Under the pieces are notes generated by a model. The model ran no database searches and was not told the DNA's origin. It saw nothing but the letters and a program-made list of their open reading frames with translations. A DNA stretch of 64,000 bases, from IMG/VR virus record IMGVR_UViG_3300049793_000366, positions 434,001 through 498,000 of that record; one strand, given 5' to 3'. The position numbers were made by a program, and so were the translations under genes. Within the stretch, counting starts at the first letter, position 1. Each line of letters begins with the position of its first letter. Shown here one piece after another: positions 1 through 64,000 of this stretch.

Positions 1-1
1 T

Positions 2-1402
2 AAATGCTTAAATGAATATCCGGATGCTCGTGCTATTGGTTCAGAAGTTGAACTTGGTTCACTTACACTACAAAAAGTTGGTGATAAGATGTACTATGTT
101 GCTCCGCTATTACACCGCTCATTCTTTAAGTGGTCTTCTAACTCACAGGGTACACCAGGTTATGTTATGATTAACACAACGAATGACAAAGATGTTAAGT
201 TTGTACAAGAAGTAAATGGTAAAAAACTACGCATTAAATATCAAGAGGGTGCCTGCTTTGGTGATAATATAGAACGACACATTTATACATCTGGTTATAA
301 AACAAAAGGAGTATCAGATTATTCTTTTGAAGTTGATGATAATGGTACACCTTATTACATCGCCACTATATATGAGAAACAAGTTGGATATGCTGGTGAA
401 GATGCTACTGGTGTTATAACGGTTGATGTTGCCTCTGGTGAGATTACAGAATACTCAGTAAAAGAAACACCTACATGGATTGATAGAATTTACCCAGTTG
501 ACTTTATTAAGACACAGGTTGATGATTGGGGTTATTTCTCACATGGTTGGTTAAATCCATCTGACAAAGATAGGTTAGAGTCAACTGATGGTATATCGTT
601 AGTATATGGTAATGATGGTCAGTGCTACTTCTATTGTGGTTTAACATCTGTTGGTAAGGATCAATCATCTATTGGATTTTTAATGATAAACTCTCGAACT
701 AAGGAAGTTAATTACTATCATCAAGGTGGTGCTACCGAACAAGCCGCTATGGCATCTGCTGAGGGTAAAGTACAAGAGAAAGGTTATGCCGCAAGTCACC
801 CAAGACCATATAACATTGATGGTATATGGACATATGTTATGGCTCTGAAAGATAAAGAGGGATTAATCAAAATGGTTGCTCTGGTATCAGTTAAGAATTA
901 TGATATCGTTGGTGTTGGTCAAGACATAAAAGACGCTATACGTCAATACAAATCAGCTTTAAACTCAAGTGGTAACGTCACTACATTTGAAGGTAAGAAG
1001 TCAGACTTTGAAGTAACTGGTAAGATAACCCGATTCTCTGTTGATAATCGAAGTGGTAACTCTTATTACTATTTTATGATTGATACTATTAAAACTAAAA
1101 TATTCGTAGCAACATCCAATATATCTGATGAAGTAGTTTTAACACAGCTTAATGATATAGCAACTGTAACGTTTGCTGATGCTAATTCATATCTTATTGA
1201 TGTAAGAACCTTTGATAATAAGGGACTGAGCTTATCTAAGAGCGAAAGTCAGAATAAAGTTGAAAAATATTTTAAAACAGTTAACGATTCAATTAGTATA
1301 AAGCAAGACGCAAATGATGCAAATGCTTTATGGGACACATTGAGTGAATCTAAAAAAGCTGAAATTTTGAAATCATATCAAAAGACAAACACTAAAAAGT
1401 AA
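2..1402 (+). CDS. hypothetical protein, 5'-truncated (probably membrane-anchored or exported)
   Basis: Frame is open from position 2 through the ORF-track ATG at 89; long protein-like ORF; no motif recognised. Confidence 0.75.
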   Translation, partial: KCLNEYPDARAIGSEVELGSLTLQKVGDKMYYVAPLLHRSFFKWSSNSQGTPGYVMINTTNDKDVKFVQEVNGKKLRIKYQEGACFGDNIERHIYTSGYKTKGVSDYSFEVDDNGTPYYIATIYEKQVGYAGEDATGVITVDVASGEITEYSVKETPTWIDRIYPVDFIKTQVDDWGYFSHGWLNPSDKDRLESTDGISLVYGNDGQCYFYCGLTSVGKDQSSIGFLMINSRTKEVNYYHQGGATEQAAMASAEGKVQEKGYAASHPRPYNIDGIWTYVMALKDKEGLIKMVALVSVKNYDIVGVGQDIKDAIRQYKSALNSSGNVTTFEGKKSDFEVTGKITRFSVDNRSGNSYYYFMIDTIKTKIFVATSNISDEVVLTQLNDIATVTFADANSYLIDVRTFDNKGLSLSKSESQNKVEKYFKTVNDSISIKQDANDANALWDTLSESKKAEILKSYQKTNTKK

Positions 1403-1408
1403 TATATA

Positions 1409-1915
1409 ATGGGTGATATGCCACAACATCTTGAAATTGAACGTAAGTTTTTGGTTAAAGACTTACCGAATAGAAAACCGTCATGTATAGTACAAATTGA
1501 CCAATACTATTGGAAAAATCCAAAGGGTGTCTGGGAGCGTGTGAGAACATGGCACACTAACACTGGTGAGAGACGATGGATTCACACCGTTAAAAAATAT
1601 CTCAGCAAGGGAGTCAACATCGAAGACGAGAAAGACATCACCGAATCAGAATATAAAAGCTTTATTAAGAAGTGTTCAAGTGTTGGTCAGAGTGGTAAAT
1701 TTATCTCAAAGACAAGACATATATACATTGATGCGAACAAGATGAAGTGGGAGATAGATGTGTTCAATACTGGTGCTAAGATTATTATGGCAGAGGTTGA
1801 ATTACCTAAGAAAAGCTTTAGACTTAAGATACCAAAGTTTGTAAAGGAGATAGTATTATTAGAAGTGACTGAACTAAAGAAGTTCAGCAATCGCAACTTA
1901 GCAAACGAAATATAA
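1409..1915 (+). CDS. CYTH-superfamily triphosphate tunnel metalloenzyme
   Basis: N-terminal EIERKFLV signature, K-T-R...WEIDVF, AEVEL. Confidence 0.85.
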   Translation: MGDMPQHLEIERKFLVKDLPNRKPSCIVQIDQYYWKNPKGVWERVRTWHTNTGERRWIHTVKKYLSKGVNIEDEKDITESEYKSFIKKCSSVGQSGKFISKTRHIYIDANKMKWEIDVFNTGAKIIMAEVELPKKSFRLKIPKFVKEIVLLEVTELKKFSNRNLANEI

Positions 1916-2176
1916 ATGCGCTTTAAAATTATATGCAATGACAAGGAGTTCGAACACGAAGTCTCTGTTAAAAATATTACTTACTTTGGTAAACCAGGTA
2001 AGATATCAGAGCTTTACATTCAGATAGAACAACTATTGAGTCTTGACCGCAAACTTTTTGAATATCACATCGACTACTTTCAAGAAAAGATTTACATTGA
2101 GAATACTCATGCTAATTTCATGTCACACTTGCGCGAGAATAGACTTTCTAACCTTTTAGATATCGAATTGGTATGA
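1916..2176 (+). CDS. hypothetical protein, C-tag
   Basis: Ends LRENRLSNLLDIELV; abuts neighbours. Confidence 0.75.
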   Translation: MRFKIICNDKEFEHEVSVKNITYFGKPGKISELYIQIEQLLSLDRKLFEYHIDYFQEKIYIENTHANFMSHLRENRLSNLLDIELV

Positions 2177-2466
2177 TGAACAACAACTCTAAGAGACCAC
2201 ATATTATCTTGAAACGAAATCCGGAAAGGGATAAATTTATTGATGCTATAAAATCAATAGGGTTTAGGCCCAGGATGGAGCAGAAGAATGTTGTTATCAG
2301 TACAACTGATTCAAATTCTGATTCTTCTACATATACACAATTGTGGGTAAAGGGTGACTTTGAAATAAAGCTAACACACAAGAATGTAGAATTCGATGGT
2401 GATTTCTATGATTACAATGAGAGTGAAATATTATTCAGAAATTTAAAATTAAAAAACATTATATGA
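2173..2466 (+). CDS. hypothetical protein, C-tag
   Basis: Ends FRNLKLKNII; ATGA overlaps. Confidence 0.75.
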   Translation: MMNNNSKRPHIILKRNPERDKFIDAIKSIGFRPRMEQKNVVISTTDSNSDSSTYTQLWVKGDFEIKLTHKNVEFDGDFYDYNESEILFRNLKLKNII

Positions 2467-3239
2467 AAGCTTTAGTAACAGCGGGACCAACATATGAACA
2501 CATTGACCCAGTTAGATTTATTGGTAATCATTCCTCTGGTAAAATGGGAATTGAAATTGCTGAGGAATTAAAACGTAGAGGTTATGATGTAACACTTATC
2601 ATTGGACCCACACACTTAACGTGTTCGGAAAGTATTAACCGTGTTGATGTAACATCTGCTGATGATATGTATGAGGCTTGTATTAAAGAGTTCCCATCAT
2701 GTGATGTTGCTATAATGTCAGCCGCAGTAGCAGATTATAAACCAAGCTTTTGTTCTGATAAGAAGATAAAACGAAATGGTGATAACCTCACTATTGAATT
2801 AATTCCAAATAAAGACATCGCTTCTGAGTTAGGTAAAATGAAGAAGGCTAACCAAAAGTTAATCGGTTTTGCACTTGAAACAAATGATGGTGTTGACAAT
2901 GCTATTAGAAAAATCATATCTAAAAACTTAGATATGATTGTGTTGAATCAGATAGGTGAGAAGGGTGTTGGTTTTAAAGTAGATACCAATAAAATATCTC
3001 TTATAAAACTGAAACATAATTTCACAAAAGCAAACCTACAAACTATGGTTTCTTTTCAGGATATGTTAAAGAATTATCGTGAGTCACTTCTTCAAGATCC
3101 ATCAAGTACATTCTACAATGGATTAGTTAAAAATACCGAAGCTCAGATAAGTGAGTGGAAACATTTATTCATAACAACAAAAGATTTTGAAATGAAATCT
3201 AAGTCTGATGTTGCAGTTGATATAGTAAACTCATTGTGA
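2463..3239 (+). CDS. coaB: phosphopantothenoylcysteine synthetase (CoaB domain only, with C-terminal insertion)
   Basis: LVTAGPTYEHIDPVRFIGNHSSGKMG, SAAVADY, GFALET, LDMIVLN; no CoaC flavoprotein domain. Confidence 0.9.
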   Translation: MKALVTAGPTYEHIDPVRFIGNHSSGKMGIEIAEELKRRGYDVTLIIGPTHLTCSESINRVDVTSADDMYEACIKEFPSCDVAIMSAAVADYKPSFCSDKKIKRNGDNLTIELIPNKDIASELGKMKKANQKLIGFALETNDGVDNAIRKIISKNLDMIVLNQIGEKGVGFKVDTNKISLIKLKHNFTKANLQTMVSFQDMLKNYRESLLQDPSSTFYNGLVKNTEAQISEWKHLFITTKDFEMKSKSDVAVDIVNSL

Positions 3240-3592
3240 TGATTGGTGGTGTTCACGGTTATACTGGTCATTCTGTTGGTCAACAAACACCATGTGTGTG
3301 CTTCATATCATATGTTTCGCTATCACTTGAAGACCTCGTTGTACTCATAGGTATTGGTTTGAAGATAACAAGACCAGAAGTTTTAAAATTTATCAAAGCA
3401 TATTCCAAGAGTGATTCCGGTAGCAGAGCATTCAACTTTCCATTTACCGAAGAAGAATTAGAACCATTTAAATATAAAGATTGTGTAGATGGTATCGATT
3501 GGGGTGTTCGTAGAGAATATGAAAACTTACCTAAATATGAAGCTATAAGAAAGGAATATTTTAGGAATTTAAAAATAGATAAAATTATATGA
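3236..3592 (+). CDS. hypothetical protein, C-tag
   Basis: Ends FRNLKIDKII. Confidence 0.7.
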   Translation: MMIGGVHGYTGHSVGQQTPCVCFISYVSLSLEDLVVLIGIGLKITRPEVLKFIKAYSKSDSGSRAFNFPFTEEELEPFKYKDCVDGIDWGVRREYENLPKYEAIRKEYFRNLKIDKII

Positions 3593-4131
3593 TTAAAGAG
3601 AAATTAGAATTGCGTATGTACGGATTAGTTCCGTATAACATCAGTCCAATTCAACAATCAATACAGTACGGTCACTCAGTTGTTGAATATGGTTTAGATT
3701 TCTTCAACAGTGATGAATATCAAGACTGGGCGAGAAACTGAAAAACATTTATGGTTATGAATGGTGGTACAACTAATAACAACCCGAATAAATTGGGTAC
3801 GTTAAATATGCACTTAGCTACTCTTAAAGAAGCTGGTATTAAAGTTGGTGAATTCTATGAACCAGACTTGAATGATGCTTTAACCGCAGTTACATTTCTT
3901 GCTGATGAAAGAGTATTCAACAGAGAAAAATATCCGGACCTTAATTATAAATCACCACATAGATTACCAGATGATATGATTGGGTTTTCTGTTTATCGAA
4001 TGAACCAAATAACAAATGACGAAGACCACGCTAAGAAGCAATGGATTAAGTCAATCGGTGGTGAACAGAACGCTTTTCTTAGAGCATTTTTATTCACCGG
4101 GAATAATGGTAAATCGTTCCAATTCGCGTAA
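3589..4131 (+). pseudogene. peptidyl-tRNA hydrolase 2-like protein interrupted by in-frame TGA at 3739-3741
   Basis: My translation from ATG 3589: ...NISPIQQSIQYGHSV...DWARN*KTFMVMNGG...FYEPDLNDALTAV, in frame with track ORF 3751..4131; motifs resemble PTH2-like phage proteins. Confidence 0.65.
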
Positions 4132-4163
4132 TTTGCATTCTTGAGAAAATATCCTTATATTTA
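4132..4163 (+). promoter_or_regulatory. Bacteroidota-type sigma70 promoter
   Basis: TTTG-N20-TATATTTA, ATG at 4168. Confidence 0.65.
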
Positions 4164-4167
4164 CGGA

Positions 4168-4611
4168 ATGGATTATAAAGCCTACTATGCTAATTGTGGT
4201 TCTGAAAGGGAATATCCATATGATATACCGACATTAGAAGTTCTTGAATCTGATTCAGAATACATGATGTCTGTGTTCAAAGAAGTTGTACACAAGGTAG
4301 TTTTTAATGTGTGTGATGATACGGATTACAGTGATAGATTGCGTGATCCTCGATTTATGGCTACTAAGTTTTTTGGATTTACGGAGTCAATTCGCGGAGT
4401 AGCATTTATAAAATATTATAAGAAAGTAAAAAAAGAGGATAGATGGTTTATGGATTTCGTTAAAGATTTCGTTACCGTATATAAACCTAAAATAAGTAAG
4501 GATGAAAATGGCGAAACTATTCACGTAATTGATAGCGACCCAGTGAAGATACTAACACATCTTAAAGCATACAAGAGAGATATAGAATTAAAAACATTAC
4601 TAAATGAATAA
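4168..4611 (+). CDS. hypothetical protein, C-tag
   Basis: Start moved to the ATG after the promoter; ends KRDIELKTLLNE. Confidence 0.75.
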   Translation: MDYKAYYANCGSEREYPYDIPTLEVLESDSEYMMSVFKEVVHKVVFNVCDDTDYSDRLRDPRFMATKFFGFTESIRGVAFIKYYKKVKKEDRWFMDFVKDFVTVYKPKISKDENGETIHVIDSDPVKILTHLKAYKRDIELKTLLNE

Positions 4612-5350
4612 AGAACAATTAATAGCAGTATTTGAAAATACGACAAGTATAATTAACTCAACACCTGGGTTTCAATTATCAATTACGTCTAAACATAACA
4701 CGAATAGTATTTCAGTACCTCGTGGTGAAACTATTGCAAACATACAGACGATTAATTCTGATACAGTTTCAGCCGCTTTAGAGTATTCAAGAAAAGGAAG
4801 AACAGCAATTTTAAATATGGCATCATTTAAGAGACCAGGTGGTGGCGTTGCCAATGGTGCTAAAGCTCAAGAAGAATGCTTATTCAGATGTTCTAACTTA
4901 TCTAAAGTTATTTCTAATGAATTCTATCCATTGGGTGTAAATGAAGGTCTATACACAAGAGATGCAGTCTTCTTCAAGGATTTTAACTACAACCAAATTG
5001 AACCATTCATGGTAGACGTTATCACGGTTGCTGCGATTAATTTATCTAAAGAAGATAACCCTAAGGAAATATTAGATTCGTATGATGTTATTATGATGGA
5101 TAAGATGCGACTGATGTTCGATATGGCGTTACAGAATGGTTGTAAAAACATTATTCTTGGTGCTTGGGGTTGTGGTGTGTTTAGCAACAACCCAGTTAAC
5201 ATCGCGAGTATGTTTGAAGAAGTTATGATGAAGCGAAAAAACAGAGTTGATTCAACATATCACGAATGTTTCGAGAATATTATTTTTGCGGTTATCAATG
5301 ACCACAATTCGGTTGGTGATAACTATGATGTATTTAGTAAATTTTTTTAA
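4604..5350 (+). CDS. TIGR02452-family macrodomain / bacterial-type poly(ADP-ribose) glycohydrolase
   Basis: LNMASFKRPGGGVANGAKAQEECLFRCSNL and ILGAWGCGVFSN motifs. Confidence 0.85.
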   Translation: MNKEQLIAVFENTTSIINSTPGFQLSITSKHNTNSISVPRGETIANIQTINSDTVSAALEYSRKGRTAILNMASFKRPGGGVANGAKAQEECLFRCSNLSKVISNEFYPLGVNEGLYTRDAVFFKDFNYNQIEPFMVDVITVAAINLSKEDNPKEILDSYDVIMMDKMRLMFDMALQNGCKNIILGAWGCGVFSNNPVNIASMFEEVMMKRKNRVDSTYHECFENIIFAVINDHNSVGDNYDVFSKFF

Positions 5351-5351
5351 A

Positions 5352-5636
5352 ATGTATTTCTATCACGTAACAAATAAGGGAGAGAACGCAAAGTCACATT
5401 GGTTACTTGCTAAAGACGATACTGATGCGATTAGAATTGCTTCAACTGAAAAAGGCGTAGTTGACTTAGACTCATTGGAGAAGTTAAAACCATACGCTAA
5501 TATAAATAAACTAATTAAAGAAGGTAAGGCTGGTTTACTTGCCGCTAAAATTTTAGGAATGAAGGCATCTGACCTTATTGGTGGTAAAAAACCAAAACAG
5601 ATTGAAGATCCTTGGTTTCTATATAAAGAAGTATAA
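5352..5636 (+). CDS. hypothetical protein
   Basis: ATG 5352 immediately after the upstream stop; co-oriented. Confidence 0.7.
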   Translation: MYFYHVTNKGENAKSHWLLAKDDTDAIRIASTEKGVVDLDSLEKLKPYANINKLIKEGKAGLLAAKILGMKASDLIGGKKPKQIEDPWFLYKEV

Positions 5637-5640
5637 ACAT

Positions 5641-6381
5641 ATGAGAGTATTTATTCCAAAAGGTTCACACGATTTTATTTCAAAAGAAGTTTTGAATGAG
5701 AATTGTTTTGCCGCGTTTTCTGGATTCAGTCTTATGGGTTGGGAAGTTATCTTCTATGATGCTAAAGAACAACCTGATAACTTACTTCGCTCTGATGTTG
5801 TAGTTGGTTATATAACTCATGTTAAACAAGCACTGAGAAAACTCGATATTGTACCACCAACTGAAATAGATTACCCAGAAGAATTGAATGAATACTTTGG
5901 TCGTAAGTTATGGAAGTCAACATTACACACTGTTTATAATGATGAAACAATGTGGCCAGTTTTTGTTAAACCAGTATTAGGAAAACAATTCAATGGTACA
6001 CTAGTTGAAAGTCTTACAAACTTGGTAGGTCTTGGTGCACAGGAAGACAGAGAGATATGGTGTTCAGAGCCAGTTAAGTTTGTATCTGAATATCGCTGTT
6101 TCGTTCGTTATGGGAAGGTTTTAGATGCAAGACGATATAAGGGTTCATTTAAACACATACCCGATTTTAATGTCATAGAACGTTGTATAGAAGACTTCAA
6201 AGGTCAACCAGCGGCTTATACATTAGACTTTGGTATAACAGAAGATGGTCGTTCACTTCTCATTGAAGTTAATGATGGATTTGCTTGTGGTTGTTATGGA
6301 TTACATAGCATCGATTATGCTAAATTTATGTCAGCAAGATGGCACCAAATGGTTGGCTTACCTGATCCATGTATCTTCTAA
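5641..6381 (+). CDS. ATP-grasp domain protein (DUF4343/R2K-like)
   Basis: DYPEEL..YFGRK, FVKP, SEYRCFV, AYTLDFG, LIEVNDGFACGCYG. Confidence 0.8.
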   Translation: MRVFIPKGSHDFISKEVLNENCFAAFSGFSLMGWEVIFYDAKEQPDNLLRSDVVVGYITHVKQALRKLDIVPPTEIDYPEELNEYFGRKLWKSTLHTVYNDETMWPVFVKPVLGKQFNGTLVESLTNLVGLGAQEDREIWCSEPVKFVSEYRCFVRYGKVLDARRYKGSFKHIPDFNVIERCIEDFKGQPAAYTLDFGITEDGRSLLIEVNDGFACGCYGLHSIDYAKFMSARWHQMVGLPDPCIF

Positions 6382-6635
6382 TGAAAACATTAAATGATTA
6401 TAATAAGTTTGAATTCATTGAAGATGAATTGGTTTATTTAGGAGAGAGTGAGAACTTTACATATGGTAAAACATACAGAATAGAAAACGATTACGATGTA
6501 AGTGATGATAGTGAGTATAGATTTTATATGGTATCACTAAAGAATGATAACTCATTATATGAGCGTGTACCAGGTAATAAGTTATGTAAGCTATCAGATT
6601 TTAGAAACGAAAAAATTGAAAATATAATAAAATGA
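6381..6635 (+). CDS. hypothetical protein, C-tag
   Basis: TAATG coupling; ends FRNEKIENIIK. Confidence 0.75.
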   Translation: MKTLNDYNKFEFIEDELVYLGESENFTYGKTYRIENDYDVSDDSEYRFYMVSLKNDNSLYERVPGNKLCKLSDFRNEKIENIIK

Positions 6636-7267
6636 AAAAGCAAATTTTAACAATCAACGCACAATCTTTTGTGGATGTAATTACAAATAGTTCATCTGAA
6701 TTATTTATTTGTAATACTGACAAATCTATTGATTTAGTTAATGAAATATTACAGGAGTTACTCAATGGTTATGTTGAGAGAAATGGTGGTGGTCCATCAT
6801 TCTCAGATTGCTTTGGTGCAATTGCTATCGTTGGTGATAACAACCAAACTGGTACATACTTCATCGATGATTTACCATTAACTGAACAAGATGCTTTAGA
6901 AGAGCGTAGAAAGGAAATAATCAAGGCACAGATTATCCGTGAGCTTGAGAAGGATCCATCTTGGGATAAAAAGAATTGGCAAGAAAGAGATAAAATTTCA
7001 GTTAAGAAAACAGAAGCACAATTCCTTGAATATAAAAGAGAAGAGAAACTTGCTACGGTTACCAGTGAGAAATCAAATCTACCTGAGTGGTGGTTCACTG
7101 GTGCTATGCCTAAGAAAAACTCTTGGGATTATGATTCACCAATGAGGTGGAGAGGAATGTACAAAGGTAAAATAATCATTGAGTCAGCAACAGACAATTC
7201 AATTCCATACGATTTATTCGATGAAATTGAATCAGCGTTTAATGCTGAAAGACACCACATGGGATAA
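6632..7267 (+). CDS. hypothetical protein with N-terminal DVITNSSSELF motif
   Basis: SFVDVITNSSSELFIC near the N-terminus; coupled to the radical SAM gene. Confidence 0.75.
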   Translation: MKKQILTINAQSFVDVITNSSSELFICNTDKSIDLVNEILQELLNGYVERNGGGPSFSDCFGAIAIVGDNNQTGTYFIDDLPLTEQDALEERRKEIIKAQIIRELEKDPSWDKKNWQERDKISVKKTEAQFLEYKREEKLATVTSEKSNLPEWWFTGAMPKKNSWDYDSPMRWRGMYKGKIIIESATDNSIPYDLFDEIESAFNAERHHMG

Positions 7268-7268
7268 T

Positions 7269-8123
7269 ATGAAAGTAAGAGAATTTAAAGATAAAAATTA
7301 TAAAGCTATTTTTCATAATGGTAAAACCATTAGGATAGCTACTGATGCGTCTAAACTAATTTCAGAGTTGGACTATCCTGAATTCTACGATGTTGCTATA
7401 AACAACAAATGTAAAGCTAATTGCTCTTACTGTTATGTTAGTGCAATGAAGGGTGGTGAGAACTGGGAGAATGTAACCACTCGCATTTCAAATTTCTTTT
7501 CAAAAATGACAACCAATCAAAGACCATTTCAGGTTGCGATTGGTGGTCATGGTGAACCTACATTGCATCCCGACTTCATTCCGGTATTGGAAACATTTCA
7601 TAAATTAGGAATTGTTCCAAACTATACTACGAATGGAATGCACGTAACAAATGACATCATTGATGCTACTAAGAAATATTCTGGTGGTGTTGCTATATCA
7701 TGTCACCCACACTTAGATAAGACTTGGAAGCAAGCAGTAGTTGATTATTCAAGTGCTGGTATCAAAACAAATTTACACATCATCGTTGGTGAGAGTGGTT
7801 CAGTTGATAGATTTAAAGATATCTACGCTGAGTTTGAAAATATAGTTGACTACTTTGTTATTCTACCATACATGGCTGTTGGTCGTGCTAAGGAAATAGA
7901 AGTTAAAAATGAATGGGATAAACTATTCAAAGAATTAAAAGACTACAACAGAGGTAAGGTTGCTTTTGGTGCTTTGTTCTATCCTTATTTAAAAGATAAC
8001 GAAGAAGGTGTTAAGTATTTAGATATCTCTTTATATGAGCCAGAGTTGATGTCTGGTTACATTATGTTTGACGTAGAAGAACCTATTGTCAGAAAATCCT
8101 CATACGACTTAGAGTACAAATGA
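7269..8123 (+). CDS. radical SAM protein
   Basis: CxxxCxxC (CKANCSYC), GGHGEPTLHPDF, NYTTNG; start moved to ATG 7269. Confidence 0.9.
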   Translation: MKVREFKDKNYKAIFHNGKTIRIATDASKLISELDYPEFYDVAINNKCKANCSYCYVSAMKGGENWENVTTRISNFFSKMTTNQRPFQVAIGGHGEPTLHPDFIPVLETFHKLGIVPNYTTNGMHVTNDIIDATKKYSGGVAISCHPHLDKTWKQAVVDYSSAGIKTNLHIIVGESGSVDRFKDIYAEFENIVDYFVILPYMAVGRAKEIEVKNEWDKLFKELKDYNRGKVAFGALFYPYLKDNEEGVKYLDISLYEPELMSGYIMFDVEEPIVRKSSYDLEYK

Positions 8124-8218
8124 GTTAGTGTGATATAAAAATTTATTGTTTTAACTAAAGTTGTAAAAACTTTCACTAATGGGTTAATATAACCATTAAG
8201 AAACAATAAACTTATATC

Positions 8219-10348
8219 ATGTCACAAAACTCAGAAGATTTAAAAAAGCACCGCCTTTACTCAGAAACAGAATTCGATATCAAAGCTTCCGCATCAGACG
8301 GTGGCGAGGATGATGAAGATGAAGGTAGTATGTTTAATAAGCCAAAGGCCGACACAAAATCAAAAACCCCAGTACTCGATAATTTCGGACGCGATTTAAC
8401 AAAAATGGCTGAAGAGGGTAAGTTAGATGCCATCGTAGGAAGAGACAAAGAGATAGAAAGGGTTTCCCAGATTCTATCTCGTAGAAAGAAAAACAATCCA
8501 ATTCTTATTGGTGAGCCAGGTGTTGGTAAATCTGCTGTAGCAGAAGGACTAGCACTTCGTATTGTTCAGAAGAAAGTATCACGTTTACTTTTTAATAAAA
8601 GAGTAGTGACATTGGACTTAGGTTCTATGGTTGCTGGTACTAAATATCGTGGTCAATTCGAAGAGCGAATGAAAGCTCTTATGAATGAACTTGAGAAGAA
8701 CAAAGATGTTATTTTATTCATTGATGAAATTCATACAATCGTTGGTGCCGGTGGTGCTAGTGGTTCACTTGATGCTTCTAATATGTTTAAACCACCATTA
8801 GCTCGTGGTGAAATACAAGTAGTAGGTGCTACAACCGTAGATGAATACCGTAAGCACATTGAAAAAGATGGTGCGTTAGAAAGAAGGTTTCAAAAAGTTG
8901 TTATTGAACCAGCTACACCAGAGGAAACTCTACAAATTCTTCATAACATCAAAGATAAATATGAAGACCACCACAACGTATTCTATTCAGAAGATGCTAT
9001 TGCGGCTTGCGTTAGTTTAACTACTCGCTATATGTCTGATAGACACTTACCTGATAAAGCTATTGATGCTTTGGATGAAGTTGGTTCTCGCGTTCACATC
9101 ACTAACATAAAAGTACCTCAAGAGATACTTGACATCGAGAAAAAAATCGAAGAGATTAAAACAGAAAAGAATCGTGTTGTTAAGAATCAAAAATACGAAG
9201 AGGCTGCTAAATTAAGAGATGTTGAAAAACAATTAATCAATCAATTAGATGATGCTCGTAAGAATTGGGAAGACGACCAAAAGAACAACCGAGAGATTGT
9301 TACAGAGGAACACGTTGCTCAAGTAGTATCGATGATGACTGGTATACCAGTTACAAAGATAGGACAATCTGAAGGTAAGAAGCTAATCGATATGTATAAA
9401 GAGTTATCTGGTAAGGTAATTGGACAAGATGATGCTTTAAAGAAAATTGTTAAATCAATTCAAAGAAGCCGTGTTGGTATGAAGGATCCTAATAGACCAA
9501 TCTTCTCTGGTATGTTAATTGGAAATTCAGGAGTTGGTAAAACAGAAATGGCTAAGCAATTAGCTAAGTATATGTTTGACTCAGAAGATGCATTAATCAG
9601 ATTAGATATGTCTGAGTTCATGGAGAAAATTGATGTAACTAAAATAATTGGTTCATCTGCGGGTTATGTTGGATTCGAAGAAGGTTCAGCATTCTTAAAC
9701 AAAGTTAGGTCAAAGCCATACTCAGTAATCTTATTAGATGAAATTGAGAAAGCACATCCAGAAATCTTCAATGTATTCTTACAAATGTTAGATGATGGTC
9801 AATTAAGTGATTCACATGGTAGAAAAATTAACTTCAAGAATTGTGTTATTCTTATGACATCGAATGTCGGAACAAAAGTAGTTAAAGACTTTGGTGCTGG
9901 TGTTGGATTTGTAACTCAAGCTAAGTCAACATCATCTAATGATGATTTAAAGGGTACACTTGAAAAAGAATTGAAAAAGAAATTCGCTCCTGAGTTCATT
10001 AACCGTCTTGATGATATCATTTACTTCAAAGATTTAACTAAAGAAGATATTGGTAGAATTGTTGACATCGAATTAAATAAATCACTTAATCGTTTGAAAA
10101 CAATGGGTTACGAAGCTGTAATCGAAGAGTCTTTAAAAGAACAGTTAATTGAATCTGGTTATGATCCTAACTATGGCGCAAGACCATTGAAGAGAGCAAT
10201 TCAGAGATTAGTTGATGATGCTCTTACTGATACATTACTTGAAGAGCCAGCAGTTGGATCTACTATGAGTATGGGATTCGATAAAGAAAAGGATGAGACA
10301 GTTATTACTGTTAAGAAGCCAAAAAAGAAACCAACAAAGAATGATTAA
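8219..10348 (+). CDS. clpC: ClpC-type AAA+ unfoldase lacking the N-terminal Clp-repeat domain
   Basis: Two Walker A motifs ([16 protein letters not shown]), Walker B, short UVR-like middle domain ([10 protein letters not shown]), ClpP-docking loop GVGF. Confidence 0.92.
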
Positions 10349-10601
10349 GGATTATAAAGACTACCCAATTCCTGGGCGTAAATATAAACACTACAAAGGT
10401 GGTGTGTATGAGATAGTTTCAATGGCTACTCATACTGAAACTCAGGAAGCTATCGTTGTCTATAAGTCTTTACTATTCGGTTCTTTATATGTTAGACCAT
10501 TAGATATCTGGAATAAGGTAGCATTGGATGACGATGAAGAAGAGGTAACTCGATTCGAATTGATTGACATAGAAGATGAAGATGAATACTATTGCTTATA
10601 A
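10341..10601 (+). CDS. DUF1653-like protein
   Basis: GRKYKHYKGGVYEIV..ATHTET..VVYKSL...YVRP. Confidence 0.8.
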   Translation: MIKDYKDYPIPGRKYKHYKGGVYEIVSMATHTETQEAIVVYKSLLFGSLYVRPLDIWNKVALDDDEEEVTRFELIDIEDEDEYYCL

Positions 10602-10604
10602 AAT

Positions 10605-10631
10605 AAAATCCAGCTTAAATGCTGGATTTTT
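10605..10631 (+). terminator. intrinsic terminator (possibly bidirectional)
   Basis: AAAATCCAGC-ttaaat-GCTGGATTTT hairpin followed by a T run; coordinates approximate. Confidence 0.75.
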
Positions 10632-10652
10632 CAATTGATTAATAAATTAAAT

Positions 10653-11054
10653 ATGGAAGAAGAAAAAATACCAACATCATTACAAGAAGCAATTGACTTT
10701 TTAATAGAAGCTGATGCTAATTTAGGAATGGGAAGCGGAATGGGAATGAGAAACAGTTGGGGGTTATGGCACGGTTCAAAACTCGCGCAATGGTTTTATA
10801 GACATCAAATATACCATGCTGATGATATGAGTGGCATCATTATGGATTCTTATAAAAGAACTAAAAATGGTGAACCAATTGAGTTAAAAGAACAAATAGC
10901 TAAGTATCATAAACACTGGGAGATAAATCATGGACCAAACCATTTAAGCGAAATGAAAGCCATGATTGTTGAAAATCTTATTAAGATGCGGGCTGAAAAT
11001 CTTGATGAAATATTGAAAGATATTAACTCTGAGGATATTGAAGGTAAAAGCTAA
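10653..11054 (+). CDS. hypothetical protein (DUF6794-like), C-tag
   Basis: GMGMRNSWGLW...YHADDMSGII; MRAENLDEIL near the end. Confidence 0.65.
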   Translation: MEEEKIPTSLQEAIDFLIEADANLGMGSGMGMRNSWGLWHGSKLAQWFYRHQIYHADDMSGIIMDSYKRTKNGEPIELKEQIAKYHKHWEINHGPNHLSEMKAMIVENLIKMRAENLDEILKDINSEDIEGKS

Positions 11055-11361
11055 TATTTACAGCAGTATAGTCAAAGCCACTGACTCTGACATTTTGTAA
11101 TTCAGCACCACATTCTTTAGCAATATAGGGTAGAATTCCATTGTTGAGTTCTAATGCTTCATCGTTATTAACCGCATTTGGGAATCTCTCAGTAGCAGTT
11201 ACGCTGAATAGGTTATTTCCCATATTTCTTACTTGGACCTTCATTAATTCGAAGTTTTCGTTGTCGGATAGGTATGATTCTACATCAGATTCAATATCGT
11301 CCATATCAATTCTGCCTTTCATATTAAAAATAAATTTCTCATACTTTTGAAGGTGCTTCAT
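11023..11361 (-). CDS. hypothetical protein, N-motif
   Basis: Starts MKHLQKYEKF; AATATATA just upstream. Confidence 0.8.
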   Translation of the reverse strand: MKHLQKYEKFIFNMKGRIDMDDIESDVESYLSDNENFELMKVQVRNMGNNLFSVTATERFPNAVNNDEALELNNGILPYIAKECGAELQNVRVSGFDYTAVNISFYLQYPQS

Positions 11362-11402
11362 ATGTTATATATTATTTAAAACATATAAAAAATTACACTT
11401 TT

Positions 11403-11418
11403 AATTAAACTGCCACAC
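11403..11418 (+). repeat. isolated copy of the 16-bp AATTAAAATGCCACAC repeat family
   Basis: AATTAAACTGCCACAC, 21 nt upstream of the recombinase ATG. Confidence 0.75.
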
Positions 11419-11439
11419 CATTATTCGATATAATCAACT

Positions 11440-12015
11440 ATGAATTCTATACTATTTACAAGGGTATCTACACCACAACAAACACACGATGAACAGGTTG
11501 ATACGCTGACTAAAATATCACAGGATAAAGGCTGGTCAATAGATACAGTATATCGCGAGGTTGGTTCTGGGCTTATTTCAGGTAATTTGAGGGAAACACT
11601 GACAACTATGTTGAAATACATACCAACAACCACAGTGTCAGTAGTAGCAGTTTCAAACATATCTAAGCTATCTTGTAGACCCAATGACGTAGAGAAATTA
11701 ATGACTTGGTTACATAGTAAGGGTATCTCAATATATGTTGCTAATCTTGATATTTTATCAATTGGTAATGAAGATATAATTAGAGAGCAAGCATTGTTAG
11801 CAGAGCAACAAATTAATCAAATGAAGAGTAATTATGTTGAGAGTAATAAACTACCAATTGGTAGAAAAGAGGGTTATAGAAAGCCTAAGATATCAATGAT
11901 GCTTGACCACAAAGATGTTGCTGATTTACTTAAGCAGGGATATTCTATACGAAAGGTTGGTGAAATGACTGGTAAAAGCACAACCACCGTACAAAAAGTT
12001 AAAAGATTATTGTGA
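11440..12015 (+). CDS. serine recombinase (resolvase/invertase family) with C-terminal HTH
   Basis: FTRVST..Q...Q catalytic motif, E.GSG, degenerate SKLSCR, C-terminal HTH GYSIRKVGEMTGKSTTTV. Confidence 0.8.
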   Translation: MNSILFTRVSTPQQTHDEQVDTLTKISQDKGWSIDTVYREVGSGLISGNLRETLTTMLKYIPTTTVSVVAVSNISKLSCRPNDVEKLMTWLHSKGISIYVANLDILSIGNEDIIREQALLAEQQINQMKSNYVESNKLPIGRKEGYRKPKISMMLDHKDVADLLKQGYSIRKVGEMTGKSTTTVQKVKRLL

Positions 12016-12284
12016 TTAACCCAACCGAAAATGAATTAGACAATTTCGTTTACTATAAGTTACAAGAAGATATAAAAAACAGTCCAAATAACGGACATAG
12101 CCCTCGTGTTAATGATGCACTTAGTGGTAAATATAAACTAATTTATTATAGATATGGTGTTGGTAGGGTCAAAGTAATGATGTACGTTGAGTCAGAAGAG
12201 AAAGAAGTAGGAGTCTGTATATTCGATGATACAGAATTTGACAATTGGTTAAGGGAAACCAAGCTCAGTCAGCTAATCAGCTAA
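12012..12284 (+). CDS. hypothetical protein, C-tag
   Basis: Ends LRETKLSQLIS. Confidence 0.75.
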   Translation: MINPTENELDNFVYYKLQEDIKNSPNNGHSPRVNDALSGKYKLIYYRYGVGRVKVMMYVESEEKEVGVCIFDDTEFDNWLRETKLSQLIS

Positions 12285-12286
12285 TA

Positions 12287-12318
12287 TTTGCAAATCCGCA
12301 TTTTAATCCGTACATTTG
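12287..12318 (+). promoter_or_regulatory. Bacteroidota-type promoter
   Basis: TTTG-N20-TACATTTG, ATG at 12323. Confidence 0.8.
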
Positions 12319-12322
12319 TAGA

Positions 12323-13045
12323 ATGGAAAAGAGACTCACAACTGAGAACTTACAATATTATGTAGACTACGATTACGACACTAGTTATTCATGTGAAGAT
12401 AGTGGTTGTGATAACGAAGGTATATGTCGTTGTGGTAGCATAGAGAATGCTGTTGTGAATCCTATAAACATATCAGAATTCGCAAAGAAGATGTATGAGT
12501 TATACAATCCACCAACAAAAGATAAAACAATACTTCGTGATAGAAAGATAAAATCTTTATTTGATTCATCAATTGAGGAAATAAATATCTATTGCATCGA
12601 TAGAATTTGTAGAGTACTCAAAGTATGGGACTTGAATAAGTGGGAGGTTAATGTATGTGGTGGTTATTACGGTGATGAAGTAGACTCAGTTAAGTTTGAA
12701 GATGTTGTAAAATTAGCAGAGAAGATAGAAGCTGTTTTAGAATTAAGCTCAGTCAAAGAAAAGATAGAGTATGTGTTAACTGTTGAGTATGGTAGCATTC
12801 TACCAGAGCTTAAAGATAAAGAATATTCATTGATAGAGATATCAAAAGATGATGTTATATTTGGTAGCGAAGGACAATACAAAAAAGTATCAACCGAAGA
12901 CCTTACTCACTATTCAAATAAAGAGTATAGTGGCATAAGAGGTTTGCTTTTACCAAAGGGTGAGAAGTTCAGACTAATCGATGGCTACCACAGAATGTTT
13001 GCCACAAATAACAAAAAGAAAATAAGAGTACTATTAGCACAATGA
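12323..13045 (+). CDS. hypothetical protein with Cys-rich N-terminus, internal C-tag and ParB/Srx-like C-terminal motif
   Basis: CEDSGCDNEGICRCG; LRDRKIKSLF; RLIDGYHR. Confidence 0.7.
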   Translation: MEKRLTTENLQYYVDYDYDTSYSCEDSGCDNEGICRCGSIENAVVNPINISEFAKKMYELYNPPTKDKTILRDRKIKSLFDSSIEEINIYCIDRICRVLKVWDLNKWEVNVCGGYYGDEVDSVKFEDVVKLAEKIEAVLELSSVKEKIEYVLTVEYGSILPELKDKEYSLIEISKDDVIFGSEGQYKKVSTEDLTHYSNKEYSGIRGLLLPKGEKFRLIDGYHRMFATNNKKKIRVLLAQ

Positions 13046-13458
13046 GAATAAGAAAATTAAACAGGTCTGATTATAACTCATATATTTCTTTACTCGACCA
13101 GCTAACAGAAGTTGGTTCAGTAACTAACAGTCAATTCAATCTATACGTTGATAATCAATCTCAGCTACATCAAACATTGGTGTACGAAGAGGACAATCAA
13201 CTATTGGGCTGTCTTACTTATTTCTGCGAACAGAAAGTACATCATTCATTTAGCTACGTTATTCATATCGAAGATGTTGTTACTGACGCTAAACACAGAG
13301 GTAAGGGTGTTGCTAAGACACTCATTGATAATGCTATTAAGATAGCAAAGGCATTCAAGTGTTACAAGGTAATTCTAAATTGTAGCGATAGGAATACGGA
13401 CTACTATAAAAAACTTGGCTTTCAACTAGTTGGTAATCAAATGGTTATAAAGTTTTAG
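13042..13458 (+). CDS. GNAT acetyltransferase, glucosamine-6-phosphate N-acetyltransferase-like
   Basis: HIEDVVTDAKHRGKGVA, CYKVILNC, YYKKLGF. Confidence 0.85.
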   Translation: MRIRKLNRSDYNSYISLLDQLTEVGSVTNSQFNLYVDNQSQLHQTLVYEEDNQLLGCLTYFCEQKVHHSFSYVIHIEDVVTDAKHRGKGVAKTLIDNAIKIAKAFKCYKVILNCSDRNTDYYKKLGFQLVGNQMVIKF

Positions 13459-13463
13459 AAAAA

Positions 13464-13495
13464 TTTGCATATCCGGATTATTATCCGTACTTTTG
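13464..13495 (+). promoter_or_regulatory. Bacteroidota-type promoter with palindromic spacer
   Basis: TTTG-catatCCGGATTATTATCCG-TACTTTTG. Confidence 0.8.
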
Positions 13496-13514
13496 TTAAA
13501 CAAAATCGGACAAT

Positions 13515-14006
13515 ATGCAATTCAAAGACATTCGCTACGCTCAATTACTAATCGAAACAATCCTAAAAGATTCTGGTGCTAACACTGTTAGCTTCGAAAC
13601 TATTGACAATAGAAATGTTTGTGTTGTTAATAATTTCACTGTGTCTATGTTGGCGGTTGATGCCGCAAATCGTAACTTAGAGAAAATGAATATTCGCTTA
13701 GTACAACGTGTTAAAGAAGATAACGGTAGTCGTAAAGACTTCTATGAAATAATCGACTTATCTGTTGTACAAAAGATAAAAGATATCTGTATCACAAATG
13801 GTTGTTCTGATAATTTCAGAATCGATACAAACACCGTATGGGGTGACAGAAACGTTAGTGTTAGCTTACGCTACGGTTACTGGAGAAAGTTAGACGTTGA
13901 TACTCTTAATCCACTATTAAAAGAACTTGGCGTTAAATTAGAATTAGATTCTTTTGACGATGATGATTGTGGTACACAATATACAAATCAAATTATTAAC
14001 CTTTAA
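13515..14006 (+). CDS. hypothetical protein
   Basis: ORF downstream of the promoter. Confidence 0.75.
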   Translation: MQFKDIRYAQLLIETILKDSGANTVSFETIDNRNVCVVNNFTVSMLAVDAANRNLEKMNIRLVQRVKEDNGSRKDFYEIIDLSVVQKIKDICITNGCSDNFRIDTNTVWGDRNVSVSLRYGYWRKLDVDTLNPLLKELGVKLELDSFDDDDCGTQYTNQIINL

Positions 14007-14018
14007 ACTATATAAGAT

Positions 14019-14210
14019 ATGTTAGTCTCAAACTGTTGTTCAGCTACACCAACACCAATCGATAATCGCGGTGCTGATACGAGTGATATCGGAATCTGTT
14101 CCAAGTGCTTAGACCATTGTTCCTATGAGGACGATGAAGAACCAGTACGTCCTACTACGAATGCTGATTGGAATGAGTTGTCTAATAGTTTCTTTAACGC
14201 TGGTGTTTAA
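14019..14210 (+). CDS. small Cys-rich hypothetical protein
   Basis: SNCCSA...ICSKCLDHC, possible Zn ribbon. Confidence 0.7.
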   Translation: MLVSNCCSATPTPIDNRGADTSDIGICSKCLDHCSYEDDEEPVRPTTNADWNELSNSFFNAGV

Positions 14211-14212
14211 TT

Positions 14213-14884
14213 ATGGCTAAAGAAAATATAGGATGTTTCGACTTCGAGAGAGAAGTAAGAAGAATAGAAAGTGGCATACTTAAGTCATTCGATGATATTC
14301 TACCTAAGGTAGAAGAAATGTATTCTCTTTTAGTGAAGAAGAATTTCACAGCTAAAATTGATACGAGTAATGATAACCTGAGAGGGCTATTTAACGATGA
14401 TAGTTGCTACATTGGTGTTCTTGATACAAAGCTTAACTTCAAATCACGGGCGTTATACCTATACAACGGTAGATGTCAATGGGTAATGATATTCAATCCA
14501 AAGAAAAGAACTGTTGATAATGAAACTATTCGCGCTGGATATTCAGTGTATAGAGTTTACAACGAAGTTGATTTGGATTGTATAGAGAATTCTTGGGGTT
14601 TAAAAACAACTGAGCAATTTATTACGGGTGTTGATTTAATCGCTGAGTGCTTCACTGATGTTACTAAACATTCACAGAAAGTTGATAAGCAAGTTGTTTG
14701 TCATAGACCAACTACTCAGAGATTAATACACGATTATAATACCAATGCGTTTCAGCATTATTATCCAACAATCACATCAATGGGTCACTTCGGAACTAAC
14801 GGTAACTTAGGTGAAGTTGGTGCTGTATTCTCTACACTATTGGTTATGTGTTACCGCTTAAAAATAAAAGGAGTAGAACTATAA
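14213..14884 (+). CDS. hypothetical protein
   Basis: Co-oriented ORF, tight spacing. Confidence 0.75.
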   Translation: MAKENIGCFDFEREVRRIESGILKSFDDILPKVEEMYSLLVKKNFTAKIDTSNDNLRGLFNDDSCYIGVLDTKLNFKSRALYLYNGRCQWVMIFNPKKRTVDNETIRAGYSVYRVYNEVDLDCIENSWGLKTTEQFITGVDLIAECFTDVTKHSQKVDKQVVCHRPTTQRLIHDYNTNAFQHYYPTITSMGHFGTNGNLGEVGAVFSTLLVMCYRLKIKGVEL

Positions 14885-15249
14885 TGAGTTATCGTTTACA
14901 TAAAGAATTCGAGAGAAGCTTCAACAAGCGACAATATACTTCTGTGTTGTTACAGAGTATGTTGTTTTCTTTTATATTGGTAGCACTGATGATTATTGTT
15001 GGTATGTTTATATCAATGTGTCGTAGTGGTGAATTCATAGATGGTATAAAGAAGATGTTTGACTTAATGTGGTATACCTACATAAGTATCTTCGTTATGG
15101 TTACTGGTATACTATTCATAGCTAATCGCAATAGAAGAGACCTATCCGGTTTGGATGAAACCAAAGAATTCAGTACATTTGAAACTGCATTCAAAGAACA
15201 AGAAAGAGACGAAAAAATAAAAAATATATTAGATGGAAGTAAAGATTAA
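14884..15249 (+). CDS. membrane protein (two hydrophobic segments), C-tag
   Basis: TAATG coupling; ends ERDEKIKNILDGSKD. Confidence 0.75.
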   Translation: MSYRLHKEFERSFNKRQYTSVLLQSMLFSFILVALMIIVGMFISMCRSGEFIDGIKKMFDLMWYTYISIFVMVTGILFIANRNRRDLSGLDETKEFSTFETAFKEQERDEKIKNILDGSKD

Positions 15250-15760
15250 ATCACTTGAAGAACTAACAAAAGCAGGACAGTTATTGTTAATGAAGTCACC
15301 ATTTGGTGGTGATGATATTGCTGTGTACTCCGGTAAACACAAGACATATAAATACCCAATCACTACCGATGGTAGAAAAGCACGTTCGCTTGGTTATGAC
15401 CAGAAAAAGGGATTCAACTATGTATTCGCTGATGATTCTGGTGACAAGGGCGATGAAATGATTTGGCAATATGACTTCTTAACGAAGATGGGTGCCACTG
15501 TAACACTTGATGAATGTGATGATATCAAGACCTGGAACTTTAGATTGATTGATAATACACACGCTGAGTACGATGAAGAATTTGCTAAATACGGAAACAA
15601 CTTCGCAAGTATGTTAAGCTTAGTAAGTAAATCATTCGGTGATGAAGGTCCCGAAGGTGGTATCGTTGGTGTGGATGAATCTGATGTATCGGACTTTATG
15701 AAAATGATTGGTGGTGGTTTGATGGGTATAGATCCAAGTAAGAAAAAGAAGAAAAAGTAA
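15233..15760 (+). CDS. hypothetical protein
   Basis: Co-oriented overlapping ORF. Confidence 0.75.
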   Translation: MEVKIKSLEELTKAGQLLLMKSPFGGDDIAVYSGKHKTYKYPITTDGRKARSLGYDQKKGFNYVFADDSGDKGDEMIWQYDFLTKMGATVTLDECDDIKTWNFRLIDNTHAEYDEEFAKYGNNFASMLSLVSKSFGDEGPEGGIVGVDESDVSDFMKMIGGGLMGIDPSKKKKKK

Positions 15761-16380
15761 TGGAGAGTGATGTTATAGATATAAGTGAGTTTAGACTACA
15801 AAGAGAACGTGAGCGTCTTATAGAGCATCATGGTATTAAACCATATGAAGATATAAGGGAACACTATATAATACGTCTGAAAGAACGCTATGGCATCACA
15901 ATCACTGAAGCTGAGTATGATGATATACTTGATAGATTTAAACGAAATGATTTCATAAAAATGTACAGTCTTTCATACAATAGAAAGGTTGTATGGGTTA
16001 AAGTAAAGGGTAGATATATTTTCAGCATCTATAATAAGAAAATAAGCAATCTAAGAGAAGGTGCATTGCTTACTTGTTTAGAGTTTAATTCTACATTAAG
16101 AATGCCAGTACCTAAGATATTTGGTATAAATGGATTTCGACCTGCTGATTTTGAGAAGAGTGTAAATGAAACAATAGAAGAAGCGTTTACACTATTGAAT
16201 GATTATTATGAAATGGGTACTAAGGATTTCTTTATGAAGCACCCAGCAAATAAAAATCATAAATCAATCATACACTTCTGGGCTAAGTCTGGTGAGATTG
16301 AATTGGATAGAGTAATTGATTACATGGAAAATAAATTCAAAGAAGACGGTACTTTTAAGATAACTGAAATAAAATACTAA
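15760..16380 (+). CDS. hypothetical protein
   Basis: TAATG coupling. Confidence 0.75.
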   Translation: MESDVIDISEFRLQRERERLIEHHGIKPYEDIREHYIIRLKERYGITITEAEYDDILDRFKRNDFIKMYSLSYNRKVVWVKVKGRYIFSIYNKKISNLREGALLTCLEFNSTLRMPVPKIFGINGFRPADFEKSVNETIEEAFTLLNDYYEMGTKDFFMKHPANKNHKSIIHFWAKSGEIELDRVIDYMENKFKEDGTFKITEIKY

Positions 16381-16679
16381 TGAATATTTTCGACAAAGCA
16401 AATATAAACTCAATACTCGATGCTAAATTAAATACACACGAGATACTTGCTTGGCGTAGTGAGGGTAATAAATTACATCTAAAGATACTGACTGGAGCAA
16501 CCGGACGTAAGAATAAGAAGAAGTATTTTTTTGACTTTGAATTCGATATTACTAACATTGGTACAAAAGATTTAGTGATGTTACTATCTAAGAAAATATC
16601 AGCAACATCACCAGAGCAACTAAAAGAATTTTGGAAAAAAGAACTAAGAGAAGTTAAAATTAGAAATCTAACAAAATGA
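16380..16679 (+). CDS. hypothetical protein, C-tag
   Basis: Ends LREVKIRNLTK. Confidence 0.75.
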   Translation: MNIFDKANINSILDAKLNTHEILAWRSEGNKLHLKILTGATGRKNKKKYFFDFEFDITNIGTKDLVMLLSKKISATSPEQLKEFWKKELREVKIRNLTK

Positions 16680-17023
16680 AACCATCAGCATTAGAGAGAG
16701 ATATGTCATTAGCAAAGCTATTGATGTCACCTGAGCAAGCAATGTATCAAGAAACACATTCTGCTTTTTATGGTATCTATGACGACCAGGGACTAGAAAG
16801 CTTTATCGCTATCGGTGACCATTTTACTATGCCTGCTCTTGATAAAGTATCACAGAGAATTAATATGCTGGATATTCGTGCCAGATATTCAAGTCAGCGA
16901 AACGCAAAGGTATATGTTTGTTGGATTAAGAATTCTGATGTAGAAAGAATAAATTCACTATGTAACTCTAGTGAGTTTATAGAAGCTAAAGACTTATTAA
17001 AATCAATCGCAAATTTCGTATAA
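16676..17023 (+). CDS. hypothetical protein
   Basis: ATGA coupling. Confidence 0.75.
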   Translation: MKPSALERDMSLAKLLMSPEQAMYQETHSAFYGIYDDQGLESFIAIGDHFTMPALDKVSQRINMLDIRARYSSQRNAKVYVCWIKNSDVERINSLCNSSEFIEAKDLLKSIANFV

Positions 17024-17223
17024 TGAATACAAATGACTTACCAATAGACTTCCTGAGTGAAGTACTTATACAAGGTAGAATACTATCGAAGAACCCGTGT
17101 GAAGAACCAGATTGTGAAATAGGTTCTGTCGAACTTGTAGTTGACTACAAAGGGAAAACATATTCTGTAATAACAGATACACATGGTGATAATATTTATC
17201 AAAATTACTGTCAAGAAATATGA
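17023..17223 (+). CDS. hypothetical protein
   Basis: TAATG coupling. Confidence 0.7.
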   Translation: MNTNDLPIDFLSEVLIQGRILSKNPCEEPDCEIGSVELVVDYKGKTYSVITDTHGDNIYQNYCQEI

Positions 17224-17573
17224 AGCTAAGAGATGCAGTTAAGAGAATAGTTGAGACTGGTGGTATTGTAGAGATAGCACATAAGTCTAAGATTAATGAA
17301 TGGTACGGTAGCGTTAAGGTTTATAAATCTACTTATAGCGGTAAATATTTCGTTGAACATGGTCGTGGTGAGTTTAAGACGGTAGATGAAGCAGTTGATG
17401 TGTTTATGGATCTTGCATATACTTCTAAAAATATTGGCTACATTCAAAAGAGATTAGACGAGAAGGGAATAAACTTCGAGGATGATTATGACCTTGAAAA
17501 ACCATCAACAGAGCTAAGAAAAATGTTTAAGGATGAAGGTGTTATTGTTGATGAAGAATATAAATCATTATGA
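17220..17573 (+). CDS. hypothetical protein
   Basis: ATGA coupling. Confidence 0.75.
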   Translation: MKLRDAVKRIVETGGIVEIAHKSKINEWYGSVKVYKSTYSGKYFVEHGRGEFKTVDEAVDVFMDLAYTSKNIGYIQKRLDEKGINFEDDYDLEKPSTELRKMFKDEGVIVDEEYKSL

Positions 17574-17890
17574 CACTAAACGAGAAGTTCAGAAGTGAAT
17601 TTGGAACTGATGTGTTCTTAGAAATGATGGATATCTTCATCACGGGTGATACTCCGTTTATGCAATGTCTGAGCATTGGTACTACCAGTCCAATTACTAA
17701 AGATGTCTACCTTTTAGTTGGTGATACTTACATTCATGCTTCTTATACATTATGTATGACGAGTGATGATGGTGTTGGTAATGGTTGGGACTTGGAGATA
17801 TTGGAATATGGTAAAGAGATAACGATGCCATTGGGACCAGCGTTTGACGACCACAGGCGCAATATGAGAATCAATAAAATAGTTGATTAA
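17570..17890 (+). CDS. hypothetical protein, C-tag
   Basis: Ends RRNMRINKIVD. Confidence 0.75.
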   Translation: MTLNEKFRSEFGTDVFLEMMDIFITGDTPFMQCLSIGTTSPITKDVYLLVGDTYIHASYTLCMTSDDGVGNGWDLEILEYGKEITMPLGPAFDDHRRNMRINKIVD

Positions 17891-18131
17891 GCTTTTCCTC
17901 CCTACGTATATGAAGGTCTGAGAAGTGTTTAGAAAATTCAACACGCCTACTTTCATTAAAGAAGTACATACCATCAACATCATCTTTTATCTTGAATGTC
18001 GTAGTATCTATTTGTCTCTTAAGATTACTTGTGGTTGATAGAAATAATTCATAGTCATATTGTCTTCCTTCTTCGAAAACAACATTACCTGTATAGTCAT
18101 AATATGATTTAATACAAATACATTTCTTCAC
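17871..18131 (-). CDS. CxC-family small protein, C-tag
   Basis: KKCICIK...EGRQYDY...FSKHF...RREEKLNQLF. Confidence 0.8.
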   Translation of the reverse strand: MKKCICIKSYYDYTGNVVFEEGRQYDYELFLSTTSNLKRQIDTTTFKIKDDVDGMYFFNESRRVEFSKHFSDLHIRREEKLNQLFY

Positions 18132-18316
18132 TAAGCGAATACAAGCTGAGATGGATATAGAATACGTCTCAGTTCTTCTTTTTCACCATCCAATACCCAA
18201 ACAGAATTTCTTCTTGCTTTAGTAATATCTGGTTGTCTGGTCAATTTTGTGATATCAAGCTCAACTCTTTTTATTTCCTTAGAGTTAGAATCGGTGATAA
18301 TTTCATATACTTTCAT
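18131..18316 (-). CDS. hypothetical protein
   Basis: Coupled minus-strand ORF. Confidence 0.65.
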   Translation of the reverse strand: MKVYEIITDSNSKEIKRVELDITKLTRQPDITKARRNSVWVLDGEKEELRRILYPSQLVFA

Positions 18317-18321
18317 TGATA

Positions 18322-18867
18322 TTATTTTTCAAGGTTAAATACTTCGTCTAAATTTGCTTCTCTTATTACACCAGAGTCTTTCATTATACTCTGATAAATG
18401 TCATTAAAATTATTTCGGTTCAACTCATCATTTATCTTTTTAATATCGGACAATAACTCATCATACATCTTTACGTCCATGTATTTAGTATAACCGAAAT
18501 CATTATAAGTAATCGTGAAGCCTCTATCTTTATAGATGTATATCTCGATGTAGTTGCCGTGACTTACCAACATTTTATTGTTAGTATTTTTTGGCTTTTT
18601 AATGTTAGTTAGGTCGCTACATGATATGTATATCTCGCTCTCAGTAAGTGTTACCGATAGTCTATCACGGTACTGATATAGACTAACAACCAACTTCTTA
18701 GTTTTCTCTGAAACACTCGGATCATAATCATTGAAGTTGGTCCAATTGTAGTTAGTTGGCTCATCAACCTCATAAACCTCTTGCAATTCTTCTTCTGGTT
18801 CAGAATTATATTTGTCAATTTCTTTAATCAAGAATTTGGCAATCTTTTTGAGTTTCCTTCGTTTCAT
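18322..18867 (-). CDS. hypothetical protein, C-tag
   Basis: Ends IREANLDEVFNLEK. Confidence 0.75.
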   Translation of the reverse strand: MKRRKLKKIAKFLIKEIDKYNSEPEEELQEVYEVDEPTNYNWTNFNDYDPSVSEKTKKLVVSLYQYRDRLSVTLTESEIYISCSDLTNIKKPKNTNNKMLVSHGNYIEIYIYKDRGFTITYNDFGYTKYMDVKMYDELLSDIKKINDELNRNNFNDIYQSIMKDSGVIREANLDEVFNLEK

Positions 18868-18922
18868 TTCATTTTTATAAAAATTCTTGATAAAAGTTTA
18901 AGAAAGTCCGTATATTTATAAA

Positions 18923-19189
18923 ATGAAATGTAGATGCATCTTAACACTTGATGCCGGTAAACGAATGGGTATATTCGAAGAAGGTAAATTATATGAATTC
19001 TTTGAATCAGATTTGAGTGACCATATCGGTAAGTCAACAATGCGAAATGGTTGGGAATTAACTAATCATTACACGGTTGTTAGTGACACTGGATCAACAC
19101 ACACATTCTCAACCAGTGAATTCGATGAACGTTTTGTAGATATTAAAGAACACCGCGATAAGAAAATTAATAAAATATTAAATGGATAA
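18923..19189 (+). CDS. CxC-family small protein, C-tag
   Basis: MKCRC...EGKLYEF...HRDKKINKIL; TCCGTATATTTA upstream. Confidence 0.8.
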   Translation: MKCRCILTLDAGKRMGIFEEGKLYEFFESDLSDHIGKSTMRNGWELTNHYTVVSDTGSTHTFSTSEFDERFVDIKEHRDKKINKILNG

Positions 19190-19559
19190 CATAGTTAAAG
19201 AAGGTGATGTACTCGTGTGTAAAAAACGAGATACAATTGGTGCATATCCAGATACGCTACACTTATTAGAAATAGGTAAGCATTATCGTATAGAAAGACT
19301 TGATGCTATAAACTCAACGATAGGACTATTTCGCGCATATATACTTATTGATAGCAAACCAGTTCAATTCTACTATCCATTGGATATTAATCTAGTTCGC
19401 AACCAATTGAACATGACCAAGCACCGTGATGAAATTGATTATGTAAACAAACTTATAGATGGTTGTTATGAGTGGGGCTTATTAACATATTTTGATACAG
19501 TAGAAAATTTTAGAGAATTACAATTAAATAAATTAGTAGATGGTTACTATCAAAAATAA
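19182..19559 (+). CDS. hypothetical protein, C-tag
   Basis: LVCKK...IGKHY...FRELQLNKLV. Confidence 0.75.
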   Translation: MDNIVKEGDVLVCKKRDTIGAYPDTLHLLEIGKHYRIERLDAINSTIGLFRAYILIDSKPVQFYYPLDINLVRNQLNMTKHRDEIDYVNKLIDGCYEWGLLTYFDTVENFRELQLNKLVDGYYQK

Positions 19560-19800
19560 TGCTGATACCGTTGGTAGTGCTATATTGACTTATAAGCAGT
19601 GTGGTAAGTTAATAGCACGTATGGACTTTAAAACATCAGAGGGTTTGGATTTCAAGAAGGGTGAGATAATAGAATATACTCACTACGAAAACTATGGTGA
19701 TAAGATATACTATACAATAACCAGCACTCTTTATCTTAGTAGCGAGGTTGTTATGGAGTTGAATGAGTATAGAGAAGAGCAAATAAATAAATTGGATTAA
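19540..19800 (+). CDS. hypothetical protein, C-tag
   Basis: Ends YREEQINKLD. Confidence 0.75.
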   Translation: MVTIKNNADTVGSAILTYKQCGKLIARMDFKTSEGLDFKKGEIIEYTHYENYGDKIYYTITSTLYLSSEVVMELNEYREEQINKLD

Positions 19801-20147
19801 TGGAAAAGTATATTTTAGGTGTAGAACTAGAACCGAATGGTAGTATTAAAATTGTTCAAATGTGTGTTTCTAAATGTATCTGTATTAAATATAATGCTGA
19901 TCCATACACACAGCTAAGTACTTCAATACCAAAGACTGATTTCAATGAAGGTAATATCTATTACTATGGTATTGATGATACTCGACCTGTGACTAATCCA
20001 TACTTTGTAGTAGAAGAGGGTAAAACACATAGGTATTTCACAGAAGACGAATTCAATGCACATTTCGTTGACTACATAAAAAATAGAGAAAATAAAATAT
20101 CAAACATAGTTGATGAATCATTAAACAATTCATCAGATTGTGAATAA
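19800..20147 (+). CDS. CxC-family protein, C-tag
   Basis: KCICIK...EGNIYYY...FNAHF...NRENKISNIV. Confidence 0.8.
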   Translation: MEKYILGVELEPNGSIKIVQMCVSKCICIKYNADPYTQLSTSIPKTDFNEGNIYYYGIDDTRPVTNPYFVVEEGKTHRYFTEDEFNAHFVDYIKNRENKISNIVDESLNNSSDCE

Positions 20148-20155
20148 AAGAGTAC

Positions 20156-20470
20156 TTGATACTCGATTTAAAACAAATAACAACCGACGAATTTCACGAG
20201 AGTACTGACTACACAAATCCGGAAGCCAATCCGTTAATCTTCTGTGGTGAGACAAACGTATTCCTTGTCAATGGTGAGGTGTATAATACATACGCACCTA
20301 ATATTTTCTGGTACAAAGATAATGGTAGTTATGATAATCCAGTTGGTAGACTAATATATGTTATTCAAGAGACTGGCGTTTATATCAGAATATATTTTGA
20401 TGTAGATGATAAACCATTTAAAACAAAAGAGGATTTAAGAAATATCAAACTAAGCGAATTACTACTTTAA
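20156..20470 (+). CDS. hypothetical protein, C-tag
   Basis: Ends LRNIKLSELLL. Confidence 0.75.
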   Translation: MILDLKQITTDEFHESTDYTNPEANPLIFCGETNVFLVNGEVYNTYAPNIFWYKDNGSYDNPVGRLIYVIQETGVYIRIYFDVDDKPFKTKEDLRNIKLSELLL

Positions 20471-20481
20471 AAATATATACT

Positions 20482-20829
20482 ATGAAGAAAGAAACACTTT
20501 ATATACTAAACCAGGTTAAAAACGGTGAACTAAGCGTAGAAGATGCGTATGATGAGATAATGAATATACATGGTCTTAGTAAGAGTAGTGTATTATGTGG
20601 TGGTGATAAGATAGGTGAGTATGGTGAAAGACATCGAGAAGAAGCAGAACTAATCAAAGAGGTTTTGATTGAAAATGGATTCATCAATGCTGGATTAAAC
20701 GATGCTATTTGGTTATGGGGTGAGTATTCAGATAGTTATTGTGCTGGGTGGCTTGGTCTACCAGATGAGAAAGAAGAGATATACGATTGTATAAAAAGAT
20801 ACATTGTCAAAACACACTACTGTGGTTAA
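20482..20829 (+). CDS. hypothetical protein
   Basis: Contains LWGEYSDSYCAGWL. Confidence 0.75.
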   Translation: MKKETLYILNQVKNGELSVEDAYDEIMNIHGLSKSSVLCGGDKIGEYGERHREEAELIKEVLIENGFINAGLNDAIWLWGEYSDSYCAGWLGLPDEKEEIYDCIKRYIVKTHYCG

Positions 20830-20842
20830 AATTAAAACAGTT

Positions 20843-21088
20843 ATGAATAAGTACTTCTGTTATTGTATAGAAGAAATAGAAACCACTGGGTATCACACTT
20901 CATTGTTCGAGGTCGGAGTTATGTATGAATATGCGTATAAGACAAATGAAGTATCAGCAGGATATATTAGAATCTATGTTAATCCAAAAAATAGTATTCA
21001 ACTAACTCATAAACAATTCAGAAGGTTTTTCAAACCAGTAACCGAGAGACGGGATATGTTAATCAATGATATTATAGGAACAGATTAA
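20843..21088 (+). CDS. CxC-family small protein, C-tag
   Basis: FCYCIEE...VGVMYEY...FRRFF...RRDMLINDII. Confidence 0.75.
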   Translation: MNKYFCYCIEEIETTGYHTSLFEVGVMYEYAYKTNEVSAGYIRIYVNPKNSIQLTHKQFRRFFKPVTERRDMLINDIIGTD

Positions 21089-22241
21089 ACGTCAGCGTTG
21101 CTTTATCACCTCTAACACTACCAATAGCAGCTTCCTTTGTTATATCCTTTAAATCATCAAAAGCATTTTTCAATCCATTTTTGAACTCAATTAGTTGCAT
21201 AAACTTTGGGATAAACTTAGCATTATAAAACTCTTCAACCGAGAATGTGACTACGTATGAATTTGGTTTCTCAATTACGTTCATCAATCCTTTATACTTA
21301 CTATTCAAATGTGGTAATATATCATAGCTTGGTAAGCTAACACCATCCAACTCTTTTGCTAAATCAGAAATATGTGCTTCTAAATCACAATCATTATTAA
21401 ATACCGACATTATCATAGCTACATCAAATAATCTATTTAATAGTTCTTCTTTGTTAGCTGAGAAATTTTGCTTATGTCGAATTGAGCCATACTTAGTTTT
21501 ATGATAACCATAACCAATTTTAATAGAGAATTCAAAGTTACAACTACCATGTTCATTTTCATTATTGAATCTGAATCCACCTAAGTCAGTAGTTTTATTG
21601 TAGTGATATAGAAATAAATCCGTTATACCATCTTCGCTTATTGTTGGATTAATATCTTTAGCCGCCATCGTTATCGATTCTACTGTCCAACCTTTATCTT
21701 CAATTAAGATGTTAGTGATATAATTTACTAACTCATTAGGGTCTAATTGACCACTATCACCAGCAGACTCTCTATCTCTCTTCTCGATAACTGAATAACT
21801 ATTGGTATAATCTTCATATATAGAATATAAATCTATAATCAATTTATATTCTTTCATTTTCTCGTCATCAAAAATATTTAAATTGAAATTAGTAATCTCA
21901 AAACTACCGTACAAAGTAAATAAAGCCTCTAAAGATGGGATGATATTATCTATGAATCCGTTTCCCTGTATATTTGTTTTATTAAGTCGCTCATTATATA
22001 AGTCGAAATATGACATATGATAACCAGAGTTCTTTAACCTCTTAGATACTTTCTTAATTGCTTCTAAAAATTCCTTATTCAATGTAACTGAATCTGCTGA
22101 ATACACATACTGAGAAGGAAATCCTGAAACAGGTAAAACAGATTTAACAAAATCTAAATCCAATAAGTCAATCATATTTGAATTGACATCTACTTCGCTA
22201 CTCACGTTTAAATTCTCGTTATATGTTTTAAGATATCTCAT
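21072..22241 (-). CDS. hypothetical protein, N-motif (389 aa)
   Basis: Starts MRYLKTYNE; AATATATA upstream. Confidence 0.8.
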   Translation of the reverse strand: MRYLKTYNENLNVSSEVDVNSNMIDLLDLDFVKSVLPVSGFPSQYVYSADSVTLNKEFLEAIKKVSKRLKNSGYHMSYFDLYNERLNKTNIQGNGFIDNIIPSLEALFTLYGSFEITNFNLNIFDDEKMKEYKLIIDLYSIYEDYTNSYSVIEKRDRESAGDSGQLDPNELVNYITNILIEDKGWTVESITMAAKDINPTISEDGITDLFLYHYNKTTDLGGFRFNNENEHGSCNFEFSIKIGYGYHKTKYGSIRHKQNFSANKEELLNRLFDVAMIMSVFNNDCDLEAHISDLAKELDGVSLPSYDILPHLNSKYKGLMNVIEKPNSYVVTFSVEEFYNAKFIPKFMQLIEFKNGLKNAFDDLKDITKEAAIGSVRGDKATLTFNLFL

Positions 22242-22251
22242 TTTCTATATA

Positions 22252-22602
22252 TTAACTCCAGCTCACTGTTATTACAATTGTGTCAGTAAACCTAAATGAT
22301 GCTCTATATCCATCAGCGTGTAGCTTTTTGATTATCCTCTCACACATACTGAATAAATTCTTGTATTTATCGAGGTTTTCATAAAATAAATGACAATCAT
22401 GTACACTATAATAACCATTTAAATTTGGTGCGCTGTGTACGTAAATATGTGCTTCTGTTGTCTTTTTCTCAGTAAAATAGCTAACATCAATATCTTCTGT
22501 GTCATCAAGCTCAGTCAGTAGTTCCTTCATTAAGCCGGTTGTAAGCTCCGCGTGTAATTTGTCAAGATTTTCTGAATTTTCAAATGACTTTAAGTATTTC
22601 AT
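22252..22602 (-). CDS. hypothetical protein, N-motif
   Basis: Starts MKYLKSFEN; AATATATA upstream. Confidence 0.8.
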   Translation of the reverse strand: MKYLKSFENSENLDKLHAELTTGLMKELLTELDDTEDIDVSYFTEKKTTEAHIYVHSAPNLNGYYSVHDCHLFYENLDKYKNLFSMCERIIKKLHADGYRASFRFTDTIVITVSWS

Positions 22603-22626
22603 AAACGTATATATTATATATAGCTT

Positions 22627-23055
22627 ATGATTAAATCGTTCAAACTATTTGAAAATAATTCAGACTCAAATTCTGCTAAAATTTTGGCTCAACTTGGTGA
22701 TATAAAATCACAATGCTTTGCGTCAATACAATCAGAGCTTAAGAGAATTAAAGGTATTTATATGAGAGGATTTAATACCGAGGACTTAACTTATGATGAT
22801 AGTGAGGACAGAGATTTTGATGGATTTTTAGAGCTAATTGAGCATTTTTCTAAGGATTTTTATGTAGAACACTATGATACTACTGAAAATCACATGGTGA
22901 TAGCAATAGATACGAATGGTGAAGAAATACTAGTAGAATGGGGTGACGATTACCAAACATTCCCGATTACTGAACTTGATGTAGTTGAATCAGTAAAACT
23001 TCTTGGAGTTTTAGAGAAAATGGTTAGCTATGAACAAATAGAAATGAGAGACTAA
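22627..23055 (+). CDS. hypothetical protein, N-motif variant
   Basis: Starts MIKSFKLFEN; TATATA upstream. Confidence 0.8.
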   Translation: MIKSFKLFENNSDSNSAKILAQLGDIKSQCFASIQSELKRIKGIYMRGFNTEDLTYDDSEDRDFDGFLELIEHFSKDFYVEHYDTTENHMVIAIDTNGEEILVEWGDDYQTFPITELDVVESVKLLGVLEKMVSYEQIEMRD

Positions 23056-23588
23056 TGAAGAAGAATATAAAACTATACGAAGGATTCATAGAGAATATCA
23101 AAAACGACTTCGCCAGAACTTTGTATCAAAGGAGACAAAGATTTGAAGATTGTTTACAAATATTAAAGGATGAATATGGCGTTGATTACTATGAACAATC
23201 ATTATCTGATGTATTCACACAAGCTAAAATAGAATATATGAATGTTGAGGATATTGATAAGTTTCCACTATCAGATACGCTCATAGATGACATTATAAAA
23301 ACGGTAAAGAGACTGAGACAATACGAAGATATTGATATTGAAGGTCGTATTACAATGCGTTTAAAGGGCTCAAATTATAAAAAAAGTGTATTTTTTAGCA
23401 CAAATGATTGGTATGATACACCAAATCCTACCGAGAGTCAAAGAAGATATATCAAGAATCCAAATGATATTAAAGCACTTTTTGATGAGAGAATGGTTCA
23501 ATTAATGAAAGCCAAAAGAGAACTAAAAGATGGTGATGATAGCCACGATAATTATATTGTATCTCTAATAAATATATCTATATGCTAA
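23055..23588 (+). CDS. hypothetical protein, N-motif
   Basis: Starts MKKNIKLYEGF. Confidence 0.8.
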   Translation: MKKNIKLYEGFIENIKNDFARTLYQRRQRFEDCLQILKDEYGVDYYEQSLSDVFTQAKIEYMNVEDIDKFPLSDTLIDDIIKTVKRLRQYEDIDIEGRITMRLKGSNYKKSVFFSTNDWYDTPNPTESQRRYIKNPNDIKALFDERMVQLMKAKRELKDGDDSHDNYIVSLINISIC

Positions 23589-23806
23589 TGAAACACTTAA
23601 TGGATTTTAAATTATTCGAAGAAAAAAGCCTTGAATCAAGCTATTTATACTACAAAGAACTTGTAGATGATGGTAAGAAAAGAGCCAAGAACTCATCAGG
23701 TGGTGAGAATGAAATGGATATGGAAAACCTTACGCATAATAGAAAGATGATGAACAGAGCTAAAGCCGCGCTCAAAAAAGCAGGTAAAGAAATACCAAAG
23801 AAGTAA
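23588..23806 (+). CDS. hypothetical protein, N-motif
   Basis: Starts MKHLMDFKLFEE. Confidence 0.75.
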   Translation: MKHLMDFKLFEEKSLESSYLYYKELVDDGKKRAKNSSGGENEMDMENLTHNRKMMNRAKAALKKAGKEIPKK

Positions 23807-24279
23807 TGAAACACTTAAAGCTATTCGAAGGATTTATGGATGACATCAGACAATCAGTTGTTGATGTGTTCGACAATGCTCGAAAGCCTTATGATGCTTG
23901 TTTACACGAGTTAATCGATGATTATGGTTTACAATTCGATGGTGATAAAATCACTAATATGTTTTCAGATAGGTGTTTAGTGTACTATATAAACGAACCA
24001 ACTGAACTGAGCTTAGAAGCTGTAAATAAGATAGTCAGAGCAGTCAAAAGATTGGGTGAGTTCGAAGAACTTCGTATCGCTGGTGCTATCACACTTTACT
24101 TTAATAACTCACCGATATCAGCATCATTCGATAAGAAAGTTGATATACATAAATATGTTAGAAATATAATGAATACTAAGCTAACTCAATATTATGGTGA
24201 TGAACACGAAAGAGTAATAGAACCAGAATATTCAGAGTTTACTTTCACAGTAAAATTCACATTATACCAAGCAACTTAA
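23806..24279 (+). CDS. hypothetical protein, N-motif
   Basis: Starts MKHLKLFEGF. Confidence 0.8.
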   Translation: MKHLKLFEGFMDDIRQSVVDVFDNARKPYDACLHELIDDYGLQFDGDKITNMFSDRCLVYYINEPTELSLEAVNKIVRAVKRLGEFEELRIAGAITLYFNNSPISASFDKKVDIHKYVRNIMNTKLTQYYGDEHERVIEPEYSEFTFTVKFTLYQAT

Positions 24280-24481
24280 GTTTAAGCTCCCTCAATTCAT
24301 GTGCTGGTCTAAAGTGACCAAAGAAGAATACTGCTGGATATCTTATTGTACCATTGAATAGATTAGAAACTTCTACACCATTTATATCAAAACTAGTTTT
24401 ATTTAGATAAACAGTGTGTCCAACCTTTATAGTAACCTTATAATGCACATCCGTAAATTGCTTTGTGCAAACATATAACAT
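24257..24481 (-). CDS. hypothetical protein, C-tag
   Basis: MLYVCTK...LRELKLKLL; start moved. Confidence 0.65.
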   Translation of the reverse strand: MLYVCTKQFTDVHYKVTIKVGHTVYLNKTSFDINGVEVSNLFNGTIRYPAVFFFGHFRPAHELRELKLKLLGIM

Positions 24482-24526
24482 ACTTGTTATATTTAGAAAA
24501 ATGAATAGGTTTTTAATATATACGAT

Positions 24527-24916
24527 ATGAAACACATTAAGAAATTCAACGAAGATGCCGAGCATTTGGTTAGTAAGGAATACTTAGAGCCATTCTTCTT
24601 GGAGCTTAGTGATGTGTACGGTGAAGATGTTGAAATAACATTTTCTGGTGAAACTCAGGCTGATGTTGAACTTACATTCTCCAATATCATTTTAAATAGA
24701 ATGAATAAAGGATATAAAGTAGATGGTAGTGAACATGATTACTCATATGATGTTCTAATCGATGCTTATTCAAAAGCCGCTAATATTACCACATCCTTGA
24801 AAAAGATAGCGAAAAAGATTGATGCTGATGGTCTTTACCAATGTAGAATGTTTGTAAATAAACCATCACATAAGATAAAATATAGCTTCATTGTGTTTAA
24901 TAAACACTTTGATTAA
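24527..24916 (+). CDS. hypothetical protein, N-motif
   Basis: Starts MKHIKKFNE; AATATATA upstream. Confidence 0.8.
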   Translation: MKHIKKFNEDAEHLVSKEYLEPFFLELSDVYGEDVEITFSGETQADVELTFSNIILNRMNKGYKVDGSEHDYSYDVLIDAYSKAANITTSLKKIAKKIDADGLYQCRMFVNKPSHKIKYSFIVFNKHFD

Positions 24917-25509
24917 TTCTCTTTAAATACTATATAATCCGCTGATAAATAACCCTTCTTAGTCTTATACCTTTGTTCAATCATTGTTAAGCTAAATAAG
25001 TCTCCCGCTTTTTTACCAATATACATATGTAGACCATAAGATGATAACTTCTTATTAACTCGTAATAATTCTTGTAATAACTTTCTATCAACCAATACCG
25101 TATTAGAAAAGTCAAACTGCAAAAAGTTTACAGACGTTTTTGGTGTAGAAACTAATTCGTATTCATCAATTAATCCTTGAAAGTTAGAAATAATTTCCTG
25201 TATTCTATTATGAACATGGGCTTTAATTTCAACATCCATCTTACTTCTATAACTTCTTCCGATTGCCTCTGTCTCAGACCTTAAATCTGTTATGAATCCT
25301 TCAAATAGTTTAATTACGGATTCATTAAATGACTCTTTAAATATTCTAAACTTAAGTAACGGTTTACCATTGATAGTCACATCACCTTTAGCATTCTTAC
25401 CAATCTTCTTCACAACAATCTTCTTGTTCTTGAATCTTCCGCCCAAGACCGTATCACCCACGCTAATAGGTATCTTAATCATTTCGTCTATATGCTTAAG
25501 GTATCTCAT
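24913..25509 (-). CDS. hypothetical protein with two N-motif copies (apparent fusion)
   Basis: MRYLKHIDE... plus internal SFNESVIKLFEGF. Confidence 0.75.
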   Translation of the reverse strand: MRYLKHIDEMIKIPISVGDTVLGGRFKNKKIVVKKIGKNAKGDVTINGKPLLKFRIFKESFNESVIKLFEGFITDLRSETEAIGRSYRSKMDVEIKAHVHNRIQEIISNFQGLIDEYELVSTPKTSVNFLQFDFSNTVLVDRKLLQELLRVNKKLSSYGLHMYIGKKAGDLFSLTMIEQRYKTKKGYLSADYIVFKEN

Positions 25510-25931
25510 AAGTCAACTACATTTATCATAAAACTACCACCATCTGTGGTGATTGTTACTTCTTTATATTTATTAATTAGTTTAATAAAATCATCAACAG
25601 TTCTTCCACTATTAACTGCGTTCTTTAAACCAGTACCATATCCATTTAATTCAATTGCCATATAATGAAAGTCCTTCACTTGAATGAAAGAACCATTTTG
25701 TCTTAGTTTTCTATCAGCCATTGCTAACTCTTTCATAAACTCAGCAGTAACATCAAACTTTCTATCTATTATGAAGCAATATGACTCATCATAATACCTA
25801 AACTCAAGCTCATAGTCATCTATTAAAATTTGTAAAGAGTTCTCTATTAACTTCAAATACTTATCAATAGAAGCATCCTGCTCACGTTGTAAATCAGCTA
25901 TAAATCCTTCATATAGTTTAATCTGCTTCAT
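25506..25931 (-). CDS. hypothetical protein, N-motif
   Basis: Starts MKQIKLYEGF. Confidence 0.8.
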   Translation of the reverse strand: MKQIKLYEGFIADLQREQDASIDKYLKLIENSLQILIDDYELEFRYYDESYCFIIDRKFDVTAEFMKELAMADRKLRQNGSFIQVKDFHYMAIELNGYGTGLKNAVNSGRTVDDFIKLINKYKEVTITTDGGSFMINVVDL

Positions 25932-26307
25932 GTCCCACCATTTTTTCAAAGAATACCCTGAACCAGGTTAAATCAGCAATGTAAACCTCACAACTATAAA
26001 TACCATCTAAGGTTATTTTATTCAATGCTTTTTTTAATAATAAGTTAAACTCAAGAAGTCTCCTTGATGCTTCTGTGTACCTATCAAATTCACTCAATCC
26101 CATCATTGATGGTGTTAGACCTTGTGATGTTAATGTGTCAGTGAAATCAAGTCTCAATGATACCTCATCCATATTCCAATCAAATTCAACACCATCGATA
26201 TCTTTAATTTCCTGAAAGAACGGCTCTACATAACTAAGAAGATCCTGTTGTTCATCAAGTCTTGATTCTGTAACTCTATATTCGTCGTATACCTTTAAGT
26301 GTTTCAT
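25918..26307 (-). CDS. hypothetical protein, N-motif
   Basis: Starts MKHLKVYDE. Confidence 0.8.
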   Translation of the reverse strand: MKHLKVYDEYRVTESRLDEQQDLLSYVEPFFQEIKDIDGVEFDWNMDEVSLRLDFTDTLTSQGLTPSMMGLSEFDRYTEASRRLLEFNLLLKKALNKITLDGIYSCEVYIADLTWFRVFFEKMVGHEAD

Positions 26308-26308
26308 A

Positions 26309-26692
26309 TTATACTATTACTTCTCTGCTTATATTTACAGCAATCGCACCAACACGGTTAACTCTTACTGATATCTCATAACCTAACTGAGCCAGTTCAA
26401 CAAATGCCTTAAACTCTGCTTCATTCATTATGGTAGCTGAATTACCAACACTCATCCATACCTGTGATATGTCATTCACATCACCGTTTATGATGTAGTT
26501 ACCATCAACATCCACTAAATTAACAGAGAAAACAGACCAATAATCAATCCCACATTTATCCAATACAGAATGTAATTTATTGTTCTCTCTACGTCTTATC
26601 TCAAAGAACTCATCAGTTTCACCATTCAATCTGAATTTGGATCCAGTATCGGGTGCTTCATTTTGCGACTCAAATCTTTTAAGATATCTCAT
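26309..26692 (-). CDS. hypothetical protein, N-motif
   Basis: Starts MRYLKRFES; AATATATA upstream. Confidence 0.8.
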   Translation of the reverse strand: MRYLKRFESQNEAPDTGSKFRLNGETDEFFEIRRRENNKLHSVLDKCGIDYWSVFSVNLVDVDGNYIINGDVNDISQVWMSVGNSATIMNEAEFKAFVELAQLGYEISVRVNRVGAIAVNISREVIV

Positions 26693-26860
26693 AGTAAGTA
26701 TATATTAAAAATATTGTTCAAACATCTTAAAACTTTCACTTACACCTGTATATACTTACTCAACACTTTCGCGAAGTGATTACATATATGTTCACAAGTT
26801 TGTGTACCAGAAATGGGAACGGCTTCTAGAGCTTAGGTATTTGAATTCCCACAAACCTCT

Positions 26861-27280
26861 GTGAACCCCCTTTTTCTTAAAACTCAAGCACCCTCTTATA
26901 CTATAAGTCTCATGTCAATAATGAGTCCAGATACAGCCAGAGAATTGGTAAAATTAGCATTACATCCATCTAACGGCCATAAATATGATTACATAGTGGA
27001 TATGCTCGATTTTCGTCCTAAAGATTTTACTACTGGTTACGAGAATTATCCAGGTCTTCACGGTAAATATTGCTTCTATCACTTGGAAGGTTACTACATT
27101 TTATCCATCAATATAATTAAACATACCGTAGATATAAATACACAACTCATCAATCAATTGTATCACAAAAGCAATGGATTTACTGGATTATATCCACCAT
27201 CAGAAAAAATCAATTATGATGATAAAATTTGTGTCCGAGATATCAAAATAAACCATATATTTGAATCTCATGTGGTATAA
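26861..27280 (+). CDS. hypothetical protein, C-tag
   Basis: Ends VRDIKINHIF; start uncertain. Confidence 0.7.
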   Translation: MNPLFLKTQAPSYTISLMSIMSPDTARELVKLALHPSNGHKYDYIVDMLDFRPKDFTTGYENYPGLHGKYCFYHLEGYYILSINIIKHTVDINTQLINQLYHKSNGFTGLYPPSEKINYDDKICVRDIKINHIFESHVV

Positions 27281-27566
27281 CGTTGGTGACATAATAACTA
27301 TTAAAGAAAATTGCCGTTTGGCAAGCGGATCTTATATCAAAGATTCTAAATTACTCTATCCGCTTATTGGTAAAGAAGCATACATCGTTCTAATCCAATC
27401 AGATTATAGTCAGGCTGCTAAAAATCATTACTGTCATTATAAACTTAAACTCGTAGACGAAGCCGACCATAGCTCGTTCGGCTACTTCAAAGTATTCCAC
27501 GATGATGGCATCTGTATCAAAACATACCGCAGAGAAGAACAACTAAATAAAATACTTAAACCCTAA
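27270..27566 (+). CDS. hypothetical protein, C-tag
   Basis: YNVGDIITIK (KOW-like start)...RREEQLNKIL. Confidence 0.75.
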   Translation: MWYNVGDIITIKENCRLASGSYIKDSKLLYPLIGKEAYIVLIQSDYSQAAKNHYCHYKLKLVDEADHSSFGYFKVFHDDGICIKTYRREEQLNKILKP

Positions 27567-27569
27567 ACT

Positions 27570-27920
27570 ATGAAAAGACTAATCATCACCGCAGTATTAT
27601 TACTGACAACATTCTTATTGACCTCACAAACCACACAACACTTCAACTTTAAAACAGTTAAGAAAGACACCATCAGCCGTAAAGTAAATACATACGTTAC
27701 GCTCGATAAGACCGCTAAACGCCTTTTTATACAAGATAGTACTCTTCATATGAAGACCACACTTTTCATCACAAGATATTCATTGGCTACCAAATACCAA
27801 CTTATGGACTGCAAAGATTCAGCATCTAAAGAAAGTATCTATGTAGAAGTGTACAAAGGAACCAAAGAATCCTATATGAAATTACAATACGCTAACGACC
27901 AAACCTATATCTACAAATGA
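27570..27920 (+). CDS. putative exported protein
   Basis: Signal-peptide-like MKRLIITAVLLLTTFLLTSQ. Confidence 0.75.
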   Translation: MKRLIITAVLLLTTFLLTSQTTQHFNFKTVKKDTISRKVNTYVTLDKTAKRLFIQDSTLHMKTTLFITRYSLATKYQLMDCKDSASKESIYVEVYKGTKESYMKLQYANDQTYIYK

Positions 27921-28225
27921 TAACACTTACCAAAATGGGTGATAGCTACGTTGTTGTAGAGTCCGATGGTGTACAGTTATGTATCTTAACCACCTCACTC
28001 ACTGTCTACGATAAGAACACACACGAAGCATATAAGAATATTATGCTACTGCTTAACGCAGACCAGCAACAACTTATATTAGGTAAGTTCAAGATAAAGG
28101 AAACAGAACACGATAAACCGTTCGATGATGTGGAATTCATCCGGGATAACCTAATGAACATCGAACACCCAGAATTCTTATTAGTAAGAAGAGACCTAAA
28201 ATTAAGTGAACTAACGAGTGATTAA
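27917..28225 (+). CDS. hypothetical protein, C-tag
   Basis: Ends RRDLKLSELTSD. Confidence 0.75.
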   Translation: MITLTKMGDSYVVVESDGVQLCILTTSLTVYDKNTHEAYKNIMLLLNADQQQLILGKFKIKETEHDKPFDDVEFIRDNLMNIEHPEFLLVRRDLKLSELTSD

Positions 28226-28574
28226 GCAGAAATATAAATACAAACTTAAATATTCAGAAATAAAAGAAACAGACTCAGCTACCAATAGAAACATATTAGT
28301 ATTATCCACCAAAGATGAAGTATTAATAGAATTCATATTAAGTAACTCAATAGAATCAGGTAATAGTAAATACCAATTGAAACGAGCGATATACTTCCTG
28401 AACCAAAGCATTAACCACACAGGCGAGTACGAATACGTTACCATCTGTTGTAGTTATTTGGATGTTGGGATGGATGATATAGACTTCATTGAGTATTACT
28501 TCAACGAATTGATGGATGATGATAAACTTAAACACATTAGAAGACATTTAATAATTGATAAAGCTTTAGAATAA
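28218..28574 (+). CDS. hypothetical protein, C-tag variant
   Basis: Ends RRHLIIDKALE. Confidence 0.7.
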   Translation: MIKQKYKYKLKYSEIKETDSATNRNILVLSTKDEVLIEFILSNSIESGNSKYQLKRAIYFLNQSINHTGEYEYVTICCSYLDVGMDDIDFIEYYFNELMDDDKLKHIRRHLIIDKALE

Positions 28575-28744
28575 TGGAAAAAATTAAAAAAGAACAATTT
28601 GCTGTTTATGAGAAAAAACCAGCTCATCAAAAAGACGTTAATGGTATCATTTTAGCTCCATATAATACCAAAGAAGAGGCTGAAAAAGCTGGTACTAAAT
28701 ATGGTTACTCTGGGGATAACTATTATGTTGATAAATTAATATAG
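28574..28744 (+). CDS. small hypothetical protein (56 aa, absent from ORF track)
   Basis: TAATG-coupled, MEKIKKEQFAVYEKKP...YYVDKLI*, fills the gap. Confidence 0.6.
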   Translation: MEKIKKEQFAVYEKKPAHQKDVNGIILAPYNTKEEAEKAGTKYGYSGDNYYVDKLI

Positions 28745-28746
28745 AC

Positions 28747-28992
28747 ATGAGAGGATTTTGTAAATGTAGAGTAACATTCAAAAAAGATATACACACCTAC
28801 GTTGGTAACCAAATATATGAATACCGTATATATGGTAGTATGTATACCGTTGAGACACCATCACTGCTTAACCCAGATTTAAGTGTCGGGTATCAATTCA
28901 GTCAAAAAGCATTTGATGAGCAATTTGATGAGTTTACCCAGCAACAAATAAGAGAAATGAGATTAGATACCGTATTAAAAGACAATGAGTAA
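28747..28992 (+). CDS. CxC-family small protein, C-tag
   Basis: FCKCRV...GNQIYEY...FDEQF...IREMRLDTVL. Confidence 0.8.
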   Translation: MRGFCKCRVTFKKDIHTYVGNQIYEYRIYGSMYTVETPSLLNPDLSVGYQFSQKAFDEQFDEFTQQQIREMRLDTVLKDNE

Positions 28993-29251
28993 AGAATCAC
29001 AACTAATAGAAGGCTATGAGAATTTCAAAGGCTTTGAAGTAAACTCTATTGTCATATGCGTAGATGCCAAAGATTGCATATCCATCAAAGAAGGTGATGA
29101 GTATACCGTATTGAACCAACCACACTATCATAACATGAGAGGCGTTGGTGTAGAGGTTAGTAGTCCAGGTACTTCTAATTTTTATCATCCAGGTCGATTC
29201 ATCAGTAAAGAAGAACTAAGAAATAAGAAAATCCAAACCATATTAGAATGA
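28985..29251 (+). CDS. small protein, C-tag
   Basis: VICVDA...EGDEYTV...LRNKKIQTIL. Confidence 0.8.
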   Translation: MSKESQLIEGYENFKGFEVNSIVICVDAKDCISIKEGDEYTVLNQPHYHNMRGVGVEVSSPGTSNFYHPGRFISKEELRNKKIQTILE

Positions 29252-29550
29252 CTGTACAATTTCATAGAACAGACACCGAGAAGTTTATACTACTCATCTT
29301 CACTGGTGGATCTCCGCTCGATAACCGCAAAGCTCTGGATAACTACCTAAGCGATTTAAAAGTTGATGATAACGGAGAATATGTAGATTATAACCGCTAT
29401 GACTTCTGTGATATCAAATACTATATGGATGTCTTATGCCTCTTATATAAGAAACCACACAGCTTAAACGATGAAGATTTTGTTGATTATAATAAGAACT
29501 ATCCAACAGCACTGAAAAGAATTAAAGGACTAAATAAATTACTGGTATGA
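29248..29550 (+). CDS. hypothetical protein
   Basis: ATGA coupling; ends RIKGLNKLLV (tag-like). Confidence 0.7.
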   Translation: MTVQFHRTDTEKFILLIFTGGSPLDNRKALDNYLSDLKVDDNGEYVDYNRYDFCDIKYYMDVLCLLYKKPHSLNDEDFVDYNKNYPTALKRIKGLNKLLV

Positions 29551-29741
29551 GCCAACGAATGGAAGAATTTAACTACGTAAGTGGTGGGCATCACAATAAA
29601 TTAATTGTGGTTGATATATTATATATGCTAAAGAAACAAATGCGAACAGAAGCTTTTCATAGACCAATTGAAATAGTATCAGACTCAAAAGAACTTCTTA
29701 TAATCGCGGATTATGTCAAAAACAATAAGATAAAATTCTAA
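29547..29741 (+). CDS. hypothetical protein
   Basis: ATGA coupling. Confidence 0.65.
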   Translation: MSQRMEEFNYVSGGHHNKLIVVDILYMLKKQMRTEAFHRPIEIVSDSKELLIIADYVKNNKIKF

Positions 29742-30002
29742 ATGAAATGTATCTGTCATAACGATTTGCTTGAAGGAACAAGGTCAGCTTTCATCAAAGG
29801 TAACATATATGAATATAGTATCTACAACAACGGTAAAACCATATCACTTGGTGGAACTTTCATTGACTTCGAAGGATTCGAATATGTGGCAGACAAACAA
29901 GCACTATCAATTGATATGTTCACCCATTACTTTAGAGATTTAGAAGAACACAGAGATTTAACCATCAATACACTATTAGAATGGCAATGTACCAAGAAGT
30001 AA
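29742..30002 (+). CDS. CxC-family small protein, C-tag
   Basis: MKCIC...KGNIYEY...FTHYF...HRDLTINTLL. Confidence 0.8.
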   Translation: MKCICHNDLLEGTRSAFIKGNIYEYSIYNNGKTISLGGTFIDFEGFEYVADKQALSIDMFTHYFRDLEEHRDLTINTLLEWQCTKK

Positions 30003-30232
30003 GAGATATAGTTTGCACATCATCCAAACTATACCCACAATATATTAAAGGTAAACACTATCGTGGTAACTTTAGGTTATATTGCTGGGATGTCGTAGAT
30101 GAATACAATAACATGATGAACTATGGTATAGATAAATTCAATGAGTATTTCACCGAGTTAGAAGAATTAAGAGATAATAAGATTAAAACAATATTAGATA
30201 ATGAAGTTCAAACCAATATTCAGCATAGGTGA
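29981..30232 (+). CDS. CxC-family small protein, C-tag
   Basis: IVCT...KGKHY...FNEYF...LRDNKIKTIL. Confidence 0.8.
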   Translation: MAMYQEVRDIVCTSSKLYPQYIKGKHYRGNFRLYCWDVVDEYNNMMNYGIDKFNEYFTELEELRDNKIKTILDNEVQTNIQHR

Positions 30233-30431
30233 CTTAGTATATGTGGACACCAATACAATAGCAACCATTCTAAGAACCCGCGCCAATATAGAATTTCTCA
30301 TCGAATACGAAATGTCAAAGAAATACATCAATATGTCAGCTAAACGAAAATACTGGGTCTATTATGAAGTCTTGGTCAAATATAACACAGGTATCATACG
30401 CGAACAAAAGCTCAATAATCTATTACAATGA
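30201..30431 (+). CDS. small protein, C-tag
   Basis: FSIGDLV...IREQKLNNLL. Confidence 0.75.
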   Translation: MKFKPIFSIGDLVYVDTNTIATILRTRANIEFLIEYEMSKKYINMSAKRKYWVYYEVLVKYNTGIIREQKLNNLLQ

Positions 30432-30661
30432 AAGCAAAATGTATTAAACCAATCATAGATGAATTCGGAGACCATCAAATGGAACTAATACTGAATGAGA
30501 ACTATGAATATAGAATAATACTGACCGATAAACCGGCTGATAGGTTCATTTATAAACTCATCGTAAAAAATAAAGAATATTCATTAACAACAGAGTATTT
30601 CGATAGATATCTACTCGACATAACCATTCATAGAGATAACCAACTCGATACACTATTATGA
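30428..30661 (+). CDS. CxC-family small protein, C-tag
   Basis: MKAKCIK...FDRYL...HRDNQLDTLL. Confidence 0.8.
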   Translation: MKAKCIKPIIDEFGDHQMELILNENYEYRIILTDKPADRFIYKLIVKNKEYSLTTEYFDRYLLDITIHRDNQLDTLL

Positions 30662-30927
30662 GCAAGAAAGAAGAAATATCACTCATCTGTATAGAAGATA
30701 TTGTAGACCTGTTCACCAAAGTCGCACAGTTTAAGAAAGGCATAACCTACAAAGCATTCTTAGACCCACTACACATTGTCTACATCTATAATGAATCAGG
30801 CGCACTCTTCCAAAAGTATAACCTGATGAATACCTATGAACACGATGAATATACAAAACACTTCGAGATACCCTGGAGACACCGCGATAATAAAATAAAC
30901 AATATATTGGAAGAACATGGGAACTGA
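30658..30927 (+). CDS. CxC-family small protein, C-tag
   Basis: LICIED...KGITY...HRDNKINNIL. Confidence 0.8.
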   Translation: MSKKEEISLICIEDIVDLFTKVAQFKKGITYKAFLDPLHIVYIYNESGALFQKYNLMNTYEHDEYTKHFEIPWRHRDNKINNILEEHGN

Positions 30928-31153
30928 ATTAAGAATATGTCGGTGCGTCAATGATGCCTATATCGGTTACCGATTAACTATTGAATATAAATTCAGCGTG
31001 GTGTATGTAAACCAACACGTAGATATCTATCGGGTCTATTTGGAAGATAGGTCAACCTTTAACCATTTCACCAAACTACAATTCAATAAATGCTTCATCG
31101 ATTTAACCGCCATAGAAGAAAGAGATACTAACATTCAAAAAGTATTAGAGTAA
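30917..31153 (+). CDS. CxC-family small protein, C-tag
   Basis: ICRCVN...FNKCF...ERDTNIQKVL. Confidence 0.8.
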   Translation: MGTELRICRCVNDAYIGYRLTIEYKFSVVYVNQHVDIYRVYLEDRSTFNHFTKLQFNKCFIDLTAIEERDTNIQKVLE

Positions 31154-31374
31154 TGGAAAAGGAAGAAGAATTAATCATCCGGTGCATAAAAGACACACCC
31201 AGCTTTTTTAAAGATAAATGCTATAAAGCAGTTATCAATCATATAGACCACGAGATTAACATATTCAGTGAATATTTAAAGGTAGAATTTGAATATCCAT
31301 CCTATTACTTCAATGAACATTTCCAATTAGAATGGCAACGCCGTGACCAAATTATAGACTCAATACTCAAATGA
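31153..31374 (+). CDS. CxC-family small protein, C-tag
   Basis: IRCIKD...FNEHF...RRDQIIDSIL. Confidence 0.8.
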   Translation: MEKEEELIIRCIKDTPSFFKDKCYKAVINHIDHEINIFSEYLKVEFEYPSYYFNEHFQLEWQRRDQIIDSILK

Positions 31375-31631
31375 AAGCAATCTGTATTAAACCCATCATT
31401 GAACACATAAACTGGGAAACCATCACTCTATCCGAAGGAGTCATATATGAGTATGAACTGATGATTGATACCGCCCAAGCCACCTTCGGAAGAGTCTATC
31501 AAGTTATGATAAATAATAACCCATATAGTATGAAACCAGAATTCTTTAACAAACATCTTAAAACCATTGACGAACACCGAGAGAAACAATTAGACAAACT
31601 ATTAAATGAAGATAAAAGCCATCTGTATTAA
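31371..31631 (+). CDS. CxC-family small protein, C-tag
   Basis: MKAICIK...EGVIYEY...HREKQLDKLL. Confidence 0.8.
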   Translation: MKAICIKPIIEHINWETITLSEGVIYEYELMIDTAQATFGRVYQVMINNNPYSMKPEFFNKHLKTIDEHREKQLDKLLNEDKSHLY

Positions 31632-31857
31632 AACATTCAAAGTCGGCTATGGAATCAAAGAATCCAACTTCATCGAAGGGGAAATCTATGACTATGAACG
31701 ACTACTCATCGGTATTATGAATAATGATACCAGAGAATATAGAATACATTCGGGTGATAACCATTTCAAATTAAACCCGCAATTCTTTAAACAACACCTG
31801 ATGGACTTAGAACTATACAGAGAGAAACAATTAAAAGACGTATTGAATGAGCGATAG
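31606..31857 (+). CDS. CxC-family small protein, C-tag
   Basis: KAICIK...EGEIYDY...YREKQLKDVL. Confidence 0.8.
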   Translation: MKIKAICIKTFKVGYGIKESNFIEGEIYDYERLLIGIMNNDTREYRIHSGDNHFKLNPQFFKQHLMDLELYREKQLKDVLNER

Positions 31858-32221
31858 AATGATACCAGAACAATTAGATACACTTATCTGTATTGAAGAC
31901 TATTATGAAAAACTCACCTATGGTAACTATAAACTGAACATCCTATTCAAAAAAGGCAAACAATACATCGCCTATGAACTCAGAGGTATAGTCTATGTAC
32001 TAAATGAACAAAGCCTATTCGTACAGTTTAACCTTCTCACCAGTAAAGAACTATCCGATTACAATAGACACTTTACCGTACTAAGTACACACAGAGAAAC
32101 ATTGATTGATTCTATTATTACTAATAACATTGAGAAAGATGAAACGGTTAAAGAAAGCGAGCCGCAGGCGAGCTGTAGAGCTTCCGAACCCTTAAATTCA
32201 TTAAATCCTCCGCGAGATTAG
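31847..32221 (+). CDS. CxC-family protein, C-tag followed by an extension
   Basis: LICIED...KGKQY...HRETLIDSII. Confidence 0.75.
   Translation: MSDRMIPEQLDTLICIEDYYEKLTYGNYKLNILFKKGKQYIAYELRGIVYVLNEQSLFVQFNLLTSKELSDYNRHFTVLSTHRETLIDSIITNNIEKDETVKESEPQASCRASEPLNSLNPPRD
32156..32174 (+). other. GNA-triloop mini-hairpin with tandem G.A mismatches
   Basis: AGC-GA-GCC-GCA-GGC-GA-GCT, GC-rich in an AT-rich context. Confidence 0.6.
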
Positions 32222-32243
32222 TCGAAATTAACCATATTCCACC

Positions 32244-32480
32244 ATGATAACATTTACCAAACAATGCATCTGTATAAACGACAAGAACCCAGTATCACAG
32301 GAACAAACCCTGTTCAGAAAAGGAACCATCTATGGCTACGAATTTATGACAGAAGGTATCTATAAAGACGAATACGTTCTGAGCATTAATACAATGGGTC
32401 TTCCACCAGATATGTTCAACCACTATATGATGGACTTACAAGAATACAGAGAGAAACTACTAAACAACCTAACCGATTAG
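32244..32480 (+). CDS. CxC-family small protein, C-tag
   Basis: QCICIND...KGTIYGY...YREKLLNNL. Confidence 0.8.
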   Translation: MITFTKQCICINDKNPVSQEQTLFRKGTIYGYEFMTEGIYKDEYVLSINTMGLPPDMFNHYMMDLQEYREKLLNNLTD

Positions 32481-32483
32481 AAA

Positions 32484-32702
32484 ATGGGCTATATTACCAC
32501 CGTCATATGTACCGAAACTGTTAAGAATATTACCATAGAGTATAAGAAAGGTCAACACTATGAAGCATACTTCTACCTCGATAAAGTTAGTATCAACCAT
32601 AACAATACCTCGATAGAATATGAATGTGATGAATTTTTTAAAGAACACTTCAAACCACTCTATAAACACCGAGATAATCAAATCAATAACATATTAGATT
32701 AA
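32484..32702 (+). CDS. CxC-family small protein, C-tag
   Basis: VICTET...KGQHYE...FKEHF...HRDNQINNIL. Confidence 0.8.
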   Translation: MGYITTVICTETVKNITIEYKKGQHYEAYFYLDKVSINHNNTSIEYECDEFFKEHFKPLYKHRDNQINNILD

Positions 32703-33022
32703 TGTACACCGAAGAAGAATTAGAATATACCTGGCAAAACTATCATAAGAATCAAAAACATTGGTTCAAATGTATATGTATAAAATCATTCGGTATATAC
32801 GAAGCCGGTAACATATATGAATATAACATAAACAAAACAAATGTCACCGATACCTCAAACGGCTATAAATCATATATCAAATGGGATTTCTATGTAAAGT
32901 TCGAGAAATACCCAAAACTATACACAGATACCAATATAGTAAGATATAACCAATTCATAGAATGTATGATAGATGTATCAAAATATAGAGAGAATCAAAT
33001 CAATAACATATTAGAACAATGA
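32702..33022 (+). CDS. CxC-family protein, C-tag
   Basis: KCICIK...AGNIYEY...YRENQINNIL. Confidence 0.8.
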   Translation: MYTEEELEYTWQNYHKNQKHWFKCICIKSFGIYEAGNIYEYNINKTNVTDTSNGYKSYIKWDFYVKFEKYPKLYTDTNIVRYNQFIECMIDVSKYRENQINNILEQ

Positions 33023-33252
33023 TTCAGATAGATTCATGTACAACCTGTCCAAATTGTGGTAATGGCTCATTATCAGAAGTTAAAGTATATCTAAATAAGA
33101 ATGTACTTGGACTAACATATAAGAAATACTCACATACTAAACAAGTATGCCTGTTCAACTATAAAACAAGCATGGGTATATGTAACTATGACTCAGATAA
33201 TACATTAGACGTTATAAGAGATAATAAACTTCAAACACTATTAGACCAGTAA
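33019..33252 (+). CDS. small Zn-ribbon-like protein, C-tag
   Basis: CPNCG...C...C; IRDNKLQTLL. Confidence 0.75.
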   Translation: MIQIDSCTTCPNCGNGSLSEVKVYLNKNVLGLTYKKYSHTKQVCLFNYKTSMGICNYDSDNTLDVIRDNKLQTLLDQ

Positions 33253-33491
33253 TGATAAACACACTAATCAAACAAGGATTCGTCTATGATATGGAAGATA
33301 ACCTCTGGTATGATGAAAACATCTACCGTATCAAATATAAACTCAGAGTCAGTATTCTAAAACGTATAGACGGTTCTTATAAAGCTACACTATATACAGG
33401 TGGGTATAATAACTCAATGACCATTAATAACTCATATGAATTAGAAGCCGCTATAAGAGATTCACAATTAGAACGATTAATGAAAGTATGA
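33252..33491 (+). CDS. small protein, C-tag
   Basis: Ends IRDSQLERLM. Confidence 0.75.
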   Translation: MINTLIKQGFVYDMEDNLWYDENIYRIKYKLRVSILKRIDGSYKATLYTGGYNNSMTINNSYELEAAIRDSQLERLMKV

Positions 33492-33730
33492 AAGTTATAT
33501 GTATTAAGAACTATAAACATACCGGCTTCGATATGATGTTCTTTATGGATAATTTATATGATGCTGATATATCCAAAGATATGGCTTATGTATGTAGCAA
33601 TCAATACCTGATGGGTAAACAAGTATCCTTTGGTATGTCCTATGATGAATTCTATGAACACTTTAAAGTATTAGCAGATTATAGAGAAGAACAAATTAAT
33701 AACCTTCTTATAGAAAACAAACATGATTAA
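33488..33730 (+). CDS. CxC-family small protein, C-tag
   Basis: MKVICIK...FYEHF...YREEQINNLL. Confidence 0.8.
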   Translation: MKVICIKNYKHTGFDMMFFMDNLYDADISKDMAYVCSNQYLMGKQVSFGMSYDEFYEHFKVLADYREEQINNLLIENKHD

Positions 33731-34013
33731 TAAAATTATATGTATCAAAAGCTATGTACAAAAAGGTTCAATATCCTCTTATAGCTTTACTTTCTTAGAA
33801 GGACATACATATGAGTATAATCCATTAGAAGAGGTTGGTGGTGTGATAGTAACACTATATACAGGAGAATATAGGAACACACATAGAGTAGGATTCAATA
33901 TTACCCGTGGTGAATTCTATGAACACTTTAAGATACTAAAAGATTATAGAGAAGAACAAATAGACAGCTTGCTTGCGAACGAAGTGAGCAGTCTGAATAA
34001 TTTAAACAGTTAG
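33723..34013 (+). CDS. CxC-family small protein, C-tag
   Basis: IICIK...EGHTYEY...FYEHF...YREEQIDSLL. Confidence 0.8.
   Translation: MINKIICIKSYVQKGSISSYSFTFLEGHTYEYNPLEEVGGVIVTLYTGEYRNTHRVGFNITRGEFYEHFKILKDYREEQIDSLLANEVSSLNNLNS
33974..33990 (+). other. GNA-triloop mini-hairpin with tandem G.A mismatches
   Basis: TGC-GA-AC-GAA-GT-GA-GCA. Confidence 0.6.
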
Positions 34014-34025
34014 AACAATTACACT

Positions 34026-34244
34026 ATGAAGACAGTTTTATTATGTATGAAGAGTAATCACTATTCAGATAGACATAAACAAGAGTTTGAAAAAGGTAGA
34101 TTATATAACGCACAAGTAGTCGATAATAGAGTCAAGATTACAGATGATTTAGGTAATACAAACTCATTCTCATTCATATATGTTTATCAGTATTTTGTAG
34201 ATGCTGCTGAATATAGGAAGGAACAGATAGATAAAATACTGTGA
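34026..34244 (+). CDS. CxC-family small protein, C-tag
   Basis: LLCMK...KGRLYN...YQYF...YRKEQIDKIL. Confidence 0.8.
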   Translation: MKTVLLCMKSNHYSDRHKQEFEKGRLYNAQVVDNRVKITDDLGNTNSFSFIYVYQYFVDAAEYRKEQIDKIL

Positions 34245-34392
34245 AATGAGTTAAAATGTATATGCTAAATTTGACTGTTTTCGCAGATTTACATGACGTT
34301 TATGTGAAGCCTGTTTGCGGGAACTATTATAATGCCACACTTGTACCACCTTAGTTGTCAGTCTATGTCTAACCTTGTCAGCCAGTCAGAAC

Positions 34393-34497
34393 CCGTCAGA
34401 TTGTTCATAACTTCTATTTTATCCACAATTTATGGACATAAGGTTGTTGATAACTTTCTATCAGTCTGACGGTAATCTTTTATTAAATTTAAACAAT
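34393..34497. promoter_or_regulatory. DnaA-box-like cluster bracketed by an 8-bp inverted repeat and followed by an AT-rich tract (origin-like)
   Basis: TTATCCACA 34419-27, TGTTGATAA 34445-53, TGTTCATAA 34402-10, TTATGGACA 34430-38; CCGTCAGA 34393 and TCTGACGG 34465. Confidence 0.55.
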
Positions 34498-34713
34498 ATG
34501 GAAACACCAATCACTGATAAACAAATAGTTGAGTATTTAAAATACTTGAAGACCGAATTCACTGAACTATGTAAAACTCCGGATAGGAGTATAAAAGAAA
34601 TGTCTTACCGTAGTGTATTACTTGAGATGTTTCAGATTGAGACTAACAATGAGAAACACTTCGATGTACTTAGTAAAACACTAAATGACTATCGTATATC
34701 AAAGCGTAATTAA
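34498..34713 (+). CDS. hypothetical protein
   Basis: Start moved to ATG 34498; stop codon supplied by the repeat (AAT TAA). Confidence 0.65.
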   Translation: METPITDKQIVEYLKYLKTEFTELCKTPDRSIKEMSYRSVLLEMFQIETNNEKHFDVLSKTLNDYRISKRN

Positions 34714-34790
34714 AATGCCACACCTCAAAGCCTTATTCGGTGAGCATTCAAATTATAATGCCACAGTCTGACGGAGTTAAAGTGCCACAC

Positions 34791-34809
34791 TGCTCGTCTC
34801 CGACTCGCA
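34791..34809 (-). other. GNA-triloop mini-hairpin with tandem G.A mismatches
   Basis: Minus strand TGC-GA-GTC-GGA-GAC-GA-GCA. Confidence 0.6.
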
Positions 34810-34842
34810 TTAAACTACCACACCTTTCGGACATATAATGGT

Positions 34843-35070
34843 ATGTTTCAATCTATGAATGAGTTAGAGGTAAAGGCTGACGGTATGTTATGCTACAATG
34901 GTGTAAAGCTTCTTAGTGTTGAGGCTTTGAGTGACTTTGTATCTCTAACTGGGTTTGAACCTTTACAGGCTTTACAGACGTACTATATAACCACTCAAAC
35001 ACATCAGAGGAATCAAAAGCTTGAGATTCTATTTGATGGAGTTAAAGTGCCACACCTCAAACCGTTATAG
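34843..35070 (+). CDS. hypothetical protein, C-tag
   Basis: QRNQKLEILF, then runs through a repeat copy. Confidence 0.65.
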   Translation: MFQSMNELEVKADGMLCYNGVKLLSVEALSDFVSLTGFEPLQALQTYYITTQTHQRNQKLEILFDGVKVPHLKPL

Positions 35071-35101
35071 GGAGAATAAGTTAGAAGTCTTGTTGAATTA
35101 A
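35036..35101 (+). CDS. 21-aa mini-ORF consisting mostly of the C-tag
   Basis: MELKCHTSNRYRENKLEVLLN*, lying between two repeat copies. Confidence 0.35.
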   Translation: MELKCHTSNRYRENKLEVLLN

Positions 35102-35156
35102 AATGCCACACCTCAACGCCTTATCTGGTAAGGATTAGAATTAAAATGCCACACTT

Positions 35157-35381
35157 ATGTTTAATATAGGAGATAGAGTTAAAGAATTGGGTAGGGATTG
35201 TTATAGGGATGAGCCTATTGAGATAATATCTACGCTCAAGGAGAATAAGCGATATCATTTAAAGTATTTGAATGTATTTAATGTACAGGGTACTAATATG
35301 TTATTCTGGGTTCATGAAGATGATATTATCTTAGACAAGGAGTATTATAGGGATAAGAAGATTAATGAGGTGTTGAATTAA
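35157..35381 (+). CDS. small protein (KOW-like start), C-tag
   Basis: FNIGDRV...YRDKKINEVLN*; flanked by repeats on both sides. Confidence 0.8.
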   Translation: MFNIGDRVKELGRDCYRDEPIEIISTLKENKRYHLKYLNVFNVQGTNMLFWVHEDDIILDKEYYRDKKINEVLN

Positions 35382-35392
35382 AATGCCACACT

Positions 35393-35812
35393 TTATCTTT
35401 CTCTATCAACTTCCATTTTCATAATAGCCAGACATTCTTGAACATCTGCTACGATTTCATCAGCAGTAGCTTTGGTTGACTGCATGGTTTTCATAGACAT
35501 TTCAATCATTCTGATGGAGCTTTGTAGGCTTTTAATAAGTCTAATCTCTTCTTCTCTTGCTATATCGAGACCTTGTTGTATACCTAACTGTACTGCACAC
35601 GCCATAACCGATTCTACGTGGCTTCTGCCCTGTTCTTTTCTGCTGTACTCTAAGTTGCGTTTATTGAGTTGTACATCGATGTTTTGGCTTGTGGCGAGTA
35701 ATTTACTGGATGTGAGCATAACACCGTCATATGCTTCGAACTTTTTATTAACGATGATTGCGTTATAGGCTTTCATAATGCCTTTCATAATATCGGGAAA
35801 TGTATTTTTCAT
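35393..35812 (-). CDS. hypothetical protein
   Basis: Start moved to MKNTFPD. Confidence 0.7.
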   Translation of the reverse strand: MKNTFPDIMKGIMKAYNAIIVNKKFEAYDGVMLTSSKLLATSQNIDVQLNKRNLEYSRKEQGRSHVESVMACAVQLGIQQGLDIAREEEIRLIKSLQSSIRMIEMSMKTMQSTKATADEIVADVQECLAIMKMEVDRER

Positions 35813-35823
35813 GTCTTGTTGTA

Positions 35824-36030
35824 TTAGAATATTGATGGGAATATTAGGTCTAAAGCACCTGCGAGATATAATAGTATCATTATAAGAAGAGATATGCCAA
35901 TTTTCCAATTTCGCTCTCTTTTAAACATTTCTTTTGCTTCATCTGAATACTGTTCCATGAAGTTCAAGGAACTAAATATAACATATACTGTGAATATAAA
36001 TAAGATGAGTATTTGTATAAATAATTTCAT
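35824..36030 (-). CDS. small membrane protein
   Basis: Two hydrophobic segments; promoter upstream. Confidence 0.7.
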   Translation of the reverse strand: MKLFIQILILFIFTVYVIFSSLNFMEQYSDEAKEMFKRERNWKIGISLLIMILLYLAGALDLIFPSIF

Positions 36031-36073
36031 ATTATGATTAATTTATTAGTTGATATCTTTAGTGTATGGTTTG

Positions 36074-36105
36074 TAAATATACGGATAATATTCCGGATCT
36101 CCAAA
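36074..36105 (-). promoter_or_regulatory. Bacteroidota-type promoter with palindromic spacer
   Basis: TTTG-gagatCCGGAATATTATCCG-TATATTTA. Confidence 0.8.
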
Positions 36106-36143
36106 TGAAAACAACTTAGATAGGGTTGTATCGTATAATTAAA

Positions 36144-36401
36144 ATGCCACACCAACCATATCATATGTTATTACCGAAGGTTCGAAATGTATCACCGAGT
36201 ACATTGGGTCAGAATATACAGATTATTAACACTGCGTATATGATACCAATGCGAAAGTGTTGTGATTGTGGTAATGTGATTAATATAATAGATGATGAGT
36301 TTGAGACAAAGCCTCGTATGTTTTTGTGGGTTAAGTTGGAGACTGATTATAGGTGTTGTGTATGTATGCGTGATAATAAGATTCGTAAGATATTTAAGTG
36401 A
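36144..36401 (+). CDS. CxxC...CxxC small protein, C-tag
   Basis: ATG supplied by the repeat (MPH); CCDCG...CCVC-MRDNKIRKIF. Confidence 0.7.
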   Translation: MPHQPYHMLLPKVRNVSPSTLGQNIQIINTAYMIPMRKCCDCGNVINIIDDEFETKPRMFLWVKLETDYRCCVCMRDNKIRKIFK

Positions 36402-36625
36402 TGTCTGGACTTACTTGTATATGTAAAGCTGACCATGCTTATCGGTTTATCAAGGGTAGGACTTATACTTATATGATAATTAATGGGCGGTTTAGTGTTT
36501 TAAATAGGGATGCTAAGACTTGGTATAACTTTCACGATGATAACTTCCATGATGATTCGGTTAATTTTCACTTATTTTTTGAGTCTATACGTGATTATAA
36601 TCTAAATGAATTACTGAGCGAATAG
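36398..36625 (+). CDS. CxC-family small protein, C-tag
   Basis: LTCICK...KGRTYTY...IRDYNLNELL. Confidence 0.8.
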   Translation: MMSGLTCICKADHAYRFIKGRTYTYMIINGRFSVLNRDAKTWYNFHDDNFHDDSVNFHLFFESIRDYNLNELLSE

Positions 36626-36626
36626 A

Positions 36627-36658
36627 TTTGGTAATACCGGACTTTATCAATATATTTG
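36627..36658 (+). promoter_or_regulatory. Bacteroidota-type promoter
   Basis: TTTG-N20-TATATTTG, ATG at 36663. Confidence 0.75.
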
Positions 36659-36662
36659 AAAT

Positions 36663-36788
36663 ATGAAAGCATTCTTAAGAATAATCACTTTTTATAGAGT
36701 AAATGATGTAGACTACGTACCTAATGGGTGCTTAGGATTAATATTCTGGCTTATAGTGATAGGTATAGTATTAGCAATCGCGAATTAA
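36663..36788 (+). CDS. 41-aa membrane peptide (absent from ORF track)
   Basis: MKAFLRIITF...CLGLIFWLIVIGIVLAIAN*; promoter upstream; stop lies within the repeat. Confidence 0.6.
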   Translation: MKAFLRIITFYRVNDVDYVPNGCLGLIFWLIVIGIVLAIAN

Positions 36789-36789
36789 A

Positions 36790-37047
36790 ATGCCACACCA
36801 CTTCAAATGTATATGTAAGAATGAGTATCTACAATCCGGTAGGGAAGATACTTTAGTTATCTTCATACTCAATGAGATATATCTGGTGGAGAATACCGCG
36901 AGTGGGAACTACTTATTAACTGGTAATATCCGTAGTGGTGATAATATTTTGCGTGAAATAGTATCTTTAGATGATGTAGGCTTTAAACGCTATATGATGC
37001 ACATAGACGAGTATAGGGAGAATAAGTTAGAAGCATTGCTTAATTAG
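36790..37047 (+). CDS. CxC-family small protein, C-tag
   Basis: ATG from the repeat (MPH); KCICK...YRENKLEALLN. Confidence 0.8.
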   Translation: MPHHFKCICKNEYLQSGREDTLVIFILNEIYLVENTASGNYLLTGNIRSGDNILREIVSLDDVGFKRYMMHIDEYRENKLEALLN

Positions 37048-37567
37048 CTAATGCTTCGTCTAATTTCATATCCCTAATCTGAGATTTTACTTCTGATACT
37101 TTAGCTTTAAAGGTGAAACCCAGTTCATCATTTCGTAATTGAATGCTTTTCTCAACATCTTTAGACCATTTATCTCTCATTGTAGCATTGTACACGTTTA
37201 CCAATAACCCGGTTTTAATTGAGTTGGTAACTACCTGGTCTTTACACGTAACAACTACTACGAATTTTTCGTTTACTGTATTGCTGAGTGCATTGAGTAG
37301 TTTATTAAACCTGGTTACTGTTAAACCACTATGCGAACCAACTTCAAGATACTCATAATTATCACCAGACATAGCATCTTCTAATAGTTCTTTAATCTCT
37401 CTGATGTTGTATTCAGAACCTTTGACAACATTTATCTTACCCTTTTTGAATTTGAAGAAGTTACTCTCAAGTGTATCGTTATGTAACTCAAGTGCTAATT
37501 TGGAAACGAGTACCCAATCAGGTGACTGTTTTACTATTTCTGCTTTTATTTTATCTGTGTTATTCAT
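37040..37567 (-). CDS. hypothetical protein, C-tag
   Basis: Ends IRDMKLDEALAN. Confidence 0.75.
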   Translation of the reverse strand: MNNTDKIKAEIVKQSPDWVLVSKLALELHNDTLESNFFKFKKGKINVVKGSEYNIREIKELLEDAMSGDNYEYLEVGSHSGLTVTRFNKLLNALSNTVNEKFVVVVTCKDQVVTNSIKTGLLVNVYNATMRDKWSKDVEKSIQLRNDELGFTFKAKVSEVKSQIRDMKLDEALAN

Positions 37568-37977
37568 CTACTATCTAACTGTTTTAATGCGGCATCGCGT
37601 TTAATCTGCTTAATGAAGTCTTCGTCCATTTCTTTGGGTTGAATTGGATAGCCATTCTCTGCGTAGAAGTCACTGTGCCATTCGTGTGCGATACCGTATG
37701 TGCTTACAAGCTTTCTATATTCTCTTGGCTTTAGGTTGAGTGTAACTAATCGAACCAATTCATCAATGGTTAGTGGTACGCTTATATCTTGTGACATATA
37801 GGTTACTGCTGGATTACCAGAGAGAATGCTTTTTGTATCGGTTGGCTTTAGGTAGAATAGTTCACCTTGAAATGTAGCCATGAGTAATGAATTAGGGTCG
37901 AACTGGTGTTGACCATCAGCATCTATGATAAGTATCTTAAGGAAACCTAATGGTGTTGTAAGTCTATTCTTTTTCAT
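37564..37977 (-). CDS. hypothetical protein, C-tag variant
   Basis: Ends KRDAALKQLDSR. Confidence 0.75.
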   Translation of the reverse strand: MKKNRLTTPLGFLKILIIDADGQHQFDPNSLLMATFQGELFYLKPTDTKSILSGNPAVTYMSQDISVPLTIDELVRLVTLNLKPREYRKLVSTYGIAHEWHSDFYAENGYPIQPKEMDEDFIKQIKRDAALKQLDSR

Positions 37978-37993
37978 TAGCTGTATTTTGCCC

Positions 37994-38025
37994 TAAATAT
38001 ACGGATAATAATCCGGATTACCTAA
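37994..38025 (-). promoter_or_regulatory. Bacteroidota-type promoter with palindromic spacer
   Basis: TTAG-gtaatCCGGATTATTATCCG-TATATTTA. Confidence 0.75.
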
Positions 38026-38349
38026 TTATACTAAAAATCCACTAAAATATTGACTGAACTCTACGGTTCTAAAGAAGTGTTTACGTTGATATTCGGCACA
38101 ACCAACAGATCCGGTAGAGAAGCTATCATCACTTGACCATATAATGATTCCTGTCTCTCTGGTTGACATTTGAGGTACCCAGTCGATATACAAGACATCT
38201 TCACCCAAGAACTTCTGTATATGCTTATATTCCTGTTCATTTCTAACGACAACGGATAGTCCATTGTAGCTTAGAACTTCTTCGATGGTGTTATCTCGCT
38301 TATCTGAATTTGGTTCAGTATTAACTATTCCTTTTCTTGTGGTTGCCAT
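38026..38349 (-). CDS. hypothetical protein
   Basis: Minus-strand ORF, protein-like. Confidence 0.7.
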   Translation of the reverse strand: MATTRKGIVNTEPNSDKRDNTIEEVLSYNGLSVVVRNEQEYKHIQKFLGEDVLYIDWVPQMSTRETGIIIWSSDDSFSTGSVGCAEYQRKHFFRTVEFSQYFSGFLV

Positions 38350-38394
38350 AATTCTCTGATATTAAATATAAGCAATAAGTTTAATATATACTAC

Positions 38395-38859
38395 ATGAAA
38401 CATATTAAACTATTCGAGGCTTTTTCTGATGATTTAAGTAATATACATCTTGACCTTAGACGTGCCGAGCAAAAGCTTAAGACTGAATACCGCGATAAAG
38501 AGAAACAATTGGGTGATAAGTATAAGAGTGCTGTTGAAGCTTGTATTCAAGACTTATTAGAAGATTATGATGCTAAGTTCATTTATGATATGTTTCCACA
38601 CACTGGTCAGAAGATTGGCTTCGAAGTTAGTGTATTCTTTGATAAACCTACTGGGAGTCAATTAGAAACTCTATTACCAATCATAGCAAGGACTGATAAG
38701 AAGCTTACAGCAGAAGGTTTTATAGTTTCTTATGTATGTGAACATAATCTTGGTAACTTCTCCAATGATGATTATTCTAAAGATTTAGCTGAATTATCAA
38801 AGAATTTCATACATTACTCTGGTTGTGTTTCATTAAAGGTTAGTATGAGAATCAACTAA
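38395..38859 (+). CDS. hypothetical protein, N-motif
   Basis: Starts MKHIKLFEAF; AATATATA upstream. Confidence 0.8.
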   Translation: MKHIKLFEAFSDDLSNIHLDLRRAEQKLKTEYRDKEKQLGDKYKSAVEACIQDLLEDYDAKFIYDMFPHTGQKIGFEVSVFFDKPTGSQLETLLPIIARTDKKLTAEGFIVSYVCEHNLGNFSNDDYSKDLAELSKNFIHYSGCVSLKVSMRIN

Positions 38860-38864
38860 TCCTA

Positions 38865-38896
38865 TTTGGTTATATCGAATATAATCCGTATATTCG
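38865..38896 (+). promoter_or_regulatory. Bacteroidota-type promoter
   Basis: TTTG-N20(...ATAATCCG)-TATATTCG. Confidence 0.7.
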
Positions 38897-38900
38897 GACT

Positions 38901-39092
38901 ATGGAAACCTCAATTGTTAGAATCAATTTAATGACTGATAAAGATTACAGACCATATTGTGGTGCTGATTCTTGTGTATATACTATGCCACGTTCAAAGT
39001 GGAATGGTAGTCAATTCGAATGTAAATGTGGGTGGGTATCTGAATTCCCTGCTGATTTCATTACTCGTTATAAAGAAAAACACAATCTTTAA
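38901..39092 (+). CDS. small Zn-ribbon-like protein
   Basis: PYCGADSC...FECKCGW. Confidence 0.7.
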   Translation: METSIVRINLMTDKDYRPYCGADSCVYTMPRSKWNGSQFECKCGWVSEFPADFITRYKEKHNL

Positions 39093-39427
39093 TGGGTAGA
39101 AAAGTTAAAATAAAGAAAGAAGATATTATACTTGAAGCATTAATTGAATGGTTCGATGATGATTTCAAGACCAGTAGAGCAGAAGCCAAGAAGAATCCTA
39201 CTGAGGTTACCAACCCACATTTTTGGGAGAAACCACAATTCGTATCACTTAATTACATTGACCAGTATAATAATATCTGTATCACAGAGACTCAAGCTGG
39301 TGTAGACCCATCAGAACCAAATTATACAATAGGAGTAGCTGTTCCATATGTTTGGTATAAGCCCTATCACGATAAGTATATGAAGATGCGTAACCGCATT
39401 GAGAGTATAGATTCTTTAGTCAAATAG
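39092..39427 (+). CDS. hypothetical protein
   Basis: TAATG coupling. Confidence 0.75.
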   Translation: MGRKVKIKKEDIILEALIEWFDDDFKTSRAEAKKNPTEVTNPHFWEKPQFVSLNYIDQYNNICITETQAGVDPSEPNYTIGVAVPYVWYKPYHDKYMKMRNRIESIDSLVK

Positions 39428-39428
39428 A

Positions 39429-39821
39429 CTATTTATTAGACTTTTCAGCATTACAAACCGTACACATTGGTTGATAGTTATCGATGTGGTCGGGACCGCC
39501 TTTATCTCTTGCTATGATATGGTCTTTAGTCATAAGCACCTCTTCACCCTTTGAATTCACTGCGTATAGGTTGAGGTGATAAGCCAATGAAGCTTTATTA
39601 TACTTATCGCGTTCTTTAGCGAAGTATTTACCCTTAGCACCACAGATAACACAATCAATTCCTTTTACTTTGAAGGTTTTATACCTATCAGAACCCAGCT
39701 TGATATCATCACCATCTAAGACTATGATATCTCTTTTGGTATGATGCAGTTCAACAGATGATAGAATGAGTTGAATTGGATATGTTTCTTTACGATAGTA
39801 TCTCTTTACTTCAGTTTCCAT
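39429..39821 (-). CDS. HNH endonuclease
   Basis: CVICG...TKDHIIARDKGG...NYQPMCTVCNAEK. Confidence 0.85.
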   Translation of the reverse strand: METEVKRYYRKETYPIQLILSSVELHHTKRDIIVLDGDDIKLGSDRYKTFKVKGIDCVICGAKGKYFAKERDKYNKASLAYHLNLYAVNSKGEEVLMTKDHIIARDKGGPDHIDNYQPMCTVCNAEKSNK

Positions 39822-39871
39822 TAATACAAATATAGCGAATTATTATGACATTTAATATATACTCTAAACAA

Positions 39872-40600
39872 ATGAGTAAGATGGACACACGATATAAGTT
39901 AAAAGAGGTGGGGAGATTTATTAAAGCACTCAGCAATGACTATAAGAATACGGTTGATACTGATATAAAAGCTAAGAAGAAGAAAGCTATATGGAAAACA
40001 GTATGCTTGACATTCGACCAGATTTGGAGTGGGATATCAGCATTGTTTGTTTATCCTATTTGGTATGCTTTCAGAAAGCAAATAACTAATACCTTATATG
40101 AAGGTACTACCTGGGAAGCCGTTCATCAATTGGTGGTTGATAATAAGATTGATGAGGTGAAGTATATTGTCAAACGAAAGGGTGCTTTATTGTATTGGTT
40201 ATGGACTTTTGGTGACTTGAGAGATCCATTAGGTAGAGGTGAGTTACCGGAAGATGGGTATAAAGGTAGGTATAAGAATAACTTCGTAGGGAGATATTAT
40301 GAGAATGCTTTGCGTAATCCAAGGTTTACTATTAACTATATGAATTATCGAACTGGTACCATAGTAGAATCGCATACGGTGATTGATACCAGAGATTATA
40401 ATATATCGTATTCATCAGAGGGTATTGGTAAGAATCCTGCGGGTGTATTATTCAAATGGGTGGTTGATGATAAGAATAAGTGGTATTATGTCTATGATGA
40501 TAATAACAAGGAGAACTTATTTTACTTTGGGTATTCTGGTTTGGGTAAAACTGATATTGGTAAGAATGGTAGGTTTGAGATTAGTTACAGAAAAAATTGA
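39872..40600 (+). CDS. hypothetical protein (possible membrane segment)
   Basis: AATATATA upstream; start moved to 39872. Confidence 0.75.
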   Translation: MSKMDTRYKLKEVGRFIKALSNDYKNTVDTDIKAKKKKAIWKTVCLTFDQIWSGISALFVYPIWYAFRKQITNTLYEGTTWEAVHQLVVDNKIDEVKYIVKRKGALLYWLWTFGDLRDPLGRGELPEDGYKGRYKNNFVGRYYENALRNPRFTINYMNYRTGTIVESHTVIDTRDYNISYSSEGIGKNPAGVLFKWVVDDKNKWYYVYDDNNKENLFYFGYSGLGKTDIGKNGRFEISYRKN

Positions 40601-40610
40601 TATATAACAC

Positions 40611-41024
40611 ATGAAACATCTTAGACACTTTAATGAGCATTTGAATAATGAGCTTCAAGAAATAGCTGAGTTCTTTTACTATGCATTTGAAGACCATAAC
40701 TATTATGAGTTCAAACCACTCAACAAAGGATATACTGATACTGTTTATTATAATGGTGTTGTTGAGGTGAGAGATATGTCTTCTGGTCAGTATGAGGTTT
40801 ATATGAATCTTGGTATACCTGAGCCATATAGTGGTCCTTCTTTATTCGGTGGATCATCTACTATGAAATACAGTAATGATGCTGAGTTAAATAAGTTAAA
40901 TGTTGAGGTTAAGAAGATAGCGAGAAAGCTTGGTTTCAGTGAGAAGTCTCATGTGGATTACATATGTAGTTACTTAGATGAGACTGATAATATGATAAAA
41001 GCGTCAATTGTTATTTATAAATAA
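40611..41024 (+). CDS. hypothetical protein, N-motif
   Basis: Starts MKHLRHFNE; GATATATA upstream. Confidence 0.8.
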   Translation: MKHLRHFNEHLNNELQEIAEFFYYAFEDHNYYEFKPLNKGYTDTVYYNGVVEVRDMSSGQYEVYMNLGIPEPYSGPSLFGGSSTMKYSNDAELNKLNVEVKKIARKLGFSEKSHVDYICSYLDETDNMIKASIVIYK

Positions 41025-41035
41025 ATATATAGAGC

Positions 41036-41434
41036 ATGAAATATTTACAAACATTCAATGAAAGAAAATTCTACACTATCAAATATGATAATCAGGAATT
41101 AAGTATCGATGATATTAACAATGGTGAATGGTCTTTAACTGACCATTTAAACCCTAAGATTGATAAGCTTATCATGGCATTAGGTGATATGAAAGCGCGA
41201 GTTAATACACACGGTAGCAAAGTCTATAAAGACGAAGCAAAGAAGATAGATTTGATGAGTCAGATATTAGATTCTGATGTTGCTGAGTCTGCTCCAATTG
41301 AAGCAACTGAGACTACAGTTGATATTAATATCGCTTTAGTTGATGAGGTTGAACCGATTGAAGATGTGTCAGTAGAAGTTGATAATACACCAATGAATAT
41401 AGGTGGTGCTATTGATAGGCTTATGTCAACCTAA
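41036..41434 (+). CDS. hypothetical protein, N-motif
   Basis: Starts MKYLQTFNE; AATATATA upstream. Confidence 0.8.
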   Translation: MKYLQTFNERKFYTIKYDNQELSIDDINNGEWSLTDHLNPKIDKLIMALGDMKARVNTHGSKVYKDEAKKIDLMSQILDSDVAESAPIEATETTVDINIALVDEVEPIEDVSVEVDNTPMNIGGAIDRLMST

Positions 41435-41706
41435 TCGGTTATCTTATCTATTTGTTTAGCCCTGTATTTGATTTTCTGTTCATCATACCACTTATCGGAT
41501 GGGTTGTTATACCATACTTTATATAATTCAATTGGGTTTATCCAAGATTCTATTCTATTGACAACGCCATTGAATTCTAATTTTGCTGAGGTGTTATTCT
41601 CTCTACAATAAACCACCACTACCTCAACGCACTCACATAGTTCGCTACCTGGTATGACTGAGGCATAATATCCTTCTTGAATCTTAAATAAGTTATTTAG
41701 TTCCAT
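41431..41706 (-). CDS. hypothetical protein, C-tag
   Basis: Ends YRAKQIDKITD. Confidence 0.75.
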   Translation of the reverse strand: MELNNLFKIQEGYYASVIPGSELCECVEVVVVYCRENNTSAKLEFNGVVNRIESWINPIELYKVWYNNPSDKWYDEQKIKYRAKQIDKITD

Positions 41707-41708
41707 TG

Positions 41709-42149
41709 TTAGTATCTTGTATTATATAATCCGATATCAATTGTTATTTCTAAGCATTCTATTTGATTATCCAACATATAGAATGGTTTATCTTTTTTAT
41801 AAAGGAATGAGAAGAATCCTTTCTTTTGTACTGGTTTATGATTCACCTCAGCCATAAAAGAATACAAATCCGAACGCATACTACCACGGGTAATACCTGG
41901 GCTGGTTATAATCAATATAGATACATCCTTCTTTACATCCCAACCATCAGCCATTAACTTCCTATTGAATCTATTCAGACTCTTTACTAAGTCTTTATCC
42001 AGTAGTTGGTCTTTGTATTCAGCTTTCAATCGGATATCTCTCTTACTATTGATTAGACACATAGAGTAACTTTCCATTAGCTCGAAGCCAGCGGATTCTA
42101 CTTCTTTGAGTAGGTTCAGTATGAGTTGTTTCTTATAGCTCTTTAACAT
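41709..42149 (-). CDS. hypothetical protein sharing the N-motif-family core
   Basis: LNRFNRKLMADGW core motif. Confidence 0.7.
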   Translation of the reverse strand: MLKSYKKQLILNLLKEVESAGFELMESYSMCLINSKRDIRLKAEYKDQLLDKDLVKSLNRFNRKLMADGWDVKKDVSILIITSPGITRGSMRSDLYSFMAEVNHKPVQKKGFFSFLYKKDKPFYMLDNQIECLEITIDIGLYNTRY

Positions 42150-42583
42150 TAGTGTATTCTTATATGACCGTGATAATCACCAGCACCATCCCAGAGTGAT
42201 AATTCAAACCACACCTTGTGTCCTTCGCTTTCAATCTTCTTTAGTAATGATTTGGTATGTAGTAACATTTCTTGTTTAGCTCTGAGTACTACCAGTTTAG
42301 CTTCCATCTTTGATTCCCATTCGAATAGAGAAGGACCGCCGGTATCTGGTGTTGGCTTTCTTACGATGAAGTATATGTTCGCTAAATGGATTAGATTCTT
42401 GATTCGTTCTTCTTTGGTGATTGAGAATGGTGACTTACCTTTACAATACCAATGGTCAACGATTGGGTTATATCCTATACTAAGGTCTTTGAATCCTTCA
42501 TGTAGGCTCATAGCATCTTCGAATGATTCTACGATGAGGTTAATGGTTGATTCGAAATCCTTCTGTATTTGTGTGTAGTCCAT
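42149..42583 (-). CDS. hypothetical protein
   Basis: Start moved to MDYTQ after the promoter; LLKKIESEGH. Confidence 0.7.
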   Translation of the reverse strand: MDYTQIQKDFESTINLIVESFEDAMSLHEGFKDLSIGYNPIVDHWYCKGKSPFSITKEERIKNLIHLANIYFIVRKPTPDTGGPSLFEWESKMEAKLVVLRAKQEMLLHTKSLLKKIESEGHKVWFELSLWDGAGDYHGHIRIH

Positions 42584-42589
42584 TGGGCA

Positions 42590-42620
42590 TAAATATACGG
42601 ATAATATTCCGATAACCAAA
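42590..42620 (-). promoter_or_regulatory. Bacteroidota-type promoter with palindromic spacer
   Basis: TTTG-gttatCGGAATATTATCCG-TATATTTA. Confidence 0.8.
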
Positions 42621-42623
42621 CAG

Positions 42624-43103
42624 TTAAAGTGAACATAGTTCATCCAACTCACTGAACTGATGATAACGAATGTCTTCTTTTTTAAATATAACAGCCATGA
42701 GTTCTATATCCGTTTCTATACCATCAGTAATATAACGGTGAAGATAACCAGCATCTACCACATCTTTTATATAGTAGAAGTTCTTAATACCACATGGTAA
42801 TGTCTCACAATCCTGTAAGCTTGGACAAACAACCGCTTCTTGATAGAACCTGGCGAATAGCTTATAACCCATCTTCTCAAGCTTCTTATTAGCTCTCAGT
42901 ATCTTATTGACCATAGATGTTGTTATAGTGATGTATCTACGGTCTCCGCTTGGACTTGTGTCCTTTACGTGGTACCAATAGTAATTACTATATTCATCAC
43001 AGTATTCGGTGGTATATAACTCATATTCATAATCATCACATAATTCGAACATGATATCATTAACCTTTGGTACGTCAATAGTATAGATTGACTCTTTTAT
43101 CAT
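42624..43103 (-). CDS. hypothetical protein sharing the N-motif-family core
   Basis: FELCDDYE...ILRANKKLEKMGY. Confidence 0.75.
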   Translation of the reverse strand: MIKESIYTIDVPKVNDIMFELCDDYEYELYTTEYCDEYSNYYWYHVKDTSPSGDRRYITITTSMVNKILRANKKLEKMGYKLFARFYQEAVVCPSLQDCETLPCGIKNFYYIKDVVDAGYLHRYITDGIETDIELMAVIFKKEDIRYHQFSELDELCSL

Positions 43104-43778
43104 TTAAACGGTTTCTAATTCGAACTGACAGACCTTTACTTTAAGGTCATTGTATTGATAGATTTTATTCTTCTTCTCAAGGCTTTTGATGTATTCGATA
43201 TACTCAGGTCTTGCTGGTTCATTCTTGTTGAGGTACATATGTTCAATATGTTCTAACTCAGAAAACGATGTTATCTCTGTATCACCGTAACCTATACCAC
43301 CGCTACCTCTGGGTCCGAAGATAGTACTTGGGATAACAGTTGATTCAATCTCATAGGAAGAGTTTAATGTCTCCTTATTGAAATGATAGTCTTGATAGTC
43401 TGAATGATTTATATTGCGACCAATGTGCCATCTGAATCTTCCGATAGCTTTCTTCTTCTCGATGGGTTCTTTATGACCAGCCCAGTTATCAATATAGGTA
43501 ATATGGTCAACACCTTCTAACCTTGCGATAGCGATTTCACGCTGTACTTGCTTATCATCGAATCCCCAGCCGCTTACCTTTAGTTTATTGGTAAAGTTTT
43601 CGAATTCAACCTTTAACTTCATACCATAGACGAATTCAATCAATAGCTCTGCTTCATTACAGTTGATTGGTCTCTGGACATTAAGACTACGTGTATAGCC
43701 TTTAGTTAACAAAGACATATAGAAGTCTTTATGGATGCCCAGCTTGGTCTTAGCTCCTTTATAACAATTATTTTTCAT
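43104..43778 (-). CDS. hypothetical protein
   Basis: Coupled minus-strand ORF. Confidence 0.75.
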   Translation of the reverse strand: MKNNCYKGAKTKLGIHKDFYMSLLTKGYTRSLNVQRPINCNEAELLIEFVYGMKLKVEFENFTNKLKVSGWGFDDKQVQREIAIARLEGVDHITYIDNWAGHKEPIEKKKAIGRFRWHIGRNINHSDYQDYHFNKETLNSSYEIESTVIPSTIFGPRGSGGIGYGDTEITSFSELEHIEHMYLNKNEPARPEYIEYIKSLEKKNKIYQYNDLKVKVCQFELETV

Positions 43779-44031
43779 CAGCTTCGGTAATTAATAGTGA
43801 TAGGTTTATAATCGTTTTATCCTTATTCTTAAAGAACTTCTCTTTGTTATACTCTTTGAACTTCAATGTACTATTCTTCGATGTGTATAACTTATCGTCT
43901 AACTTCTTCGATATCCTATCAATCTCTCTTAATAGTTTATCAGTGAGTACAGTATGCTTAATAGCACACCCATAAGTTCCAACTGGAACGAACCCAAAGT
44001 CTTCAATCAGTGTTAAGAATATATCATTCAT
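43768..44031 (-). CDS. hypothetical protein sharing the N-motif-family core
   Basis: FLTLIEDFG...EIDRISKKL. Confidence 0.7.
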   Translation of the reverse strand: MNDIFLTLIEDFGFVPVGTYGCAIKHTVLTDKLLREIDRISKKLDDKLYTSKNSTLKFKEYNKEKFFKNKDKTIINLSLLITEADEK

Positions 44032-44040
44032 ATTGTCCAG

Positions 44041-44072
44041 TAAATATACGGATAATAATCGATACTACCAAA
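44041..44072 (-). promoter_or_regulatory. Bacteroidota-type promoter
   Basis: TTTG-gtagtatCGATTATTATCCG-TATATTTA. Confidence 0.75.
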
Positions 44073-44104
44073 TTTATGACCATTAATCATGGATATTAAT
44101 GGAT

Positions 44105-44245
44105 TCTTATATAAAATATAAGATAAGTTGGAGTCTACTCGGTCTCAGACGCTTGGTTCTGTTACAGTCAATCTTATTCTTATTTTTTTAACTTACTGAG
44201 TTACAGGTCTTTAGCAGGTTGGGGATTCAGTTCCTCCCTGATGAC
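44105..44245 (-). ncRNA. candidate small structured RNA
   Basis: No credible ORF downstream of a perfect promoter at 44250-44281; imperfect hairpins. Confidence 0.3.
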
Positions 44246-44249
44246 AATA

Positions 44250-44281
44250 CAAATATAAGGAATAAATTCTAAACCACCAAA
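44250..44281 (-). promoter_or_regulatory. Bacteroidota-type promoter
   Basis: TTTG-N20-TATATTTG, exact consensus. Confidence 0.65.
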
Positions 44282-44337
44282 TATATCCGCATATTTTGGA
44301 CAATAAACTTCGATTACCCTCTGGTATATAAGTATTT

Positions 44338-44634
44338 ATGAACATAAGAGAGAAATTCGCATTATATAAACAACTATACAGTGAGATACTGGATGAGTTT
44401 GGAATGGATGGCTGGGAACAAATAGATAACAAGCTTGAGGCTAAGTGGAGACATAACGAGAAACACAATGATATGTTATTCTACGAAGGTGATTGTGAGT
44501 ATGGTATTGATGATGCCAGACTAATCAAAGAAGTCGATGGGTTAGTACTATTCTATTGTAGAGACAATGGTGATAAGTTCTACTCTCTATTTGATACCGC
44601 TAATAAACTGGGTGAAGAGGATGAAGATGAGTAA
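44338..44634 (+). CDS. hypothetical protein
   Basis: GTATATA upstream; acidic tail. Confidence 0.75.
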   Translation: MNIREKFALYKQLYSEILDEFGMDGWEQIDNKLEAKWRHNEKHNDMLFYEGDCEYGIDDARLIKEVDGLVLFYCRDNGDKFYSLFDTANKLGEEDEDE

Positions 44635-44857
44635 TACTTATATCTGTGTAAAAGAGTGGAGTCTTGCTTCTATACCATATAGAAAGGGTGATAGGGTACA
44701 TACTGCTGATATATCATCAAAGATATCACCAAGTAAATTCATTAGCTTAACTAATGGTGCTATATTCCGCACACGTACATTTTTAGAACACTTTAAACAT
44801 ATCGATGATTACATTCGTGATATTGATAAGAATATAGACCTTGTGTTAAATGATTAA
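44627..44857 (+). CDS. CxC-family small protein, C-tag variant
   Basis: YICVKE...KGD...FLEHF...IRDIDKNIDLVL. Confidence 0.75.
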   Translation: MSNTYICVKEWSLASIPYRKGDRVHTADISSKISPSKFISLTNGAIFRTRTFLEHFKHIDDYIRDIDKNIDLVLND

Positions 44858-45116
44858 CGGTCTACCAATAAAAACCTGCGTATGTATTAAGAACTACGCT
44901 AAACGAAACGATACCTATCGCTATACCATCGGTGAGGTCTATAAGTATCAAGTAGTCAGTCATTATATAAGCCCTGATGTATGGCGTGTCTATACCACTG
45001 ATGCAGACTATGACTTCTATGAAGTATCAAAGGATCCATGCGAACCAAAGATAATTGAGTACTTTCAAGATATACAAACGAATAGGGATTCTAAACTTAA
45101 GAAGCTATTGAAATGA
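44850..45116 (+). CDS. CxC-family small protein, C-tag
   Basis: TCVCIK...IGEVYKY...NRDSKLKKLL. Confidence 0.8.
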   Translation: MINGLPIKTCVCIKNYAKRNDTYRYTIGEVYKYQVVSHYISPDVWRVYTTDADYDFYEVSKDPCEPKIIEYFQDIQTNRDSKLKKLLK

Positions 45117-45499
45117 CAGCACCCGAACTAATAGAGTATTTAGAGCGATTGGGATTCATTATGGATTCTTATACCAGTATGATGGAGTTCATCACCCTAC
45201 ATCTACGCGATAAAGATATTGGTGCTAATGTGAATAACCTAAGTGGTGTATCAATAAGTATCTGTAAGAGTAAAGGAGTCTATCATCAACAGTATAGTGA
45301 TAAGCCAAACATATTCAGTATTAAGTATGAGCTAACGGATCATATAGACTTCAATACGAAGATGCCCGTTAGAAGCCATCAGATGAATCACTATACAATA
45401 GATGGTGTGTTGGAGTTCCTCGTAGAGAATCGAATTGGTAAACCGGATGTATTAAGAGAAGCTATCATTGAATTAAACTGCCACAGGCTCTTGAATTAA
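45113..45499 (+). CDS. hypothetical protein ending within repeat copies
   Basis: The last codons (LNCHRLLN*) are encoded by two repeat copies. Confidence 0.75.
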   Translation: MTAPELIEYLERLGFIMDSYTSMMEFITLHLRDKDIGANVNNLSGVSISICKSKGVYHQQYSDKPNIFSIKYELTDHIDFNTKMPVRSHQMNHYTIDGVLEFLVENRIGKPDVLREAIIELNCHRLLN

Positions 45500-45589
45500 A
45501 ATGCCACACCAACTAATTAAACTACCACATCCGAAACCCTTACTGGATAAGACTTAGAATTATAATGCCACACTTAGAAATGTGGATAA
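45471..45589 (+). repeat. second cluster of the 16-bp repeat (4 copies) plus a perfect DnaA box
   Basis: Copies at 45471, 45494, 45515, 45558; TGTGGATAA at 45581-89. Confidence 0.85.
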
Positions 45590-45716
45590 GGTATGCCGCC
45601 CTTCTGATTATCGTAATGCTCCTTGATACGTTTCTCCCTTTCTGCCTCTAACTTTTCTTTCTCAAGCTTCTCAACTTTCTCAGTTAGTTCTTTTATCTTT
45701 AATTCTTCTGGTGTCA

Positions 45717-46184
45717 TTAGTATATACTGTATGATGGGTTATATGATTTGACGAATGGCTTACCATTGAATGTATGCGTACAACACTTACAGTTCGGATG
45801 TAAGTCTTCATTCTTGAACTCTGGGTTAACCAATTGAAGTATGTTATTACTATCAACGAATAGACCACTGTAATAGCTACTCTCACCACAACATACATAA
45901 TCACGCTTCTTGCTATCATCTTCTGCTACCAGATGGTAGATTGGTTCAGACTTATCTAAACGACTGATGGCTTCGCTATACACTTCATCCCAGTCTTTAC
46001 CTACCTTTGATAGTAAGAAGCGATACAACGGTGTATAATCAAGCCCACGCTCAACGCCTTTCTTAAGTGAATGACTCATACCCTTCTTAGTGGATCTGTC
46101 GTTCTTAGCATCACCACCGAAGTTATGATGTACACCACGGGCTTTAGTGTTCTGCTTTCTATATAGAGGTTCTTTCTGTTTCAT
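45717..46184 (-). CDS. hypothetical protein
   Basis: GLDYTPLYRFLLSKVGKDWDEVYSEA; C-terminal CxCC..H. Confidence 0.75.
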   Translation of the reverse strand: MKQKEPLYRKQNTKARGVHHNFGGDAKNDRSTKKGMSHSLKKGVERGLDYTPLYRFLLSKVGKDWDEVYSEAISRLDKSEPIYHLVAEDDSKKRDYVCCGESSYYSGLFVDSNNILQLVNPEFKNEDLHPNCKCCTHTFNGKPFVKSYNPSYSIY

Positions 46185-46362
46185 TCAATTCTGTTTTTAG
46201 CTTAGACCAAAATTTATAGTGTTCTGATTGGAAATATTCATCACCCTTTCTGATAGCATTCTCTTTAACTTCGATGTCACACCAATTCATAGCAAGACCA
46301 ATATCATTACTGAAGTCTTCGATTATCTCTTTGAGTGATGGTTTATATTCTTGTATTAGCAT
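46159..46362 (-). CDS. hypothetical protein
   Basis: Overlapping co-oriented ORF. Confidence 0.6.
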   Translation of the reverse strand: MLIQEYKPSLKEIIEDFSNDIGLAMNWCDIEVKENAIRKGDEYFQSEHYKFWSKLKTELNETERTSI

Positions 46363-46406
46363 ATTGGTTCATCATGTGGGTTATCCGCATACGGATCATC
46401 TTTTGT

Positions 46407-46613
46407 TTAGTAATCATCGTCAGAGTCTTCGTCTTCTTCTCTATCATCATCACCCAGTAACGAATCAACTACGTCACCAACGATACCACCCGCACCCCTT
46501 GATACTTCTGTCTCAAATGCGTCTTCGATGAATGAATCATCATGGTCTTTATCAATCGCATCATGTACTTTAGATGCTGTGAATAATCCTGCTAATGCTC
46601 CAAATAATCCCAT
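46407..46613 (-). CDS. small acidic protein
   Basis: MGLFGALAGLF..., Asp/Glu-rich tail; promoter upstream. Confidence 0.7.
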   Translation of the reverse strand: MGLFGALAGLFTASKVHDAIDKDHDDSFIEDAFETEVSRGAGGIVGDVVDSLLGDDDREEDEDSDDDY

Positions 46614-46629
46614 TGTGTTTAATTTTATT

Positions 46630-46661
46630 TAAATATACGTATAATAATCCGGATCACCAAA
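46630..46661 (-). promoter_or_regulatory. Bacteroidota-type promoter
   Basis: TTTG-gtgatCCGGATTATTATACG-TATATTTA. Confidence 0.75.
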
Positions 46662-46664
46662 CCA

Positions 46665-47342
46665 CTATTTCTTCTTGCTAATTGCTTTCTCGTGCTTGAT
46701 GGTTTGTTCTATCTCTCTTTTAATACCAGACATAAGAGAAGTTGAGTACTCAACGCATTCATATAAGTGAAACGTATTGTCACCCATTTCTTCAATCTTC
46801 TTGAAGTCAGCTAACATATCTAAGTCTTGTTGACTTACCTTACCGTTGAGGTGTTCAAGCATTCTACGTGTAAACGCACTGGAATACTCGTAGGTAAAGA
46901 TAAACCCTTCACTGGTAAAGCTATCAGCTTCTACCTTATAATCTCTTTGCTTGTATTTGGTTAACTCTTTCGATGGGTTATGAAGCTTACGGATATGGAA
47001 CTTACCATTTGCTTTATCATCTATAACAATGATGTGTTGTAGGTTGGGACCGTAGATGGTTTCATCATCGATAACCAACACGTCTAATTCGTCAGTAAGC
47101 TTTAACACCTTACACTTCAATGAATGCTTATCATCGTAGTTCTTGATGCTATTATCGCGGGAGTGCTTGAAGATATAATCAGCAAAGCTTTTAATCTTAT
47201 CGGCTTGTTGCTTAACCATTTCATTGATAACACCTACGAGGAAGTGATTATCTATACCAAAAGCTTTTCTATCATCATACTGTAATGAAATGATTTCTTT
47301 AGCTATGCGCTGTTCAGCTTTTTGACGTTGGTCGAAATTCAT
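46665..47342 (-). CDS. hypothetical protein
   Basis: Start moved to the ATG downstream of the promoter. Confidence 0.75.
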   Translation of the reverse strand: MNFDQRQKAEQRIAKEIISLQYDDRKAFGIDNHFLVGVINEMVKQQADKIKSFADYIFKHSRDNSIKNYDDKHSLKCKVLKLTDELDVLVIDDETIYGPNLQHIIVIDDKANGKFHIRKLHNPSKELTKYKQRDYKVEADSFTSEGFIFTYEYSSAFTRRMLEHLNGKVSQQDLDMLADFKKIEEMGDNTFHLYECVEYSTSLMSGIKREIEQTIKHEKAISKKK

Positions 47343-47363
47343 ACGATAAGGGTTTAATGTCCT

Positions 47364-47395
47364 CAAATATACGGATAATATTCCGTATTACCAAA
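47364..47395 (-). promoter_or_regulatory. Bacteroidota-type promoter with palindromic spacer
   Basis: TTTG-gtaatACGGAATATTATCCG-TATATTTG. Confidence 0.85.
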
Positions 47396-47780
47396 TACGT
47401 TTGTTTACCTCAATACTACCAGAGGTATAGAACCTTAATCTATATGGATTCTCCTTATCATTCCATTGATAAATGATACCTACGTTATCCATGTCACACT
47501 TACGGGCAAGCTTTGTAAGCCTACCGAAGATAGCATCCTCTATCCTATAACGAATCTCTCTACCATCAAGAGCATACTTCAATTCTTTGTGTCGCCATAG
47601 GTCTCGTCTGATACGGGTATCTTCATTGAAGTCTATCTCAGTAATGACGGTGATGTTATGTGGGTAGTTGGGTGGATATAGTTCACAGCGGGCTAATGTC
47701 AAGTCTGGTTGATTCTCCAGCTCGAAGCTGAATATATCTAAGATACTTAGCTCAGTCTTATTAGGATCACGCATCAACAT
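47388..47780 (-). CDS. hypothetical protein
   Basis: Co-oriented ORF. Confidence 0.75.
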   Translation of the reverse strand: MLMRDPNKTELSILDIFSFELENQPDLTLARCELYPPNYPHNITVITEIDFNEDTRIRRDLWRHKELKYALDGREIRYRIEDAIFGRLTKLARKCDMDNVGIIYQWNDKENPYRLRFYTSGSIEVNKRIW

Positions 47781-47781
47781 A

Positions 47782-48102
47782 CTAATCTTCTTTCTTTACC
47801 GATACAGTTCCTTCATTGTGTGAATGTACGGAGTATGTCTTATAACCTGAGTTTTTACCATAAAAGATTGTTATCCAACCAAACCAGCGATTGATGAACT
47901 TAACTACCTTACCAATACGGACATGGTTCATATAGTCTTTAGGTGTACAAAGAACCTCACCACAGTTAGGGCATGGCTTATTGACATAGTGTAACAGTTC
48001 TTCATCTGGGTTAGCTCCTTTGGTATGTGTGACAATATAGCCACAACCTGGCTTATCGCAGGTCACATCGGTTTGGGTACCAGCATCAATTAATTGTCTC
48101 AT
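47782..48102 (-). CDS. Zn-ribbon-like protein
   Basis: CDKPGCG...CPNCG; start moved. Confidence 0.75.
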   Translation of the reverse strand: MRQLIDAGTQTDVTCDKPGCGYIVTHTKGANPDEELLHYVNKPCPNCGEVLCTPKDYMNHVRIGKVVKFINRWFGWITIFYGKNSGYKTYSVHSHNEGTVSVKKED

Positions 48103-48107
48103 GTGTA

Positions 48108-48227
48108 TTAGATTAATCCTAAGGTTTTCATTGATAGTAATATAGCTATTGCGGCTGTAACGCCTGTAACAATACAACCTAATAGGAACCCTCTTAGGAA
48201 TGCTTCTCGTTTAAGTTTTTGAATCAT
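48108..48227 (-). CDS. 39-aa membrane peptide
   Basis: MIQKLKREAFLRGFLLGCIVTGV...; promoter upstream. Confidence 0.65.
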   Translation of the reverse strand: MIQKLKREAFLRGFLLGCIVTGVTAAIAILLSMKTLGLI

Positions 48228-48232
48228 AGAAA

Positions 48233-48264
48233 CAAATATACGGATAATAATCCGGAATATCAAA
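48233..48264 (-). promoter_or_regulatory. Bacteroidota-type promoter with palindromic spacer
   Basis: TTTG-atattCCGGATTATTATCCG-TATATTTG. Confidence 0.85.
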
Positions 48265-48281
48265 TTATAATATATACAACT

Positions 48282-48698
48282 ATGAAACATCTTAGAAGAT
48301 TTAACGAATCAGTAGAATTAGATTATGCTCCAATCTTTACGGAGTTACTTGAAGAAGATTTAGGTGCTGTGGCTATCTTTGATTTAGTAGAGGATTGGGA
48401 AAATGGTGGTGCTGAGTTTTGGTATTTTACAAATGATGAGATGGATGGTGTAAAGGTATCTGATGTAAATGATAAGATAAGTATGACCAAGGATCTATTG
48501 ACTGCTAGTATTCTTGACGCATTAAAGGATGGTACAATAATGGATAACCCATCTAAGGTAATATGTATTGTTTATAACCCTGAGCCAGTAGTACAAGAGC
48601 TAATCGATAAAATAAAACGTAAGTGTGGTAAGGTAAGTACTACAGTAAGAACTGGTACATGGGGTATTTATAGTGAAGAAACAATCCTAATATTCTAA
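48282..48698 (+). CDS. hypothetical protein, N-motif
   Basis: MKHLRRFNE; AATATATA at 48269. Confidence 0.8.
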   Translation: MKHLRRFNESVELDYAPIFTELLEEDLGAVAIFDLVEDWENGGAEFWYFTNDEMDGVKVSDVNDKISMTKDLLTASILDALKDGTIMDNPSKVICIVYNPEPVVQELIDKIKRKCGKVSTTVRTGTWGIYSEETILIF

Positions 48699-48913
48699 TC
48701 TGTCTTAAGACTTCTCACGTATTCATTGTGAACCTTTACTATATGTTCAGCATAGACTTTAGGTATACATCCGGAAGATGCTATATACATTTCGTGACCA
48801 CCATCGCTTCTTATCTCAACCACTGGTTCTATAATAGCACACCAGCATCCCTCATCATTACATGAGGTTGTTTTCCATTCAGTTGTAAGTATCTTATTAT
48901 CTAATTCGTCCAT
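48695..48913 (-). CDS. hypothetical protein
   Basis: SCNDEGCWC motif. Confidence 0.7.
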   Translation of the reverse strand: MDELDNKILTTEWKTTSCNDEGCWCAIIEPVVEIRSDGGHEMYIASSGCIPKVYAEHIVKVHNEYVRSLKTD

Positions 48914-48970
48914 ATTTAATTGTATAGTAAAATGTAATATTGTTCTAAAATATTCTTATATTTACACTGA

Positions 48971-49357
48971 ATGAATATTGATATAGACAAAGAGAAATTT
49001 AAAGAGTACGTCAATACCAAACGTGTAGATGATATTCGTATATGTCATATACATTCTATTGCTTTAAACCAAATGAGATATCATAAAGGTCAGCTACCCA
49101 AAGATTCTATGTATGCTGATATACTCGATACGGTTGGATATGTCGATTTAATTATGGTTAAGCCTATATGGGATGGGTGGAAGTTTATAGATGGTAGAAT
49201 GGGTGGTACAATCACTCAGTTTACCAATACATGGGCATATCGCGTGAACAGAAGCAATAATAGGTTCAACCTTGACAATTATAAGAAATGGTTGATTGAA
49301 GAGCGCGATTCGAAGATACAGACACTACTCAGTGTTAAGGAATGTAAGATTAAGTAG
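48971..49357 (+). CDS. hypothetical protein, C-tag
   Basis: Ends ERDSKIQTLL. Confidence 0.75.
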   Translation: MNIDIDKEKFKEYVNTKRVDDIRICHIHSIALNQMRYHKGQLPKDSMYADILDTVGYVDLIMVKPIWDGWKFIDGRMGGTITQFTNTWAYRVNRSNNRFNLDNYKKWLIEERDSKIQTLLSVKECKIK

Positions 49358-49516
49358 CCTATCCTTTTGAGGGTCTGGTAATAGTTGTCTCAGGTTAAAT
49401 GTCCTGAGACACTTCTTAGTCTTTTGATGTCTATCTAATTTCATAATCATATTATTACCACTGAGGTACTTACCGCACTTTATACAAATGGTTGATTCTT
49501 TCATCGTCATGGACAT
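49325..49516 (-). CDS. possible small CxxC protein with tag variant
   Basis: ICIKCGKY...CLRTFNLRQLL; start uncertain. Confidence 0.45.
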   Translation of the reverse strand: MSMTMKESTICIKCGKYLSGNNMIMKLDRHQKTKKCLRTFNLRQLLPDPQKDRLLNLTFLNTE

Positions 49517-49573
49517 GATGTAAAGATATGGACATTTATTTAAACTACCAATAATATTATTTCTATAATTCAT

Positions 49574-50095
49574 ATGAGTAATTTGATATTCAAACAGAGC
49601 AGGGATATAAAAGATTTCAGACCATTGATAGATTCGTTGATACCTGACTTCGATTATGTATTCCTTCATACGATATTACAGTGGTGTAATCTTGCGAGTG
49701 ACCCTTATGATAAGTCTCAACACTGGGAAGTATACCTCTTCTACACTAAAGAGAATCCTGATGAGGTGATTGGGATATGTGGTTTATATTCCTTAGCACC
49801 ACACAGCACGAAGGAACTTTGGTTGGGATGGTTTGGTATTATACCAGAGCTACGTAATAAAGGATATGGTAGGGAAGTGATGGAGTTATTATACAGCGAG
49901 GCTAAGAAGGTTGGGTGTGAGCAGTTGATGTCATACGTTGATAAGGAAGGTAAGCCCTTAACATTTTATAAGCGAGAAGGGTTTGAGGTGATTGGTACAG
50001 TCGAAGAGTTTTTAAGGGATAGTAATATGCGTCAGATAGACGGTGATGCTTTCGAGAGTCCGGAAGACTTCGTTATAAGAAAGTATTTAAGATGA
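49574..50095 (+). CDS. GNAT acetyltransferase
   Basis: WLGWFGIIPELRNKGYG...FYKREGF. Confidence 0.85.
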   Translation: MSNLIFKQSRDIKDFRPLIDSLIPDFDYVFLHTILQWCNLASDPYDKSQHWEVYLFYTKENPDEVIGICGLYSLAPHSTKELWLGWFGIIPELRNKGYGREVMELLYSEAKKVGCEQLMSYVDKEGKPLTFYKREGFEVIGTVEEFLRDSNMRQIDGDAFESPEDFVIRKYLR

Positions 50096-50277
50096 GGTTT
50101 AAACGTAAATATTGGTGTCGTATGTTTCATATGGCTTATTCTTTAGATAAAGAAAGTCAACGTGAATATCAATTGGATGCTATACTAAATGATAAAGAAT
50201 CATACATCGATGGTAAGTATTGTCCTACGTGTGGACACTGTTGGGAATACTTACCAGCACAATTATACCCCAAATAA
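50092..50277 (+). CDS. small Zn-ribbon protein, internal C-tag
   Basis: WC..FH...QREYQLDAIL...YCPTCG. Confidence 0.7.
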   Translation: MRFKRKYWCRMFHMAYSLDKESQREYQLDAILNDKESYIDGKYCPTCGHCWEYLPAQLYPK

Positions 50278-50279
50278 CT

Positions 50280-50702
50280 ATGGAATCATATATTAAAACA
50301 AAGATTGAGGATTTTATCACTATACTATTGGAATCAAAGCTAGACATGGTGATGTTTGATATCTATATGACTGAGCGGTACAAGACCAAGAAGCATTGGT
50401 ATACGTTTAAGATTGATACGAAAGTACCAGTGAAGCCTAATTCAATATATGGTTTAAGCTTTTCATTCAGTACACAGATGGTTACATTTTCGGTATGCGT
50501 GGATGATGGTAGTATCATATTGGAGAAGGATGACTATTTAACGTTTAAAGATACTGATATCGAATTTGCTAAGAAGTGTGCAATTCTAATTGAAGAGAAG
50601 CATAAGATAAAGCAAGTGACAATATTGGATAGTATAGTAGATACAACGAACACTGAGCTTAAGTTGAACCGTGAGAGTAATATAAGTAAATTAAAGATAT
50701 AG
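50280..50702 (+). CDS. hypothetical protein, C-tag
   Basis: Ends NRESNISKLKI. Confidence 0.75.
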   Translation: MESYIKTKIEDFITILLESKLDMVMFDIYMTERYKTKKHWYTFKIDTKVPVKPNSIYGLSFSFSTQMVTFSVCVDDGSIILEKDDYLTFKDTDIEFAKKCAILIEEKHKIKQVTILDSIVDTTNTELKLNRESNISKLKI

Positions 50703-50995
50703 TGGTTATTACGACTAAAGTATATTGTATAAGGGATTGGTATTATAATAATGCTGAGAAGCCTGTGTTTATTAATAGCCACACATATGGTGCTATTAAG
50801 GGTAGCAATACCTATATAGTAGTATCTGATGATATTGGTTCGATGGCATCTAATGTACCAATTACTTTTCATGTAAATGATGATATTGATTGGAATGATA
50901 ATAGAACATTCGGTAAATATTTTATAACCGAGGTAGAATATAAAGAGAGTAATAGAGATACTAAAATTAATGAAATAATTGACGATGTATTTTAA
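50702..50995 (+). CDS. CxC-family small protein, C-tag
   Basis: KVYCIRD...FGKYF...NRDTKINEII. Confidence 0.8.
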   Translation: MVITTKVYCIRDWYYNNAEKPVFINSHTYGAIKGSNTYIVVSDDIGSMASNVPITFHVNDDIDWNDNRTFGKYFITEVEYKESNRDTKINEIIDDVF

Positions 50996-51269
50996 TCCTG
51001 CATTGAAAGTAATAGCGGTTCAACCATCTAAGTTCAGTGGTCCCGATGGTGATTACCTTGCTCCTGATATAACAGTTGGTAATGCATATGAAGTTGTCTC
51101 TACGGATAAGTTTGTATTTGAAGACAATCGGTTTAGTGAATTAGTAGGTTCTGTACCAGAAGAATATCTATTAGTGGATGATTCGGGTAGAACATCATGG
51201 CACAATGCTAAATACTTTAAGACAATCTCTGAGTACAGAGACGATATAATAAATAAAATACTGATATGA
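50979..51269 (+). CDS. small protein, C-tag
   Basis: VGNAYEV...KYF...YRDDIINKIL. Confidence 0.8.
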   Translation: MTMYFNPALKVIAVQPSKFSGPDGDYLAPDITVGNAYEVVSTDKFVFEDNRFSELVGSVPEEYLLVDDSGRTSWHNAKYFKTISEYRDDIINKILI

Positions 51270-51682
51270 GTAAAGAAGAAAACAAACAAGCATTTTTAGA
51301 TTTCTGTGATAAGCATGAGATATTCGATGCTATTGGTACTCTATGTATCGTTGGCTGTGGTAACCCAGAGATAGTTAAGCTGGTAGGGATTGCACAGGAT
51401 CACTGTGATTACTATTATGTTCTATTGTATCAAGAGAGAGGATTGATATATGATACGTGTGTTGATAGGTGTCAATCACTTAAGGGTAAGATAAAGGATT
51501 ATGATTATCATCTTATGAGATATGATACGGTTACTGAGATGTATTGTAAGAACAGTGATAATACTGTATGTTATGACTTATCCGAATTTAAAGAGCGAGG
51601 GATGAGAGGGAGTATGGGTGTCTATTTAAGTAGAGATGAGATGGTAAATGAGTATAGAGAAATTGATTATAAACTAAGATAA
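51266..51682 (+). CDS. hypothetical protein
   Basis: ATGA coupling. Confidence 0.75.
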   Translation: MSKEENKQAFLDFCDKHEIFDAIGTLCIVGCGNPEIVKLVGIAQDHCDYYYVLLYQERGLIYDTCVDRCQSLKGKIKDYDYHLMRYDTVTEMYCKNSDNTVCYDLSEFKERGMRGSMGVYLSRDEMVNEYREIDYKLR

Positions 51683-51688
51683 TATAAT

Positions 51689-52042
51689 ATGATACCAAAC
51701 GGAGTACCAGTCAGATGTGCTGATTGTTTTGAATACAAGATAGATTGTATGTGTGATGAAAAAATGATAACAAATTTTATAGAGTTAAACGAAATAAGCA
51801 AGAATATGTTAACAGCAAGAGAAGCCAGAGAAATGTCTGACAAAGCAAACAAATCACTTATAGATACTCAGTATGCTGAGGTGAAACGTATAGTAGAAGC
51901 TACCTCTAAGAGAGGTGAGTATCATACTTACATAGAATTATCACTAAGGGCTGATGTGAAGAAGTTATTAATAGAAGAAGGATTTACTATTGGTGAAAGG
52001 GAATCTCACCGTAATGAATCTCATGTGAAGATATCTTGGTAA
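51689..52042 (+). CDS. hypothetical protein
   Basis: Co-oriented; true start may be MLTAREA. Confidence 0.7.
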   Translation: MIPNGVPVRCADCFEYKIDCMCDEKMITNFIELNEISKNMLTAREAREMSDKANKSLIDTQYAEVKRIVEATSKRGEYHTYIELSLRADVKKLLIEEGFTIGERESHRNESHVKISW

Positions 52043-52384
52043 ATGCCAGTCTATTATGAACCACAAACAATAGAGACACTAAAGGATTTGGAATCCGTGT
52101 TTAAGTGTGAGATAGAGAATAACCATGAGTATAACTATACTGGTATACTCGAACTATCATATAACTTCGAACCTGACCAAACGTTAGTTGTATTCCAAGT
52201 GGAGTGTGAGATGTTAGATATTCCACCATTGAATAAGATACTCAATCGTTTCATAAAGAAGTACAGCATAGCAAAGTGTGAGACAAATACTGATTATCTA
52301 TTTAGTGATAATTGGGAGAATAGTAATATAAAGGTGTCTTGTTTATTTACATTAGATAATAATTGGAAGTCAAATGGCAATTGA
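52043..52384 (+). CDS. hypothetical protein
   Basis: Abuts the upstream stop. Confidence 0.75.
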   Translation: MPVYYEPQTIETLKDLESVFKCEIENNHEYNYTGILELSYNFEPDQTLVVFQVECEMLDIPPLNKILNRFIKKYSIAKCETNTDYLFSDNWENSNIKVSCLFTLDNNWKSNGN

Positions 52385-52574
52385 ACCATTAAATTTAGAT
52401 AATATGAGTAGATTAACCGAGAGGAATTGTGCTGATTGTAATTGTATTATAGATATAATTGTCGATGAATACTATCACAAGAAGCGTAAATTCTTATGGT
52501 TTGACTTACCTACTAAATTCTTATGTGAGGTATGTTACCGTAATTCTAAGATTGAGTCAGTACTCGAATCATAA
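52374..52574 (+). CDS. CxxC...CxxC small protein, C-tag
   Basis: CADCN...FLWF...LCEVCYRNSKIESVL; paralog of 36144..36401. Confidence 0.75.
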   Translation: MAIEPLNLDNMSRLTERNCADCNCIIDIIVDEYYHKKRKFLWFDLPTKFLCEVCYRNSKIESVLES

Positions 52575-52919
52575 GTCCAGCTTGGATATCTTCATATCCC
52601 TTATAGTCTTGGTATGCTCCATCATAATATCATTAGCATAGCTGACAAACATCATATCTATATTACTGATATATGGTGTGTTCGTGAACTCATCTAGTAT
52701 TACTTTACAGATACATAGTTGATTATCTGTTAATATGAAGCCTTCTTTAGATACCGTGTCTTTGAAGTGATTATCTTTTACATCAATCTTATCCAATAAG
52801 TCTTTACTAATTGACTCAAGTACAATCAGTACCTTATCAGGAAGGGGATTGCTATCATTAGCAAGTTGTCTTAGGTAGACACAACCAATGATTGAATCAT
52901 ATATTTCACTATTATCCAT
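52569..52919 (-). CDS. hypothetical protein, C-tag
   Basis: Ends IRDMKISKLDL. Confidence 0.75.
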   Translation of the reverse strand: MDNSEIYDSIIGCVYLRQLANDSNPLPDKVLIVLESISKDLLDKIDVKDNHFKDTVSKEGFILTDNQLCICKVILDEFTNTPYISNIDMMFVSYANDIMMEHTKTIRDMKISKLDL

Positions 52920-52978
52920 GTTAATTGTATATAAAATAGCGTCATTGTTTTCAAAAATTATCCGTATATTTACACTAT

Positions 52979-53221
52979 ATGATAATTGGTAAGCTTGACG
53001 TATATAATAAGCCCGTAACTATTGGTAGTATAATCGATATACATCAAACGGTTAACGGTTGTACGCTATTCATTGTATTTGCTGAGGATGATATCAGATA
53101 TCACTATGATAAGAACAGACACTATGAATATGATATAGAAGATTTGTTTGATACCCAATTCGAAATAGTTGGTGACTATCGAGACATCTTGGATAATAAG
53201 ATAAACAGTATAATCGAGTAG
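52979..53221 (+). CDS. small protein (YopX-like ending), C-tag variant
   Basis: FEIVGDYRDILDNKINSII; ATCCGTATATTTA upstream. Confidence 0.7.
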   Translation: MIIGKLDVYNKPVTIGSIIDIHQTVNGCTLFIVFAEDDIRYHYDKNRHYEYDIEDLFDTQFEIVGDYRDILDNKINSIIE

Positions 53222-53222
53222 T

Positions 53223-53561
53223 ATGGAATACGATATGTTTAAAAGGATATTATTATCTTATGGTGCTATTTACTTCCCATATACTCTCATTGATTTAAGG
53301 AAGAGTAACCGGGTTGAGCGCATTGACCGTGTGTTGGGTATTGATAGCAAACCGAGTCTATATGAGATATATCTCGTATTGTTAGAAGAGCATTTCAAAA
53401 AATACTGTGAAGAATTTAAGGTTGATATTAGTGTTAAAGATCCGGTATATGAAACTCCAATTAAGATTGAGAGTTATTCCCATGCGATGAAAACTGAGTT
53501 ATTGTTATCATATGCTGGTTGGTTACAGAAAGCAAAGGCACATGAACGCTCAATGTTTTGA
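53223..53561 (+). CDS. hypothetical protein, internal tag variant
   Basis: NRVERIDRVL. Confidence 0.7.
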   Translation: MEYDMFKRILLSYGAIYFPYTLIDLRKSNRVERIDRVLGIDSKPSLYEIYLVLLEEHFKKYCEEFKVDISVKDPVYETPIKIESYSHAMKTELLLSYAGWLQKAKAHERSMF

Positions 53562-54002
53562 TTATATGTCCATATTAGTAAAGTCAATCTCATAGATAAC
53601 AATCTCACATGAAGTAATCTTGTAGAATCTACTTCTTTCATTATCATATAGTCTTTTAAGTTCAGTAAGCTTTATTCTATCCTTGCTGATTGGTTTATGT
53701 CTATCATTTATATTAAGGTAACTGAATTGAAATCCCAACCCCATTGCTGATAACTTTTTTGATAGTATATCAAGGCTCTTGAAGAAGTCACCGTTCAACG
53801 GTATGTCACTTAAAGCCTCATAACCAAATCTGGATATCGGATGTGTCTCATCATCAAGCACAGTTCTACTATGTTGAAAGTCATAGACATCCATCAATGC
53901 CTGCATAACATTATCAACCTCTGAGCGAGATTTATCTATCTCAACACTAAGGTGTTTGTTTATAATAGTGATATATCCTTCGAATGTCTTAAGGTGTTTC
54001 AT
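53562..54002 (-). CDS. hypothetical protein, N-motif
   Basis: Starts MKHLKTFEGY. Confidence 0.8.
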   Translation of the reverse strand: MKHLKTFEGYITIINKHLSVEIDKSRSEVDNVMQALMDVYDFQHSRTVLDDETHPISRFGYEALSDIPLNGDFFKSLDILSKKLSAMGLGFQFSYLNINDRHKPISKDRIKLTELKRLYDNERSRFYKITSCEIVIYEIDFTNMDI

Positions 54003-54384
54003 GTTCCCAGATTGTCATTTTGATTTGAGTATTACCCTGTTCAATTTTCAAATAGGAAGACTTATATCCTTCGGCTTCCAGTTTAAGTATTATCCTCTGA
54101 CACTTCTTAATGATGTTATAATAATCATCAAGCCTTTCATTTAGCTCACTGAATAATCCTTTATCTGATGATACACCTACCGCGTTCGGTGACCTATAAG
54201 TACCAACGTGTGTTTTTAATTGTAGATACACTTCCAATAGTTCAGCACCAGATACATCATCATCGTAGTAGATAATCTCTACGTCATGGTTGTCAGTTAT
54301 ATCAGTCATAAGATATTTAACCTTATCTGCTAACTTTTTCATACCAGGTGACATTGCTTCGTTGAATCTATATAGGTGTTTCAT
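53989..54384 (-). CDS. hypothetical protein, N-motif
   Basis: Starts MKHLYRFNE. Confidence 0.8.
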   Translation of the reverse strand: MKHLYRFNEAMSPGMKKLADKVKYLMTDITDNHDVEIIYYDDDVSGAELLEVYLQLKTHVGTYRSPNAVGVSSDKGLFSELNERLDDYYNIIKKCQRIILKLEAEGYKSSYLKIEQGNTQIKMTIWEHETP

Positions 54385-54793
54385 TGTTCTCATATTGTTT
54401 TAGTAGGTCAATTATCTTATCAGCTAATTCTCTACCCATATCATCCGCATTAACTTCAGTCCACATAATAGCATATTTTATATCTACATTAGCTCCGTTT
54501 TCCAATAGGAATTTCGTTATATCATAATGCCCTAGTTCAGCCGCATATCTTAGTGTCATACCACTATCAGCATTTATATCTGCTACATTCTTATTAACTA
54601 TCTTCTTAACCAACTCAAAATCACCAAATTTAGCAGCTAATCTCAATGCTCTTGACGCGATATCACGGTATGAAGCATCTCTATTTCTCTTGATGAATAA
54701 GCTAAGACGTTCAATGACATCAGCATTGTTAATACCCAAATCAGATATAAAGGTAAATGTGTCATTCTCCTTAAGATATTTAAGATATTTCAT
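54368..54793 (-). CDS. ankyrin-repeat protein, N-motif
   Basis: MKYLKYLKE; ALRLAAKFGDFELVKKIV; TLRYAAELGHYDITKFLLENGANV. Confidence 0.85.
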   Translation of the reverse strand: MKYLKYLKENDTFTFISDLGINNADVIERLSLFIKRNRDASYRDIASRALRLAAKFGDFELVKKIVNKNVADINADSGMTLRYAAELGHYDITKFLLENGANVDIKYAIMWTEVNADDMGRELADKIIDLLKQYENNETPI

Positions 54794-54794
54794 A

Positions 54795-55211
54795 TTAACT
54801 ATTGTATGGTTCATCAATTGATATCCTAACTTGTCTGATAACAAGTGGTACAGCATTACCTAAATTTCTATATTTCTCAGGGTGTTCGGTGATATCCTTA
54901 TGTTTCTTAACTAAATAGTCAAGTGAATTGATATATAATGCTCCGGTAGCCACGAATGATATATACAACCCGTATGCTTTAACCTTCTTTTCAGCGCGAA
55001 GTAACATCTCTACGAACTCATCGGTAACTGTTATATCCATGTTAGATTCATAAAGGAATTGACCATCGTGTAGCTTATCAAATACTAGTCCATAATCATC
55101 AATCAATTCGTTCAAACAAGCATCGATGTCAACACGGTATTTATCCTGTATGGCTCTTATTTCCCTGAACATATCAATCATGTAACCTTCGTATAATTTA
55201 AGATGCTTCAT
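54795..55211 (-). CDS. hypothetical protein, N-motif
   Basis: MKHLKLYEGY; AATATATA upstream. Confidence 0.8.
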   Translation of the reverse strand: MKHLKLYEGYMIDMFREIRAIQDKYRVDIDACLNELIDDYGLVFDKLHDGQFLYESNMDITVTDEFVEMLLRAEKKVKAYGLYISFVATGALYINSLDYLVKKHKDITEHPEKYRNLGNAVPLVIRQVRISIDEPYNS

Positions 55212-55226
55212 AGGGTATATATTTAA

Positions 55227-55258
55227 TTTGCTAATGCGAATTATTGTCCGTACATTTG
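55227..55258 (+). promoter_or_regulatory. Bacteroidota-type promoter
   Basis: TTTG-N20(...TTATTGTCCG)-TACATTTG. Confidence 0.8.
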
Positions 55259-55263
55259 GTATA

Positions 55264-55566
55264 ATGAAAAATACTATAACAATCAATAATGATGAGATTA
55301 GTACTCACTTATCATATACTCTTATAGAGAAAGATACCGCCTTTATTGGACACATCACTGCGCTAAATATACCATTCACATCACCTACTAAAGATAAAGC
55401 TTCTGATATTGCTAAAGGTCTTGTAAAAGCTTTATTTCATAAATGGGGAAATACTGGTGGTTTAGAATTAATAAGAGAGAAGATAAAGTCGTTTAATTTC
55501 ACACAGGTATATGATACGCACTACGAATATAGTTTACCAGTACCAAAATCTTCATATCAAATGTAA
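55264..55566 (+). CDS. hypothetical protein
   Basis: ATG after the promoter. Confidence 0.7.
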   Translation: MKNTITINNDEISTHLSYTLIEKDTAFIGHITALNIPFTSPTKDKASDIAKGLVKALFHKWGNTGGLELIREKIKSFNFTQVYDTHYEYSLPVPKSSYQM

Positions 55567-55880
55567 TGAAAGGCGTTAGAATAAATGAATCAGTCTGGAC
55601 ATCAGACAATGGTAATACTGGTAAAGTAGCCATTTTCACCTATGCGGGTGATTTAGATCCAAGTGCTGTATTAGAACAAGCAGTCAGAAACTATGTAGGT
55701 GATAGTAAGAAATATGTAGAACTAATGGATGCTCATATGAACTGCCCCTGGATGCGTGGCATCGTATCTGGTATAAATGATATGAGTCAGGTTGAATGGT
55801 CGGGGCAAACACTTAAACAATTTTTACGCGAGAACACAATAAATGAAATATTAAACAATCAAGATGATATTAACACCTGA
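55566..55880 (+). CDS. hypothetical protein, C-tag
   Basis: LRENTINEILN. Confidence 0.75.
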   Translation: MKGVRINESVWTSDNGNTGKVAIFTYAGDLDPSAVLEQAVRNYVGDSKKYVELMDAHMNCPWMRGIVSGINDMSQVEWSGQTLKQFLRENTINEILNNQDDINT

Positions 55881-56139
55881 ACAATTAAAGAAGTTCGAGC
55901 TTACTAAAGCTATGCACGAACCCGTACATATATGTGCGTTAAGAGTAACACCGAAGTCTTCTCAGAAGAAATACAAGCTTTATGTGCTTAAAAACGGTGA
56001 AATCAAGGATTTTAAGCTAAAATTCGATGATATTGTGTCATTGGATGTCGTTGGTGGGTATGGTTCTGGTACTATCAGCGTTGAGGATTATGTAGAACGT
56101 TCTAATGATATATGTAACTATACAAAGAATCATCAGTAA
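55864..56139 (+). CDS. hypothetical protein
   Basis: Co-oriented overlapping ORF. Confidence 0.7.
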   Translation: MILTPEQLKKFELTKAMHEPVHICALRVTPKSSQKKYKLYVLKNGEIKDFKLKFDDIVSLDVVGGYGSGTISVEDYVERSNDICNYTKNHQ

Positions 56140-56687
56140 TGTTCAGATTCAGAAAGAGTAACAATTACATCACATTAAAGGATGTTGGGTATAAAGCCTT
56201 CTTTCACTTACAAGATCCTGCTACCAATGAAGAACTTAGTAGGACTATGGGTATTGCTATGTGTAACGAGTATTATATCAATGCTCCGAACCATGTGGAA
56301 ATATTTGAAAAGACTATGCTTAGTGGAAGAATCGTCAAAAAATACACAAGCAACGATTCATATTGTAGAGTGAGAACCAGATGGAGATACGGCACCACAA
56401 ATAGAAAGGGAGAGTATGACGGTGATTCTTGGACAGAGAAAGTTGAAGAGTTTATGATGCAACCCACTCACAGAAGATGTCCTATATGTGAAGCAATATA
56501 TAAACAGGTTCCTTTCACAACGATTATAAACAACAGAAATATGGAATTACAAGAAGTATATACAAAGCTGAATAACTTATTGGATTTACAGGAACACAGG
56601 GACTTAACCACTAAGGAAGAAGCTGAACTGAAAAATCTTAAGAAACTACGTAATGAATTGGACCCTGAGTGGGCTAAACGATTATAA
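56139..56687 (+). CDS. hypothetical protein
   Basis: TAATG coupling; CPIC motif. Confidence 0.75.
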   Translation: MFRFRKSNNYITLKDVGYKAFFHLQDPATNEELSRTMGIAMCNEYYINAPNHVEIFEKTMLSGRIVKKYTSNDSYCRVRTRWRYGTTNRKGEYDGDSWTEKVEEFMMQPTHRRCPICEAIYKQVPFTTIINNRNMELQEVYTKLNNLLDLQEHRDLTTKEEAELKNLKKLRNELDPEWAKRL

Positions 56688-56704
56688 TAGTTAATATATA
56701 CTCT

Positions 56705-57160
56705 ATGAGGTATATAAAAACGTTCGAGGGTTTAAGGGCTGACTTAATTGCTATTGATGCTAAATTCGCTGATAGGAAGAAGGAGTTAGAATTAGAACTT
56801 CATAATATAGATAAAGAAACCCACGCGCTTAAAGCCAAAGCCATTCTCTCTAATAAGGAGAAGGTATCTGAGTTCGCGTTTGAAATACTTGACGAATACG
56901 ATACTACTGTTGTCTATAAGAATAAATTAGATATTCAAAGCAGACACTTCAATATAAACATTGAGATAACTCCGGATATAGACTTCGACAAACTTAAATC
57001 AATCGTATCAAGATTTGAAAAGAAATGCTTATCTGAACAATTCGCAATGAGATTCAATATCAGATACGAAGATGGTAGAAGCACACACGCTGATACCTTT
57101 AGCGATGCACTACCTAAGCTGGTGGATAAAACAGCGAGACTATCTATATTAGCCAGATAA
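56705..57160 (+). CDS. hypothetical protein, N-motif
   Basis: MRYIKTFEG; AATATATA upstream. Confidence 0.8.
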   Translation: MRYIKTFEGLRADLIAIDAKFADRKKELELELHNIDKETHALKAKAILSNKEKVSEFAFEILDEYDTTVVYKNKLDIQSRHFNINIEITPDIDFDKLKSIVSRFEKKCLSEQFAMRFNIRYEDGRSTHADTFSDALPKLVDKTARLSILAR

Positions 57161-57681
57161 TGAAGAATCTAAAACTATTCGAAGATTTTAACGAGTCACA
57201 TAGATATAACACGAGGGATTTTACATTCAGTGGAGTTCCAACGGATAGCGAATTGATAGATACGTTCATGTCTATGATAGACGATGATATTATTGTCAGA
57301 CTCAAGCGTGATTTGGATTTTGCTGTGGCTCTTAAAGGACCATCACGCACAATCAGACCAGTTAAAGAGAGTTGGGAATATACAATCAATACTGATGGTG
57401 TTTTGAATATTACTTCTCATAATCATACCGATATTGATGAGGAATCAAAGTTGGTTGGGTTCGTTGATAAGTTTCAGATATACTGTGAATCACCTCAAGA
57501 GATAGATATTTTACTAGGAAAAGAAGTAGATGATATAGCACTCGATGATTCAATCGTAAATAATGCTATGCGTAAGTTGAAGTCTTTAGAATGTGTTACT
57601 AGTGTTACGCATAAGAAGGTAACTGAATACTACTCAGTATTAATTGTACAATATAACAATCCAACGTTTATAATAATTTAA
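57160..57681 (+). CDS. hypothetical protein, N-motif
   Basis: MKNLKLFEDFNE. Confidence 0.8.
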   Translation: MKNLKLFEDFNESHRYNTRDFTFSGVPTDSELIDTFMSMIDDDIIVRLKRDLDFAVALKGPSRTIRPVKESWEYTINTDGVLNITSHNHTDIDEESKLVGFVDKFQIYCESPQEIDILLGKEVDDIALDDSIVNNAMRKLKSLECVTSVTHKKVTEYYSVLIVQYNNPTFIII

Positions 57682-57712
57682 TATTTTCAGTGTATATATG
57701 TACAGGCCGTTT

Positions 57713-57988
57713 TCATCTAAATAGTCTGTTTATTTTGACTTCTCGGATTTTTTGCAACTCAAAATTTTTTGCAGCGAACGTCTGAATCATTTGTCTACAC
57801 TGATGAATGAACTTACGCTTGAGAGCATTACCCTTCTTACTACTAATCAGAAAACAATTATCAGACCATACATACTTCTCACCGTATGTGATGTAGTAAC
57901 CAGCTTCATGTCTGCTGATTCTAATATACCGGATATGTAAATCACGAAGACCGCACCTACGTCCTATCTTAATGAGTTCTTGTTTCAT
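57713..57988 (-). CDS. hypothetical protein, C-tag
   Basis: Ends IREVKINRLFR. Confidence 0.75.
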   Translation of the reverse strand: MKQELIKIGRRCGLRDLHIRYIRISRHEAGYYITYGEKYVWSDNCFLISSKKGNALKRKFIHQCRQMIQTFAAKNFELQKIREVKINRLFR

Positions 57989-58383
57989 GGTATATGAATC
58001 ATCATGTTTAATACTACGTGTTTATTAACGAAATAATGTAGATTAATATCGGTTATTGGTATAGGCTTTGGATATATCACTCTACCTTTTGTAACTATAC
58101 TAAAGTCTGCTATACCAACTTCTACTTTTAAGTCAAGCTCAGAAAGTTTTTTGAATATCCTTATTACTTCTGACCTAAGCTGAGTTGTAAATATAATCAT
58201 ATCTTCTTCTAATATATTATCATTACTGATATTATTAAACAGTATAGGATCTATCAGTCTTATATAGCGGGAACCATAGCTTCTACCATTTTGATTATAC
58301 TTATCAATATTACTAGTGATGAAGAAGTCATATTCTTCTATAATAGTACTGAGCGTGTTAAATATAACAATACTATTGTTCAT
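57985..58383 (-). CDS. hypothetical protein, tandem paralog of the next gene
   Basis: STIIEEYDF...IRLIDP...EEDMIIFT. Confidence 0.8.
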   Translation of the reverse strand: MNNSIVIFNTLSTIIEEYDFFITSNIDKYNQNGRSYGSRYIRLIDPILFNNISNDNILEEDMIIFTTQLRSEVIRIFKKLSELDLKVEVGIADFSIVTKGRVIYPKPIPITDINLHYFVNKHVVLNMMIHIP

Positions 58384-58766
58384 TATAATCCAATAACCAA
58401 TTTAAGTATTACTCGCTTATTTAAAAATTCATTAAGGTCTACCTCTTCAAATTGTTTTGGTTCTTTAAGCCATGCCATATACATACGAATCATATAGTCG
58501 TCTAAGATTCTAATTTTAACTGGTACTTCAAATTCTAAAAGCTTCTTATAAATCTTTACTACCTCTGACTTCAGTTGTGGTGTAAAGATAATCATATCCT
58601 CTTCTCTTATAGTATCTTCGAATATTACAGTGGAAGCCGGATCTACCAGGCGTATTTCTTTGATTATTTCACCAGCATTCATAATCTGGTGACCACTCAC
58701 ACTGAAATCATACTCTTCTATGAGAGTGCTTATCGCATCTGTTATGGTTTTACCTTTCTCAGTCAT
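58383..58766 (-). CDS. hypothetical protein, tandem paralog of the previous gene
   Basis: STLIEEYDF...IRLVDP...EEDMIIFT. Confidence 0.8.
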   Translation of the reverse strand: MTEKGKTITDAISTLIEEYDFSVSGHQIMNAGEIIKEIRLVDPASTVIFEDTIREEDMIIFTPQLKSEVVKIYKKLLEFEVPVKIRILDDYMIRMYMAWLKEPKQFEEVDLNEFLNKRVILKLVIGL

Positions 58767-58770
58767 GTTA

Positions 58771-58802
58771 TAAATATACGGATAATATTCCGGATTACCA
58801 AA
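58771..58802 (-). promoter_or_regulatory. Bacteroidota-type promoter with palindromic spacer
   Basis: TTTG-gtaatCCGGAATATTATCCG-TATATTTA. Confidence 0.85.
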
Positions 58803-59096
58803 TCAGAGTAATTGGGTTAATTTCCTATCACGAGTGAATTGCTCAAAGCTCAATGGTTCTACTTGGTCGTCATATACAACCATTTTAAGTATGCGCTCGT
58901 GTATTTGGTGTATTTTGATATTATTGTATTCATCATCTAATTTACCTTTGATATCAGATAATACAAATTCTGGTGGTACATCCGAATGTAGTTCAGCGAT
59001 GTGAGTAGCGATGTATAGCATATTCTCTGAGTTATACCCAGTGAATCCATATAAATAATACTTATATCTTTCTAGTGATTCTAATGTGAGACTCAT
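58803..59096 (-). CDS. hypothetical protein, C-tag (triplet member)
   Basis: LESL..Y..YL...SFEQFTRDRKLTQLL. Confidence 0.8.
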   Translation of the reverse strand: MSLTLESLERYKYYLYGFTGYNSENMLYIATHIAELHSDVPPEFVLSDIKGKLDDEYNNIKIHQIHERILKMVVYDDQVEPLSFEQFTRDRKLTQLL

Positions 59097-59356
59097 AGCA
59101 ATTTGTTTAGCTTATGGTCGCGGATAAATTGTTCATATGGTAATAGTTCCTTCTCAGTAATGATTGACTCCATTTCATTCTCAAGACTAATGAAAATATC
59201 ATGCAGTAAAAAGCTTTCTATGGTTCTGTGTTTGGCTGTTTCAATATACTTATCTATACGTATTCTCATATAATCCAATGTCTCAGGCTTATTGAACTTA
59301 TATAAGTATTCCTGATAGGCTTGTAACGATTCTAAATATGTTATCTGTGATGTCAT
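59093..59356 (-). CDS. hypothetical protein, C-tag (triplet member)
   Basis: TYLESLQAYQEYL...PYEQFIRDHKLNKLL. Confidence 0.8.
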   Translation of the reverse strand: MTSQITYLESLQAYQEYLYKFNKPETLDYMRIRIDKYIETAKHRTIESFLLHDIFISLENEMESIITEKELLPYEQFIRDHKLNKLL

Positions 59357-59619
59357 AGTATCTGGTCTAATTTATTATCACGCATGAACTCTATATAGGA
59401 TAATACTTTACCCTTTGATATGTGTATGGTATCTACTTCATATTTTAGCTTAGATATAACATCCAACATAACTATATTTGATATAGGTTGTGTCTTGATG
59501 ATGTTCATTAAGTTATTTATCTGAACACCAAGTATCATCATAGAATCAGAGTTGCTTATATCAAATAAATATTCTTGATAGGCTTTTAATGATTTCAAAT
59601 ATGTTAACTGGTCTTCCAC
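59353..59619 (-). CDS. hypothetical protein, C-tag (triplet member)
   Basis: TYLKSLKAYQEYL...SYIEFMRDNKLDQIL. Confidence 0.8.
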   Translation of the reverse strand: MEDQLTYLKSLKAYQEYLFDISNSDSMMILGVQINNLMNIIKTQPISNIVMLDVISKLKYEVDTIHISKGKVLSYIEFMRDNKLDQIL

Positions 59620-60041
59620 TACTTGTATTCAGGTTCTATTGTAGAAATTTCATCAAGTTCTTTTTTGTTTTCAACCAACCAAATATTATAAGCTTCCATA
59701 AAGTCTTTATCCTTTAAAGCTTCTTCGAGTGGAAAATCATCACCATTATCATCTACTAATGTTTCGATGTTTAAGAATGCGCGGATGAAGTTAAGGTTGT
59801 CAATACCTTCATCACTTTCCTCTAAGCAATATCCTTTGGTTAAACAAATCCACTCTTCATTATGAATGAACATATTATCACCATCGATAACTTTAAGTTT
59901 ACCTTCTGAAATCAATTCATCGAGTAAGGCACCTAAACCATGTGGTCTAAGTATGTGGCCCGGTAAGCCTTGTCCTGTTTCTTTATACACATCTACTGCC
60001 GCTTTATAAAGCTCTTGTTTTGTCATTTCTACTTGTTCCAT
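59619..60041 (-). CDS. hypothetical protein
   Basis: Coupled minus-strand ORF. Confidence 0.75.
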   Translation of the reverse strand: MEQVEMTKQELYKAAVDVYKETGQGLPGHILRPHGLGALLDELISEGKLKVIDGDNMFIHNEEWICLTKGYCLEESDEGIDNLNFIRAFLNIETLVDDNGDDFPLEEALKDKDFMEAYNIWLVENKKELDEISTIEPEYK

Positions 60042-60749
60042 TTACCAAATTTTAGGATTAATTTCTTTTTGTTGTTTAAATATATCTTGACCAACAGCTA
60101 CCCATTGGTTCCAATTCATTCTAAGTTCTTCTGGGTGATAACCAGTCGCGCTACCGTTATGTCGTGACACATACGACATGATACACTCAGCATGAATAGA
60201 GTGATGATTATATTCGTTCTCACCGCAACCACAGGCAGTGCCTCTACCGTTATTATATTCCCATACGAGTGGAATTAAACCACAGATTTTACATGGCGCC
60301 CATGCGCTTGGATTTGTCACTCGTTTGTATGCTGAGATAGCTTTATAATTCCTACGATGTTCAAGCCATACTTTCATAGACTTAAGCATACCAGCTTTCA
60401 TTTTAACATTACGCTTGGTGATGAAGTTATCAATCTCATACTTATCTGGTATAAGATTGATGAATGTATCGGCATCCATTTCTTGTATCGCCATCACATT
60501 AGAAGCAGTGATTGTAACAGAATCACCAGCAGCTTTTCTATCCTTGAAGAACCGCGCATATTTCAAATCAGTAATACTGTATAGTGTGTCTTTTTTATCA
60601 GGGCTACCACTATCACAGCCCATGAAGAATCGTTTTTCATCTTCATCAAATAAAGCAGATAATTTATTATCGCGCTGACGTTGTTTATCAGTAATCTCTA
60701 TGTAATAGAATATGTCTCTCTTGGTAGAGTAGTATAATTTATTATCCAT
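60042..60749 (-). CDS. hypothetical protein with N-proximal tag and C-terminal Zn-binding region
   Basis: QRDNKLSALF at about residue 25; PCKICG...ACGCG...WN.W. Confidence 0.75.
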   Translation of the reverse strand: MDNKLYYSTKRDIFYYIEITDKQRQRDNKLSALFDEDEKRFFMGCDSGSPDKKDTLYSITDLKYARFFKDRKAAGDSVTITASNVMAIQEMDADTFINLIPDKYEIDNFITKRNVKMKAGMLKSMKVWLEHRRNYKAISAYKRVTNPSAWAPCKICGLIPLVWEYNNGRGTACGCGENEYNHHSIHAECIMSYVSRHNGSATGYHPEELRMNWNQWVAVGQDIFKQQKEINPKIW

Positions 60750-61047
60750 TTATTAATTGTTTGAGCTTTCTATCTCTATTCTCTGGTATATTTATCTTGA
60801 AGTTATCTAAGTTAAAATATGGTTCGCGTTGACCATATACCTCCGTGTGTATTGGTTCATTATGAATCTCATTTAGTACTATACCATACACAACTGTATT
60901 GTCAACTTTTTCTGATATAATATCTCGTATGGTATAAGTTTGTTCATTAACTGGGTACATAACACCTTTCATATCACCAGCCCCTTCAAAGTTTTTATTT
61001 GTAGGTCTTAAATAAGTGACGCTATCTCCTATTTTTATATTAGCCAT
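60742..61047 (-). CDS. small protein (KOW-like start), C-tag
   Basis: IKIGDSV...NRDRKLKQLI. Confidence 0.8.
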   Translation of the reverse strand: MANIKIGDSVTYLRPTNKNFEGAGDMKGVMYPVNEQTYTIRDIISEKVDNTVVYGIVLNEIHNEPIHTEVYGQREPYFNLDNFKINIPENRDRKLKQLING

Positions 61048-61420
61048 TGATTATATTTTCTGCGACTGTTCTGAATAAATCTTCTGCGATTAAATCGTCA
61101 ATAACAATCTCTCTACACTCCTGTTTGAATACTTCTCTGAATCTTTCATTAAGATGATTTCTTCTCCACTCATTATCTGGTGCGAGTTGGAATACACAAT
61201 CTACATTCTCACCAGTTACATTATGATGTGTGTATAAACGATAATCGGCAGTGTCGTAATTGATTTCACTATTGGTATCACCATGACTAAATACAACAAG
61301 TGTGTAGTGTTTATCAACGAAGTAATCTGGGTAGTATTTATACTCTATTGCCCAGCCAGCACCAGGGTGTGTGATACCAATTTGCACGAATCCTATATTA
61401 GTAAACTTCTCTATGAACAT
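61040..61420 (-). CDS. hypothetical protein, C-tag variant
   Basis: CREIVIDDLI. Confidence 0.75.
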   Translation of the reverse strand: MFIEKFTNIGFVQIGITHPGAGWAIEYKYYPDYFVDKHYTLVVFSHGDTNSEINYDTADYRLYTHHNVTGENVDCVFQLAPDNEWRRNHLNERFREVFKQECREIVIDDLIAEDLFRTVAENIING

Positions 61421-61647
61421 AATTTACTCAACTTATAATCTCTGATGAATTCTAATGATAGGTGTATCGTAACTTCAGCGTGTGATGTTAAACCATATCT
61501 ATCACCTGGTCTCAATCTATATTCAACGTGTTGTTTATCGTGTTCTGCTTTTAATTCATCTGGGTTGTAACATTCATATCTACAACCTACGTTACTGATG
61601 CAGTCGATGAACCACTTATCGTCCTTTTTATCTAATCTACCTATCAT
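61411..61647 (-). CDS. hypothetical protein, C-tag
   Basis: Ends IRDYKLSKLCS. Confidence 0.75.
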   Translation of the reverse strand: MIGRLDKKDDKWFIDCISNVGCRYECYNPDELKAEHDKQHVEYRLRPGDRYGLTSHAEVTIHLSLEFIRDYKLSKLCS

Positions 61648-61651
61648 GTCC

Positions 61652-61683
61652 TAAATGTACGGATAATATCCCGTATTACCAAA
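61652..61683 (-). promoter_or_regulatory. Bacteroidota-type promoter
   Basis: TTTG-gtaatACGGGATATTATCCG-TACATTTA. Confidence 0.8.
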
Positions 61684-61689
61684 TTTATG

Positions 61690-62010
61690 CTAAAATTGCC
61701 AATAAACTATCTCTTTTACGTCTTTAAACCTCTCTTTTAGCGCAATAACATACTTATTATCCAATATACAGATGTCTTTCTTATAATCGAAGTGCTTTTC
61801 ACATAATGTAATATTTTCAAAGGAATTTGTATAATCGAAGCCATCCATATGATTTGAATATACTTCAACCAGACCGTCCTTATTTACCAAAGCAATAGAG
61901 TGACAATGGTCAGTATCTTTTATAATACCTGGTATATTATTTATAACATCTGCTACGGTCATGTTTCTATACGGGATTAACTTCTTTATAACCAAACATA
62001 TTTCTCTCAA
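61690..62010 (-). CDS. hypothetical protein
   Basis: Co-oriented ORF. Confidence 0.7.
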   Translation of the reverse strand: MREICLVIKKLIPYRNMTVADVINNIPGIIKDTDHCHSIALVNKDGLVEVYSNHMDGFDYTNSFENITLCEKHFDYKKDICILDNKYVIALKERFKDVKEIVYWQF

Positions 62011-62335
62011 TCATTTTGCGCTCTGTGTAGAAGAACAATCGGAATGGTCGTGGTGGTTCTAAGTAACGCTCTACACCATCTATCATTGTTTTTATTTGAT
62101 ACTCACATAGACGGTGCTTATTACCATCAGTGTCAGTATGTGTCTTATCTTTTCGTTCAACTGTAAATTCGGTACCAAGTGGTATCAACACCGTTTTATT
62201 AGTGTTAGTTGTCCGGAATCTACTAAAGCATACTTCATTATTCAACTGTCTCAGCTTACTATCACGAACGAAGCTTTTATCTGTAAACTCACTATAATCA
62301 TATATAGTATGGTTTATGGATTTAAATATAGTCAT
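61967..62335 (-). CDS. hypothetical protein, N-proximal tag
   Basis: VRDSKLRQLN at about residue 23. Confidence 0.7.
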   Translation of the reverse strand: MTIFKSINHTIYDYSEFTDKSFVRDSKLRQLNNEVCFSRFRTTNTNKTVLIPLGTEFTVERKDKTHTDTDGNKHRLCEYQIKTMIDGVERYLEPPRPFRLFFYTERKMIERNMFGYKEVNPV

Positions 62336-62622
62336 TACTCAAATAGTTTATTTATTTTTGAATCGAGTATTATTTGTTTTATTATATCAGGTAGAAATCC
62401 AATACTCGTGTTACCTATGAATGGATTAGCTGTGCGATATATTTCAACACCCTTGTGTAATTCTTCCGCTTCTTCAATAGTCTCAACATCAGTTATGCTA
62501 TTTTCAGTGATAGTGTAGGTTTTATTATGCCCTTTGAAATTAACCGTTCGTATATTTATAGCATAGCTGGTATAATCAACAACATCACCACTTTGTATAT
62601 TCACACTTGTTACAATTATCAT
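62335..62622 (-). CDS. hypothetical protein, C-tag variant
   Basis: Ends ILDSKINKLFE. Confidence 0.75.
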   Translation of the reverse strand: MIIVTSVNIQSGDVVDYTSYAINIRTVNFKGHNKTYTITENSITDVETIEEAEELHKGVEIYRTANPFIGNTSIGFLPDIIKQIILDSKINKLFE

Positions 62623-62765
62623 TTATTCATTAACTTCTTATACAATCTGTTTAAATCTGTTTTGGTTCCGACTAACTTAGCTAACTTAAGTTTCTTCTTT
62701 TGCTTCTTACCGAGTCCAATGCCCATATCAATGAATTTGATATGTCTTTCTATTTGTTTATTCAT
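62619..62765 (-). CDS. 48-aa basic protein (absent from ORF track)
   Basis: MNKQIERHIKFIDMGIGLGKKQKKKLK...KLMNK*; ATGA overlaps at both ends. Confidence 0.6.
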   Translation of the reverse strand: MNKQIERHIKFIDMGIGLGKKQKKKLKLAKLVGTKTDLNRLYKKLMNK

Positions 62766-63055
62766 TTTGTTAGTTCATCAAGCTTAAGTGTTCGTATTTC
62801 TTCTTTTAATACTGTTTGTAGAAATCTGATATGTTGATTGTCTCTCTTTATAATGTAGGCTTCGAGTGCGTCATATAAACTCTGTGCTTCTTCGGATGAT
62901 TCAACTGGTGTCCACAACTTATTATCATTTGCCTTTGCATTTGTATAGCGTATGACATAAGTTCTGTTGTCAGTTTTTATATTCCAAAATAGTGTATTAC
63001 CACTTGGATCTTTGGGGTTCCCGCCAGTTTTAGCCATGACGCTCCCTACTACCAT
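62762..63055 (-). CDS. hypothetical protein, C-tag
   Basis: Ends IRTLKLDELTK. Confidence 0.75.
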   Translation of the reverse strand: MVVGSVMAKTGGNPKDPSGNTLFWNIKTDNRTYVIRYTNAKANDNKLWTPVESSEEAQSLYDALEAYIIKRDNQHIRFLQTVLKEEIRTLKLDELTK

Positions 63056-63369
63056 TAGTAATTGATAGTGAATGGTTCGTATGACATGATTTGATTACCG
63101 TTGTTCCAGTTAGATGTGTCTAACTGAGATTCATCATCAGTCTTTGAATTGAAGACTTGTACACAACCATTGATAATCTTTTTACCCTCTGTTATCTTGT
63201 AGGGTAGTCGGTCTTTTTTTGGTGAGCATAAGTACTCAGTTTTACTTGTTGTGTTCTTAACAAGCACTTCTGTGTCTTTTGGTGTCTTATAGATACTGAA
63301 TACTTCTTTAGATGCAATCAGTTCTTGTACTTGTTGTACGCTGAGATATCCGATGTTTGTTACTATCAT
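63055..63369 (-). CDS. hypothetical protein
   Basis: Coupled minus-strand ORF. Confidence 0.7.
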   Translation of the reverse strand: MIVTNIGYLSVQQVQELIASKEVFSIYKTPKDTEVLVKNTTSKTEYLCSPKKDRLPYKITEGKKIINGCVQVFNSKTDDESQLDTSNWNNGNQIMSYEPFTINY

Positions 63370-63734
63370 ACTAATTCGTTTAAAAATTTATTACGCTTTG
63401 CTTGTTTTAATATCTTCTCACACAAGATTATATTCTGTTCGTATTTTCTATTCGTACTATCTGGGTCAAGATGGTTCTTAATCATCTGTGAATAACCGAT
63501 AAGATAATTTTTAAATACGACTGTAAAAAAGGATTTTGGTTTCCTTTCTACACCACCGAGATTAGGGTCGAATTTATCTTCTTTCTTCTTTGTGAATTCA
63601 ATACCATTATTCAATAATATTTCTCCTATCTCTTCATGTAAATCAGTGAACTTCTTAAGTTTATTCATATAGACATAACAGTTGCTTCGGTATAAGCTAA
63701 TCAAATGTTTTTCAATATTTTCGGTAAAATACAT
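63366..63734 (-). CDS. hypothetical protein, C-tag
   Basis: Ends KRNKFLNELV. Confidence 0.75.
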   Translation of the reverse strand: MYFTENIEKHLISLYRSNCYVYMNKLKKFTDLHEEIGEILLNNGIEFTKKKEDKFDPNLGGVERKPKSFFTVVFKNYLIGYSQMIKNHLDPDSTNRKYEQNIILCEKILKQAKRNKFLNELV

Positions 63735-63754
63735 CGAATAATTGTCCGTGTAAC

Positions 63755-63988
63755 CTAATCCCTTATTAGGTCAGGGTCTACGCGATATTCCGGATCTATT
63801 TGTTCTGGCTTAAACCATTCATTTAGCTTTTCTTTGGCTTCATCTTCTGTATCAAAAGAGTGAGCTTCATTAGAGCTATCTTTAACAAAGTTATTCGCGT
63901 AATAGTCACCTTCATCAAACCATTGTAAACACACAATAGTAATTAGACCATTCTCTCTTTTGTATAATTTATAATATATTGCGCTCAT
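63755..63988 (-). CDS. hypothetical protein
   Basis: Minus-strand ORF at the window end. Confidence 0.7.
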   Translation of the reverse strand: MSAIYYKLYKRENGLITIVCLQWFDEGDYYANNFVKDSSNEAHSFDTEDEAKEKLNEWFKPEQIDPEYRVDPDLIRD

Positions 63989-64000
63989 TAGTAAAATCTT

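What the first reader, a model, noticed from the sequence alone, without database searches (positions are those of the whole stretch)
28747..34244. Dense array of about 20 tiny tagged genes, many of one CxC...GxxY...FxxxF family
Seen: consecutive 70-125 aa ORFs sharing K(C/V/A)(I/C)C(I)K, a central (E/K)GxxY(E/D)Y and F-x-x-(H/Y)-F just before the tag, yet highly divergent in between. More copies lie at 17871, 18923, 19800, 20843, 36398, 36790, 44627, 44850 and 50702. Inference: an SH3/Tudor-like beta-barrel repertoire with a constant tail and variable face, i.e. adaptor-like proteins in which the barrel picks a target and the tag recruits a common effector such as ClpC.
Basis: partly seen in the sequence, partly recalled or inferred. 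Interest (0 to 1): 0.65.

Follow-up and report, generated by a model that had tools for sequence, protein, structure and literature searches.

The report
Tagged mini-barrel gene array, huge phage
A soil "megaphage" carries a run of 23 tiny genes, most encoding one unnamed family of SH3-like mini-barrels with variable loops and a constant C-terminal helix. The same helix ends about one in eight of all the phage's proteins, which suggests an undescribed common docking or addressing tag.

Summary
Window 28574-34244 (+) is a gap-free, one-strand run of 23 ORFs of 56-124 aa. Sixteen fall in one HMM-defined family, 18 if orthologues are counted.

AlphaFold (pLDDT 88) gives a small beta-barrel whose best PDB matches are all SH3 domains, though weakly (Z 4-5.5). 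A C-terminal helix follows. The scaffold and tail are conserved, and three loops are hypervariable and indel-prone.

The tag is peptide-level: all six Arg codons are used. It is also modular. About 97-107 of about 792 genes here carry it at the C-terminus on unrelated ORFan heads, as do 91 of about 995 genes in an independent 642-kb Mahaphage-type genome.

The family is phage-only, with 770 metagenomic clusters and no Pfam, PHROG or PDB relative. Array content turns over between related phages.

The ClpC idea is untested. The phage does encode a ClpC-like ATPase without the N-domain, plus a ClpP. The complex prediction gave no verdict, and small phages without a Clp gene keep the tag. The function remains inferred.

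The parts
28574..28744 (+). 56-aa ORF, first of the gap-free run; no family signature and no tag
   Evidence: no Pfam hit
28747..28992 (+). family member (81 aa), tagged
   Evidence: HMM E 4.9e-13
28985..29251 (+). 88-aa tagged ORF with a barrel-like VICVD...GDEYTV pattern; divergent member by orthology
   Evidence: Below the HMM threshold here. Its 51%-identical orthologue L049:737-997 hits the family HMM at 6e-6.
29248..29550 (+). 100-aa ORFan; only a weak tag-like end (KGLNKLLV)
29547..29741 (+). 64-aa ORFan, no tag
29742..30002 (+). family member (86 aa), tagged
   Evidence: HMM E 3.3e-20
29981..30232 (+). family member (83 aa), tagged
   Evidence: HMM E 1.6e-15
30201..30431 (+). 76-aa ORF with the tag only (REQKLNNLL)
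30428..30661 (+). family member (77 aa), tag at the very C-terminus
   Evidence: HMM E 7.3e-15
30658..30927 (+). family member (89 aa), tagged
   Evidence: HMM E 2.3e-17
30917..31153 (+). family member (78 aa), tagged
   Evidence: HMM E 8.8e-13
31153..31374 (+). family member (73 aa), tagged
   Evidence: HMM E 2.4e-11
31371..31631 (+). family member (86 aa), tagged; the protein that was modelled
   Evidence: HMM E 3.3e-22. AF2 pLDDT 87.9: barrel in residues 2-54, helix 56-62, strand 63-65, helix 66-83.
31606..31857 (+). family member (83 aa), tagged
   Evidence: HMM E 9.5e-19
31847..32221 (+). family member (124 aa); tag followed by an unconserved extension of about 33 aa
   Evidence: HMM E 3e-14
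32244..32480 (+). family member (78 aa), tag variant REKLLNNL
   Evidence: HMM E 1.2e-19
32484..32702 (+). family member (72 aa), tagged
   Evidence: HMM E 7.5e-17
32702..33022 (+). family member (106 aa, N-terminal extension), tagged
   Evidence: HMM E 1e-13
33019..33252 (+). 77-aa Cys-rich (CxxCxxC...C) Zn-ribbon-like head with the tag; not a barrel-family member
   Evidence: Weak Pfam Zn_ribbon_NOB1 hit, E 0.008. A 64%-identical orthologue in L048 keeps the tag. The AF2 model is poor (pLDDT 62.5) but the tail is helical at 62-76.
33252..33491 (+). 79-aa tagged ORF; divergent member by orthology
   Evidence: The orthologue L048:13700-13963 (56% identical) hits the family HMM at 1.6e-4.
33488..33730 (+). 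family member (80 aa), tagged; absent or merged in a close relative
   Evidence: HMM E 1.7e-19. L003, at 86% nt identity, has one gene where the window has 33488 and 33723.
33723..34013 (+). family member (96 aa), tagged
   Evidence: HMM E 1.8e-19. dN/dS 0.66 against the L003 orthologue.
34026..34244 (+). family member (72 aa), tag at the C-terminus; last gene of the run
   Evidence: HMM E 3.8e-18. In L003 a Zn-ribbon-like tagged gene occupies this slot.
17871..18131 (-). dispersed family copy
   Evidence: HMM E 9e-17
18923..19189 (+). dispersed family copy, first of a second small cluster
   Evidence: HMM E 8.3e-18
19182..19559 (+). family copy (125 aa)
   Evidence: HMM E 3.9e-8
19540..19800 (+). 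family copy (86 aa)
   Evidence: HMM E 3.2e-8
19800..20147 (+). family copy (115 aa)
   Evidence: HMM E 1e-17
   Evidence: HMM E 9.4e-18
24257..24565 (-). family copy; the ORF start is probably over-extended
   Evidence: HMM E 1.9e-9
36398..36625 (+). family copy
   Evidence: HMM E 5.9e-14
36790..37047 (+). family copy
   Evidence: HMM E 7.4e-14
   Evidence: HMM E 1.1e-11
44850..45116 (+). family copy
   Evidence: HMM E 1.3e-16
50702..50995 (+). family copy
   Evidence: HMM E 3.5e-14
50979..51269 (+). family copy
   Evidence: HMM E 3.1e-11

Best explanation
Shown: the array is a tandemly expanded, fast-turning-over cluster of one phage-only protein family in a Mahaphage-type huge phage from soil. 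Each member has three parts:
- an SH3-like beta-barrel of about 55 residues, with a conserved core and three hypervariable, indel-prone loops;
- a conserved linker, F-x2-[HY]-F-x-D-[LI];
- a C-terminal amphipathic helix, E-x-R-[DE]-x-[KQ]-[IL]-[ND]-x-[IL]-L, that usually ends 0-2 residues before the stop.

Inferred: the barrels are a diversified binding repertoire, most likely accessory host-interaction, takeover or anti-defence proteins. The helix is a modular, trans-acting docking or assembly element that connects them, and about 60-70 other tagged ORFans of the phage, to one common partner or to each other. New members arise by local duplication and cassette replacement. The partner is not identified. 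The phage's own N-domain-less ClpC/ClpP is one candidate, and a conserved host protein is at least as likely.
For: Family and array. The nearest paralogues are neighbours within the array.

Fold: pLDDT 87.9, and SH3 domains dominate both PDB searches. Atlas and BFVD neighbours are all uncharacterised viral proteins.

Conservation map: constant scaffold and tail, variable loops.

The tag is a peptide-level signal. All six Arg codons and many Leu/Ile codons are used, and third positions are uninformative. In another phage's array, Arg is encoded by CGT/AGA/AGG and Ser by TCN/AGY.

The tag is modular and clade-wide:
- 97 of 792 genes here, 86x enriched at C-termini.
- 70 of them are outside the barrel family, with almost all heads singletons.
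- 91 of about 995 genes in LR756502.1, 41x enriched.
- It is kept in 12 of 14 orthologue pairs with 23-59% identical heads.

Tagged proteins are ORFans. About 50 of the longer tagged proteins and array neighbours gave only one Pfam hit above threshold.

Turnover:
- Conserved flanks at 75-83% nt enclose non-alignable array genes in L049/L050.
- There is a cassette swap and a copy-number change in L003.
- Only 14% of tagged genes have a homologue in LR756502.1, against 35% of untagged genes (my arithmetic).

Wider occurrence: 770 representative clusters, and a 15-gene array in an unrelated 17-kb contig.
Against: - No partner is known, and the one complex prediction (ClpC-like ATPase with a member) gave no verdict.
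- The helix has the lowest confidence in the model (pLDDT 78 falling to 65). I could not inspect its contacts, so it could simply cap the barrel.
- SH3 similarity is weak in absolute terms (E 0.2-1, Z up to 5.5).
- Binding by the loops is pure inference.
- The only unsaturated dN/dS estimate is one pair of 90 codons (0.66).
- Divergence of array members is not clearly greater than that of neighbouring ORFans.
- There are no expression data. The stretch was found in one DNA run of a soil metagenome and in no RNA run.
- Tagged genes abut a downstream gene more often than untagged ones (72% vs 38%), so some constraint from overlapping initiation regions cannot be excluded.
Confidence: 0.5

Rival explanations
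1. The tail docks the proteins, alone or with a bound target, onto the phage-encoded ClpC-like unfoldase and ClpP. They would then act as degradation adaptors or be timed-degradation substrates.
For: - The phage encodes a 709-aa ClpC-like ATPase with an M-domain/UVR motif and a GVGF ClpP-docking loop.
- It also encodes a bona fide ClpP (E 1e-68) outside any structural module.
- The four other large relatives tested that have multi-copy families also encode this ATPase at 67-68% identity.
- The tail sits at the extreme C-terminus.
Against: - The co-occurrence comes from a single lineage, so it is not independent evidence.
- The ATPase lacks the Clp_N domain that known adaptors use.
- Tagged proteins occur in 21-34 kb phages with no Clp ATPase.
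- Tails mostly end in polar or acidic residues and are helical, unlike ssrA-type degrons (general knowledge).
- No MecA, ClpS or SspB homology was found.
- The complex prediction gave no verdict and is not counted either way.
Confidence: 0.12
2. The tail is an intrinsic structural or self-association helix: a cap of very small domains, or a dimer or oligomer interface. There is no common external partner, and its spread reflects a shared architecture for tiny phage proteins.
For: - The helix follows directly on the last strand, and the linker plus helix is the best-conserved third of the family.
- Conserved residues cover an arc of about 200 degrees of the helix, more than one packing face needs (my reading).
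- Many small phage proteins act as oligomers (general knowledge).
Against: - The same nine-residue pattern is kept on unrelated heads of 55-622 aa. It is also kept across orthologues whose heads have diverged to 23-59% identity.
- The conserved polar residues (R, D/E, K/Q, N) suggest a specific recognised surface.
- No oligomer prediction was run.
Confidence: 0.25
3. The tail is an addressing signal. It would load about 100 small proteins into the very large capsid for co-injection, or into another phage-built compartment. This would resemble the T4 capsid-targeting sequence or encapsulin cargo-loading peptides.
For: - It is a short terminal motif on many unrelated small ORFans.
- It is absent from about 77 genes between 25 and 100 kb of the record.
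- Huge capsids have room for cargo (general knowledge).
Against: - No virion proteomics exist.
- The tail shows no cleavage-site-like feature.
- Small phages carry the tag too.
- No capsid-protein interaction was tested.
Confidence: 0.08
4. The conserved tail is a by-product of nucleotide-level constraints. Its codons form the A/T-rich, Shine-Dalgarno-less initiation region of the next overlapping gene, or they are homogenised by recombination between paralogues.
For: - The genome has almost no SD sequences, and regions upstream of start codons are about 50% A and 10% G.
- Tagged genes abut a downstream same-strand gene in 72% of cases against 38% (OR 4.2, p 5e-11).
- The tail is made of residues with A/T-rich codons.
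Against: - Arg uses all six codons, and 38 of 97 are CGN. Third positions carry little information.
- Ser switches between the TCN and AGY codon families.
- Thirty tagged genes have no abutting gene.
- The position-specific pattern with an invariant Arg is not explained by composition.
Confidence: 0.04
5. The barrels are small nucleic-acid-binding proteins of the Sso7d, chromo or cold-shock type (barrel plus C-terminal helix) that coat or regulate DNA or RNA.
For: - The architecture of a small barrel with a C-terminal helix resembles Sso7d (recalled, not tested).
- Several aromatic residues on strands are conserved.
Against: - The family is acidic to neutral. Median pI is 5.7 and only 7% of members have pI above 9.
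- No Sso7d, CSD or chromo entries appear among the top structural matches.
- Hypervariable loops fit protein recognition better.
Confidence: 0.04

Closest known systems
SH3-fold small beta-barrels (eukaryotic SH3 domains; many small uncharacterised phage proteins, e.g. BFVD hits such as Bacillus phage G gp659)
   Same: Predicted strand order and size. The three variable loops lie where the RT, n-Src and distal loops form the SH3 ligand face.
   Different: There is no sequence relationship to any Pfam SH3 family. The match strength is only fold-level (Z 5.5 at most). The conserved C-terminal helix and the invariant Cys in strand 1 have no SH3 counterpart. Phage G itself has no family member by HMM.
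Poxvirus ankyrin/PRANC (F-box-like) and other viral multigene adaptor families (analogy recalled from general knowledge)
   Same: The logic is the same: many paralogues with variable binding heads and a short constant C-terminal motif, clustered in variable genome regions, with copy number changing between relatives.
   Different: There is no homology. The host is a bacterium with no ubiquitin system. The partner of the tail is unknown. Here the tail also sits on about 60-70 unrelated heads.
Clp adaptor and degron systems (MecA-ClpC, SspB XB tail-ClpX, ssrA tag)
   Same: A short C-terminal element shared by many proteins, and a phage-encoded ClpC-like ATPase and ClpP present in the same genome.
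   Different: There is no homology to MecA, SspB or ClpS. The phage ATPase lacks the N-domain those adaptors bind. The tail is helical and usually ends in polar or acidic residues. It is present in phages without Clp.
Terminal addressing peptides of capsid-like shells (T4 capsid-targeting sequence, encapsulin cargo-loading peptides; recalled)
   Same: A short terminal peptide shared by otherwise unrelated cargo proteins.
   Different: The T4 signal is N-terminal and is cleaved. Encapsulin peptides have a different consensus. Nothing here shows virion association.
Mahaphage-clade huge phages of Al-Shayeb et al. 2020 (PMC7162821); GenBank LR756502.1 (642 kb) and LR745206.1 (635 kb)
   Same: The Clp ATPase is 67-68% identical. 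These genomes have 14 and 9 family matches, and LR756502.1 has 91 tagged genes. GC is about 31-33% in the window and in LR756502.1. The paper predicts Bacteroidetes hosts for its five genomes of more than 634 kb, which fits the SD-less starts here.
   Different: That paper does not mention the family, the tag or Clp: the terms 'Clp' and 'paralog' occur 0 times. Matching the two records to the paper's genomes rests on size only. No terminase or capsid phylogeny was done here.

Membership tests
SH3-like barrel fold | Small barrel of 5-6 strands with SH3 strand order, giving significant structural superposition on solved SH3 domains | tested here: inconclusive
   All of the top 50 Foldseek PDB rows are SH3 domains except three (two chains of an integron cassette protein and one backbone-fold methods entry), at prob 0.7-0.96, E 0.24-1.2 and TM (by target) 0.5-0.68. 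Most VIA-align rows are SH3, at Z 4.2-5.5 and rmsd 2-4 A over 53-64 residues. The result is consistent but below the tool's own Z 8 caution line.
SH3 domain families (Pfam SH3_1, SH3_2, SH3_9, bacterial SH3 and others) | Sequence match to a curated SH3 profile | tested here: not met
   No Pfam hit for 10 window members or for 100 family members. One member gave a sub-threshold hit to PF20287 SH3DP, E 0.0014.
SH3 domain function | Proline-rich-peptide binding groove (ALYDY, WW and SNY motifs) | not tested
   The motifs are not evident in the consensus, and no structure-based check was possible.
Tudor / chromo | Aromatic cage for methyl-lysine or methyl-arginine | not tested
   No Tudor or chromo entries appear among the top matches. 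Cage geometry could not be inspected.
ClpC adaptors (MecA/YpbH type) | Homology to the MecA C-terminal domain | tested here: not met
   No Pfam hit of any kind.
ClpC adaptors (MecA/YpbH type) | Docking on the ClpC N-domain plus M-domain | tested here: not met
   The phage ATPase has no Clp_N domain. About 50 acidic residues lead straight into the conserved TPVLD pre-D1 segment. An M-domain/UVR motif is present.
ClpC adaptors / substrates | Physical binding to the ATPase | tested here: inconclusive
   One ESMFold2 complex job scored ipSAE 0.00.
ssrA-type C-terminal degron | Unstructured tail ending in non-polar residues (LAA-like) at the very C-terminus | tested here: not met
   The tail is predicted helical. 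It usually ends [IL]-L followed by 0-2 polar or acidic residues.
Any named phage protein family (PHROGs) | Profile match | tested here: not met
   The best hit is phrog_4927 (unknown function) for 2 of 100 members, E 3e-5. Nothing matched the window members at E below 0.01.
Solved structures by sequence | PDB relative | tested here: not met
   Best E 0.24 with the 100-sequence profile.
Mahaphage-clade huge phage (context of the array) | Clustering with the >540-kb Bacteroidetes-associated genomes in a terminase or capsid phylogeny | not tested
   Indirect evidence only:
- Clp ATPase 67-68% identical to LR756502.1 and LR745206.1.
- Shared family and tag.
- The source contig is 711,805 bp and a relative is 709,085 bp.
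- Starts lack SD sequences.

The most novel reading that the evidence does not exclude
Huge phages of this clade use a proteome-wide C-terminal address tag. One receptor reads the helix E-x-R-[DE]-x-[KQ]-[IL]-[ND]-x-[IL]-L on about 100 different small proteins per genome. That receptor could be the phage's N-domain-less ClpC/ClpP, the capsid interior, or a conserved host hub. The hypervariable SH3-like barrels would then be a target-binding repertoire that brings host proteins to it, a bacterial-virus counterpart of the poxvirus PRANC/F-box adaptors.
Probability: 0.2. Interest if true: 0.9.

Novelty: new variant of a known kind. Interest (0 to 1): 0.72.

Why it matters
Most genes of the largest known phages are unexplained small ORFs. 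This work shows that a tenth or more of them in one clade share a short C-terminal helix under peptide-level selection. The largest class behind that helix is a hypervariable mini-barrel family that expands in tandem arrays.

This turns some 100 ORFans per genome into one testable question: what reads the tail? The answer could be a protease, a capsid, a host hub or the proteins themselves. Any of these would assign a mode of action to hundreds of proteins at once. It could also yield a portable tag-and-receptor pair and a natural small-binder scaffold.

If the tail proves to be only a structural cap, the finding reduces to a new domain family of unknown function.

Tried and rejected
- Megablast of the array against GenBank phages found no match. 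tblastn of two members found none either.
- The word-index protein search with the paralogue alignment found only the window's own proteins. The exhaustive profile search was needed.
- Pfam and PHROGs scans of members, tagged non-members, larger tagged proteins and neighbours gave nothing useful.
- The PDB sequence search gave nothing.
- Complex prediction of the phage ClpC-like ATPase (709 aa, 30-row alignment) with the 86-aa member scored 0.00. This gives no verdict and is not evidence either way.
- The sigma-70 promoter and terminator scan of 26000-37500 was at shuffle level.
- The Atlas search of a 272-aa tagged protein gave no usable hit.
- AF2 of the Zn-ribbon-like tagged ORF reached only pLDDT 62.5, so no fold search was run on it.
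- Bacillus phage G and Tenacibaculum phage pT24 were tested as possible cultured models, and neither has the family.
- Five literature searches found no description of the family or the tag.
- Only one DNA run (soil, probably the source sample) holds the stretch.
- For the ORF census only, the 33 fetched stretches of the uncultured bacteriophage record LR756502.1 were joined inside a script.
- The nucleotide-level explanation of the tag was considered and rejected on codon usage.
- The nucleic-acid-binding explanation was considered unlikely on charge.

Full report
**Where the window lies.** The window is bases 434001-498000 of a 507,910-bp IMG/VR virus record flagged 'provirus' and estimated 97% complete. 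GC is about 33%. In the protein collection its proteins sit on a contig of 711,805 bp. A close relative lies on an NCBI metagenome contig of 709,085 bp. The real genome is therefore probably about 0.71 Mb, and the 508-kb record is probably a trimmed version (inference). The stretch is found in one public DNA run, from a soil metagenome, and in no RNA run.

The nearest GenBank phages by the Clp ATPase are two uncultured genomes of 642,428 and 634,780 bp, at 67-68% identity. Their sizes match the 642- and 634-kb Mahaphage-clade genomes of Al-Shayeb et al. 2020. That paper predicts Bacteroidetes hosts for its five genomes of more than 634 kb (PMC7162821). Genes here lack Shine-Dalgarno sequences: 5% have an SD-like 4-mer, and upstream regions are about 50% A. 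This fits a Bacteroidota host (inference from general knowledge).

**The observation.** Between 28574 and 34244 there are 23 + strand ORFs of 56-124 aa with no gaps, mostly with short overlaps. Pairwise phmmer joins 14 into one family. An HMM iterated over all ORFs of at least 40 aa in the record converges on 41 members. Sixteen are in the array, with E 2e-11 to 3e-22, and thirteen are elsewhere in the window.

Two further array ORFs, 28985 and 33252, have orthologues in related phages that hit the HMM. That makes 18 of 23 members in a wider sense. ORF 33019 has a Cys-rich Zn-ribbon-like head, ORF 30201 has only the tail, and three ORFs (28574, 29248, 29547) have neither signature. Twenty of the 22 ORFs in the stated span end in the tail motif.

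**The fold.** With the 26 window paralogues as alignment, AlphaFold2 models ORF 31371-31631 at mean pLDDT 87.9. The model has six strands in residues 2-54, a short helix at 56-62, a strand at 63-65 and a C-terminal helix at 66-83. All of the top 50 Foldseek PDB rows are SH3 domains except three: two chains of an integron cassette protein and one backbone-fold methods entry. Probabilities are about 0.9, but E is 0.24-1.2.

The Foldseek-independent search also returns mostly SH3 domains, at Z 4.2-5.5. This supports an SH3-like small barrel at fold level only. Neighbours in BFVD and the ESM Atlas are all uncharacterised viral proteins.

The conservation map shows a constant scaffold:
- K2, [CV]3, I4, C5, I6 and K7 in strand 1;
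- F20, G23, Y26, Y28 and F54 in the barrel;
- F59, [YH]62, F63, D65, L66, E68, R70, [DE]71, [KQ]73, I74, N75, I77 and L78 in the linker and tail.

Three hypervariable stretches carry most insertions: residues 8-19, 29-42 and 46-53. They lie where SH3 loops form the ligand face (inference). Members are acidic to neutral, with median pI 5.7.

**The tail is a peptide-level, modular motif.** In a crude set of 792 non-overlapping genes, 97 have R-[DEN]-x-[KQ...]-[ILMV]-x-x-[ILVM]-[ILFVM] within 12 residues of the C-terminus. In 64 of them 0-2 residues follow the motif. The motif is 86-fold denser there than inside proteins, and shuffles predict 0.6 such genes. Adding family members with looser variants gives 107.

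The invariant Arg uses all six codons, Leu and Ile use many, and third positions carry little information. In the array of an unrelated contig, Arg is encoded by CGT/AGA/AGG and Ser by TCN/AGY. Selection therefore acts on the peptide, not on a DNA or RNA element or through gene conversion.

Seventy of the 97 tagged genes are outside the barrel family, and nearly all of their heads are singletons. One tagged protein carries an L7/L12-CTD-like segment (Pfam E 1.3e-6). No other tagged protein scanned has a Pfam domain above threshold, here or in LR756502.1.

**The tag is clade-wide.** I ran the same census on the independently assembled 642-kb genome LR756502.1. There, 91 of about 995 genes carry the tail. 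The enrichment is 41-fold, shuffles predict 0.55 genes, and 21 genes hit the family HMM. Of 14 tagged proteins with a homologue in that genome, 12 homologues pass the same regex and the other two have near-variants. Their heads are only 23-59% identical.

Only 14% of tagged genes have such a homologue, against 35% of untagged genes (my arithmetic). The tagged set therefore belongs to the fast-evolving accessory genome.

**Distribution of the family.**
- The exhaustive profile search finds 770 representative proteins at E of 1e-3 or better. Nearly all are 70-110 aa and match over their full length.
- Of the top 150, 134 are external and 117 of these have the tail.
- A 17-kb freshwater-type contig has at least 15 tandem members, all ending A-E-W-R-[DE]-x-Q-I-[ND]-S-I-L.
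- IMG/VR phages of 344 kb and 190 kb have 17 and 8 matches. LR756502.1 and LR745206.1 have 14 and 9.
- Phages of 21-34 kb carry a single tail-bearing protein.
- Bacillus phage G and Tenacibaculum phage pT24 have none.
- No Pfam, PHROG or PDB family matches, and five literature searches found no description.

**Turnover.** Nearest paralogues are neighbours in the array, which indicates local duplication. A contig with 86% nt identity has one gene where the window has 33488 and 33723. It also has a Zn-ribbon-like tagged gene in the slot of 34026.

In a more distant relative, flanks align to window 25683-27153 and 34260-37567 at 75-83% nt. The 11-14 family genes between them do not align at the DNA level, and only some have 29-53% identical protein counterparts. 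Neighbouring ORFans are also divergent, so I do not claim the array evolves faster than its surroundings. The only unsaturated orthologue pair gives dN/dS 0.66 over 90 codons, which is suggestive only.

**The ClpC idea.** Window 8219-10348 encodes a 709-aa double-AAA+ Clp ATPase with a UVR/M-domain and a GVGF loop. It has no Clp_N domain: an acidic tail of about 50 residues replaces it. A genuine ClpP lies at 189.4 kb of the record, beside a nuclease and a thymidylate synthase rather than in a structural module.

The four large relatives tested that have multi-copy families also encode this ATPase at 67-68% identity. These phages form one lineage, so the co-occurrence is not independent evidence. 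N-less ClpC-like proteins of about 700 aa are common in metagenomes. The small tag-bearing phages have no Clp ATPase. The one complex prediction gave no verdict. I rate the Clp model at about 0.12.

**Other readings.** A purely structural or self-association role for the helix remains plausible (0.25). A capsid or compartment address signal is possible (0.08).

A nucleotide-level origin gains some support from position. The tail codons form the SD-less initiation region of the next gene, and tagged genes abut a downstream gene in 72% of cases against 38%. That association is confounded by the arrays themselves and is contradicted by codon usage (0.04). Nucleic-acid binding is unlikely on charge (0.04).

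**Verdict.** The functional half, target picking and ClpC recruitment, is untested.

The more striking result goes beyond the finding's coordinates. The tail is a modular C-terminal motif on about 9-14% of all genes in at least two huge phage genomes, and it appears undescribed. Best explanation, at confidence 0.5: a diversified binder family plus a shared docking or assembly helix, with the partner unknown.

Noticed in passing
whole record; contigs behind: The window's proteins are on record from a 711,805-bp contig, and a relative sits on a 709,085-bp NCBI contig. The IMG/VR record is 507,910 bp and flagged 'provirus'. The true genome is probably about 0.71 Mb, among the largest phage genomes, and about 200 kb may have been trimmed as 'host'.
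   Followed up: partly
window 8219-10348 (+); G000:C1:189419-189946 (-), L044:3408-4067: The phage encodes a ClpC-like double-AAA+ ATPase that lacks the Clp_N domain (acidic N-tail, UVR/M-domain, GVGF loop). It also encodes a separate bona fide ClpP (Pfam E 6e-68) next to a PD-(D/E)XK nuclease and a thymidylate synthase. N-less homologues of about 700 aa at about 70% identity are abundant in metagenomes.
   Followed up: partly
whole record: Only 5% of genes have an SD-like 4-mer upstream, and the 25 nt before start codons are about 50% A and 10% G. This is the pattern of Bacteroidota-type, SD-independent initiation. In the arrays, the initiation region of each gene is the tail-coding end of the previous gene.
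   Followed up: partly
window 22246(-), 24513(+), 26699(-), 38381(+), 39852(+), 56691(+); 86 sites in the record: The motif TTTAATATATA lies 5-10 nt before ATG codons and is 21-fold enriched in upstream regions. It looks like a phage promoter giving near-leaderless transcripts. Several of the genes it precedes begin M-[RK]-[YH]-[LI]-K, which may mark a second paralogue family.
   Followed up: no
window 36077(-), 37997(-), 38886(+), 42593(-), 44044(-), 47367(-), 48236(-), 52962(+), 58774(-); 41 sites in the record: A second conserved upstream element of about 35 nt, ATTTGG-N17-TCCGTATATTT, looks like a bipartite phage-specific promoter. A core-only copy sits just before the family gene at 18923.
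   Followed up: no
G000:C1:426700-427353 (L009), about 7 kb upstream of the window: A 217-aa tagged protein has a segment matching the ribosomal protein L7/L12 C-terminal domain (PF00542, E 1.3e-6, above the curated cut-off). It is the only Pfam domain found above threshold on any tagged protein scanned.
   Followed up: no
window 2463-3239, 5578-6381, 7179-8123 (+): The window also encodes a DFP/CoaBC-like flavoprotein C-terminal domain (E 6e-67), an R2K-clade ATP-grasp enzyme (E 3e-46) and a radical SAM protein. These look like auxiliary metabolic genes just upstream of the Clp ATPase.
   Followed up: no
L004:8870-9460 (JGI 3300032753 contig): A 196-aa gene sits inside the 15-gene array of an unrelated phage contig. 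It begins like a family member (KVGDKIIC...) but carries a Cas12f1/TnpB-type zinc-ribbon (TNB) hit and lacks the tail.
   Followed up: no
L037:8517-12336 (34-kb IMG/VR phage): In a small complete phage, the single tail-bearing 85-aa protein is the gene immediately upstream of a 1166-aa SNF2 helicase-methyltransferase fusion, on the same strand.
   Followed up: no
L003 (NCBI GCA_013573075.1 contig, 590 bp) against window 33250-34290: At 86% nt identity, the relative has a hybrid or single gene in place of 33488 and 33723, and a Zn-ribbon-like tagged gene in place of the barrel gene 34026. The breakpoints fall at gene borders, consistent with cassette exchange.
   Followed up: partly

What the first reader, a model, noticed from the sequence alone, without database searches (positions are those of the whole stretch)
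45471..45589. Second repeat cluster, 10 kb away, repeats the 43-bp pair architecture and again has a perfect DnaA box
Seen: four copies (spacings 23, 21, 43 bp), a spacer CCCTTACTGGATAAGACTTAG resembling those at 34724 and 35112, and TGTGGATAA 8 nt after the last copy, at a convergent gene junction. Inference: a satellite control site (like P1 incA copy-control iterons or a datA-like sink), or a partner recombination site that could excise the 34-45 kb segment.
Basis: partly seen in the sequence, partly recalled or inferred. Interest (0 to 1): 0.6.

Follow-up and report, generated by a model that had tools for sequence, protein, structure and literature searches.

The report
Gene-boundary repeat array in huge phage
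The four repeats are real, but they belong to a phage-specific gene-boundary signal (most likely a portable promoter that also acts as a recombination patch), not to a replication-control site, and the nearby DnaA box is at chance level.

Summary
Four direct copies of a roughly 17-nt motif (consensus ttGAATTAAAATGCCACACyT, here called M) lie at 45471-45572 with spacings 23, 21 and 43. TGTGGATAA follows 8 nt later, at a convergent gene junction.

The interpretation mostly does not hold.
- M occurs 16 times in this 508-kb huge-phage genome, always on the + strand, and only between window 11.4 and 45.6 kb.
- M recurs, with the same strand rule, in 14 metagenomic contigs of related phages.
- In 28 of 31 scorable clusters, M lies between the stop codon of one small ORFan gene and the start of the next gene on the same strand.
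- Cassette gains and losses between near-identical relatives break at M.
- This is the anatomy of a portable regulatory cassette, like the PeSLs of T4-type phages. It is not the anatomy of iterons.

The 45.5-kb array is one of only three clusters with no gene downstream.
- Copy 1 is the C-terminal coding DNA of gene 45113-45499 and is conserved in orthologs.
- Copy 2 carries that gene's stop codon.
- Copies 3-4 repeat the 43-bp unit found at 34708 and 35096.
- The nearest relative has no array here; its two convergent genes overlap.

The DnaA box is at chance level and lies inside a small ORF. Promoter activity is inferred, not shown, because no RNA data exist.

The parts
45471..45485 (+). M copy 1 (AAACTG variant). 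It lies inside gene 45113-45499 and encodes part of the C-terminal residues ..IELNCH...
   Evidence: The orthologs in L044 and L049 end ..IELKCH.. and ..IELKCR.. at the same place.
45494..45508 (+). M copy 2 (consensus form). Its TAA at 45497-45499 is the stop codon of gene 45113-45499.
45515..45529 (+). M copy 3 (..CTACCACA variant), the first arm of the 43-bp pair.
45530..45557 (+). 28-nt spacer of the 43-bp pair. It is related to the spacers at 34723-34750 and 35111-35138. It holds a weak 4-bp hairpin (CTTA, loop CTGGA, TAAG) at 45539-45551.
   Evidence: Alignment A1. The fold is weak (-1.2 kcal/mol), and RNAalifold finds no consensus pairs.
45558..45572 (+). M copy 4 (TATAAT variant), the last M copy in the whole genome.
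45581..45589 (-). DnaA-box-like nonamer TTATCCACA. It lies inside the small - ORF (codons P-Y-P-H). Its TGTGG pairs with CCACA of M copy 4, giving a 7-bp stem on the - strand at 45568-45585.
45113..45499 (+). 128-aa ORFan gene whose 3' end carries M copies 1-2. Orthologs are in L044 (52% identity) and L049 (48%).
45574..45717 (-). 47-aa K/E-rich ORF, the last gene of the - strand operon. Its start overlaps the stop of the gene before it (TAATG). Its stop lies 1 nt from M copy 4.
   Evidence: It has no ortholog in L049, so whether it is a real gene is uncertain.
45717..46184 (-). 155-aa Cys-rich protein of a highly conserved huge-phage family. It anchors the synteny with relative L049.
34325..36797 (+). 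Main M territory, 11 copies: 34325; 34708/34751/34775/34808; 35040/35096/35139; 35376; 36137; 36783. It includes the two other 43-bp pair units.
11403..11417 (+). Leftmost M copy, 22 nt upstream of the serine recombinase gene. An M copy also lies upstream of the ortholog in L021.
11440..12015 (+). Small serine recombinase (resolvase domain plus C-terminal HTH), the only one in the genome.

Best explanation
The cluster is a local four-copy array of a lineage-specific gene-boundary cassette, M (ttGAATTAAAATGCCACACyT), in a roughly 0.5-Mb phage of a Bacteroidota-type host. M behaves like the PeSL cassettes of T4-type phages in two ways. (1) It is a cis signal tied to the direction of transcription, and most likely a portable phage-specific promoter. 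It has a -10-like TAnAnT hexamer, then GCCACAC, no -35 element, and gives very short leaders. It sits on or beside the stop codon of one small ORFan gene and 0-50 nt before the start of the next. (2) Its near-identical copies serve as short homology patches at which small cassettes are gained, lost and swapped. The 45.5-kb array is an atypical array with no gene downstream. Copy 1 is the conserved C-terminal coding DNA of gene 45113-45499. Copy 2 supplies that gene's stop codon. Copies 3-4 are another copy of the 43-bp unit seen at 34708 and 35096. A block of - strand genes starts 1 nt after copy 4. The array is therefore best read as a recently built, dispensable recombination junction at the right-hand edge of the M territory. 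If the copies still fire, they send antisense transcripts into the convergent operon. Shown here: the distribution, strand rule, positions, breakpoints, and presence or absence in relatives. Inferred: promoter activity, the factor that reads M, and the recombination mechanism.
For: Distribution: 16 copies, all on the + strand, only at genome 445-480 kb, none elsewhere in 508 kb.
Relatives: 13 contigs from the pair-pattern scan plus L044 carry M. Scan contigs hold 2-14 copies, always on one strand per contig and co-oriented with the small genes.
Position: in 26 of 31 scorable clusters a co-oriented ORF starts -8 to +51 nt from the last copy, and in 2 more at 92-140 nt. Only 3 clusters have no downstream gene.
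Divergent junctions: M is the only conserved motif before the first + gene at window 11403 and 36137, and at L021 193.
Portability: the Zn-ribbon gene 36144-36401 carries M in the window, while its L055 ortholog sits inside an operon without M.
Parallel geometry: the genome's two other promoter-like motif families are P1 (Bacteroidota -33/-7 type) and P2 (TAATATATAC). P2 ends 3-6 nt before the ATG, the same geometry as M.
Variation: changes inside M fall on hexamer positions 3 and 5, and the motif's ATG is not conserved.
Breakpoints: 5 of about 10 distinct synteny breakpoints among near-identical relatives lie within 10 nt of an M, and a sixth lies within 3 nt on one contig of its pair; background is 8.8%. 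One locus has three alleles: a gene, a 28-nt hairpin spacer, or an 8-nt spacer, each bounded by M.
Variable context: L032 has M around the ortholog of window 39845-40600, where the window has none.
This locus: L044 keeps one M at the same gene end, followed by P2 and a + gene. L049 has no array and only a 13/16 coding remnant.
Neighbours: all neighbouring genes are ORFans.
Known analogues: PeSLs (PMC2839356, PMC4122927) and halovirus HF2 intergenic repeats that carry promoters (PMC8707807).
Against: No RNA data exist, so no transcription start is shown; the only run holding this DNA is the DNA source run.
M does not match the host-type promoter (TTTG / TAnnTTTG) that P1 matches. The phage's only sigma factor is ECF-like and would need both -35 and -10 elements about 16 nt apart, which M lacks.
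This array and the single copy at 35376 point into the 3' ends of convergent genes, where a promoter has no gene to serve.
In several junctions the downstream gene seems to start at the ATG inside M, which a start site downstream of the hexamer would miss.
Tandem copies show spacing modes of 23 and 43-44 bp, with a period of about 10.5-11 bp. That spacing would also fit cooperative binding of a protein.
The stem-loop component of a true PeSL is weak or absent here.
Confidence: 0.55

Rival explanations
1. M is a polar, sequence-specific terminator, insulator or roadblock site, read on DNA or nascent RNA by a phage factor. Arrays at operon ends stop + strand transcription before it collides with convergent genes.
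For: The first copy of most clusters overlaps or abuts the stop codon of a co-oriented gene. The largest orphan arrays lie at or before the 3' ends of opposite-strand genes: window 45.5 kb with 4 copies, and L016 with 7 strict copies or 9 under the looser pattern. In L012 and L044, M precedes a separate P1 or P2 promoter of the next gene. The helical phasing of tandem copies fits a bound protein.
Against: M also stands where no + transcription arrives: after the divergent junctions at 11403, 36137 and L021 193. It has no hairpin or U-tract, and the cluster is less structured than shuffled sequence. 'Upstream of a co-oriented start' holds more often (28 of 31 clusters) than 'downstream of a co-oriented stop'.
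Confidence: 0.15
2. M acts at the RNA level. It could be a translation-initiation or coupling module in a host without Shine-Dalgarno sites (stop UAA, 1 nt, AUG), or a binding or cleavage site for a phage RNA-binding protein, as with T4 RegA or RegB.
For: M contains a TAA and an ATG 1 nt apart. Upstream ORFs often stop at that TAA, and downstream ORFs start at that ATG or 3-9 nt later, often as ..TTATGA... The genome lacks SD sequences. The orientation is strictly that of the mRNA.
Against: The ATG is not conserved: 14 of 76 copies read CTG, including all but one copy of the L020 array and four of the seven strict copies in L016. Tandem arrays and arrays with no downstream gene have no ORF to serve. 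M also occurs far (20-50 nt) upstream of start codons.
Confidence: 0.1
3. M copies are crossover sites of the small serine recombinase at 11440-12015. This would be an integron-like cassette system, and the 45.5-kb array would be the distal partner site.
For: The leftmost M lies 22 nt upstream of the only serine recombinase gene, and an M also lies upstream of its 60%-identical ortholog in L021, although the DNA further upstream is unrelated. All copies are direct repeats. Cassette indels break at M.
Against: M has no dyad symmetry, and no copy lies on the other strand. Copy number and spacing vary freely, unlike res or hix sites. M-bearing contigs mostly show no recombinase, though they are short. 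The breakpoints are equally explained by homologous exchange at 16-60 bp repeats. The contigs show no deletion joint.
Confidence: 0.07
4. One reading: iterons of a satellite copy-control site, or a DnaA-titrating sink linked to an origin at 34-35 kb.
For: The repeats are direct, of iteron-like length, and spaced about 2 and 4 helical turns apart. One perfect DnaA box lies close to each of two M loci, at 34419 and 45581.
Against: In relatives, M flanks almost every small gene in the arrays, with up to 14 copies in 2.9 kb. No Rep-like gene lies nearby. DnaA boxes are at chance frequency, and this one is coding. Both boxes share the CCACA core of M, which can explain why they lie near it.
Confidence: 0.03

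Closest known systems
PeSL (promoter-early stem-loop) cassettes of T4-type phages (Arbiol et al. 2010, PMC2839356; Comeau et al. 2014, PMC4122927)
   Same: Both are short conserved repeats at gene boundaries in ORFan-rich, plastic regions. Both begin at the stop codon of the upstream gene and end at the start of the next, and are co-oriented with the genes. In both, insertions, deletions and replacements between close relatives break at the repeats.
   Different: M does not match the host-type promoter; in this genome that role is taken by the separate P1 family. M has only a -10-like hexamer plus GCCACAC. The stem-loop is weak or missing. M often stands in tandem (periods 23 and 43-44 bp). 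The host is Bacteroidota-type and the genome is about 0.5 Mb. Promoter, terminator and mini-circle activities are untested.
Halovirus HF2 intergenic repeats that carry promoters (PMC8707807)
   Same: Both are families of conserved intergenic repeats in a viral genome that mark the starts of transcription units.
   Different: HF2 is an archaeal virus with an archaeal promoter type and longer repeats (29 and 58 bp). No role at cassette breakpoints is claimed in that paper's abstract.
T4 late and middle promoters (TATAAATA; MotA box), from my own knowledge
   Same: Both are phage-specific promoter classes without a -35 element, embedded within or at the ends of early transcription units.
   Different: No gp55, MotA or AsiA homolog was looked for or found here. 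M is longer and much more strictly conserved.
Iteron arrays (P1 oriR/incA, SPP1 oriL/oriR), from my own knowledge
   Same: Both are direct repeats of about 17-22 bp in two or more separated clusters.
   Different: M is spread over many gene junctions, follows gene orientation, and has no linked initiator gene. Its arrays are not conserved in position.

Membership tests
Iteron origin / copy-control locus (P1 incA type) | Repeats confined to one or two loci next to or inside a replication initiator gene | tested here: not met
   There are 9 loci in the window and up to 14 copies in 2.9 kb in relatives. Pfam and PHROGs find no Rep-like neighbour.
Iteron origin / copy-control locus (P1 incA type) | Locus conserved in position among relatives | tested here: not met
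   The nearest relative (L049/L055) has no array at the orthologous convergent junction.
datA-like DnaA sink | A cluster of several DnaA boxes, above chance | tested here: not met
   There is a single box at the cluster. The window holds 2 against 0.92 expected, and the genome 11 against about 7.5. The box lies inside ORF 45574-45717.
PeSL-type mobile regulatory cassette | Conserved motif at stop/start boundaries of ORFan genes in plastic regions, co-oriented with the genes | tested here: met
PeSL-type mobile regulatory cassette | Indel and replacement breakpoints between close relatives coincide with the motif | tested here: met
   5-6 of about 10 distinct breakpoints lie within 10 nt of an M, against an 8.8% background.
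PeSL-type mobile regulatory cassette | Contains a host-sigma early promoter (both promoter boxes) | tested here: not met
   M lacks the Bacteroidota -33 TTTG / -7 TAnnTTTG pair that the P1 family has. It has only a TAnAnT hexamer.
PeSL-type mobile regulatory cassette | Stable stem-loop acting as terminator or attenuator | tested here: inconclusive
   Some spacers in relatives fold at -8 to -10 kcal/mol, but the window spacers fold at -1 to -4.5. There is no consensus structure, and the cluster z-scores are +0.8 and +1.1.
PeSL-type mobile regulatory cassette | Promoter activity and mini-circle formation | not testable with these tools
   No RNA run holds this DNA. Contigs cannot show rare circles.
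Serine recombinase site (res / hix / gix) | Dyad-symmetric pair of half-sites around a central crossover | tested here: not met
   M is asymmetric by inspection, and no reverse-strand copy exists in 508 kb.
Serine recombinase site (res / hix / gix) | Site adjacent to the recombinase gene | tested here: met
   M at 11403 lies 22 nt before gene 11440-12015, and an M also lies upstream of the L021 ortholog.
Integron attC array | Imperfect inverted repeats folding into a hairpin, plus a tyrosine integrase | tested here: not met
   There is no hairpin in M. The only linked recombinase is of the serine type.
CRISPR array or solitary repeat unit | Repeats of about 23-50 nt separated by unique spacers of similar length | tested here: not met
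   The core is about 17 nt, spacers are 4-30 nt, and the spacers are themselves conserved between loci.
Intrinsic terminator | G+C-rich hairpin followed by a U-tract | tested here: not met
   There is none on the + strand. The - strand has only a weak 7-bp stem, 45585-45568, formed by CCACA and TGTGG.

The most novel reading that the evidence does not exclude
M copies are the recombination sites of the adjacent small serine recombinase. This would make an integron-like system in a huge phage that captures, shuffles and expresses ORFan gene cassettes, with each M supplying a stop codon, a promoter or start context, and the crossover point. The 45.5-kb array would be the distal end of the cassette field.
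Probability: 0.07. Interest if true: 0.75.

Novelty: new variant of a known kind. Interest (0 to 1): 0.35.

Why it matters
If M is a portable promoter that also serves as a recombination patch, then the 'mobile regulatory cassette' way of building ORFan-rich regions is not a peculiarity of T4-type coliphages. It would also operate in half-megabase phages of Bacteroidota-type hosts, with a signal that the host's main sigma factor does not read. That would give a concrete handle for three tasks: finding the factor that reads M, mapping the temporal gene classes of an uncultured huge phage (P1, P2 and M), and tracing how accessory genes move between such phages. For genome annotation, it warns against calling origins from direct repeats plus a lone DnaA box.

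Tried and rejected
- Phage GenBank collection: no DNA match to 44-47 kb and no protein match to the 128-aa gene.
- IMG/VR: the pair-pattern scan and three protein-based scans found nothing. A profile scan with the recombinase found one 23%-identical hit with no informative repeats.
- The distant huge phages LR756502 and LR745206 hold M only at background level.
- The genome contigs pair scan gave 3 unrelated hits, including a coding tandem repeat in Ekhidna.
- Rfam found no family in the window.
- There is no paralogy among the M-flanked genes of the window.
- Reads: the only holder is the DNA source run, kept as contigs. One contig crosses the whole stretch with no differences. The listed 'joints' and loose ends are cross-matches of the P1 promoter repeat and of M itself.
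- A T7-like RNA polymerase was not found, but the control genomes were also silent, so this says little.
- A conserved hairpin in the 43-bp spacers was not supported by RNAalifold.
- Reading M as a -35-type box 11 nt before TATAAT (T4 MotA-like) fits only copies 11403 and 34808, so I dropped it as a general rule.
- The 23-aa hydrophobic + ORF after copy 4 is the expected antisense product of a K/E-rich frame, so I did not take it as a gene.
- The window's 47-aa - ORF is not related to the 80-aa gene at the same position in L049.

Full report
**Setting.** The window is bases 434,001-498,000 of a single 507,910-bp contig with 33% G+C. The contig carries 62 tRNA genes, a tmRNA and a CTA-anticodon suppressor tRNA. 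The record is a virus entry with 97% estimated completeness, classed as a provirus. A 709-aa protein in the window is 68% identical to proteins of two uncultured phages of 634-642 kb. Large ORFs almost never have a Shine-Dalgarno sequence; only 9% do. About 30 sites match the Bacteroidota promoter form TTTG-N20-..TATATTTG, here called P1. About 45 sites carry TAATATATAC 3-6 nt before an ATG, here called P2. That TTTG/TAnnTTTG is the Bacteroidota promoter form is from my own knowledge. This is therefore a huge phage of a Bacteroidota-type host with at least two promoter-like motif families.

**The observation.** Four direct copies lie at 45468/45491/45512/45555, with spacings 23, 21 and 43.
- The 15-nt core has 16 sites in the window, all on the + strand, against 0.63 expected. 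Only two weak near-matches (2 mismatches, on the - strand) occur elsewhere in the genome, and the stricter core pattern finds none outside the window.
- The 28-nt spacer of the last pair aligns with those at 34723 and 35111.
- TGTGGATAA sits 8 nt after the last copy.

The DnaA box carries no weight. There are two in the window against 0.92 expected, and 11 in the genome against about 7.5. This one lies within a 47-aa - strand ORF (45574-45717), whose start overlaps the stop of the preceding gene. Its TGTGG is simply the complement of the CCACA of copy 4.

**What the motif is.** A paired-motif scan of metagenome contigs returned 34 stretches. Thirteen of them (29-33% G+C) hold 2-14 copies each, always on one strand per contig and co-oriented with rows of small genes.
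- The consensus is ttGAATTAAAATGCCACACyT. Eleven positions of the 13-nt core were fixed by the search pattern, so their invariance is not an independent result.
- Variation within the core falls at hexamer positions 3 and 5 of TAAAAT. The internal ATG is not conserved: 14 of 76 copies read CTG.
- I scored 34 distinct clusters: the window, the 13 contigs and L044. Three run off contig ends. Of the other 31, 26 have a co-oriented ORF starting -8 to +51 nt from the last copy, and 2 more at 92-140 nt.
- Only three clusters have no such gene: window 35376, the array in L016, and the cluster under review.
- The first copy usually overlaps the stop codon of the upstream gene.
- At divergent junctions (window 11403 and 36137; L021 193), M is the only conserved motif ahead of the first + gene.
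- The Zn-ribbon gene 36144-36401 starts at M in the window. Its ortholog in L055 lies inside an operon with no M.
- P2 has the same 'motif, then 3-6 nt, then ATG' geometry as M.

Together these results point to a portable, phage-specific promoter class. That is an inference, because no RNA run holds this DNA.

**M as a recombination patch.**
- Among near-identical contigs (L015, L018, L021, L023, L025, L030, L035), about ten distinct synteny breakpoints can be told apart. Five lie within 10 nt of an M copy and a sixth within 3 nt on one contig of its pair, where 8.8% of positions do so.
- One locus exists in three forms: a 114-aa gene, a 28-nt hairpin spacer, or an 8-nt spacer, each bounded by M.
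- L032 and L022 have M before and after the ortholog of window gene 39845-40600. The window has none there.
- Neighbouring genes are all ORFans.

This is the behaviour described for PeSL cassettes in T4-type phages (PMC2839356, PMC4122927). M differs from PeSLs in three respects. It does not match the host promoter form. The stem-loop is weak or absent in the window. Tandem copies are common, with modes at 23 and 43-44 bp and a period of about 10.5-11 bp (the intervals are not independent).

**The 45.5-kb array itself.** Gene 45113-45499 reads through copy 1 (..IELNCH..) and stops at the TAA of copy 2.
- Its 52% ortholog in L044 ends ..IELKCHTLLS, with one perfect M at the same place. A P2 motif and a co-oriented gene follow.
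- Its 48% ortholog in L049 ends ..IELKCRSLLT, with a 13/16 remnant of M.
- L049 has no array at all. The convergent genes overlap by 9 nt, even though the convergent partner (the 155-aa gene, 83% identical) and many other genes of window 41-69 kb are shared.
- No M copy occurs in the 27 kb of that contig that I read, while P1 and P2 are kept.
- So copy 1 is old and doubles as coding sequence. Copies 2-4 are not shared with either ortholog-bearing relative.
- Copies 3-4 with their spacer are a further copy of the unit at 34708 and 35096.
- A - strand operon, with P1 copies at 47374 and 46640, ends 1 nt after copy 4. At 35376, another - strand cassette likewise ends 2 nt after a lone M.

I read the array as a young, dispensable junction at the right-hand edge of the M territory. 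It may still fire antisense into the convergent operon or shield it. This part is inference.

- Iterons or a DnaA sink: the features tested are not met (see the membership table).
- A partner recombination site: this is supported only in the sense that M copies are exchange points for small cassettes. The source-run contig crosses the cluster with no differences, and the 'joints' listed there are repeat cross-matches. Contigs cannot exclude rare circles.
- The serine recombinase link is real but thin. It rests on one M upstream of the gene in two lineages. M has no dyad symmetry.

**Verdict.** The repeat cluster is real but was misread. It is an ordinary kind of element (a mobile regulatory cassette) in an unusual carrier, with an unusual motif. 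The recombinase-linked, integron-like reading remains open at low probability.

Noticed in passing
window 47364-47396 (-), 48233-48264 (-), 44051, 42600, 38004, 36084 (-), 18908, 52962 (+); about 30 in the genome: The P1 family is a roughly 32-nt, very strongly conserved promoter-like repeat (TTTGgtaatCCGGAatattatCCGTATATTTG) of the Bacteroidota -33/-7 type. It occurs on both strands and is enriched at genome 470-507 kb. It is far more conserved than a sigma factor needs, and it also cross-matched in the read-laying step.
   Followed up: partly
window 24514, 38382, 39853, 48268, 56692 (+); 22616, 26707 (-); about 45 in the genome: The P2 family is TTTTAATATATAC ending 3-6 nt before an ATG, on both strands across the genome. 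Many of the genes behind it begin MK(H/Y)(L/I)K.F(E/N), which suggests a large paralogous family with its own promoter class. L044 and L049 carry P2 as well.
   Followed up: partly
window 45717-46184 (-): This 155-aa Cys-rich protein has no Pfam or PHROG match but more than 1,700 homologs at up to 83% identity (55-83% among the 120 listed). Several lie on contigs of 350-720 kb. It looks like a conserved huge-phage gene of unknown function.
   Followed up: partly
window 11440-12015 (+): This is the only serine recombinase of the genome (resolvase domain plus HTH). It lies in a divergent promoter region opposite a P2-driven - gene. Its ortholog in L021 is 60% identical.
   Followed up: partly
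window 34355-34400, 34462-34470, 34766-34774, 34874-34882: A second short repeat family (GTCAG / CTGACGG) is interleaved with the M copies of the main cluster. I did not analyse it further.
   Followed up: no
window 36664-36788 (+): An unlisted 41-aa ORF with a hydrophobic C-terminal half lies directly behind a P1 promoter (36627-36658). Its stop codon is the TAA of the M copy at 36783.
   Followed up: no
genome 121630-121702; tRNA fields at 319-432 kb; genome 59956-60348: The genome holds a suppressor tRNA with anticodon CTA, 60 other tRNAs and a tmRNA. I did not test whether TAG is recoded in part of the genome; all ORFs here were read with table 11.
   Followed up: no
genome 112758-113378 (L041:1420-2040): The phage encodes an ECF-like sigma factor (regions 2 and 4). 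Its target promoters are unknown. P2 or M are candidates, but neither has an obvious -35 / -10 pair.
   Followed up: partly
whole record: The window's own proteins are listed as lying on a contig of 711,805 bp, while the record held here is 507,910 bp and classed as a provirus.
   Followed up: no
window 35393-36136: A - strand cassette (171-aa and 68-aa ORFs with their own P1 promoter at 36084) lies exactly between two + strand M copies (35376 and 36137). The 68-aa ORF has a homolog in L022 that is co-oriented with M there.
   Followed up: partly
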